From positions 51,394 through 71,393 of the IMG/VR virus record IMGVR_UViG_3300042882_000732: a stretch of DNA of 20,000 bases, one strand, 5' to 3'. This document shows positions 1 to 20,000 of this stretch, in pieces; positions within the stretch are counted from its first letter, which is position 1, and every line of letters starts with the position of its first letter. The stretch comes from an uncultured virus (IMG/VR IMGVR_UViG_3300042882_000732) (taxonomy: Duplodnaviria > Heunggongvirae > Uroviricota > Caudoviricetes). Position numbers and translations under genes: made by a program. A model generated the notes under the pieces. It was not told where the DNA came from, did not search any database, and saw only the letters and a program-made list of their open reading frames with translations.

Positions 1-459
1 TACATATAAAACATCGCCATTAGACCAAGACTCATTGCCGTCTGATATATTAGAAATTGCTCCACTAGTATCAAGATTATATATACTTCCAAAATTGACA
101 ATGAATCCATAATCTCCATCAGAAGCGTATTCTAACATTAACCCTGCATATAGCTGTTCAGATATGGTGCCATTGGCAATGTATGGGCTTACTAATGGTA
201 CGCTATATTCTGTATCATAACCTGTAAAATATACGGCTTGTCCCTTTTGTATAGAAAACCCGGTATTATTATAAACTTTAATTAAATTTTCTGATGTACC
301 AATATAGTTTAAATTATTCCACCTCAAAGATCCATCGCCAATTTTAAGTCTTCCTGTATCTATTTCAAATCCCATCTCGCCGTTTGCTAAAATAGGATTT
401 GCTGAAACCCATTGTGATTTTGTTCCTCTTCTAATTTGTACTAAATTTCCGCGAGGCAT
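1..459 (-). CDS. Virion fibre/structural protein with Mtd_N/hyaluronidase-N-like domain (runs off window)
   Basis: Not in ORF track. ATG at 459-457 overlaps the upstream stop (TAATG). Translates MPRGNLVQIRRGTKSQWVSANPILANGEMGFEIDTGRLKIGDGSLRWNNLNY, matching the IQxRRGT..W...NPxLxxGExGxExDTxxxKIGDG pattern. Confidence 0.75.
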   Translation of the reverse strand, partial: MPRGNLVQIRRGTKSQWVSANPILANGEMGFEIDTGRLKIGDGSLRWNNLNYIGTSENLIKVYNNTGFSIQKGQAVYFTGYDTEYSVPLVSPYIANGTISEQLYAGLMLEYASDGDYGFIVNFGSIYNLDTSGAISNISDGNESWSNGDVLYV

Positions 460-752
460 TATGGAGTACCTCCATTTATAGAAATAGCAGATTGTTGAGG
501 AATAAATGACTGTATATATGTTGCTAGACCACTAACTCTTGTGTGCGGTAAATCTCCAACAGTATCATTAATAGGATAGCCTGTTGGTAATTCTAAGAGA
601 GATAATGTTGGATATTGAGAAGTTATATTTATTTGTGCATTACCGTATCTATCTATTTCTACTATATTAATATCGTCTATTTTACCAGATTCTATTGTTA
701 GATTAGAATACTCTAAATCAACAGTAACAGTATAATCGTTCATGGTTGACAC
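459..752 (-). CDS. Hypothetical virion-associated protein
   Basis: 97 aa, overlaps both neighbours in the structural operon; ends in INGGTP. Confidence 0.55.
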   Translation of the reverse strand: MSTMNDYTVTVDLEYSNLTIESGKIDDINIVEIDRYGNAQINITSQYPTLSLLELPTGYPINDTVGDLPHTRVSGLATYIQSFIPQQSAISINGGTP

Positions 753-1144
753 TCCAACAATGAAGAAGAAGTGCTGAATCTTTTTACAATAATTATTGTT
801 CCATATAATAATCTAATAATCTCATTACCACCACCAGAATACATTTCATTAGGACTTTCTAATTCTAAATCATATTTAGCATTTTCAAATAAAAATCCAT
901 TTGTTGTTACTGCTGGTATTTGTAATAAAATTCGTCCTTGAACACCAGATATTTGAAATTTATATATACTATGATCTAAATTATTAGTATTAAATGTTTG
1001 TGTTACTCCCTCATCTGTGGTCCATGTTAATCTGGCGCACCAACCAGTAATATTAATTGGATTATCATCGTTATCTTTATATGTTAAAGATAATTTATAA
1101 GATGCTCCTTGTTCAATAGAAAAGTCATATTTTGATGCTGGCAT
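740..1144 (-). CDS. Putative virion structural protein (BppU-N-like beta-sandwich)
   Basis: YDFSIEQGA...PINITGW.AR...YDLELESP...RLLYG pattern seen in phage baseplate/adaptor Ig-like proteins; context. Confidence 0.55.
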   Translation of the reverse strand: MPASKYDFSIEQGASYKLSLTYKDNDDNPINITGWCARLTWTTDEGVTQTFNTNNLDHSIYKFQISGVQGRILLQIPAVTTNGFLFENAKYDLELESPNEMYSGGGNEIIRLLYGTIIIVKRFSTSSSLLECQP

Positions 1145-1162
1145 ATTTTGACCTTTAAAATA

Positions 1163-1678
1163 TTATGAATATAGATTTCTGCCTCTGTCATTAGTATACG
1201 GTAACATCTCAGGATCAAATCTATTACCAACAAAAGGACTGAGTATAGCGGCGATGGCTGTGGCATTTTGCACATCCCAATGTTCTGCTAAATCAGAATA
1301 TAGTTTACACGGACCATGATCTATAATAGACTGCCATCCTGCCAAACTACCGGCAACAGATAGTTGTGCTGGGCCTAGGGCAGCCCTTATGCCTTCTAAA
1401 GAAGCCTTGGTTCTGAAATTACTTTGATCTAGTATGCATGCTGTTTTTAATCCAACTAAACTAACAAATATACTATCGTTATATATAGTAGGATCTGGAG
1501 TTATTTCTGGTTTAACAACATTAACTTCATATGATCTGTCAAGAACAACTTCGAATTGAACATATTTAGCTGCTACTGCTATGGTCTGATATAATCTTTG
1601 ATCACTATAAGAATACGGCTGATTAATATCATTAATTAATATTCTTACTATTGATACTATTTCTTTTTGCCATGACAT
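1163..1678 (-). CDS. Putative head-tail connector/adaptor
   Basis: First gene after MCP; N-terminal VRILIND...YSDQRL resembles gp6/gp15-like adaptors; RBS GGAG at 1690-1687. Confidence 0.55.
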   Translation of the reverse strand: MSWQKEIVSIVRILINDINQPYSYSDQRLYQTIAVAAKYVQFEVVLDRSYEVNVVKPEITPDPTIYNDSIFVSLVGLKTACILDQSNFRTKASLEGIRAALGPAQLSVAGSLAGWQSIIDHGPCKLYSDLAEHWDVQNATAIAAILSPFVGNRFDPEMLPYTNDRGRNLYS

Positions 1679-1700
1679 TATGAAGTCTCCAAGAGTGGTG

Positions 1701-1719
1701 GACTATATTATTTTACACC
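1701..1719 (-). promoter_or_regulatory. Candidate late promoter GGTGTA-N7-ATAGTC
   Basis: Minus strand GGTGTAAAATAATATAGTC just past the MCP terminator; related motifs at 7080, 12466, 18754. Confidence 0.45.
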
Positions 1720-1730
1720 TTATATATAAC

Positions 1731-1754
1731 AAAAAAGGCTGGCAAAAGCCAGCC
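1731..1754 (-). terminator. Rho-independent terminator after MCP
   Basis: Minus strand GGCTGGC-TTTT-GCCAGCC followed by TTTTTT. Confidence 0.85.
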
Positions 1755-1786
1755 CAGTTTGTCATATAGAAATATGATTGTTTATA

Positions 1787-2809
1787 TTAGAGTGAGCCAA
1801 GAAGCACTCTACGATTGTCTAGAACTGCGAAGCCCTGTTCAGCCCATCCGTAGAATCCGGCTCTCTTTTGACGATGTAGTGTATTATCTTCAAAAATTTG
1901 AACCTCTTCACGAACTGGCATTACAAAACTGTCTCTCTTGCGTAGATCAAGACCAACAACAACTTCAACGTCGGTGTTTGGTGATGACTGTGGCATAGAG
2001 CCACCGAGAGTACTTGTGTAATACAACTGATACTCTTGGCCTTCTCCTAGCTCGTCGATATCATGTAGATTGATACCGAATACGCGATTCAAAGAACCAT
2101 CAGCAGCAGTGTAGATTTCGCGTCTGGTTGTTTCATCAACTTGATCAACACCCCAGTTACGAATATCTTCCATAGCCTCTGGACTGACATAAAGATCAGT
2201 TAGTTGGCCACGGTTATTACTAGCAGAGTTACCTCCGCCGTTTCTACGCATTACTGTTTTCATCAAACTTACCAATCTCTTGGTAAATTGACCAACAGCA
2301 GCATCGCTGTCGAATACAACAATATTACGATCATAGCCAGCAGCAAGAATGGTGTGCCAACCATCATCATTCATCTTCTTAACAAATTGAGCTTCTAAAA
2401 CTTCCATTGCACGACCAACGACATCCCAACGGGCATCGCGGGCATACTTTAGAAGATAGTCGATACTAGCTCCAATGTCATAGGTTGGAACCATGACGTA
2501 GTCGCTCTCAACATGACGCTCTGGAATATATCCATGATTAGGAATTGTATAAGCAACAAAGTCCTTTTCGGTGCCAGGAGCAAGAAAATCTAAGGGGAAC
2601 TCTGGGGTAGCACTTTGAGCCAAACGAATTGGTTCAAAGATACCGCTCAGAATATCGCCACTAAGAACGCCCTGCCTTAGAGGTAATTCTAGAGCTTTAG
2701 CAAACTCTCTGTTTGCACTTAGAGATACTTCTGCATTTAGTGAGCCAGAACGAACAAGCAGATCTGTTAATTCTGGAGTCGGTTGAAAAACCTGTGTGTC
2801 TCTAGCCAT
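1787..2809 (-). CDS. Major capsid protein (probably HK97 fold)
   Basis: 340 aa after portal, protease/scaffold and decoration genes; RBS GGGAG; followed by a terminator. Confidence 0.85.
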   Translation of the reverse strand: MARDTQVFQPTPELTDLLVRSGSLNAEVSLSANREFAKALELPLRQGVLSGDILSGIFEPIRLAQSATPEFPLDFLAPGTEKDFVAYTIPNHGYIPERHVESDYVMVPTYDIGASIDYLLKYARDARWDVVGRAMEVLEAQFVKKMNDDGWHTILAAGYDRNIVVFDSDAAVGQFTKRLVSLMKTVMRRNGGGNSASNNRGQLTDLYVSPEAMEDIRNWGVDQVDETTRREIYTAADGSLNRVFGINLHDIDELGEGQEYQLYYTSTLGGSMPQSSPNTDVEVVVGLDLRKRDSFVMPVREEVQIFEDNTLHRQKRAGFYGWAEQGFAVLDNRRVLLGSL

Positions 2810-2843
2810 TTTTAGTTCTCCCTTGATTTATTGATTAATTTAA

Positions 2844-3299
2844 TCAGACAATGTTTACTGAAACTTTTGCATAGCCGTCAGCATCTTTACTGCTGAGGAA
2901 TTGACCAATCTTAGCAGCACTACTGGCACTTGATGTGCCAATTAAACCACTAACACCTACATAAGCAGCATCTCCAGCGGCTGGACTAATTCCAGCGACT
3001 AGCATGTTTGTTACAACTTCTCCTTGACGCAAAAGTGTAACTTTGCCACCAACCTGAACCTCATCTTTGTACCAATTGATATGTTGTCTTGTGAGATCAA
3101 GATCAACAACATCATTTAGTAAAACGCCAACTGGTTTGCCAGTGACGGCTGATGCATATTCTACGACAGCGCCTGCATCGTCCATAGAAGCTCCGGCTCC
3201 GCTTGTTTTAACACAAGCAATGCCGCCTCTAAACTCTTTTGCTGTCATGAAGAAAGAAACGTTTGTTAAAAGTTCTACGCGATCTGGTTTTAGAGCCAT
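2844..3299 (-). CDS. Head decoration/cement protein
   Basis: 151 aa, Gly/Ala/Val-rich, between scaffold and MCP. Confidence 0.65.
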   Translation of the reverse strand: MALKPDRVELLTNVSFFMTAKEFRGGIACVKTSGAGASMDDAGAVVEYASAVTGKPVGVLLNDVVDLDLTRQHINWYKDEVQVGGKVTLLRQGEVVTNMLVAGISPAAGDAAYVGVSGLIGTSSASSAAKIGQFLSSKDADGYAKVSVNIV

Positions 3300-3301
3300 T
3301 T

Positions 3302-4822
3302 TTATTCTCCCTTATTGAGTGTTTTGCCTAATCTGCTACAAACAAAATCTACTAAAGCAGCTCTGGTATTGGAAACTTCTGTTTCAGGTTCGCCTCCAAC
3401 TCCGAGTTCTACTGTCTGTTCTGGTTCTGCTGTTTCAAGAACAGATTCATCAGCAATTTCTTCTGATGCTTTCTTCTTTTCTACAACTTCTGGCTTAGCT
3501 TCTTTTTTCATAGCAGAAACTAGAAGAGTTTTGATGCCTTCAAAAGAAGAATCATCAAGATGCTCAAACTGATCTACTGTAGCAATGACTGTATCATTAT
3601 TAAGACCAGTTTCAAGAAGATCTGCTACTCTTTTCATTTTCTTTTCTTTTTTAGCCATTTCTTCTTCTTTCATTTTATATCCAGCGATTACTTCATTAGC
3701 AGCTTCAAGTTCGCTTTTGACTTTTTTCATTTCTTCTTCTTTGGTCATTTCTTCTTCTGTTTTTTTCTTGGCTGCTTCTTCTTTCTCAATAACAGCAGCT
3801 TCTAAAGCAGCGGTTAGCTCAGCGATTTTATCTTCATGAGCTTTAATAGCAGTTTCTAAAATATTGGTTTGTTCTTTTAGCTCTGAAGCCTGAGCATAAG
3901 CATCTTTTACGGCATCTGAGCAATTGTTCATAGCCTCTAGTTTTGTTTTCATATCAGCTATTTCTTGTTCTACGCTCATAGTGACATTCTCCATTTGTGC
4001 TGTTGACGTAATTGTAGATACACCTGATAATATTAAATCGTCTTTTTTTTCTGTCAAATTAACTAAATTTTGATTATCTTTATCGTTTAATAAAATGTCT
4101 TTGGTAAATATAACACTATCTGGATTAGCTGGTCTATCAACAAAGCCTTTGCCAGAAAAGGTTACATTTCTTAAAACTCTACCAACTTTGTATCCATCAT
4201 GTTCTCCTATTCCACCATAAGCCCTAAGGTGTTTGGTCAAAAATGCAGTGTCATTATTCCTGGCTAAAACTTTAAATTCTCCAGTATCTTTATTTTGTAA
4301 TCCATAATCAAAACCCTTAAAATAGCATTCCATACTAACGTATTTTGTTCCATTTTCTATTTCAGATATTAATTTTTCTGATCTTCCTTTTAACTCAGGA
4401 TTAGTAAATGCTCTATAAATAACAGATCCAGTTAATATGTGATATTTATTTGGAAGATTTTCTATTGGAGTATTATCATTTATTAATATTCCGTCATCCG
4501 TAATAGGCCAATTTGATGTTATGTGCCCTATTATAAGAGCTTCGTCATGTTCTAAATTTGTTGGCTTATCTTCTGGAGTGTGTCTAGCTAGCCATATTTC
4601 TGATTTATCAAATATATCGTCATTTTTATTCCAGCTAGAAGTTACTAAGATAGATTGAACATAATATAAGTCATTATCACTTAAAGAAGCTAAAGATTTG
4701 ATATTTTTAATATTATGATTATTAGATTCTGATGGTTCTACATGACAAGCATAACTAATAGATGCTTGCGATTTGATGCGTTCTTCTAAGCCATCTTGAA
4801 TTTCTTGTTCAAAAACTAGCAT
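3302..4822 (-). CDS. Prohead protease-scaffold fusion
   Basis: Globular N-terminal half (NKNDD.F, NLEHD, VSMEC, FSGKGFVDRPANP) plus E/K-rich coiled-coil C-terminus; between portal and capsid genes. Confidence 0.7.
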   Translation of the reverse strand: MLVFEQEIQDGLEERIKSQASISYACHVEPSESNNHNIKNIKSLASLSDNDLYYVQSILVTSSWNKNDDIFDKSEIWLARHTPEDKPTNLEHDEALIIGHITSNWPITDDGILINDNTPIENLPNKYHILTGSVIYRAFTNPELKGRSEKLISEIENGTKYVSMECYFKGFDYGLQNKDTGEFKVLARNNDTAFLTKHLRAYGGIGEHDGYKVGRVLRNVTFSGKGFVDRPANPDSVIFTKDILLNDKDNQNLVNLTEKKDDLILSGVSTITSTAQMENVTMSVEQEIADMKTKLEAMNNCSDAVKDAYAQASELKEQTNILETAIKAHEDKIAELTAALEAAVIEKEEAAKKKTEEEMTKEEEMKKVKSELEAANEVIAGYKMKEEEMAKKEKKMKRVADLLETGLNNDTVIATVDQFEHLDDSSFEGIKTLLVSAMKKEAKPEVVEKKKASEEIADESVLETAEPEQTVELGVGGEPETEVSNTRAALVDFVCSRLGKTLNKGE

Positions 4823-4838
4823 AATTTAACCCTCGTTT

Positions 4839-7025
4839 TTAGTTAGTTGTATATATAAAAGAATAAAATGATGACTTTGCATATTTTTGTTCTTCAACAG
4901 TTAATTGCTTATCAAGCTGAGAAGATAATGACTTTAACCAATTATTATACCCCGTAATGATGTTTTTATTGTCTTCTTGATTAATATTACCAAATATTTT
5001 ATGTATTAAATCATTTGATATATTGTCAAAAGGATTCATGGAAAAAAAGATTTTATTTTTAACCTGATCTAATTCTTTATTTTGTTCGTTTGATAGACTT
5101 CTTAAATTTTTCTTATTAAAAAACTCTAACATAATAGGATTAATAATTTCATTAATTTTATCTTGGGCATCATTAGCCCAAATCAATAAGCTGGCTCCTG
5201 TTTGAGGAGAGAATACTTTGGTTTTCCTTTTTTCTTGATCTCTACTATTTTTTGGTCTACCTTGTCCTGGTTGTCCTGGTAATTGTTCATTAATATTTGG
5301 TTTAGGAGATTTAATTGGTGATGAAGGTATTTTTGACTCAAGAGCAGACTTTTCTCCTGGTTTTTTCTTATCTAATTCTAGACCGACCTGACTTGGTGTT
5401 ACTATTCCTGTTTGTAGAGCAATTTTTCTCAAAGAATTGTCAAGCTCTGGATCAAACCACGGCCCTGCTTTTTGTACCATTCTATCACTATCTCTTTCTC
5501 TGCTTTCTCTATTTAGTCTAGTTTTTTCTATGTCTGGATCAAAACCAAATCTGCTTTGTAATAATTCATCACTTATTAGATTTCTATCAGCTAATTGAAT
5601 GAGTAGTGCTTTCTCAGTATCCTCATTGCTTAGGTCCATTCTATCAAATTCAATTTTAGCTGGATATCTAAATCCCATAGCTTTTTGAACTAATGCTATC
5701 TCTTTTTCCCAAAAATCTATAAGAACATCTCTACCATACTGTAATCTTTGGGTTAATGTTTTTAAAGAAATAAAATTATTGGTAGTTCCTGCTGCTCCAA
5801 AAGTACCTGTAAGAGTTGGAGGAATACCAAGTCCAGCGTATATACTATTTAAATGTGGTATATATTTACTTTCTCCAAGAAAATTATGAACATTGGTGTT
5901 GCTCTCTAATAATTCTATATCTGGCCCCCAAACTAAATCCATTGTGCCTCCACCAACATTATTTCCTAAAATCTGAGCAAGCTTAGCTGTTGCTGCTTTA
6001 GTAGGGGCTATCTTATGCTCTAGACTGCCCAATTTAAAAATACGTATATTTGATATGGCTCCGTCTAAAGCTGCCATATCTGCTAATTTAAGTTTTTCAA
6101 CTACTGTGATATCATCCATGATTGCATATATCATAGGAAATGCCCATATCTGCCAATCATCTTTTTTATAATGAAACACTAGTGTTTTGTTTGGGTCTAG
6201 AGGATATGGTTTTTTGGCCCTAGCAGCTTCTATGATTTGTGATGGTAAATTACTAACTACTTCTTTTTCTCCTTCTGTACGAGGATTAAGAATAATTTTT
6301 CTTAAAGTACCAGGAACAATTAAATCGTATCTTTTATTACTTACGAATGAAGATAATTGACCAGCGCTCACTTCAACAAATACTGGATCGATAAATGTAT
6401 ATTTCCAAGGTATCTCTCTTTTTTCAAATTTATCATTATCTATGTCTAATACTTCTATATCTGCAGCCGCGGTGGCTTTATACATTTTATCAGCAGCTTT
6501 AATACTAAGTTTTGCTGTTTGTCTATGTACTACTACATTTGCCGTTTTATATAGATTATTTAAAAATCTTTCACTTCTATCTTTACCTTTAATCTTTTTG
6601 AACCAAGCTCTATAAAATCTTTCTATTCTTTTGTTTTTATGAACTAATTTTATTCCTTGAACAGCAAAGTCTCCCATGAGATCTATAACATTTTTTACTA
6701 AACCAACTCTCTGATATATGTCTTCTGCTTTTCTAATGATTTCTTTACTTTTATTTGGAACTGCTTCGTCTGGCCTAAAATAATCATATGCGCTTCTGGT
6801 TAGTCCTGGGCGACTACCAGTATTTGTATCTAGTCTAGAATAATCCAATCCCCATCTTCTATAAGCTTCTGATTTTTGTATACCAGAATATTCTTCTAGA
6901 GAATGAGATGATTCTTTTAGTGCATTTTTTTTGCTTTCTAAGTCATCTCCCCATGTAACATATGCTTCTTGATTTATTAAACTGGCGTCTTGTATAGCTT
7001 CACTTTTTGGATATTTTTTGGCCAT
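4839..7025 (-). CDS. Portal protein
   Basis: 728 aa directly after TerL; helical core with Pro/Gly/Lys-rich tail (GQPGQGRP). Confidence 0.8.
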   Translation of the reverse strand: MAKKYPKSEAIQDASLINQEAYVTWGDDLESKKNALKESSHSLEEYSGIQKSEAYRRWGLDYSRLDTNTGSRPGLTRSAYDYFRPDEAVPNKSKEIIRKAEDIYQRVGLVKNVIDLMGDFAVQGIKLVHKNKRIERFYRAWFKKIKGKDRSERFLNNLYKTANVVVHRQTAKLSIKAADKMYKATAAADIEVLDIDNDKFEKREIPWKYTFIDPVFVEVSAGQLSSFVSNKRYDLIVPGTLRKIILNPRTEGEKEVVSNLPSQIIEAARAKKPYPLDPNKTLVFHYKKDDWQIWAFPMIYAIMDDITVVEKLKLADMAALDGAISNIRIFKLGSLEHKIAPTKAATAKLAQILGNNVGGGTMDLVWGPDIELLESNTNVHNFLGESKYIPHLNSIYAGLGIPPTLTGTFGAAGTTNNFISLKTLTQRLQYGRDVLIDFWEKEIALVQKAMGFRYPAKIEFDRMDLSNEDTEKALLIQLADRNLISDELLQSRFGFDPDIEKTRLNRESRERDSDRMVQKAGPWFDPELDNSLRKIALQTGIVTPSQVGLELDKKKPGEKSALESKIPSSPIKSPKPNINEQLPGQPGQGRPKNSRDQEKRKTKVFSPQTGASLLIWANDAQDKINEIINPIMLEFFNKKNLRSLSNEQNKELDQVKNKIFFSMNPFDNISNDLIHKIFGNINQEDNKNIITGYNNWLKSLSSQLDKQLTVEEQKYAKSSFYSFIYTTN

Positions 7026-7039
7026 AATTTTTTAATTAT

Positions 7040-7080
7040 ATTGTAATAGGATTGTAATAGAATTGATAAATTTATACACC
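7040..7080 (-). promoter_or_regulatory. Candidate late promoter GGTGTATAAA plus tandem 10-bp repeat
   Basis: tttatacacc at 7071-7080; ATTGTAATAG at 7040-7049 and 7051-7060. Confidence 0.45.
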
Positions 7081-9117
7081 CTAGCGGTATATTCCTTTAT
7101 ATATATCATCATTAACTTCAGAAGTAAACCAATCTGGCCCTTTATACATTTGACCATTAACATTAGATGTTAAATTTTTCATATTAGCTCCAATAACTTC
7201 ATATTCTATCGGTTTAAGACTATTTGTCATTTGTCGAGCCATCATATTAGCTATCACTAATGCGCTATAACGGTCTTTTCGCAATCTTCCTCTTTTTCCA
7301 TTTGGCATTTTAACTTCAGGAGTATCCCATCTATCTCTAGCGTTTGCTCCTGTGCTAGTTTGTGTCATTACAATAGTTGTTAATTCATTTTTTAGTTCTT
7401 CTATTTCTAAAATACATTCACTTAAACTATCATATAATGGATTTAAATCTGTTGACATAATATCTTTGCCTTCGCTATCTAAAGCTAATCCAAGACTAAG
7501 ATTGTCGAATCTAGGAAATAAAGTTACCTTATCTTCAAAATCTTTTCTTAAACCATGGTTAGCCTGACCTGTCCAATCAGCCTTAGCAAATTGAACTAGC
7601 TCTAGTATATGTAATCCTTGCTGATCATCGGTATCTTTTATTTTACTATTGTCTATAAAAGGCCATATTGGCAATTCATCAGCTTCAATTTTTGATGGGT
7701 CGTGCAAAGCTTCTTCTATCGCAACTCCGCCGCCCTGAGCATCCATCCCTATCCTAGCACATGGAAATGTTTTCATGAGATTCCTTATTTTTCTCGCACA
7801 AAATCCGTAAAAATCATGTTCATTAATAGTGCCGGCTTTTTGTCGTTCTTTAAAATTTGCTCTATTAGTTGTCCATACATAAACTATACGTCGATGGTTT
7901 GGATGTATTTCTAAAACAACAATACTAAAATTATCTTGTTCGGATGCTGGGTCTATACCATAAACATATTGTAGATTTGCATTGCCTGTGGTTGTTGGTT
8001 CGAATAAAATGGGTTTATCGTCTATTAGTAGAGGTTTAGTATCTGAAACAACACAAGCTTCTATAAGGCTTCTGCGAAAGAATCCGTCGCTGTCTTCTGT
8101 AAAACAAGCAGCATATTCCATATTATATATACCGGTATGTATAGTAGCTTTAGCTCTACTTACCTGTTTGTCATCCATGAAACCTTTTGGAATTAATTCA
8201 TATGGTATTCTAATAATACTATAGTCTTTCCAATTAAAATTAGAGGGAACTTCTCCTTTAAAAATTTCTTGTAATTTTTGAGTGTCTCCTCTACTACTTA
8301 TAATTTCTTTATATCTTCTCCAGTATACAGCAAAATGTTTAAAAGAATAATCAGCGGTACCAGAGATAATTGCTTGATTACCCATTTTTATACTAAGTTC
8401 TTCTAATTTTTCGTTCCAAACTCCGGACTCTATCATTGCTTGTTTTTTTGCTTCTTCTTTAACGTTTTGTATAGGGTTTGCGGATACTGCTGCGAATCCA
8501 GACACAACTGTTTCATATATGTCAGGAGATATGGATGCAAACTCGTCAGCTATGATTATGTGTGCTCTTAAGCCTCTAATCTTGGAACCGTCACCCATTG
8601 GTATAGCAACTGTCCAGCTATCTCCTAATCTCATTGTGCATCTATCAACGTCTCGTCTTGGCCCATCGTCATTACCATTATATATGCTTCTTAATATTGC
8701 GCTATTTTTCCAAATAGTTTCCATATATTCGAATATGATTTTACTTTGACGAAATGCTGCGCCAACAACAACAATTTTTGTACCAGGAATAAAGACGCAT
8801 TTTAATATACAATATAAAGCCATTAAAAAAGATTTACCAAATCCACGACTAGCTATGAACATGGGGAATGGTCTTATCCAAAATTCTTGTAATATTGCAA
8901 CTTGTATGGGGTGAAGCTCTATTCCAAATAATAGCTTTACTGTACTACCAAGATACTTGGGATCTTTTATAATTCTCATAAGATGCAAATCTGGATTTTC
9001 AATATCCTCTTTGCTTCTGTTGATCATAAGATTATGATCGATATTAATTAATGATAGATCTCCTAGGCCAAGCCAGGCATCATCAAAAAATTGGCTTGTC
9101 TTTTCTTTCGACTTCAT
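7081..9117 (-). CDS. terL: Terminase large subunit
   Basis: Walker A ASRGFGKS, Walker B IIIADE, RNase H-like YVYGIDPA and KDRYSA. Confidence 0.93.
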   Translation of the reverse strand: MKSKEKTSQFFDDAWLGLGDLSLINIDHNLMINRSKEDIENPDLHLMRIIKDPKYLGSTVKLLFGIELHPIQVAILQEFWIRPFPMFIASRGFGKSFLMALYCILKCVFIPGTKIVVVGAAFRQSKIIFEYMETIWKNSAILRSIYNGNDDGPRRDVDRCTMRLGDSWTVAIPMGDGSKIRGLRAHIIIADEFASISPDIYETVVSGFAAVSANPIQNVKEEAKKQAMIESGVWNEKLEELSIKMGNQAIISGTADYSFKHFAVYWRRYKEIISSRGDTQKLQEIFKGEVPSNFNWKDYSIIRIPYELIPKGFMDDKQVSRAKATIHTGIYNMEYAACFTEDSDGFFRRSLIEACVVSDTKPLLIDDKPILFEPTTTGNANLQYVYGIDPASEQDNFSIVVLEIHPNHRRIVYVWTTNRANFKERQKAGTINEHDFYGFCARKIRNLMKTFPCARIGMDAQGGGVAIEEALHDPSKIEADELPIWPFIDNSKIKDTDDQQGLHILELVQFAKADWTGQANHGLRKDFEDKVTLFPRFDNLSLGLALDSEGKDIMSTDLNPLYDSLSECILEIEELKNELTTIVMTQTSTGANARDRWDTPEVKMPNGKRGRLRKDRYSALVIANMMARQMTNSLKPIEYEVIGANMKNLTSNVNGQMYKGPDWFTSEVNDDIYKGIYR

Positions 9118-9562
9118 ATATTTTTCTCATGAGAGCTTCTGCTATTTTTTCTGCATTATTGGCAGATCCACAAAATAATATTCTTATACCAAAATATATT
9201 TGAAATTCGTTAATATTTTTAATAATAAATGCTGGAGATATTTTTAATTTTTCCCAAACATGTCTAGGAACATTAGATCCAACTGGAAAATTATATATAT
9301 CCTCCAAATTAAATTCAAATAACATAAAAGGATATTTGTATTCTTTCATTCTATTAAGAACATCTTTAAATCTTTTTTCAGTAATATTGTTGGCAATTTC
9401 ACTAACGCTCTTTTTCCTCTCAATGCATAGGATATTCTCTAATCCTTCTATGCTATAGTCTCCAGTGTCTAGTTTTCTTGAGGCAGTAGCTTGATATTTG
9501 AACTTCCAAGGCTGTTGCTCTCTAGTATCAACTATGATTGTAAAATCAGGATAACTTGTCAT
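9083..9562 (-). CDS. ERCC4-domain (XPF/Mus81-like) nuclease
   Basis: IIVDTREQ, LDTGDYS and IERK motifs. Confidence 0.85.
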   Translation of the reverse strand: MTSYPDFTIIVDTREQQPWKFKYQATASRKLDTGDYSIEGLENILCIERKKSVSEIANNITEKRFKDVLNRMKEYKYPFMLFEFNLEDIYNFPVGSNVPRHVWEKLKISPAFIIKNINEFQIYFGIRILFCGSANNAEKIAEALMRKIYEVERKDKPIF

Positions 9563-9824
9563 TATTTTTACTCAGTATGATTCTTAAAAAGGCCACCTCG
9601 TATTGCTCTTCCATCCCTTTTATTGTATTGTGATGATCTCTGCACAAAGTTATTCCATTTGAGGTAACGAATCGTAAATTAGGATAATCGCTCCATTTTT
9701 TGATATGATGAGCATTTAATTTTTTATTACTAGAGCACCCTGGCCACTGACAAGTGAATTTGTCTCTTTTATAAATATCAGATCTCCACTTTTTATATAA
9801 AGGATCATCAAAATTTCTAAGCAT
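9546..9824 (-). CDS. HNH endonuclease, packaging-associated type
   Basis: RDKFTCQWPGC...AHHI...NGITLCRDHH; 92 aa, near terL. Confidence 0.88.
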   Translation of the reverse strand: MLRNFDDPLYKKWRSDIYKRDKFTCQWPGCSSNKKLNAHHIKKWSDYPNLRFVTSNGITLCRDHHNTIKGMEEQYEVAFLRIILSKNNDKLS

Positions 9825-9826
9825 AA

Positions 9827-10813
9827 TTAATCTTTCTCTAGTTTTATATCTGAATCTACCATATCTTTTATTAAATTATCAAATGATATTTCTGGACGCC
9901 AGCCCAGTTCATTTTGAGCTTTTGTTGAAAGTCCTTTTAAATACTCTACCTCTGCTGGTCTATATAATTCAGGATCTATTTCGACGTATTCTTTATATGA
10001 CAATCCTGCGTAATCAAATGCTTTTCTAACAAAGCTTAATACTGAATGGCTTTCTCCAGAAGAAATAACATAATCAGAAGGAGAATCTTTTTGTAACATT
10101 AGATGCATAGCCTTTATATAGTCTTTTGCATGTCCCCAATCTCTGCTAGAATTTAAATTTCCAAGTTTAAGATTCTCATTAGTTTTTTTATTAATAACTT
10201 TGCCTATATATTTTGTTACTTTTCTTGTTACAAAGTTCTCGCCTCTTCTTGGGCTTTCGTGATTGAATAGTATTCCAGAGCACGTAAAAATATTATACGC
10301 ATTTCTATATATTTGAACCATTCTATGACTTGCTAATTTGGCAACACCATATGGATTTTGTGGCAAAAGTTCCGTATTCTCATCTTGGTATTTATTTCCT
10401 AAAGAATCAGTAGAGAAATTTCTACCAAACATTTCACTGGTACTTGCTTGATAAAATTTAGTATCTGCAGAATAATGCCTAATAGCCTCTAGTATATTAA
10501 TTACTCCAATAGTTCCTATCTCAAAAGTTGTTGAAGGTTGTTTGAAACTTGTTCCAACATGACTTTGTGATGCTAGATTATAAAATTCATCTGGCTGATA
10601 TTTAGAAATTAAAGATCCAACCACAGATGGATCTGTTACATCAAACTCCTCCAAATAAAAATTTGTATTCAATAAACTATGAGATAGTCTACTAAAATTA
10701 TTAACACTGGACCTTCTATGTAAACCAATAACTTTATATCCTTTTTCTAATAAATGATCCGATAAATAAGATCCGTCCTGTCCTGTTGCTCCGGATATCA
10801 TTGCTATTTTCAT
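9827..10813 (-). CDS. gmd: GDP-mannose 4,6-dehydratase
   Basis: GATGQDGSYL, YNLASQSHV, QASTSEMFG, YGVAK, FNHESPRRGENFVTRK, RDWGHAKDY, RPAEV all intact. Confidence 0.95.
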   Translation of the reverse strand: MKIAMISGATGQDGSYLSDHLLEKGYKVIGLHRRSSVNNFSRLSHSLLNTNFYLEEFDVTDPSVVGSLISKYQPDEFYNLASQSHVGTSFKQPSTTFEIGTIGVINILEAIRHYSADTKFYQASTSEMFGRNFSTDSLGNKYQDENTELLPQNPYGVAKLASHRMVQIYRNAYNIFTCSGILFNHESPRRGENFVTRKVTKYIGKVINKKTNENLKLGNLNSSRDWGHAKDYIKAMHLMLQKDSPSDYVISSGESHSVLSFVRKAFDYAGLSYKEYVEIDPELYRPAEVEYLKGLSTKAQNELGWRPEISFDNLIKDMVDSDIKLEKD

Positions 10814-10814
10814 A

Positions 10815-11642
10815 TCATTCCTCGTCCTTAATAATGCTTTCTGGAGTTAATAAAGGTCTATCTAATTTTTTATCATTATAAGAATGGTATTCTTGTAATT
10901 TATTCTTAAATTTTTCTGTAGCCATGGATAAAATTTCCATTTCTCTTCCTTCTCGTTCTCTTACTTCTTCATCTTCAAGCATTCTAATTAGTCCAACCCA
11001 GCTGCTTTTCCCATCTTCTATCCTTTTGATTCTTTGTTCTCTCGTTGCTTTAAGATCCTTACTGATTTTTTGCTGCTCATTAAGTAGTTTTGTATACTCG
11101 TTAGTATAATTAGCAATGCTATTACGAGCAAAGCTAAGTTGAGTTTCAAGATTGGCTAATTTTGGAATATCTCTTTGATCTTCTGGTTTTTCATATTCTT
11201 TATCTACTTGTCTTTGAAGTTTTTCAGTTTCTGCTATGTGCCTTTTTCTTTCTTTCATACTACGATTTATTAGAATATCTATTGTAATAAACTGTTTAAT
11301 TTGTAATTCTTCTGCTGGTAATACGTCTTCTCTAAATTGTTTAATAAGACTTACCCAAGTATTTTCGAAGTATTCTAGTTCGCCAGTGTCTTCGTCAAAT
11401 TGTCTTTTTATTTCAGACCAAAAGTTTTTACTGTGTAATTTAATTTTTAAATATTCTATTTCTTCTTTAGAATCACCAGCTAATAATTGTTCCTCATTAA
11501 TAAATCTTTTAATAGGATCTATATTTCTATTTAGATTATCTGCTATGCTTTGCAATGGCAGTCTTTGAACATTATCTCTGATGTATCTTTCTTCATCAAG
11601 ACTTAATTGTCCTCTTTTTTTAGGAACTTGTTTACTATCCAC
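10815..11642 (-). CDS. HTH + coiled-coil protein, candidate terminase small subunit
   Basis: N-terminal HTH-like LPLQSIADNLNRN, long helical region, upstream of terL. The TerS assignment is positional only. Confidence 0.4.
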   Translation of the reverse strand: MDSKQVPKKRGQLSLDEERYIRDNVQRLPLQSIADNLNRNIDPIKRFINEEQLLAGDSKEEIEYLKIKLHSKNFWSEIKRQFDEDTGELEYFENTWVSLIKQFREDVLPAEELQIKQFITIDILINRSMKERKRHIAETEKLQRQVDKEYEKPEDQRDIPKLANLETQLSFARNSIANYTNEYTKLLNEQQKISKDLKATREQRIKRIEDGKSSWVGLIRMLEDEEVREREGREMEILSMATEKFKNKLQEYHSYNDKKLDRPLLTPESIIKDEE

Positions 11643-12286
11643 TCGTTATCCTCCATTAATTTTTGAATATGTTTTTGCAATTTAACTAAATTTTGTTTTG
11701 ATAACTTTTCCCCATTTTTTAATTTGCAATAGTATTCTCTATATTCTGTCTCTATATTTTGATCTAGAAAATCTATAATCTCTTTATTTTGGATAGAAGA
11801 TAATAGGTTATTTTCTGAAAAAATAGGATTATCTATTTCATTATCAATATACGTTGGTTGCATAATATTTTTCTTAGCATCATTTCTAGCTGCCCAAGCC
11901 GCATATAAGTCACAATCTTTTTTATTAGTATATTTAGAGCATTGATTATTTGAACACTTGTATGCTTTATCAAAAAGGGGACAAGTAAAACATGGCTTAT
12001 CTGGTCTCTGGTAATTATTTCTTTTATAATTGAAAAGTCGATTTCTTACGTGGGTCCACAGAAAATTTTCTAATGGCCTAGAAGAGTCGTATTTTTCTAA
12101 TCCTTCTAAAGCAAAAATAGCAGCCTGCTGCTTCATATCATCAAATTCATGATAGCCAAACTTGAATTTATGGCCTAGTCTTTTTGTTATATTATCTAAT
12201 ACCTTTAAAAAGTCCTCTTCGGAAACATCTTTTGGTAAAGATTTATTATTAGTTATTTTTAACTTTTTCTGTTTCTTTTGTCTCAT
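11603..12286 (-). CDS. Sigma70-family-like factor (region 2) with Cys-rich insert
   Basis: DDMKQQAAIFALEGLEKYDSSRPLENFLWTHVRNRLFNYKR resembles sigma region 2; followed by CxxC-x8-C-x4-C-x8-C. Confidence 0.7.
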   Translation of the reverse strand: MRQKKQKKLKITNNKSLPKDVSEEDFLKVLDNITKRLGHKFKFGYHEFDDMKQQAAIFALEGLEKYDSSRPLENFLWTHVRNRLFNYKRNNYQRPDKPCFTCPLFDKAYKCSNNQCSKYTNKKDCDLYAAWAARNDAKKNIMQPTYIDNEIDNPIFSENNLLSSIQNKEIIDFLDQNIETEYREYYCKLKNGEKLSKQNLVKLQKHIQKLMEDNEWIVNKFLKKEDN

Positions 12287-12410
12287 CTAGTAACTCTGCT
12301 ATGGTCTTTGATTCTGGTAGATTTAATTCTTCTTCTGATATATGAAAATCAGCAGTTGCTTTAACATCTAATACAGATGGGACCAATTCAGAAAAATTTG
12401 GCTTATTCAT
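12249..12410 (-). CDS. Small hypothetical protein
   Basis: Likely start ATG 12410 (MNKPNF) behind AAGGAG, rather than 12437. Confidence 0.5.
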   Translation of the reverse strand: MNKPNFSELVPSVLDVKATADFHISEEELNLPESKTIAELLDETKETEKVKNN

Positions 12411-12420
12411 TAAAAACTCC

Positions 12421-12474
12421 TTGCGTAAAGTTAGCAACTCGTTACTATTATATAGTTTTATACACTTTAGTCAA
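12421..12474. promoter_or_regulatory. Overlapping opposed sigma70-type promoters
   Basis: Minus: TTGACT(12474-12469)-16-TATAAT(12452-12447), with AGTGTATAAA in the spacer. Plus: TTGCGT(12421)-16-TACTAT(12443). Confidence 0.55.
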
Positions 12475-12499
12475 TATTTAATTATGAAAGGACCATATT

Positions 12500-12730
12500 A
12501 TGGCAACATATAAAAGATGGAATCAGGAGGAGTTGGAGTTCATCAAAAATAATCAAAAGCTATTGAGTGATGAAGAGATGGCGGCAAAATTAGGTCAAAT
12601 GACTGGTGGTAATGTTACTACTGCTATGATTAGGAGACAGCGTAGAAAGCTTGGTATTCAAAAGCAAAAGGGTAGAAGGAAGAAAAATCCATCATTAGTA
12701 GTTTCTGTTGGAGAAAGCACAAATGTCTGA
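12500..12730 (+). CDS. Small basic HTH DNA-binding protein (Myb/GcrA-N-like)
   Basis: RWNQEELEFIK...SDEEMAAKLG...VTTAMIRRQRRKLGI; RBS AAGGA. Confidence 0.65.
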   Translation: MATYKRWNQEELEFIKNNQKLLSDEEMAAKLGQMTGGNVTTAMIRRQRRKLGIQKQKGRRKKNPSLVVSVGESTNV

Positions 12731-13121
12731 TAAGAAGCCATTCGGATATAGTTATTTTCTAGACATGTATAATACTAAAGAAGGAACAGCGGATGATCTA
12801 GAATTAGTATATAGATTTTTAGAAAGACTGGTTGATGAAATAGGAATGACAAGAATGACTCCTCCTATAGTTATTCATGGTCCAACGGATCATGGTAAGG
12901 AAATTTATGCAGATAAGTATGGCGTAAGTGGGTGGGTTGGATTAATCGAAAGTGGTATACAAATACATGCTATAGAGGCAAAAAGATTTATTAGTTTAGA
13001 TGTTTATTCTTGCTCTTGCTTTAAGCCCGAAACAGTATTAGAGTTTGCTAAGAAACATTTTGGTTTTGATAAATATGAGGATCATTTCTTAGAAAGAGGA
13101 CTTGAATATCATAATACATGA
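12723..13121 (+). CDS. speD: S-adenosylmethionine decarboxylase-like pyruvoyl proenzyme
   Basis: GVSGWVGLIES-GIQIH...LDVYSC matches class 1b AdoMetDC (E|S cleavage site, His at +5, Cys). Start likely 12723 after GGAG. Confidence 0.82.
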   Translation: MSDKKPFGYSYFLDMYNTKEGTADDLELVYRFLERLVDEIGMTRMTPPIVIHGPTDHGKEIYADKYGVSGWVGLIESGIQIHAIEAKRFISLDVYSCSCFKPETVLEFAKKHFGFDKYEDHFLERGLEYHNT

Positions 13122-13150
13122 TGGATATCTTTCTATATTTGACTAAAGAG

Positions 13151-13180
13151 TGGGCCAGTTTTTACTGGTCCATTTTTTTT
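13151..13180 (+). terminator. Rho-independent terminator
   Basis: TGGGCCAGT-TTTT-ACTGGTCCA followed by T8. Confidence 0.85.
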
Positions 13181-13750
13181 ATCTTTTAATAACTCATTCT
13201 GAGTTGCTAAAAATTATGTGGCCACGTCTTTCTGCATAATCCAGTTGCCGCGTTATTAAAAGATGGTAAGCCCAATTAGCTTATTTAAATATATGTCATA
13301 GGGATCTTGCTACTTATGAATTTATGATTTGGTATTTGTGGTGCAGATGGGAGTTAATATCACCAAAAAATAAATAATTATGTAAACTGGCCAATTATAA
13401 TAATAGGGGTGAGATTTTTTAAAAAATATTTGTAATTGATTCTTAGGTTCTATGATGATAAAGATTCATGAATATTATTTTGTGGTGCAGGATGGTGGGG
13501 CAATATGGCCAATTGGTAGTAAAAGTTTGTGTGATTTAGAACTGGGGTCTTTAGGTATATGGATATGGTGATTATGGATACAATATAAAAGATTATTATG
13601 GGGGAATTAGGCTAATAAACTGGCCAATTATATTATAGAGTCCCCTATTGTGTTTGTACCACCCCGGGTTTTATGGGAAAATCATGGGAGTCCTTTGGAA
13701 AACAAAAAAACCCCCTGGGCAAACCAAAGGATTTTTATAAGGCTATGGGG
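13181..13750. repeat. Non-coding region with dispersed direct repeats
   Basis: TAAACTGGCCAATTATA at 13383 and 13616; TTTGTGGTGCAG at 13335 and 13479; further GCCAATT copies; no ORF in track. Confidence 0.7.
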
Positions 13751-13837
13751 CCAATTTTGACGTAAAGTGTTGTAGGGTATGGGTTTATGTATAATCGGGT
13801 GATTGATACTATCTTGTGTTTAAGAGAATAATATATT

Positions 13838-13853
13838 TGGCACGAAATTTGCT
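13838..13853 (+). promoter_or_regulatory. sigma54 -24/-12 site
   Basis: TGGCACG-AAAT-TTGCT, full consensus with GG-N10-GC. Confidence 0.75.
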
Positions 13854-13887
13854 CTAAAAATATTTTTATTTGGCACGAAAATATATT

Positions 13888-13927
13888 TCAAGATTTGTCT
13901 TGCAATGGCCGATAAATATGGTATAAT
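13888..13927 (+). promoter_or_regulatory. Overlapping sigma28-like and sigma70 promoters
   Basis: TCAAG-15-GCCGATAA; TTGCAA(13900)-16-TATAAT(13922) with extended TG. Confidence 0.7.
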
Positions 13928-13954
13928 AGCAGCACACAAGAAAGAAAGGCCAAA

Positions 13955-14092
13955 ATGCTGACTCTCATTCAGGTTGGTAAGAAGTATAAGGTATATAGGA
14001 TGGATTCGAATAAGAATGATGGGAAAAATAGGAAGTTGCTTGGTACGTTCAAGAATAGTGAAGAAGCCATCCGATTCATGAATGCCTCTTGA
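13955..14092 (+). CDS. 45-aa AP2-like microprotein, paralog 1
   Basis: MLTLIQVGKKYKVYRMDSNKNDGKNRKLLGTFKNSEEAIRFMNAS; purine-rich RBS; homologous to 15508 and 16461 ORFs. Confidence 0.8.
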   Translation: MLTLIQVGKKYKVYRMDSNKNDGKNRKLLGTFKNSEEAIRFMNAS

Positions 14093-14117
14093 CAAGTAAG
14101 GGAATAAGGTATATAGT
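14089..14117 (+). promoter_or_regulatory. sigma70 promoter
   Basis: TTGACA-17-TATAGT; the -35 contains the upstream stop codon. Confidence 0.75.
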
Positions 14118-14141
14118 ATGATCACTCTACAGGAAAAGAAA

Positions 14142-14330
14142 ATGAATAGCCTCGACAAGATTATGGCCGCTATGCGTGCTGGCAAGTATGGCAGTGTGAT
14201 TGACCCAAAGGGCAACGCTCATGTGGGCATCATCAATGCTATCATGCGTGAGGATGGTAGTGGGCGTAACTGGATTGTGAGCATTACTAACAAGACAAAA
14301 AATGAACAAGTATTCATACATGCTACCTAA
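14142..14330 (+). CDS. Hypothetical early protein
   Basis: MNSLDKIMAAMRAGK..., after AGGAAAAGAAA. Confidence 0.7.
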   Translation: MNSLDKIMAAMRAGKYGSVIDPKGNAHVGIINAIMREDGSGRNWIVSITNKTKNEQVFIHAT

Positions 14331-14452
14331 GGGGGGTATGTTAAATTTAGAAAAATGGGGCGGCCCGATTTGACGTAAAGTATTGCTGTATATAGACTTA
14401 TGGCTAATCATATGATCGACACGATGTTATGTTTAAGGGAATACTATATTCT

Positions 14453-14541
14453 TGGTATGACATTTGCTACTGGTATCCTTACGACATTGTAAGGAAACTT
14501 TGTGCTTGCAATCTAAAGTGGATTCTGTATAATGACGATAT
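14453..14541 (+). promoter_or_regulatory. sigma54-like site, palindromic operator, overlapping sigma70/sigma28-like promoters
   Basis: TGGTATG-ACAT-TTGCT (14453); CCTTAC-N6-GTAAGG (14477); TTGCAA(14506)-16-TATAAT; TAAAG(14514)-15-GACGATAT. Confidence 0.7.
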
Positions 14542-14563
14542 AAGAGAAAAGGGAGAAAAAGAA

Positions 14564-14728
14564 ATGACATACTTCGCTCAAATCGTAGACGCTTGGGATT
14601 GTGAACTGGATTTCATCGGCCCGTTTTATACTGAGGATCAGGCAACTACTGCCGCTTTCGATAAGTGGGATGGTGAGGATGGGTGTAGGGTAAATATCAT
14701 CAAAAGGCTTCCGGCTTTTGCTCACTGA
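14564..14728 (+). CDS. Hypothetical small early protein
   Basis: MTYFAQIVDAW...FIGPFYTEDQA; RBS GGGAG; start reassigned from 14429. Confidence 0.65.
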   Translation: MTYFAQIVDAWDCELDFIGPFYTEDQATTAAFDKWDGEDGCRVNIIKRLPAFAH

Positions 14729-14748
14729 AAAAATATTTTCTAGTGGGG

Positions 14749-14776
14749 TTGACGTAGGATTGCCGATAAGTATACT
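14749..14776 (+). promoter_or_regulatory. sigma70 promoter with GCCGATAA in spacer
   Basis: TTGACG-16-TATACT. Confidence 0.65.
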
Positions 14777-14793
14777 AGGGAAAAGGAAAAGAA

Positions 14794-14988
14794 ATGACAC
14801 TGAATACAGAAATCTCGACAACGTATGATGGTAAGCGATATACGGGCTTGGTTGTAGAAATCAAGAAGATGAGCAATCGTGAGTTGATCACGATCATGAT
14901 CGAAGATGATACGCGGAATGATGGCATAGGGTATCGTAGCCTTTATGCCGATAAGATGAGCGAAACTTCCGAAAACCTTTTTGCATAA
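14794..14988 (+). CDS. Hypothetical early protein
   Basis: 64 aa; promoter and purine-rich RBS upstream. Confidence 0.7.
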   Translation: MTLNTEISTTYDGKRYTGLVVEIKKMSNRELITIMIEDDTRNDGIGYRSLYADKMSETSENLFA

Positions 14989-14998
14989 GGATCATACA

Positions 14999-15235
14999 AT
15001 GAGCAATGACTTTGTATACGATATGAGCGAAATCAATGAGGAAGATATGTTCAAGGCTTGGGAAGAAATGGTAGCCGAAGATGGTAGCATCTGGGAAACG
15101 GGATACGGGGACGATGACGATTATATTCCGGGCCTCGATGACGGAGAGGGCTATGATTCGATCATGGGTGACGAATACCCCGAAACGGATGATGAATGGC
15201 TCGACGATTTCCAAGGCGAGGAGGAGTTTGCCTAG
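14999..15235 (+). CDS. Highly acidic small protein
   Basis: MSNDFVYDMSEINEED...WLDDFQGEEEFA; RBS AAGGA; a single Lys and no Arg. Confidence 0.7.
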   Translation: MSNDFVYDMSEINEEDMFKAWEEMVAEDGSIWETGYGDDDDYIPGLDDGEGYDSIMGDEYPETDDEWLDDFQGEEEFA

Positions 15236-15363
15236 GGGGATACACCCCCCACTAGGGGGAAAGGCTTGACGTAAACCATTGCTGCATAAGCATTTACAGC
15301 AAAGCCGCGGGCTCAGGTTTGACGTAAAGTATTGCTACATAAGGATTTGCGGCGAATCGCTAC

Positions 15364-15486
15364 AGCAAACGGTGTGCTAAAAGAAAAAATGTTTTTTGGC
15401 ATGATATTTGCTGAAGATAACCTTACGATATTTTAAGGAAATATTTTACTTGCAATCTAAAGAATGACCGGGTATAATGTCGATAT
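15364..15486 (+). promoter_or_regulatory. Back-to-back sigma54-like sites, operator, overlapping sigma70/sigma28-like promoters
   Basis: Minus TAGCACA-CCGT-TTGCT (15379-15364); plus TGGCATG-ATAT-TTGCT (15397); CCTTAC-N6-TTAAGG (15421); TTGCAA(15450)-17-TATAAT; TAAAG(15458)-16-GTCGATAT. Confidence 0.7.
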
Positions 15487-15507
15487 AAGGAATAGAGGAG
15501 AAAACAA

Positions 15508-15660
15508 ATGAACACTTCGCTCGAACAGCACGGTAAGGTTTTCAAGGTATTTCAGATTATTTCCGGTGCGTATGACGGGAAAAATCGTAAGTTACTAGGC
15601 AAGTTCAAGACTTCCGAAGATGCTATACGCTTCATGAATCGTATCTCTTCGTCTAGGTGA
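15508..15660 (+). CDS. 50-aa AP2-like microprotein, paralog 2
   Basis: MNTSLEQHGKVFKVFQIISGAYDGKNRKLLGKFKTSEDAIRFMNRISSSR; RBS GAGGAG. Confidence 0.8.
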   Translation: MNTSLEQHGKVFKVFQIISGAYDGKNRKLLGKFKTSEDAIRFMNRISSSR

Positions 15661-15663
15661 AAA

Positions 15664-15873
15664 ATGAACAGCAAAACGATTGCAAAAGAGTTGAAAAAGA
15701 TAGGCTACACGCTCAAGCGTACTTCCGATGTTGAAGCGCGTTGGATGGTTCGTTCAGATGTGCTTACCTACCATTGGGATTTCAAAGATCTGAAAGGCGT
15801 AGAGCGTTTCATGGTTGACGAGCGTGCCATGTATAGGTACGCTAAGGCGAACGGTGCTACTCTTCGCAAATAA
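15664..15873 (+). CDS. Hypothetical early protein
   Basis: 69 aa, starts 3 bp after the upstream stop. Confidence 0.65.
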   Translation: MNSKTIAKELKKIGYTLKRTSDVEARWMVRSDVLTYHWDFKDLKGVERFMVDERAMYRYAKANGATLRK

Positions 15874-15884
15874 TAAGGGGAAAG

Positions 15885-16094
15885 ATGCAAGTTTTCGATC
15901 ATAGACTTTTGGTTGCTGTTCCTGCGAACAAGTGGATTGGAGAATGGATTCAACGTGACCCATCCCCTATTTATAGGGGGACGCTGGCGGCACAGTTGCG
16001 ACTTATACGCAAGAGGCACGGAACCCCCCACGCGAAGGGGTATCGAGACCATATGGTGTGGATGGGGAGCTATCCCCCCAAGTATAGGGGGTAA
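15885..16094 (+). CDS. Hypothetical basic early protein
   Basis: 69 aa; RBS AAGGGG; stops just before a palindrome pair. Confidence 0.55.
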   Translation: MQVFDHRLLVAVPANKWIGEWIQRDPSPIYRGTLAAQLRLIRKRHGTPHAKGYRDHMVWMGSYPPKYRG

Positions 16095-16193
16095 TTAGAC
16101 GTAAACCCTTGATGGATAATCATTTACGAAAAATCCGGGACCACCGATTTGACGTAAAGCATTGTGGCGTAATGACTTATGACTAGTGAATAT

Positions 16194-16428
16194 AGCAAAT
16201 ACTGTGCCGCGGAATAAAAAATTTTAAGCCTAAAAAAGAGGCATGGTAAGATGGGTAATCCGTTGCAAAATGCTACAATGGTAGTGTTTGACGGCCAAAA
16301 TCACTAACGCAAAATGCTACAGGGTGTTGCAAAATGCTACGCTTAAAAAGGGGGATCAAAAAATGTCATAGCGTTTTTCCCGAGCGAAACGCAAAAAAGA
16401 ATAATCTATGTTTGGCACACCGATTGCT
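16194..16428. promoter_or_regulatory. Divergent sigma54 sites flanking three enhancer-like repeats
   Basis: Minus CGGCACA-GTAT-TTGCT (16209-16194); GCAAAATGCTAC at 16265, 16309, 16329; plus TGGCACA-CCGA-TTGCT (16413). Confidence 0.7.
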
Positions 16429-16460
16429 CTATATATAGGTATAAGAAAGAGAGAGTGAAA

Positions 16461-16604
16461 ATGGAAACGCTGGTTCTAATCGTCGTAAAGGGTAAGTATA
16501 AGGTTTATAGGGAAACCAAGTATCCCAACGGATATTCCCGTAGGCTTCTGGCAACCTTCAAAACTTCTTACAATGCCGAAAGGTTCATGAACTCTCGCCC
16601 ATAA
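16461..16604 (+). CDS. 47-aa AP2-like microprotein, paralog 3
   Basis: METLVLIVVKGKYKVYRETKYPNGYSRRLLATFKTSYNAERFMNSRP. Confidence 0.75.
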   Translation: METLVLIVVKGKYKVYRETKYPNGYSRRLLATFKTSYNAERFMNSRP

Positions 16605-16674
16605 GGGGGGTATGCAAGGCGAGAAAAGTTTCCTAGAATCATTCCAGTATCACCAACCAAGAGAGAAAAAGAAA

Positions 16675-17004
16675 ATGGCTACCAAGTTCAAGATTATCGA
16701 AGATGCCAAGCGTCAGGTTCGCATGTGCTTTCTTGGAATCGCAATCCCTCACCAACCATCACTCGCTGATGGGGTATATGGCCCGATCCGTAGCGAGAAG
16801 GTTTTGAAGTTCAATCGCAAGGCGTTGCGTAATGCTGGTAGTATCAAGGCTGAAAAAGCCGATCCCCGCTATAAGGGGGGTGACGATCTTATGATCGTAA
16901 AGGTTGGCAAGCCAGGTTCGGCTGAACGTAAGGCCGCATTGGCCGCACAGTATGAGGCGATTCTTGCTTGTGGAGAGGAAGTCTCCCCCTTCTCGGAGGG
17001 GTGA
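16675..17004 (+). CDS. Hypothetical early protein
   Basis: MATKFKIIEDAKR..., after a purine-rich tract; start reassigned from 16612. Confidence 0.65.
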   Translation: MATKFKIIEDAKRQVRMCFLGIAIPHQPSLADGVYGPIRSEKVLKFNRKALRNAGSIKAEKADPRYKGGDDLMIVKVGKPGSAERKAALAAQYEAILACGEEVSPFSEG

Positions 17005-17193
17005 CATCCGTACACTAGTGCTCAAAGATTTGATGATACAAAATCTTGACATCTAATCATTTAGAAAAATGCGGGCGGACCCAGTTTGATCTAAAGCGTT
17101 ATGGCATATATACTTACGACTAATATGCTGATCGATACGATCTTCTGTTTAAGAAAATAAAATATTTTGGCACAAGATTATTTTTATTTTTCT

Positions 17194-17235
17194 CAAAGAT
17201 TTTCTTATTGACATGACGATAATATGTAGTATAAT
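17194..17235 (+). promoter_or_regulatory. Overlapping sigma28-like and consensus sigma70 promoters
   Basis: CAAAG-16-GACGATAA; TTGACA(17208)-16-TATAAT(17230). Confidence 0.75.
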
Positions 17236-17261
17236 CAAGGTATCATAACGGAGAGAAACAG

Positions 17262-17561
17262 ATGAGCAGTACGAAGCGTGAAATGATTGAGCGGATTGCG
17301 GAGCGGGTGGGTGTGACGGGCGAGCAGGCTCGTGAGATCGTGCAAGCCACACTAGACAACATGATCGAAACGCTCTCTACCACTGGTCGCATCGAACTTC
17401 GCAACTTCGGTGTGTTCGTAGTCAAGAGGGTCGCCCCTCGCAACGCTCGCAATCCTCGAACGGGTGAGAGTGTGATGGTGTCCGCTCACAACGTGGTCAG
17501 GTTCAAGGCGGGTAAGGTGATGGATGCAGCAATCCAGAACGATTCGCTACAACCGGCTTGA
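17262..17561 (+). CDS. IHF/HU-family DNA-bending protein
   Basis: TKREMIERIA...RIELRNFGVF...ARNPRTGE...VRFKAGK signature. Confidence 0.93.
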   Translation: MSSTKREMIERIAERVGVTGEQAREIVQATLDNMIETLSTTGRIELRNFGVFVVKRVAPRNARNPRTGESVMVSAHNVVRFKAGKVMDAAIQNDSLQPA

Positions 17562-17697
17562 GTAAGTCAGGGCTTATTTTGTATCACCACAACCTACAGG
17601 GTTGGCAAGGTGGGCTATAGTCAGCGTAAATGTAGGCAAAACGTAAAATGGAGGGGCCCGATTTTTCATAAAAGATTGTGCGATAAGTACTTGCGAA

Positions 17698-17764
17698 CCT
17701 TACAGTATTGTAAGGAAAAATATTCACGATTACCCCTTGCATTGGCCGATAATGTATGTATAAT
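17698..17764 (+). promoter_or_regulatory. Palindromic operator plus overlapping sigma28-like/sigma70 promoters
   Basis: CCTTACA-GTAT-TGTAAGG (17698); TCACG-16-GCCGATAA; TTGCAT(17737)-16-TATAAT. Confidence 0.65.
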
Positions 17765-17803
17765 CGTGGCATGATGATCGCGACCACCAACGGAGAGCAT
17801 AAG

Positions 17804-17989
17804 ATGCTGAACGACTTCGACGAAGTGAATGGTGTTCTGGCCGACCTTGCCGAGCGGGGTATCGTCGAGCCTATGGTCGAGCCGATTGATGATCCCAATA
17901 TGGAGATCAACTACTGGGATTGGGCAGATATTGTGGGTATTGTTGACGAGTTGACTCCGAATGAACCATTTTGGGCAAATATATACTAA
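17804..17989 (+). CDS. Acidic small protein
   Basis: MLNDFDEVNGVLADL...; RBS GGAGAG; start reassigned from 17756. Confidence 0.65.
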   Translation: MLNDFDEVNGVLADLAERGIVEPMVEPIDDPNMEINYWDWADIVGIVDELTPNEPFWANIY

Positions 17990-18054
17990 TGAACGCTCTT
18001 CTTTTTATCGTGGCATATATTGGATTGTGTTTTTGTGTTCTTTGTAAGGATTAG
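17989..18054 (+). CDS. 21-aa hydrophobic micropeptide
   Basis: MNALLFIVAYIGLCFCVLCKD; TAATG coupling; fills the gap between neighbouring ORFs. Confidence 0.5.
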   Translation: MNALLFIVAYIGLCFCVLCKD

Positions 18055-18056
18055 TT

Positions 18057-18326
18057 ATGAGTCACCCTGATCCTTTGTTCGATCCCGATAACTCTTATGA
18101 GGATGATGACATGAGCAGTCACTTTGACGATTATCAATATGATTACCATGACGCTTTCTATGGCGAAGATAGTTCGGCCTATCATGCCGATGCTGATCAC
18201 GATGACGATTACTCTGATCACTATGATGACAGCATGGATGGAGATCACGACAGCGCTATGGGGTCAGTAGGCTGGGCCGAAGATGAATACTATAATCCTT
18301 CAATGGATGACTATGGTGACTGGTGA
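18057..18326 (+). CDS. Asp/Tyr/His-rich acidic protein
   Basis: 89 aa with no Lys or Arg; RBS AAGGA. Confidence 0.7.
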   Translation: MSHPDPLFDPDNSYEDDDMSSHFDDYQYDYHDAFYGEDSSAYHADADHDDDYSDHYDDSMDGDHDSAMGSVGWAEDEYYNPSMDDYGDW

Positions 18327-18709
18327 TTATGTAATATATTATGACAATTATGGCATAAGCATATACATTTGTTTATTTCTGTCATGATAGTATCCCACCC
18401 GTGTTTTTTACCAACCAACTGAATAACTCCATTTTTCTTTTGTGATGGGTCGGTATGATGCCATACGAGAGAGCGAGAATCATCATATCCACAATGTAAG
18501 CAAGATTTATCTTTCATGTATTCATCATATAGAATCCTTATTTTATTTCTACGACTTTTAGAATACTGATTGATTTTATCTTTTGTTTTTGATCTATATT
18601 CCGATTGTTTTTGGTTCACCATAGACCTATGTTTGCTCTTGTATCTTTGGTTTCTAATCTTGTAAGACTCTTTATTTCGCTGATATTCTTGTGGATCATA
18701 TTTTGCCAT
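18311..18709 (-). CDS. Free-standing HNH (homing-type) endonuclease
   Basis: CLHCG...LVWHH.DP...KCICLCHNCH with a basic N-terminal helix; opposite strand to neighbours; AT-rich. Confidence 0.85.
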   Translation of the reverse strand: MAKYDPQEYQRNKESYKIRNQRYKSKHRSMVNQKQSEYRSKTKDKINQYSKSRRNKIRILYDEYMKDKSCLHCGYDDSRSLVWHHTDPSQKKNGVIQLVGKKHGWDTIMTEINKCICLCHNCHNILHNHQSP

Positions 18710-18736
18710 AGTACTCGTCTCCGGTATGGAAATGTA

Positions 18737-18754
18737 GACTATGGTTTATACACC
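18737..18754 (-). promoter_or_regulatory. Candidate late promoter for the HNH gene
   Basis: Minus strand GGTGTATAAACCATAGTC. Confidence 0.5.
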
Positions 18755-18876
18755 AATATTATAAGAATCTAACTACTTGTTGCATAAGACTTTACGACGA
18801 ATCGGGCCGCACGATCTTGACGTAAACTCTTTAGGCTCAACGACTTAAAGCAACTCTAGAATCTTTTATTTTGTTG

Positions 18877-18913
18877 TTGACTTCTAAAGTTTCTTCCTGT
18901 ATAATGTCGATAC
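18877..18913 (+). promoter_or_regulatory. Overlapping sigma70/sigma28-like promoters
   Basis: TTGACT-17-TATAAT; TAAAG(18885)-16-GTCGATAC, reading TAAAGTTT at the -35. Confidence 0.75.
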
Positions 18914-18931
18914 AAAGGAAAAGGAAAACAA

Positions 18932-19051
18932 ATGTTTGGACTGGTATTTTTGGCGATTTTCGGTTATATGATGTATATCGAAATCGTAACCTTTTTTGAG
19001 AATCGACGAGACGAAAAAAGAATCCGCGAATATTTTAAGAATCGCGGTTGA
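18932..19051 (+). CDS. 39-aa single-TM microprotein
   Basis: MFGLVFLAIFGYMMYIEIVTFFENRRDEKRIREYFKNRG; RBS AAGGA; stop overlaps the next -35. Confidence 0.65.
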   Translation: MFGLVFLAIFGYMMYIEIVTFFENRRDEKRIREYFKNRG

Positions 19052-19075
19052 CAAAGCCGATAAGTAGAGTATACT
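19035..19075 (+). promoter_or_regulatory. Overlapping sigma28-like/sigma70 promoters
   Basis: TTAAG-16-GCCGATAA; TTGACA(19048)-16-TATACT. Confidence 0.75.
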
Positions 19076-19102
19076 TAGAACATCACCCAGAAGGAAAAGA
19101 AC

Positions 19103-19414
19103 ATGACTCACGCTGAAGCAGTTTCTATGGTTCGTGGCAAGCGGAATAAGGACAGCCGCAAGGTGGGAAACAACACCTACGCTGAAATCCTGCCGTGTGG
19201 ATCGGTTGGTATTTTGCTCCACAGCACCTATGTGGTAAAGATTCATGCTGACAATACCTATACCCTCCAGACTGGGGGTTGGCAAACCAGTACCACCAAG
19301 GATAGAATCAACCAGTATAGCCCCGTTCGTGTGTACCAGCACAAGTATGAGTGGTTCGTGAAACTGAATGGTAAGGAATATCCTTTTATGGAAGGAATGG
19401 TGGTGGGAGGATGA
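19103..19414 (+). CDS. Hypothetical phage early protein
   Basis: 103 aa, with GGWQTSTTKDRIN motif; promoter and RBS upstream. Confidence 0.75.
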   Translation: MTHAEAVSMVRGKRNKDSRKVGNNTYAEILPCGSVGILLHSTYVVKIHADNTYTLQTGGWQTSTTKDRINQYSPVRVYQHKYEWFVKLNGKEYPFMEGMVVGG

Positions 19415-19491
19415 TTTTATATCTCGCGGGTTTATATGGTGTTATTTTACTAAATACTTTTCTTTGTTGGATCATAGAAGAATGTCGCTAG
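19411..19491 (+). CDS. 26-aa hydrophobic micropeptide
   Basis: MILYLAGLYGVILLNTFLCWIIEECR; ATGA overlap with upstream gene. Confidence 0.5.
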   Translation: MILYLAGLYGVILLNTFLCWIIEECR

Positions 19492-19547
19492 TTATTGCTA
19501 CTATGTTTCTTTTTGGTTTATTTATATCTTTGTTTTTTATTACTTAA
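19482..19547 (+). CDS. 21-aa hydrophobic micropeptide
   Basis: MSLVIATMFLFGLFISLFFIT; overlaps previous ORF; weak RBS. Confidence 0.4.
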   Translation: MSLVIATMFLFGLFISLFFIT

Positions 19548-19561
19548 GTAAGGAGCCATGG

Positions 19562-19672
19562 ATGGCCGATATATATTTAGACTGGAATAGTTTCGGTGCT
19601 GGATTTATTGCTGGCCTTGTGTGTTCTTGGTTTGTTTGTGACCTGGTTTTTCCTACTGTAAAAAAGGATTAG
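19562..19672 (+). CDS. 36-aa single-TM micropeptide
   Basis: MADIYLDWNSFGAGFIAGLVCSWFVCDLVFPTVKKD; RBS AAGGAG. Confidence 0.6.
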   Translation: MADIYLDWNSFGAGFIAGLVCSWFVCDLVFPTVKKD

Positions 19673-19674
19673 GT

Positions 19675-19752
19675 ATGAAAGATGGGGATGCTATTGTTTT
19701 ATCTATTGCGTTTGTCTTCGGATGTATCGCGGCGTGGGTGGTAAACTACTAG
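19675..19752 (+). CDS. 25-aa hydrophobic micropeptide
   Basis: MKDGDAIVLSIAFVFGCIAAWVVNY; RBS AAGGA. Confidence 0.55.
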   Translation: MKDGDAIVLSIAFVFGCIAAWVVNY

Positions 19753-19763
19753 GAGACTAAAAA

Positions 19764-19829
19764 ATGTTCTATGGTATTCCTATGATTGTTGAAGTTTTAA
19801 AGAAAATGAACGACTCTAAGGCCAAGTGA
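19764..19829 (+). CDS. 21-aa micropeptide
   Basis: MFYGIPMIVEVLKKMNDSKAK; RBS AGGAG; stop abuts a palindrome pair. Confidence 0.5.
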   Translation: MFYGIPMIVEVLKKMNDSKAK

Positions 19830-19929
19830 TCTAAAGCCTTGATGCGTAAGAGTTTACGCCAAGGCCCAGCGGACGCATTTGACGCAAACTATTGAGACAC
19901 AACAACTTACGATTTTCAAAAAAATATGC

Positions 19930-19966
19930 TTGACTTCTAAAGTTTAGGCTGGTAGAATACCGATAT
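19930..19966 (+). promoter_or_regulatory. Overlapping sigma70/sigma28-like promoters for an ORF starting at 19991
   Basis: TTGACT-17-TAGAAT; TAAAG(19938)-16-ACCGATAT; leader resembles the one before 16461. Confidence 0.7.
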
Positions 19967-20000
19967 AAAGAGTAAGAAAGAGAGTGAAAAATGTTGAGTG

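Follow-up and report, generated by a model that had tools for sequence, protein, structure and literature searches.

IHF sites at phage promoters and gene shuffling of the PeSL type are already known, which limits the surprise offered by the locus described here; a literature search, with subscription papers outside it, found no description of its twin-site arrangement. At the early promoter of phage Mu, IHF relieves repression by H-NS (PMC8501957, in the available extract). The IHF consensus, WATCAANNNNTTR, ends in AA-N4-TTR, as do the units of the present array (PMC8942017, extract); the IHF kinks lie ~9 bp apart, and mutation of the TTR lowers affinity 100-250-fold (PMC5829579; 10.1101/382655). 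The consensus is printed by PMC6907758 in its H-NS row. Arg42, Glu44 and Arg46 are key residues specific to IHF-beta, and whether IHF-beta homodimerises or binds specifically in lineages without IHF-alpha was given as unknown in a 2025 preprint (10.1101/2024.06.24.600358).

The window, by which we mean the whole 20,000-bp stretch of DNA analyzed, belongs to a large uncultured lake phage whose kin, with genomes of 150-240 kb, form a family widespread in freshwater; a capsid-protein search of GenBank phages gave no match. It contains 13 units of 29 bp, none of them assigned to a strand. The array starts with a single symmetric IHF-type unit at 13761..13789, with a linker remnant at 13737-13760, and other single units lie at 14374..14402 and 17667..17695, each with a GC-box linker upstream (14350-14373 for the former). 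The remaining units form five 82-bp twin elements, at 15270..15351 (units 15270 and 15323, with a 24-bp GC-rich linker), 16100..16181 (16100 and 16153), 17037..17118 (17037, which is degenerate, and 17090), 18768..18849 (18768 and 18821) and 19830..19911 (19830 and 19883). The exact 53-bp start-to-start spacing reported in the first-pass annotation holds for all five pairs, and among relatives 741 of the 803 short spacings are of this length. The linker ending TTGA, in contrast, is not universal, as the linker ahead of unit 17667 ends in TTTT.

A matrix built from 12 units, which themselves score 10.6-36.6 bits, was scanned over the whole 71,393-bp contig; it recovered the thirteenth unit (17667) at 17.8 bits, and no background site exceeded 7.0 bits. 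On leave-one-out, 11 of the 12 were recovered at 20.0-34.2 bits with the top background at or below 7.9. The exception was the degenerate unit 17037 (1.9 bits, with five background sites scoring higher), which nonetheless matches the strict pattern. This pattern, YAA-N4-TTR-N5-YAA-N4-TTR, is a duplex-type motif and describes the layout of the units; it occurs 9 times in the contig, every time inside the array, and its reversed control does not occur. Matrix, leave-one-out and strict-pattern scan together confirm the 13 units and place them in the early region alone. The earlier description as 11-7-11 palindromes with conserved arms and variable cores stood in part. The symmetry is there, but the arms are complementary at merely 4-8 of 11 positions and conservation is sparse (TAA, TT, AA, TTA); the interior of the 7-bp core varies, whereas its ends are constrained, the first base being a purine and the last a pyrimidine.

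What, then, do the units resemble? Each is the tail of the IHF consensus mirrored on both strands. All 13 units in the window have TTR on both arms, and in relatives 1770 of 1776 half-sites retain TTR and 1388 retain YAA. The kink steps are spaced as TT-N7-AA, ~9 bp apart, in the same register as in lambda H', with the AA present in 1606 of the 1776 halves. The kinks of lambda H' fall on these TT/AA steps, and H' matches the relaxed form AA-N4-TTR-N5-YAA-N4-TTR. The full WATCAANNNNTTR is exact in only 10 of 220 phage units, most having 2-3 mismatches, and GC-richer bases stand in place of its WATC part. As sequences, the units thus have the features of a DNABII site (flanking TTR and ~9-bp kink steps), not the full E. 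coli consensus. Our main reading, to which we give a probability of about 65%, is that each 29-bp unit is a predicted high-affinity, mirror-symmetric site for a host dimer of the IHF/HU family (DNABII), most likely an IHF-beta-type homodimer of a Planctomycetia host. Of the two possibilities raised in the first-pass annotation, phased sites for a DNA-binding protein are the one supported, and it can be narrowed to IHF/HU-family geometry.

The units could instead be operators for another widely conserved host dimer, such as a binding-only protein of the tyrosine-recombinase family or an unrecognized regulator, with two dimers cooperating on one face of the helix. The conserved outer CG/GAC, which like the linker GC box is not accounted for by IHF, points in this direction, as do inner arms that differ coordinately between two phage lineages and the distribution of the motif in bacteria. 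Summed over 61 unselected Planctomycetota genomes, the strict symmetric motif is mildly enriched (128 vs 84 in the control), and strong enrichment was found in one genome each of Lachnospiraceae (26 vs 0), Saprospiraceae (159 vs 15) and Emticicia (101 vs 37), where the PF00216 proteins that were detected and aligned are without R-x-E-x-R. Since the motif is abundant where R-x-E-x-R is absent, either the IHF-beta residues are not needed for it or another protein binds it. In favor of the IHF reading, the motif also turns up in bacterial chromosomes, with the exact IHF consensus in register in 24 of 121 matches and some copies close to tRNA ends. We consider another dimer rather unlikely: the positions that do not vary among the units coincide exactly with TTR and the kink steps, an IHF-type gene sits inside the array in some phages, and E. 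coli dif (6-bp spacer, inner TAA/TTA) does not fit the unit pattern. The Xer dif site (11-6-11), and with it a XerD/XDS reading, was rejected as a candidate on the same misfit, with E. coli dif as the sole comparison.

The window's own IHF/HU-family gene (17262..17561, + strand) is an accessory cassette gene encoding a 99-aa protein of IHF-beta type (Pfam PF00216, E 4e-28). The protein has the PF00216 fold, the intercalating proline and Arg42/Glu44/Arg46; in a PDB alignment its RIELR falls on RIEIR of IHF-beta, and R-x-E-x-R and RNP are retained in 74 of 74 homologues. An Atlas search returned generic IHF/HU clusters only. The protein's best 8 matches among 50 genomes are all from Planctomycetota (38-55%), as are the best 4 matches of a second phage gene, so that the host call rests on two genes and on 50 genomes that had been pre-selected for the motif. 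The IHF-type gene was found in only 4 of 30 related records, within the array in some phages, and since so few relatives have a gene of their own a host protein is the likely binder. We also considered the phage protein as obligatory binder and rejected it, because none of 11 complete relatives carries the gene.

Between the elements are small co-oriented early ORFs (13955..19414, + strand), mostly without a family; they include three paralogues (starts at 13955, 15508 and 16461, +) and a Kyano_Gp96-like ORF (19103, +). Sigma-70-like promoters, all on the + strand, were found at 13900..13927 (consensus match, with the -35 box 125 bp from the centre of unit 13761), 14506..14533 (118 bp from the unit centre), 15450..15478 (113 bp), 17208..17235 (104 bp, a 12/12 match), 17737..17764 (56 bp; TTGCAT..TATAAT, read from the sequence and absent from the scan list), 18877..18905 (42 bp) and 19930..19958 (33 bp). 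A TGGCAC-N5-TTGC box, which we take to resemble the sigma-54 consensus, matches by pattern at 13838..13852, 15397-15411 and 16413-16427 (+), and is present at 50 of 208 loci of relatives. Just upstream of -35 boxes lies an 18-bp palindrome, CCTTAC-N6-KTAAGG, separate from the units and without strand (14477..14494, also 15421 and 17698), which is probably an operator. The promoter block earlier placed after every locus is thus mostly present, except that pair 16100/16153 is followed only by a weak sigma-70 match (16288, 9/12) and the sigma-54-type box at 16413.

In relatives, a promoter lies downstream at 189 of 208 loci, against 28 on the reverse strand, and a downstream sigma-70-like match, the PeSL-type trait, was found for 408 of 444 elements. 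The -35 distances from the last unit peak at 33 (26 loci), 43-44 (81) and 54 bp (11), and they are helically phased (R=0.62 at 10.5 bp for n=227 distances, with a jitter null of at most 0.22), although the loci of related phages are not independent of one another; four of the seven window promoters lie at 104-125 bp, where phasing is weak. The array adjoins the terminase block, with 10-21 loci in one 10-21 kb stretch in eight records (G012 and G001 partly covered). The window's contig stops at window position 20000, and in G001, a record with the same early genes, the array runs on to 16 loci. The depth of assembled contigs rises towards the array with no clear terminal-repeat step; as depth sums relatives, it has no bearing on the question of terminal repeats.

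Origins make use of IHF-type bending, and such clustering next to the terminase block would suit an array whose role is in replication or DNA entry (resembling iterons or an origin, or anchoring the first-injected DNA) rather than in transcription. This we regard as improbable, given that copies recur at ~1-kb intervals, each where a gene gives way to a promoter, and keep phase with the -35 boxes.

When relatives are compared at an element, one flank is shared and the other is different, which bears out the boundary role and the cassette shuffling proposed earlier. Across 88 independent one-sided swaps, breakpoints in the 7-bp cores, the test put forward in the first-pass annotation, numbered 8.3 against 11.0 expected, showing no enrichment; as a positive control, simulated core-end crossovers placed 74% of their mass in right arms, against 9% observed. 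Cassettes are swapped across the element without core bias, as at T4-type PeSLs. A reading of the units as tyrosine-recombinase crossover sites in integron-like cassettes, worked by a host recombinase, would fit inverted arms around 7 bp, swaps that map across the element, and chromosomal copies at tRNA ends: for 18 of the 121 bacterial matches a tRNA 3' end is no more than 40 bp away, a typical integration-site context. Cores are, however, identical in only 34 of 4164 within-locus pairs (mean 2.6 of 7), and core-to-core joints numbered 0 among the 15 listed of 28 (four runs, assembled contigs only). For the linker GC box, an excess of breakpoints in upstream-sharing pairs (9.1 vs 3.2 expected) would speak for such sites, but downstream-sharing pairs show none (2.6 vs 2.9). 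This stretch also diverges fastest between orthologous sites. An apparent GC-box hot spot (11.7 vs 4.4, p ~0.003) proved one-sided under symmetric definitions and is a probable artefact, and a supposed loss of identity at core 2 failed changepoint analysis. The search of the contig, which is 48% complete, found no PF00589 match over the cut-off; there was none in 13 related records, two of which have a sub-cut-off ORF elsewhere that could count in favor of a recombinase, and PF00239 (resolvase) was found in 0 of 11. A host enzyme could still supply the activity. With unlike cores, no enrichment of breakpoints in cores, no hairpin-type covariation and no recombinase over cut-off, integron-like recombination sites are very improbable.

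Integron attC sites, which act as folded single strands with compensatory arms, were likewise rejected, as the arms show no covariation. More broadly, the element might form an RNA or single-stranded DNA hairpin, either a terminator or attC-like, and stop codons do often abut it. Folding of the whole element is slightly stronger than in column-resampled controls (-23.1 vs -21.4), and within genomes there is covariation at a few outer positions (z 3-6). On the other side, the poor complementarity of the arms, the lack of covariation at their variable positions, linkers that fold no better than shuffles (-8.03 vs -8.11), and the absence of a U tract and of any Rfam match make a hairpin exceedingly improbable. 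Terminator-like matches were absent at the eight window loci. Strong cross-unit covariation (z up to 14) disappeared under within-genome shuffling of 48 arrays and is a lineage effect.

If the units are indeed bound by an IHF/HU-family dimer, each would be bent into an IHF U-turn, and with two such turns in phase, five helical turns apart, the 82 bp would close almost completely into a loop. Most likely the loop would assist the firing, or the de-silencing, of the early promoter that follows, in the way of IHF at Mu Pe; it may perhaps also keep one transcription unit apart from the next. With ~16-21 similar 82-bp copies lying between genes, ordinary exchange driven by homology could swap cassettes at them, as at PeSLs. 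The bending-protein copy borne by some phages, that of the window included, may be a supplement or a competitor. A bolder and tentative extension, which we hold to be doubtful, is that an IHF-beta-type homodimer of Planctomycetia reads the symmetric consensus, and that the phages exploit their ~16-21 twin sites to fold freshly injected early DNA into a chain of almost closed 82-bp loops, which would activate promoters and also form supercoil barriers or boundaries without terminators, the phage copy saturating or outcompeting that of the host. This would amount to phage-programmed chromatin punctuation, and would offer hundreds of natural sites for testing sequence-specific binding by IHF-beta without IHF-alpha. 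Should the main reading be right, a phage family would owe its early expression to a host DNA-bending protein acting through a twin site that is repeated and precisely phased. The element and the 99-aa phage protein make a ready test pair for IHF-beta specificity, and repeated protein-docking sites could serve as seams for gene swapping without a dedicated recombinase.

Compared with known systems, the units are like lambda attP H' and other IHF sites in the 9-bp separation of their TT and AA steps and in a flanking TTR. They are unlike them in having TTR on both flanks in place of TTR plus an A-tract, in mostly lacking WATC, and in forming fixed 53-bp pairs at 16-21 loci per genome. The RIB of E. 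coli is one IHF site between two REP hairpins, and Mu Pe has one asymmetric IHF site. According to Boccard and Prentki (1993) and PMC3479197, RIB/BIME-1 elements bind IHF and recur where transcription units have their 3' ends, whereas here two IHF-type sites surround a GC box without REPs. In the type I-F CRISPR leader, two IHF bends fold ~150 bp into a U-turn and loop that serves integration by Cas1-2/3, according to part of the published account (10.1101/2023.05.26.542337); no partner integrase was found here. [quoted passage not shown] This precedent, drawn in the first-pass annotation, holds for the repeated unit with its promoter and for the shuffling, but not for the terminator stem-loop, which overlaps the promoter in PeSLs, whereas the present element lies upstream of the promoter without a hairpin signal, its linker folding like shuffles. 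As at phage Mu Pe (PMC8501957, extract), a host bending protein is predicted from sequence to act upstream of a phage early promoter, but here the site is a symmetric twin, repeated ahead of nearly every early unit.

All 13 copies of the 29-bp symmetric unit claimed by the first-pass annotation are present in the window, at eight loci (13761, 14374, 15270/15323, 16100/16153, 17037/17090, 17667, 18768/18821 and 19830/19883). A matrix scan of the full contig found the 13th unit from the other 12 and nothing above 7.0 bits elsewhere, and leave-one-out tests recovered 11 of the 12 (the exception being 17037). The fixed pairing also held in relatives, where 260 of 273 spacings below 200 bp equal 53 bp; in a larger set of partly overlapping loci (196 of 247 sequences had units) the figure is 741 of 803 unique spacings. 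Eight records carry 10–21 loci each, in a single block. The 82-bp twin element, two units with a 24-bp linker, is real and family-wide.

Read outward from the centre, the half-site in 444 de-duplicated twin elements is Y-A-A-N4-T-T-R (TTR in 1770, AA in 1606 and YAA in 1388 of 1776 half-sites), which makes the unit YAA-N4-TTR-N5-YAA-N4-TTR. No covariation was seen at the variable positions of the arms. Apparent covariation between the two units of an element was traced to two phage lineages with different inner arms and was gone after shuffling within 48 non-redundant arrays. The linker (65% GC, with a GGSCGSCC-like box in the middle) folds no better than shuffles. The lack of covariation within arms and across units, together with the linker folding result, points to recognition of the unit on duplex DNA.

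The window forms the right-hand end of a virus record of 71,393 bp that is 48% complete. Minus-strand genes, including those for a terminase, a capsid cement protein and a sigma-like protein, occupy positions 1–12,300, and beyond about 13,750 come small plus-strand ORFs with promoter blocks between them. Genes for S-adenosylmethionine decarboxylase (12708–13121) and GDP-mannose 4,6-dehydratase (9827–10813) lie near the terminase. With the sigma-like gene as query, 80 related viral loci were found, among them complete genomes of about 200–244 kb; a search of GenBank phages with the putative capsid protein gave no match. The stretch ahead of the array, 13121–13760, is non-coding; it contains repeats of TGGCCAATT and hairpins of terminator type (13145–13178 and 13686–13736), and is a candidate genome end or packaging region. 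Three paralogous basic ORFs of 45–50 aa (13955–14092, 15508–15660 and 16461–16604; 55–60% identical to the first), which match no Pfam or PHROG family, are each the first gene past an element. An HNH endonuclease gene (18311–18709, minus strand) is inserted against the array direction.

The IHF consensus is given as WATCAANNNNTTR (PMC8942017). Two IHF kinks about 9 bp apart are described, with TTR clamping the flank via salt bridges and a single change there costing 100–250-fold (PMC5829579; 10.1101/382655). Phage lambda H' (J02459) matches AA-N4-TTR-N5-YAA-N4-TTR in the same register as the unit, and E. coli dif does not fit the unit pattern. In IHF-beta, TTR is read by Arg42, Glu44 and Arg46, and a homodimer with such residues on both subunits should prefer a symmetric version of the site. 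The window encodes an IHF/HU-family (DNABII) protein at 17262–17561, a PF00216 match in which RIELR aligns with RIEIR of IHF-beta; the key residues, described as IHF-beta-specific (10.1101/2024.06.24.600358), are kept in 74 of 74 homologues found. Among 50 genomes drawn from the motif scan, of which 15 are Planctomycetota, its best eight matches all belong to that phylum, as do the best four to the phage GDP-mannose dehydratase. Five Planctomycetia genomes have one IHF-beta-type protein apiece, and four of them a second, divergent PF00216 match. Since four of 30 related records have the phage gene and none of 11 complete ones does, a host protein must serve most arrays.

We favour, at about two chances in three, a reading of the sequence in which each unit would bind one DNABII dimer and make a U-turn, two such turns, 53 bp apart and in phase, would nearly close a loop, and the bent module, lying upstream of the next early promoter, would help to activate or de-silence it. 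It may additionally set transcription units apart. Upstream IHF is reported to relieve H-NS repression at the Mu early promoter (PMC8501957). A sigma-70-like match lies downstream of 189 of 208 loci (28 on the reverse strand) and, in the larger set, after 408 of 444 elements. Distances from the last unit centre to the -35 box peak at 33, 43–44 and 54 bp; for those of 25–70 bp (longer ones, less regular, were excluded) phasing at 10.5 bp gives R=0.62 against a jitter null of at most 0.22 (n=227, related and so not independent loci). In the window three distances are short (33, 42 and 56 bp) and four long (104–125 bp). Stop codons often fall within 1–2 bases of an element, and a search of the window's eight loci found no terminator-like site.

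Other boxes accompany these promoters. An 18-bp palindrome, CCTTAC-N6-KTAAGG (14477–14494, 15421–15438 and 17698–17715), lies directly upstream of the -35 box, also in relatives, and is probably the operator of some regulator. Sigma-54-type boxes stand between element and promoter at 13838, 15397 and 16413, and, facing either way, at 50 of 208 loci in relatives; three GCAAAATGCTAC repeats (16265–16340) upstream of the 16413 box may be where the activator of an enhancer-type promoter binds. Promoter spacers repeatedly contain GCCGATA, and GTCGATA/GACGATA follows right after -10 boxes (13908, 14762, 17745 and 19056); this may be a promoter element specific to the phage or its host.

When GTDB genomes were scanned for the exact pattern, at least 121 loci in many phyla matched. 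Among the 121 matches listed, 27 titles are Planctomycetota, 18 matches are no more than 40 bp from the 3' end of a tRNA, and 24 hold an exact IHF consensus in the right register. The strict motif shows only a mild excess (128 versus 84 in the control) across 61 unselected genomes of Planctomycetota, which counts against the IHF-beta reading. Enrichment is far higher in one Lachnospiraceae, one Saprospiraceae and one Emticicia genome, which were chosen because each has a copy; the IHF-beta residues are missing from those of their PF00216 proteins that were aligned. Either this geometry suits HU-type proteins as well, or the binder is a different protein. The Lachnospiraceae genome has 26 copies and only an HU-type protein was detected; in the six copies fetched the motif forms the middle of a larger, imperfect inverted repeat reminiscent of RIB-type or MITE-type elements. 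Twin sites 50–53 bp apart also occur on three short contigs of bacterial MAGs (L087, L143 and L199; Alpha- and Gammaproteobacteria titles), which may be phage fragments that were binned in error and carry related elements.

As one of two options, the first-pass annotation had proposed recombination sites of an integron-like cassette system, with tyrosine-recombinase site geometry. Identical cores within a locus are rare (34 of 4164). Comparing element pairs whose 40-bp flank is common to one side only, with one pair per flank family, we estimated switch points for 88 events from 422 pairs. About 68 lie within the element, a placement that pair selection favours; 8.3 fell in cores against 11.0 expected, and simulated core-end crossovers gave a profile unlike the observed one. 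Breakpoints in the GC box were in excess in upstream-sharing pairs (9.1 versus 3.2 expected) but not in downstream-sharing ones (2.6 versus 2.9); because the excess is one-sided and this stretch diverges fastest between orthologous sites, it is probably an artefact. PF00589 (integrase) was above cut-off in none of 13 related records nor in the contig itself, and PF00239 (resolvase) in 0 of 11. Sub-cut-off PF00589 ORFs occur far from the array in two of the 13, one of about 285 aa (L081 1255–2112, from record G011) and one in L082 (G008). No core-to-core joint was among the 15 joints listed from contigs of four lake runs. Of the two options, phased protein-binding sites are retained, in the form of the predicted DNABII geometry, and the integron-like one is not supported, with cores not enriched and no recombinase above cut-off in the records searched. 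Gene swapping across elements is real but looks homology-driven, as reported for the PeSL cassettes of T4-type phages (PMC2839356).

Literature searches, judged mostly from result listings, returned no description of the twin element. IHF sites at phage promoters and PeSL-type boundaries are already known, and the element is a variation on both.

Follow-up and report, generated by a model that had tools for sequence, protein, structure and literature searches.

In phages without a polymerase of their own, early promoters are usually assumed to be of the housekeeping-sigma type. As far as the excerpts of the reports cited here go, sigma28 promoters follow TNAAG-N14-GCCGATA in the gamma-proteobacteria, with a spacer of 15 nt at hctB of Chlamydia pneumoniae (PMC3333780), and the sigma28 promoter of fliC in P. 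aeruginosa combines TCTAAAG with GCCGATAA (PMC12784957). The canonical sigma54 promoter has its enhancer 80-150 bp upstream, and the looping is often assisted by IHF (PMC4987338). Pseudomonas phage YuA has sigma70-like and sigma54-like promoters (PMC10914365). The PeSL cassettes of T4-like phages have promoters described as sigma70 or MotA-type only, and the terms IHF and sigma54 are absent from the part of that account used here (PMC4122927).

The window, that is, the whole stretch of 20,000 nucleotides analyzed here, forms the end of a fragment of 71 kb from a large phage found in a lake. An earlier note on this DNA had claimed ten sigma70-type promoters and eight bipartite second elements, and all of these are present at the positions it gave (Table 1), those of the second elements being the first base of RnCGATA. 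In class A heads (13908, 17215, 17745, and 19056) the sigma28-type -10 box lies within the sigma70 spacer, and in class B heads (14534, 15479, 18906, and 19959) it lies directly after the sigma70 -10 box. The sigma28-type -35 box is CTAAAG in all four class B heads and TTCAAG, TCAAAG, TTTAAG, or the weak TTCACG (17723) in class A, with 17 or 18 nt from AAG to CGATA. When the region 13701-20000 was compared with 500 approximate dinucleotide shuffles, it gave 11 sigma70-like and 9 sigma28-like matches versus shuffle means of 0.26 and 0.20 (maximum 3), a test that is partly circular because the patterns were derived from the same sites; the relatives and the host genomes are less circular tests. 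Stand-alone elements like that at 19543-19571 are also found in the relatives L050, L056, L019, and L061.

Table 1. Promoter-type motifs, other sites, and genes in the window.
Feature	Position	Strand	Remarks
Phage sigma-like protein	11603..12286	-	region 2 and Cys-rich insert; gene block upstream of terminase
Sigma54-type site, sense	13838..13852	+	degenerate second copy at 13871
Sigma28-type promoter TTCAAG-N15-GCCGATA	13887..13914	+	-10 box within sigma70 spacer
Sigma70-type promoter, class A head	13900..13927	+	overlapped by sigma28-type element 13887-13914
45-aa ORF	13955..14092	+	three paralogues, also 15508-15660 and 16461-16604; 55-60% identity
Sigma70-type promoter without sigma28 element	14089..14117	+	
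Sigma54-type site, one mismatch	14453..14467	+	
Palindrome CTTAC-N6-GTAAG	14478..14493	.	also 15422-15437 and 17699-17714
Class B head	14506..14540	+	sigma70 14506-14533; sigma28-type 14513-14540 (CTAAAG-N15-GACGATA)
Sigma70-type promoter	14749..14776	+	GCCGATAA at 14762, third register, absent from earlier note; without good sigma28 -35 box
Two IHF-type palindromic sites (YAA-N4-TTR-N5-YAA-N4-TTR)	15272..15349	.	53 bp apart
Back-to-back sigma54-type sites	15365..15411	.	antisense 15379-15365 (one mismatch), sense 15397-15411
Class B head	15450..15485	+	sigma70 15450-15478; sigma28-type 15457-15485
Antisense sigma54-type site, one mismatch	16195..16209	-	follows IHF-type pair
Three copies of GCAAAATGCTAC, two forming the near-palindrome GTTGCAAAATGCTAC	16262..16340	.	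84-151 nt upstream of 16413
Putative stand-alone sigma54-type promoter	16413..16427	+	48 nt upstream of ATG at 16461
Class A head	17193..17235	+	sigma28-type 17193-17221; sigma70 17208-17235; precedes IHF/HU gene
Phage IHF/HU-family gene	17262..17561	+	57% identity to Planctomycetaceae homologue
Class A head, weak sigma28 -35 box TTCACG	17723..17764	+	
Class B head	18877..18912	+	sigma70 18877-18905; sigma28-type 18884-18912
Class A head	19034..19075	+	sigma28-type 19034-19062; sigma70 19048-19075
Stand-alone sigma28-type element	19543..19571	+	ninth in window; absent from earlier note
Class B head	19930..19965	+	sigma70 19930-19958; sigma28-type 19937-19965

Among 35 dereplicated relatives, CGATA is in place at 217 of 319 sigma70-type promoters, and the consensus of the second element is YTMAAG-N15/16-GHCGATA. 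In all main registers AAG stands 17-18 nt upstream of CGATA: over the 319 promoters, the spacing is 17 in 47, 18 in 97, 19 in 11, and 16 in none. The AAG starts at -35, -34, -33/-32, -32, and -13/-12 for registers -14, -13, -12, -11, and +8, respectively, so that it moves with CGATA across registers, as expected of the independent, bipartite sigma28-type element that the earlier note had proposed. AAG is missing at 17-19 from 63 of the 217 CGATA-bearing promoters, and in L020 and L029 the -35 box is absent from several heads. The distinct downstream-sequence clusters number 49 for register +8, 33 for -12, and 21 for -13; the heads are related by descent, so that p-values overstate their independence. 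The sigma28-type sites are strongly strand-specific, with 152 on one strand versus 1 on the other (2.1 and 0.8 in shuffles) and strand counts of 18/0, 13/2, 0/16, and 0/9 in four full-length genomes.

The sequence logos show a TNAAG-type -35 box followed by a GCCGATA-type -10 box on one strand, that is, the two boxes, the order, and the strand of the sigma28 (FliA/SigD/WhiG) promoters. The phage elements differ from the known ones in having a spacer of 15-16 instead of 14 (the gamma-proteobacterial 14-nt spacer is found at 4 sites versus 152 with 15 or 16), in that GTCGATA and GACGATA occur as often as GCCGATA, and in being phage-borne and intertwined, in several registers, with a sigma70 promoter. 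The extra 1-2 nt, which the earlier note had remarked on, are those of the flagellin promoters of Pirellulales, with which the phage element is identical in boxes and allowed spacing. Comparison with the promoters of the predicted host showed the element, at spacing 17 or 18, upstream of flagellin at 18 of 30 loci in Pirellulales, mostly as CTAAAG...GWCGATA, versus 2 matches in twice the sequence for the control. At the level of the phylum, the short and the long spacing both occur among flagellin promoters (six loci at 16 and three at 17, n = 30), which makes the long spacer lineage-specific.

Given that this odd spacing matches Pirellulales flagellin promoters and that the host markers are those of Pirellulales, the most likely identity of the second element is that of a host sigma28 (FliA/WhiG) promoter overlying one for sigma70, and the cassette heads are probably composite promoters for the host polymerase. 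Use by more than one host holoenzyme, as put forward in the earlier note, is thus the best reading of the element, judged from its sequence. The sigma70 and sigma28 promoters would share one stretch of 40-50 bp, from which either holoenzyme would start the same small, presumably early genes. The predicted sigma28 start follows that of sigma70 by approximately 9 nt in class B and precedes it by approximately 11-12 nt in class A. At the position of the predicted sigma28 start, approximately 13 nt past the C of CGATA, an A is present in 93% of the class B heads (n = 82). Leaders are longer in class B, with a median of 40 versus 34 and 32 nt, so that a second start would fit. Such an arrangement may serve to express early genes in sigma28-active (or sigma54-active) cell states as well as in ordinary growth.

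The bipartite element could instead be a middle promoter for a phage-encoded sigma, laid over early sigma70 promoters. Pairs of early and middle promoters are known in T4 and SPO1, and the phages encode two sigma-like proteins, the second of which (regions 2 and 4; found in the complete relatives) could read two boxes. The phages also prefer spacing 18, whereas Pirellulales flagellin promoters prefer 17 (15 versus 3). Nonetheless, in host genomes the same boxes and spacing precede genes for flagellin and FliA, the sigma-like protein of the window has no similarity to host FliA (best E 3.4), and the second one has only 194-222 aa. The structural model of the former is weak (pLDDT 64), and the Foldseek hits listed for it are sigma factors, none at E<=0.001. 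The phage sigmas could use a motif of their own, GGTGTA: it precedes 12 of 45 genes (0.39 expected) and 7 of 16 genes (0.15 expected) outside the early region, is depleted in the early regions (16 versus 46.6), and is carried by structural genes instead of the sigma28-type element. This use of GGTGTA by structural genes makes a phage-sigma site unlikely, and likewise a role of the sites as a DNA sponge for host sigma28 (and sigma54) instead of as promoters, a sponge being what the earlier note had suggested. A single phage genome carries 26 sigma28-type sites on the same strand versus a handful per host genome, sigma54-type sites are arrayed on both strands and mostly antisense, and sigma54 holoenzyme makes stable closed complexes without activator, according to the part of PMC4987338 drawn on here. 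However, titration has no need of orientation, yet the sigma28-type sites are one-stranded; the longer class B leaders can fit a ribosome site past the second start; and the sigma54-type sites keep phase with the sigma70 promoter, which pure titration would not need. We consider a sponge improbable, although titration, most plausibly that of sigma54, could be a by-product.

It is very improbable that the element binds a regulator, activating or repressing, of the sigma70 promoter, or that it is a relic of cassette duplication. The heads are clearly duplicated and swapped, and the registers gather at +8 and -12/-13 though other registers are compatible with the sequence. Yet a regulator would be expected at one fixed position relative to the sigma70 boxes, and at least six registers are seen; a relic would lose its spacing upon single-base shifts of register and would not match host flagellin promoters; and stand-alone copies of the element exist.

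In the closest candidate host family fliA is found in 75 of 81 genomes, its best PDB matches including FliA, but flagellin is found in 0 of 81, which makes the contrast of motile and sessile cells offered in the earlier note doubtful. In this non-flagellated family, CTCAAG-N16-GCCGATA is conserved before the gene of a secreted Cys-rich protein, and an N15 copy of the element precedes fliA itself. The spacing-18 peak in the family (44 of 150 among the matches listed, of 358) is due for the most part to a single orthologous promoter. When counted over the whole genomes of five candidate hosts, the sigma28 pattern is near the control, and CTAAAG matches are few (12) in five flagellated genomes.

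Sigma54-type sites were searched in the window as TGGCAY-N5-TTGC with at most one mismatch, which gave the sites of Table 1 and a weak one at 17767 on the plus strand. RpoN is present in 40 of 41 genomes of the candidate host family. The fixed spacing is kept in the relatives, with 107 sites versus 0.7 in shuffles, while N4 gives 0 and N6 gives 3. Of these sites, 75 are antisense, facing away from genes, and 32 are sense, the latter mostly preceding a sigma70 promoter; the typical site belongs to an antisense array and lies 31-70 nt upstream of a sigma70 -35 box. The majority that face away from genes are not promoters for the cassettes, so that of the three stacked sigma classes described in the earlier note the predicted binding sites stand, and sigma54 as a cassette promoter for the most part does not. 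Sites that clearly face a gene, with no other promoter intervening, are found at 16413 and in L019, and only one cassette of the window has a stand-alone sigma54 promoter. Between this site and the ATG at 16461 there is no sigma70 or sigma28 match, and the GCAAAATGCTAC repeats upstream are candidate enhancer sites, found at this distance in 2 of 35 regions. This cassette, with a putative sigma54-only promoter and candidate enhancers, shares the canonical layout as far as it is described in PMC4987338, and is an exception, the other sites being mostly antisense arrays that differ from canonical promoters. Compared with YuA, both systems carry promoter motifs for more than one host sigma class, but the YuA promoters are separate and single in the part of PMC10914365 considered here, whereas in this family sigma28-type elements overlap most sigma70-type promoters and sigma54-type sites are mostly antisense.

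The earlier note overlooked the IHF-type sites and a third palindrome. The former are palindromic sites that we tentatively take to be IHF sites by the consensus WATCAANNNNTTR; further pairs are at 16102/16155, 17039/17092, 18770/18823, and 19832/19885, and single sites at 13763, 14376, and 17669. With related heads collapsed, phasing to the sigma70 promoter at 10.5 bp gave R = 0.51 for antisense sigma54-type sites (n = 55), R = 0.81 for CTTAC (n = 37), and R = 0.34 for IHF-type sites (n = 113). These helically phased upstream sites probably shape or boost initiation. In 101 Pirellulales genomes CTTAC-N6-GTAAG is rarer than the control, and no host regulon was found for it.

Like the PeSL cassettes (PMC4122927, in the part cited here), the heads of the window are repeats in which a near-consensus sigma70 promoter precedes a small, variable ORF, and the repeated head with swapped small genes is clearly present: heads are duplicated and swapped, repeat families occur, the three paralogues of the 45-aa ORF (3 homologues, unnamed) stand behind a class A, a class B, and a sigma54-only head, and one sigma54 head precedes different genes in the window and in L019. 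The stem-loop terminator just upstream of the PeSL promoter has no counterpart here, given that the 11 candidate hairpins before heads, with z between +1.4 and -1.9, do not stand out from shuffles.

The host of the phage is likely a planctomycete of the Pirellulales, as judged from the 99-aa IHF/HU protein and the DUF1501 gene of relatives. The signals conflict as to the family: the grouping of DUF1501 is with the non-flagellated Pirellulales family, but enrichment of the IHF-type sites is seen only in two flagellated Pirellulales (65 versus 19 and 55 versus 17) and not in three genomes of the non-flagellated family, the strict pattern giving 0 of 5. An IHF-type palindrome precedes the host ihf/hu gene at 5 of 10 loci. 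None of the 23 DUF1501 loci comes from the 206-kb record that has the identical sigma-like protein. IHF/HU cannot separate the Pirellulales families (49-57%); its search in genome contigs gave no confirmed locus, and its Atlas look-up gave family names only, with thin taxa. GDP-mannose dehydratase carries no host signal, and the capsid-like protein at 1787-2809 has no match among cultured phages.

A broader scenario is offered tentatively, as possible but doubtful: three host holoenzymes would act on a rebuilt early region in a family of lake phages of 200-240 kb, a phased, outward-facing sigma54 polymerase would be parked as a structural activator, and the host would be a non-flagellated freshwater member of the Pirellulales in which FliA/FlgM runs a cell-state programme (secreted Cys-rich protein) and not motility. 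In that case the phage promoters would be markers of a cell state not yet described in planctomycetes. An alternative-sigma promoter within most early promoters would show that the entry programme of a phage is tuned to the state of the host cell. For a family of uncultured phages, the motifs are a clue to the host, and they give a sigma28 promoter consensus for Pirellulales and raise the question of the role of FliA in a family where flagellin was not found in any of 81 genomes. Each head is approximately 150 bp long, small enough for testing in vitro or in cultured Pirellulales.

The earlier note claimed ten sigma70-type promoters in the window, eight of them overlapped by a second bipartite element, and all were found where it had placed them; the second element is of sigma28 type and reads YTMAAG-N15/16-GHCGATA. 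In 13701-20000, a stretch for which the test is partly circular, 11 sigma70-like and 9 sigma28-like sites occur; 500 approximate dinucleotide shuffles gave 0.26 and 0.20 on average. The overlap is real and conserved, and is a novel form of known promoter types. The window forms the final 20 kb of a viral contig of 71,393 nt, and from about 13700 onward it carries small plus-strand ORFs, each behind a repeated intergenic head; we infer that this region is early because its promoters are host-type and its ORFs small.

Features located in the window
Feature	Position	Strand	Remarks
Terminase large subunit and virion proteins	window	-	
GGTGTA followed by AT-rich sequence	7074, 4018		Before structural genes, as in G001; candidate late promoter motif
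HNH endonuclease genes	18311-18709, 9546-9824	-	One opposes the early-region direction
Sigma-like protein	11603-12286	-	Region 2, then four invariant cysteines (C99, C102, C116, C125); possible zinc site
Strong sigma70-type promoter	12447-12474	-	Also contains AGTGTAT; directed at sigma-like gene and terminase block; may be used early as well as late
Stretch of about 600 nt without long ORF	13143-13760		Borders early region; repeated GGCCAATT / AAACTGGCCAATT
-10 box only	14762		
Small, very acidic ORFs	14999-15235, 18057-18326		Rich in Asp/Glu/Tyr
Sigma54 site	16413		Sole promoter match before its gene; three repeats 84-151 nt upstream
Ninth sigma28-type element	19543		Stand-alone

An IMG/VR search with the sigma-like protein returned 159 relatives, of which 80 were kept; the longest of their contigs measure 197-244 kb. 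The early side reaches at least 4 kb in 56 of the 80 loci, which were dereplicated to 35 regions, several with few or zero heads. These regions hold 319 sigma70-type promoters; CGATA stands at -15 to +9 relative to the -10 box in 217, and in 154 of the 217 AAG also stands 17-19 nt upstream. The registers of CGATA against the -10 box are +8 (82), -12 (66), -13 (28), -8 (11), -14 (9), -7 (7), -11 (6) and +9 (4). The distance from AAG to CGATA is 17 (47), 18 (97) or 19 (11) and never 16, and each shift of CGATA is mirrored base by base by AAG. With AAG tracking CGATA in this way, and with 21-49 distinct downstream-sequence clusters in each main register, the independence of the element from the sigma70 hexamers argued in the earlier note holds across the relatives.

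Counted over the 174 kb of the 26 regions that have four or more promoters, the element has 152 sense copies and a single one on the opposite strand (shuffles 2.1 and 0.8), and in the relative phage genome G001 most copies lie within 130-190 kb, the same stretch as the sigma70 promoters. The class B pattern, with the sigma28 -10 box just past that of sigma70, recurs in at least 145 viral stretches; among 185,579 prokaryote genomes it matched 17 stretches, eight of which resemble fragments of these phages binned in error, the remaining nine being single matches. The phage-like pieces (L474-L476, L479, L480, L486, L487, L489), probably mis-binned, sit in MAGs of varied label: Gammaproteobacteria, Planktophila, Methanobacteriota, Burkholderiaceae, Bacteroidetes and Methylococcaceae.

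The host is likely within Pirellulales. The IHF/HU protein of the window shares 57% identity with a Planctomycetaceae homologue; for the homologues in four other genomes the figure is 24-36%. The DUF1501 gene of G001 shares 74-80% identity with most of its best matches, which are lake MAGs carrying the labels Pirellulales, Planctomycetaceae or, inconsistently, Kuenenia; a quick tree built from 59 selected rows places the 17 viral copies as sister to those lake genomes (SH-aLRT 93). One finding that speaks against this DUF1501-linked family is the enrichment of IHF-type sites, seen in two flagellated Pirellulales and not in three genomes of the family.

PMC3333780 gives the gamma-proteobacterial sigma28 consensus as TNAAG-N14-GCCGATA, and a spacer of 15 nt for hctB of C. 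pneumoniae. Flagellin is present in 88 of 151 Pirellulales genomes. In a comparison with Pirellulales flagellin promoters, the element, mostly CTAAAG...GWCGATA, stands at spacing 17 in 15 and at 18 in 3 of the 30 best-scoring loci, the other 12 being without it; the control gave two matches, both at other spacings. The long spacing of the phage element is that of the likely host lineage.

Of 81 genomes in the DUF1501-linked lake family (that of G163; L289-L293, L344-L392), none yielded flagellin and 75 yielded FliA; RpoN was found in 40 of 41. Among the loci checked, FlgM adjoins fliA at one and an FlhA-like domain at two, and the fliA of L370 is preceded by an N15 copy of the element. A study of freshwater planctomycetes (ISME J, PMC6461901) reports flagella in Nemodlikiaceae and in three other MAGs; Vodnikaceae are not on its list. 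Among 150 matches listed of 358 in the family, spacing 18 is the most frequent (44), mostly through a single promoter that is conserved ahead of a gene for a secreted Cys-rich repeat protein and was seen in 7 of 30 loci and in 15 of 20 regions, the latter chosen for that length. This sigma28-type promoter is the most conserved in the family, and the gene's leader of about 200 nt is conserved as well; the protein has no Pfam or NCBIfam match.

The element is most likely, on sequence grounds, a promoter rather than a sponge for sigma factors or a phage-sigma site. Following the P. aeruginosa fliC numbering in PMC12784957, the predicted sigma28 start falls 13 nt past the C of CGATA, where an A stands in 93% of 82 class B heads. 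From -10 box to ATG the median is 40 in class B (n=83), 34 in class A, with the sigma28 box within the sigma70 spacer (n=100), and 32 in element-free heads (n=79), these heads not being independent. GGTGTA, common to genes outside the early region (12 of 45 in G001, 7 of 16 in the window's contig), offers both sigma-like proteins of the phage a different likely target; that the second of them reads the element instead is less probable.

Sigma54-type sites (TGGCAY-N5-TTGC) number 32 in the sense and 75 in the antisense direction, compared with 0.3 and 0.4 in shuffles; each of the five host genomes tested also has more of them than the control, three of these genomes clearly so. The antisense sites lie 31-33, 43-45, 52-56 and 63-65 nt upstream of the sigma70 -35 box, with 10.5 bp phasing (R=0.51, n=55, related heads collapsed). 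The head at 16413 recurs in the relative L019 ahead of another gene, and three paralogous ORFs (45-50 aa, 55-60% identity) stand behind class A, class B and the sigma54-only head. The palindrome YAA-N4-TTR-N5-YAA-N4-TTR, which we take to resemble the IHF consensus, has 210 copies (shuffle 0.4), its close pairs being 53 bp apart in 63 of 65; of 10 host ihf/hu loci, 5 have it ahead of the gene. CTTAC-N6-KTAAG has 55 copies versus 0.2 in shuffles, centred near -44, -54 or -65. In the relatives L029, L061, L070 and L028, with zero strict IHF-type sites, a GCCAAAATGGC-type palindrome occurs 20, 28, 16 and 4 times, often beside antisense sigma54 sites, which may reflect a swap of DNA-binding protein or of host.

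As to binding, start points, timing and purpose, motifs and spacing suggest that each cassette could most likely be started by the housekeeping or the sigma28 holoenzyme, that proteins at the phased upstream sites would assist initiation, and that expression of the early genes would thus not be tied to a single host state. The nearest cases are the PeSL cassettes (PMC4122927) and the sigma70- and sigma54-like promoters of phage YuA (PMC10914365). A literature search of limited journal coverage found no published case of phage early promoters with a sigma28 promoter superimposed on them, and no literature on the present phage family.

The stretch at the border of the early region may be a genome terminus, a packaging site or an origin; the longer of its two motifs has one or two copies in 15 of the 35 regions. 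The acidic ORFs have no Pfam or PHROG match and are possible DNA mimics. G001 also encodes an actin-like protein (L090:16662-17666; Volactin match, E 3e-62) and has RuvB, ferritin-like and ClpP-like genes.

What the first reader, a model, noticed from the sequence alone, without database searches (positions are those of the whole stretch)
13838..17183. Repeated sigma54 (-24/-12) sites at fixed offsets from the palindromes
Seen: TGGCACGAAATTTGCT (13838), TGGTATGACATTTGCT (14453), TGGCATGATATTTGCT (15397), TGGCACACCGATTGCT (16413), minus-strand CGGCACAGTATTTGCT (16209-16194) and degenerate TAGCACACCGTTTGCT (15379-15364), plus -24-only half sites at 13871 and 17168. Sites at 13838, 14453, 15397 and 17168 begin 74-79 bp after a palindrome start; both reverse sites begin 13 bp after a palindrome end. 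Known: GG-N10-GC is the RpoN signature, and sigma54 holoenzyme binds but stays closed without an enhancer-binding ATPase. To my knowledge it is rarely reported in lytic phage early regions. Inference: conditional promoters, or roadblocks/decoys; reverse sites would give antisense RNA into the previous cassette.
Basis: partly seen in the sequence, partly recalled or inferred. Interest (0 to 1): 0.75.

Follow-up and report, generated by a model that had tools for sequence, protein, structure and literature searches.

The report
Sigma-54 promoter boxes in phage cassettes
An uncultured giant lake phage and dozens of its relatives carry textbook landing sites for the host's sigma-54 RNA polymerase inside the repeated control modules of their early genes, which suggests an activator-gated layer of phage gene control that has barely been described.

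Summary
All listed sites are at the stated coordinates. TGGYAY-N5-TTGCT occurs 4 times in the window against 0.06 expected.

The window is the end of a 71-kb piece of a roughly 200-kb lake siphophage. Relatives found through the neighbouring phage sigma-factor gene hold 136 distinct copies of the same box, consensus TTTGGCAYRnnATTTGCT. The N5 spacing is rigid, GG and GC are near-invariant, and the spacer is free. In complete genomes the boxes are confined to the 3-8 kb small-gene region.

They lie between an inter-cassette palindrome and a strong sigma70-type promoter, in either orientation. A palindrome often overlaps the predicted start. One module (16413) has no sigma70 promoter, has upstream dyad repeats, and is conserved ahead of unrelated genes in three phages.

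Eight complete relatives have no sigma-54 activator gene, and the four of those tested have no sigma-54 gene either. The host is unknown, and no RNA data exist.

Best reading (0.5): host sigma-54 docking sites acting as activator-gated promoters. Rivals are non-firing roadblocks or decoys, and sites for another protein.

This scan saw the same thing before on other DNA (e1-5738449, e1-6100932).

The parts
13838..13853 (+). sigma54-type box 1, TGGCACGAAATTTGCT. Predicted start near 13864, a 91-nt leader to ATG 13955.
13870..13885 (+). -24-only half box (TTGGCACGAAAATATA) with no TGC at -12. The same variant recurs in relatives.
14453..14468 (+). sigma54-type box 2, TGGTATGACATTTGCT. Predicted start near 14479, inside the palindrome 14477-14494.
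15397..15412 (+). sigma54-type box 3, TGGCATGATATTTGCT. Predicted start near 15423, inside the palindrome 15421-15438.
16413..16428 (+). sigma54-type box 4, TGGCACACCGATTGCT. Predicted start near 16439, a 22-nt leader to ATG 16461, with no sigma70-type promoter in between.
16194..16209 (-). Reverse box CGGCACAGTATTTGCT. It points into the palindrome element 16149-16181, 13 bp away.
15364..15379 (-). Decayed reverse box TAGCACACCGTTTGCT (GG broken to AG), 13 bp from element 15319-15351.
17167..17182 (+). -24-only half box (TTGGCACAAGATTATT) ahead of the promoter of the HU/IHF-like gene.
13757..13789 (+). Inter-cassette palindrome element (TTGACGTAAAG...). Further copies start at 14370, 15266, 15319, 16096, 16149, 17086 and 18817. 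The pairs 15266/15319 and 16096/16149 are 53 bp apart.
14477..14494 (.). Palindrome CCTTACGACATTGTAAGG, 8 nt after box 2 and 11 nt before the -35 hexamer. Further copies at 15421-15438 and 17698-17715.
16262..16340 (.). Dyad repeats GTTGCAAAATGCTAC at 16262-16276 and 16326-16340, plus a partial copy near 16306. They start 86-151 bp upstream of box 4, an enhancer-like position.
13900..13927 (+). Strong sigma70-type promoter (TTGCAA-16-TATAAT) of cassette 1. Equivalents at 14506-14533, 15450-15478, 17208-17235 and 17737-17764.
13955..14092 (+). 45-aa ORF, the first gene of cassette 1. It has paralogues at 15508-15660 and 16461-16604, each the first gene after a box.
14564..14728 (+). 54-aa ORF, the first gene after box 2.
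17262..17561 (+). HU/IHF-like DNA-bending protein gene within the cassette region.
11603..12286 (-). Phage sigma70-family factor gene (227 aa), divergent from the cassette region. It served as the family marker used to find relatives.

Best explanation
The boxes are -24/-12 (sigma54/RpoN-type) promoter elements that the host's sigma54 RNA polymerase recognises. They are a standard part of the repeated regulatory cassettes between the small early genes of this phage family.

Each box sits between the inter-cassette palindrome and the cassette's strong sigma70-type promoter. Its predicted start often falls inside or next to a short palindrome, which would act as an operator.

The four forward boxes in the window would give the cassette's genes a second promoter that stays closed until an ATPase activator opens it. 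Box 16413 would be the only promoter of its gene, served by its own upstream dyad repeats. Reverse boxes, the majority in relatives, would fire back through the palindromes into the previous cassette.

Shown: the sequence signature, its rigidity, its conservation, its confinement to the cassette region and its geometry.

Inferred: that sigma54 holoenzyme binds, that transcription starts there, and that the activator comes from the host or is of an unknown type, because the phages encode no recognisable one.
For: (1) Signature and statistics. There are 4 hits against 0.06 expected. Relatives hold 136 distinct boxes whose unforced positions are also conserved: T at -1 in 116 of 136, a purine at position 6 in 135 of 136, A9 in 108, T10 in 124. 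This matches the consensus TGGCAC-N5-7-TTGCT quoted in PMC12316311 (passage) and validated E. coli promoters listed in its S2 Table, such as glnK, pspG and yeaG.

(2) An unbiased scan allowing up to 3 mismatches. It found 67 perfect, 41 one-mismatch and 26 two-mismatch sites in 122 kb of cassette regions, against 0, 1 and 7 in 492 kb elsewhere. None of the 41 one-mismatch sites changes GG, A5, YR, T12 or GC.

(3) Rigid spacing: N5 in 125 of 151.

(4) Lake variants about 10% diverged change box 16413 only at spacer positions 16419, 16420, 16422 and 16423.

(5) Module test. The 165-bp region holding the dyads, box 16413 and the SD is near-identical in three phages, yet the downstream coding sequences differ. 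It contains no sigma70-type promoter.

(6) Boxes lie upstream of the nearest strong sigma70-type promoter in 65 of the 67 cases that have one within 250 bp. Of 136 boxes, 84 are followed at a narrow distance by one of four recurring partners.

(7) The same box clusters in an unrelated 24-kb phage contig: 5 boxes in a 940-bp divergent control region, one of them 42 nt before an ATG. That contig shows no sigma, TerL or HU similarity to this phage. This argues for a factor supplied by hosts.

(8) The consensus is constant across relatives whose sigma identity ranges from 59% to 100%, or else the box is wholly absent.
Against: Orientation is the main problem. Only 45 of 136 boxes have an SD+ATG ORF 15-200 nt downstream in their own orientation, 83 of 136 point away from the nearest gene, and only 4 lie under 60 nt from an ATG.

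Boxes occur in tandem, back-to-back and face-to-face arrays. The face-to-face pairs have a fixed TTGCW-N3-WGCAA junction (31 cases). Two holoenzymes could not occupy such a pair together, and the pattern looks like arrays of protein sites.

No Sigma54_activat match turned up in 8 complete relatives. The one weak hit is a 305-aa AAA+ protein without GAFTGA, which looks RuvB-like to me from recall and was not tested. The 5 records searched (G000-G004) have no sigma54 domains.

Enhancer-like dyads were seen only at the 16413 module. The host is unresolved, so the presence of rpoN is unknown.

Forward boxes usually precede a strong sigma70-type promoter that could serve the genes alone.
Confidence: 0.5

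Rival explanations
1. Host sigma54 or its holoenzyme binds the boxes but is never activated. The closed complexes would serve as insulators or roadblocks between early cassettes. Alternatively, the many near-consensus sites on replicating phage DNA would soak up the cell's scarce sigma54 and blunt sigma54-dependent host responses.
For: Either orientation is used (26 same, 41 opposite relative to the nearest sigma70-type promoter), and 83 of 136 boxes point away from the nearest gene. No activator gene is in 8 complete relatives. Arrays of 2-4 boxes occur. Boxes fit the consensus unusually well, with 67 perfect in the 15 specified positions. There are no intrinsic terminators between cassettes (6 found against 5.1 expected), so another kind of insulation would be useful.
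Against: The 16413 module looks like a complete promoter: dyads, box, 22-nt leader and SD, with no other promoter. The tight, class-specific distance from a box to the palindrome that would cover its start (3-9 nt) is not needed for a roadblock or decoy. I read no paper showing that sigma54 closed complexes block elongating polymerase.
Confidence: 0.17
2. The box is the site of a different DNA-binding protein, made by the phage or the host, that merely resembles the sigma54 consensus. It could, for example, be a protein reading two T(G/T)GCW subsites one helical turn apart, working together with the palindrome-binding protein to control the adjacent sigma70-type promoters.
For: The position is fixed upstream of sigma70-type promoters in both orientations. 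Face-to-face pairs have a fixed junction (31 cases) and there are arrays. Distances to palindromes are narrow. The TGGCA and TTGCT halves resemble each other and lie 11 bp apart, as seen directly in the sequence.
Against: The match to sigma54 extends over about 12 positions, including Y at -21, R at -20 and the T run before GC. The same box occurs in an unrelated phage that has different accompanying repeats. The consensus does not drift across relatives, whereas their palindromes are lineage-specific. The one small protein family tested, the paralogues after the boxes, is in only 11 of 52 box-bearing loci. The variable positions of facing boxes are not complementary, so each box is read on its own (sequences).
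Confidence: 0.2
3. The box is a promoter for a phage-encoded transcription enzyme. That would be either the neighbouring 227-aa sigma70-family factor or an RNA polymerase hidden in the 4,950-aa tape measure protein, as in Thermus phage P23-45.
For: The phage sigma gene lies directly beside the cassette region. P23-45 has a 5,002-aa tape measure with a fused virion RNA polymerase and conserved promoter and terminator motifs of its own (PMC10770324, passages).
Against: The sigma gene was the search handle for all 80 loci taken, yet 29 of the 81 loci tallied have no box. The complete genomes G001-G003 have at most 3 scattered hits in about 240 kb each. A 12-bp distance between the two halves does not fit -35/-10 geometry. 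The tape measure has no sequence match to any solved structure, P23-45 gp96 included, and Pfam sees only PhageMin_Tail. The box regions are not at genome ends.
Confidence: 0.05
4. The boxes have no function of their own. They hitch-hike in duplicated, recombining cassette DNA.
For: Cassettes are duplicated and shuffled. Three window cassettes share the segment that sets the offset. The regulatory module is shared ahead of different genes. Lake contigs show cassette-level joints (short flanks, so this is weak).
Against: The pattern is selective. GG, GC and the flanking letters are invariant while the spacer varies. The box is kept in four different sequence contexts and in an unrelated phage.
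Confidence: 0.03

Closest known systems
Bacterial enhancer-dependent sigma54 promoters (glnAp2/NtrC, pspA/PspF type)
   Same: The bipartite TGGCAC-N5-TTGCW with rigid spacing is the same. At 16413, dyad repeats start about 86-151 bp upstream of the box, with A-tracts in between. Pairing with a sigma70-type promoter in tandem is reminiscent of glnAp1/p2 (recalled). The consensus is quoted from PMC12316311, and example promoters are in its S2 Table.
   Different: These boxes are on a virulent-looking phage genome, repeated 4-12 times in 3-8 kb, and most often point away from the nearest gene. They sit in arrays, with palindromes over the predicted start. No activator gene is nearby or anywhere in 8 complete relatives.
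Sigma54-like promoter of Pseudomonas phage YuA
   Same: It is a siphophage reported to depend on both sigma70 and sigma54. One sigma54-like promoter region (P015) was seen by ONT-cappable-seq (passage in PMC10914365, citing Ceyssens et al. 2008, which I did not read).
   Different: YuA has a single or a few promoters in a roughly 58-kb phage (size recalled). It has no cassette array, no welded palindromes and no reverse or facing boxes that I know of.
PeSL (promoter-early stem-loop) cassettes of T4-type phages
   Same: Both are repeated regulatory modules between small early genes, and the modules are shared ahead of different genes in related phages.
   Different: This is a lead taken from earlier scan notes; I did not read the papers. 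PeSLs, as recalled, hold a sigma70 early promoter and a stem-loop, not a sigma54 box.
Non-productive or intragenic sigma54 binding sites in enterobacteria
   Same: These are consensus-like boxes that bind holoenzyme without an obvious gene to serve, which is the basis of the roadblock and decoy rival.
   Different: This is recalled (Bonocora et al. 2015). For PMC3844500 and PMC4551910 I saw only the search listing and the start of the abstract. Those sites are scattered in host genes, not arrayed in phage control regions.
Promoters of the tape-measure-fused virion RNA polymerase of Thermus phage P23-45
   Same: It is a siphophage with a roughly 5,000-aa tape measure and conserved motifs ahead of pre-early genes (PMC10770324).
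   Different: Its motifs are AT-rich or GC-rich, not -24/-12-like, and lie at a genome end. No polymerase signature was found here.

Membership tests
sigma54 (RpoN) -24/-12 promoter | Bipartite TGGCAC / TTGCW elements with GG and GC exactly 10 bp apart | tested here: met
   The window has 4 full sites. Relatives have 136 distinct sites. GG and GC are unchanged in all 41 one-mismatch sites.
sigma54 (RpoN) -24/-12 promoter | Rigid spacing between the two elements | tested here: met
   N5 in 125 of 151 TGGCAY-Nx-TTGCW occurrences (x = 2-9). The next most common is N7 with 14, which is unexplained.
sigma54 (RpoN) -24/-12 promoter | Lies upstream of, and points towards, a transcription unit | tested here: inconclusive
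   The four window sites point at genes (leaders 22-91 nt). Across relatives, 45 of 136 point at a nearby ORF and 83 of 136 point away.
sigma54 (RpoN) -24/-12 promoter | Enhancer (activator binding sites) about 80-150 bp upstream | tested here: inconclusive
   Dyads GTTGCAAAATGCTAC start 86 and 150 bp before box 16413 and are conserved in 3 phages. At the other forward boxes the inter-cassette palindrome is centred 70-75 bp upstream, but it is lineage-specific. No common upstream motif exists over all boxes.
sigma54 (RpoN) -24/-12 promoter | A sigma54 and an AAA+ enhancer-binding activator are available | not testable with these tools
   The phages carry none: PF00158 gave 0 true matches in 8 complete records, and PF04552 and PF04963 gave 0 of 5. 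The host is unknown. MAG bins holding relatives are inconsistent.
sigma54 (RpoN) -24/-12 promoter | Holoenzyme binding and rpoN-dependent start about 12 nt after GC | not testable with these tools
   No RNA holder is listed for this DNA. This needs bench work.
Mobile early regulatory cassettes (PeSL-like) | The same regulatory module recurs ahead of unrelated small genes within and between related phages | tested here: met
   Cassette alignment within the window. The 16413 module is near-identical in 3 phages with different downstream coding sequence.
Promoter of the phage's own sigma70-family factor | The motif co-occurs with the factor and precedes the genes it should drive | tested here: not met
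   The factor was the handle for all 80 loci, but 29 of 81 loci have no box. Boxes are absent from late-gene regions.

The most novel reading that the evidence does not exclude
This phage family uses the host's sigma54 machinery as a gate or a target. One version is box-plus-operator units that fire only when a host stress or defence-sensing ATPase activator is switched on, making antisense or non-coding RNAs through the cassette boundaries and alternative mRNAs for counter-measures. The other version is arrays of perfect boxes on replicating DNA that act as a sponge and disarm sigma54-dependent host responses. Either would be a phage-host transcription strategy without a described precedent.
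Probability: 0.15. Interest if true: 0.85.

Novelty: new variant of a known kind. Interest (0 to 1): 0.62.

Why it matters
Sigma54 promoters are the one bacterial promoter class that cannot fire without an ATP-driven activator. A lytic phage that builds them into its early control modules would be tying part of its programme to a host signalling state, or interfering with that host system.

The family is abundant in lake metagenomes: 21 runs, each listed under a different study code, hold at least half of the sampled words of this stretch. It is large (159 relatives of the marker gene) and uncultured, so the boxes are also a handle for host prediction, since the host must have rpoN if the reading is right.

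The box-operator units are compact and portable, and are shared ahead of different genes. That could interest people who build orthogonal switches.

Tried and rejected
- **DNA similarity to cultured phages.** None found. TerL is at most 26% identical to cultured phages and the sigma factor has no match, so no host could be inferred that way.
- **Host inference.** The HU/IHF-like protein has no relative in genome contigs. Sigma relatives sit in 6 MAG contigs labelled Alphaproteobacteria (2), Flavobacteriales, an unnamed bacterium, Bathyarchaeia and Thermoplasmatales. These are inconsistent and probably binning artefacts. Atlas look-alikes of the HU-like protein are IHF-alpha-like clusters, mostly Pseudomonadota, which is only a lead.
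- **RNA evidence.** No RNA holder is listed.
- **Lake DNA contigs.** Apart from the substitutions at box 16413, the joints have short flanks (22-88 letters) at 85% likeness, so I do not count them as evidence.
- **Sigma70 reading of TTGGCA as a -35 hexamer.** Rejected, because no -10-like element is conserved at positions 20-35 after the box. The scan gives only 9 of 12 matches at 13837.
- **Bacteroidetes -33/-7 reading.** Rejected, because the two TTTG are 12 bp apart rather than about 20 (recalled consensus).
- **RNA-hairpin reading of the TTGACGTAAAG elements.** Folding both strands of 143 copies gave no clear strand bias: 80 against 54, mean difference -0.7 +/- 3.3 kcal/mol. The window copies fold weakly.
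- **The small paralogue family as the box-binding factor.** Rejected, as it is in only 11 of 52 box-bearing loci. The model was built with one mis-framed sequence, so its sensitivity was reduced.
- **Tape-measure polymerase.** No PDB sequence match. There are two DxDxD motifs, both in contexts that look calcium-binding to me. No fold was predicted.
- **Published sigma54 weight matrix.** The supplement files I opened were activator motifs, negative controls and the seed promoter list. I did not find the matrix and did no PWM scoring.

Full report
**What the window is.** The 20-kb window is the last 20 kb of a 71,393-base virus record with 34.5% G+C. CheckV rates the record 48% complete.

Window bases 1-12286 carry late genes on the minus strand. 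They include a large terminase, an ERCC4-type nuclease, a sugar epimerase and a 227-aa sigma70-family factor. Further upstream in the record lies a 4,950-aa tape measure protein.

From about 12500 the plus strand carries small ORFs. Each group is preceded by a strong sigma70-type promoter. The scan found 37 promoter-like sites against 23 +/- 4.3 in shuffles, and the best-scoring ones stand before the ORFs. Intrinsic terminators are not enriched: 6 found against 5.1 expected.

The region is built of repeated cassettes. In order, each holds:
- a GC-rich stretch and a roughly 33-bp imperfect palindrome starting TTGACGTAAAG;
- about 45 bp of spacer;
- the finding's box;
- in some copies a short palindrome, CCTTACG-N4-TGTAAGG;
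- TTGCAA-N16-TATAAT;
- an SD and a small ORF.

**The observation.** TGGYAY-N5-TTGCT occurs 4 times in the window against 0.06 expected, and 0 of 200 shuffles reached 4. In the whole record, 4 of the 6 matches to the slightly wider pattern fall within 2.6 kb.

The offsets to the palindromes are as described: 74-79 bp counted from the CGTAAAG arm, and 13 bp for both reverse sites. However, three of the four forward offsets sit in cassettes that are copies of one another.

**Relatives.** The sigma-factor protein finds 159 related stretches in viral contigs, of which 80 loci were kept. Many lie on contigs of 150-244 kb. Eight complete records (G001-G008) could be searched whole.

The pattern occurs 183 times in 1.33 Mb of these loci, giving 136 distinct boxes. 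Positions that the search pattern left free are also conserved: T at -1 in 116 of 136, a purine at position 6 in 135, A9 in 108 and T10 in 124. The consensus is TTTGGCAYRnnATTTGCT. Nothing is conserved further downstream, so TTGGCA is not the -35 hexamer of a sigma70 promoter.

A scan that forces no position gave these counts:

| Mismatches | 122 kb around the boxes | 492 kb elsewhere |
|---|---|---|
| 0 | 67 | 0 |
| 1 | 41 | 1 |
| 2 | 26 | 7 |

None of the 41 one-mismatch sites alters GG, A5, YR, T12 or GC.

The spacing is rigid: N5 in 125 of 151 occurrences. Lake contigs about 10% diverged from the window change box 16413 only at four spacer positions.

This profile is that of sigma54 promoters. 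The consensus TGGCAC-N5-7-TTGCT is quoted from a passage of PMC12316311. Validated promoters listed in its S2 Table include near-twins of the phage boxes.

**Where the boxes are.** In complete genomes they are confined to the small-gene region beside the sigma gene:

| Genome | Boxes in the cluster | Extent |
|---|---|---|
| G004 | 7 of 7 | 3.4 kb |
| G005 | 9 of 12 | 3.7 kb |
| G006 | 7 of 7 | 6 kb |
| G001-G003, G008 | none; only a few scattered hits | about 175-244 kb each |

Some relatives truly lack boxes.

Where a strong sigma70-type promoter lies within 250 bp (67 of 136 boxes), the box is upstream of it in 65 cases. It has the same orientation in 26 and the opposite orientation in 41.

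By nearest SD+ATG ORF, 45 of 136 boxes point at a gene 15-200 nt away and 83 point away from one. The window's phage, with four forward boxes, is therefore in the minority. Its two reverse sites represent the commoner form.

**What follows a box.** The 16-mer is followed at a narrow distance by one of four partners in 84 of 136 boxes:
- a CGTAAG-type arm of the inter-cassette palindrome (30 boxes, modes at 7 and 12 nt);
- a facing box (27 boxes, 2-3 nt);
- CCTTACG (15 boxes, 7-9 nt);
- CTGCCATTTTGGCAG (12 boxes, mostly 4-5 nt).

If the start lies 12 nt after the C of GC, these palindromes cover the start point. That is the place of an operator. The transcript would lack the left arm, so an RNA hairpin is unlikely to be the point of them.

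Face-to-face pairs have a fixed junction, TTGCW-N3-WGCAA (31 cases). Their variable letters are not complementary, so each box is read on its own.

**The best single case for a promoter.** From the dyad repeats GTTGCAAAATGCTAC (16262 and 16326, plus a partial copy) through A-tracts, box 16413 and the SD to the ATG at 16461, about 165 bp are near-identical in three phages. The coding sequence after the ATG differs between them.

No sigma70-type promoter is present in that stretch (and direct reading). The predicted leader is 22 nt. The dyads start 86 and 150 bp before the box. That is the classical enhancer range, which I state from recall of glnAp2.

**What is missing.** No complete relative encodes a recognisable enhancer-binding ATPase. 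PF00158 gave 0 true matches in 8 records; the single weak hit is an AAA+ protein without GAFTGA. Sigma54 domains were found in 0 of 5 records.

The host is unknown. No RNA run holds this DNA.

An HU/IHF-like gene sits in the cassette region, but it was found in only three loci.

**Weighing.** Several facts make host sigma54 the most economical reader of the box, at about 0.65-0.7 for binding:
- the exact, rigid, position-specific match;
- the constancy of the consensus across relatives whose palindromes differ;
- the presence of the same box in an unrelated small phage, where 5 boxes lie in a divergent control region and one lies 42 nt before an ATG, with no shared marker proteins.

Whether the sites fire is less sure. 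The 16413 module and the start-covering palindromes speak for promoters. The prevailing outward orientation, the arrays and the lack of an activator gene speak for binding without firing, or for another protein.

The neighbouring phage sigma factor is an unlikely reader. It was the search handle for the loci, and 29 of the 81 loci tallied have no box.

A tape-measure-borne polymerase as in P23-45 (PMC10770324) finds no support, but no fold was predicted.

**Known or new.** Three full-text searches found no paper on arrays of sigma54 boxes in phage control regions.

One precedent exists for a sigma54-like promoter in a phage, YuA (passage in PMC10914365). A 2026 preprint proposes a T4-like phage protein that may act on sigma54 polymerase (10.64898/2026.10.06.757011, passages).

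Earlier reports of this scan described the same box welded to a double palindrome in a 167-kb freshwater phage (e1-5738449) and sigma54 sites in a marine phage (e1-6100932). They also described the palindrome modules of these lake phages.

I file the finding as a new variant of a known kind.

Noticed in passing
window 13150-13750: A 600-bp AT-rich non-coding stretch with repeated (A)CTGGCCAATT motifs (near 13384, 13505, 13617) and terminator-like hairpins on both strands (13145-13178 +, 13736-13686 -). It could be an origin or a boundary between the late and early arms.
   Followed up: no
window 15964-16091 and 16864-17001: CCCC-N-GGGG inverted repeats lie inside or at the ends of ORFs 15885-16094 and 16612-17004. 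They encode a recurring P-x-Y/A-R/K-G peptide. Similar repeats close cassettes in relatives such as L042.
   Followed up: no
window 13955-14092, 15508-15660, 16461-16604: Three paralogous 45-50-aa proteins (..KVYR...RKLLGTFKTSEEAIRFMN..), each the first gene after a box. The family occurs in only 11 of 81 related loci.
   Followed up: partly
G000:C1:16209-31061 (upstream of the window): A 4,950-aa tape measure protein, close in size to the 5,002-aa polymerase-bearing tape measure of Thermus phage P23-45. It has no PDB sequence match. An ADNDGDG motif lies near residue 3945, in a context that looks calcium-binding.
   Followed up: partly
window 13870 and 17167; several relatives: A conserved '-24 only' variant, TTGGCAYRARATTATATTT, lacks the TGC of the -12 element. 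In the 3-mismatch class, 12-14 of 28 sites miss T13, G14 or C15.
   Followed up: partly
L252:9155-10099 and 11060: An unrelated 24-kb phage contig (35% G+C, different terminase family) has 5 sigma54-type boxes in its divergent control region. It also has direct repeats TTACCAAGTTGTTAA, palindromes such as CTGTCAAAATTTTGACAG, and a sixth box at 11060.
   Followed up: partly
window 13900-13927, 14749-14776, 17737-17764, 19048-19075 versus 14506-14533, 15450-15478, 18877-18905, 19930-19958: The spacers of the sigma70-type promoters fall into two classes, one containing GCCGATAA and one containing TCTAAAG. This suggests operator sequences inside the promoters.
   Followed up: no
window 17130-17150 (also near 14410-14435 and 13800-13825): A small hairpin, GATCGATACGATC, followed by a T-rich run lies about 20 nt upstream of the boxes in the three homologous cassettes. 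It may be a weak terminator ahead of the box.
   Followed up: no
window 18311-18709 (-): An HNH endonuclease gene lies on the opposite strand inside the early cassette region.
   Followed up: no
related loci: TGGCAY-N7-TTGCW occurs 14 times, well above the other off-spacings (1-4). I did not look at what these are.
   Followed up: no
window 13723-16665: Lake contigs join distant cassette points, for example 13723 to 16438 and 14552 to 16665. This hints at cassette gain, loss or swapping among co-occurring strains. The flanks are short, so the evidence is weak.
   Followed up: no
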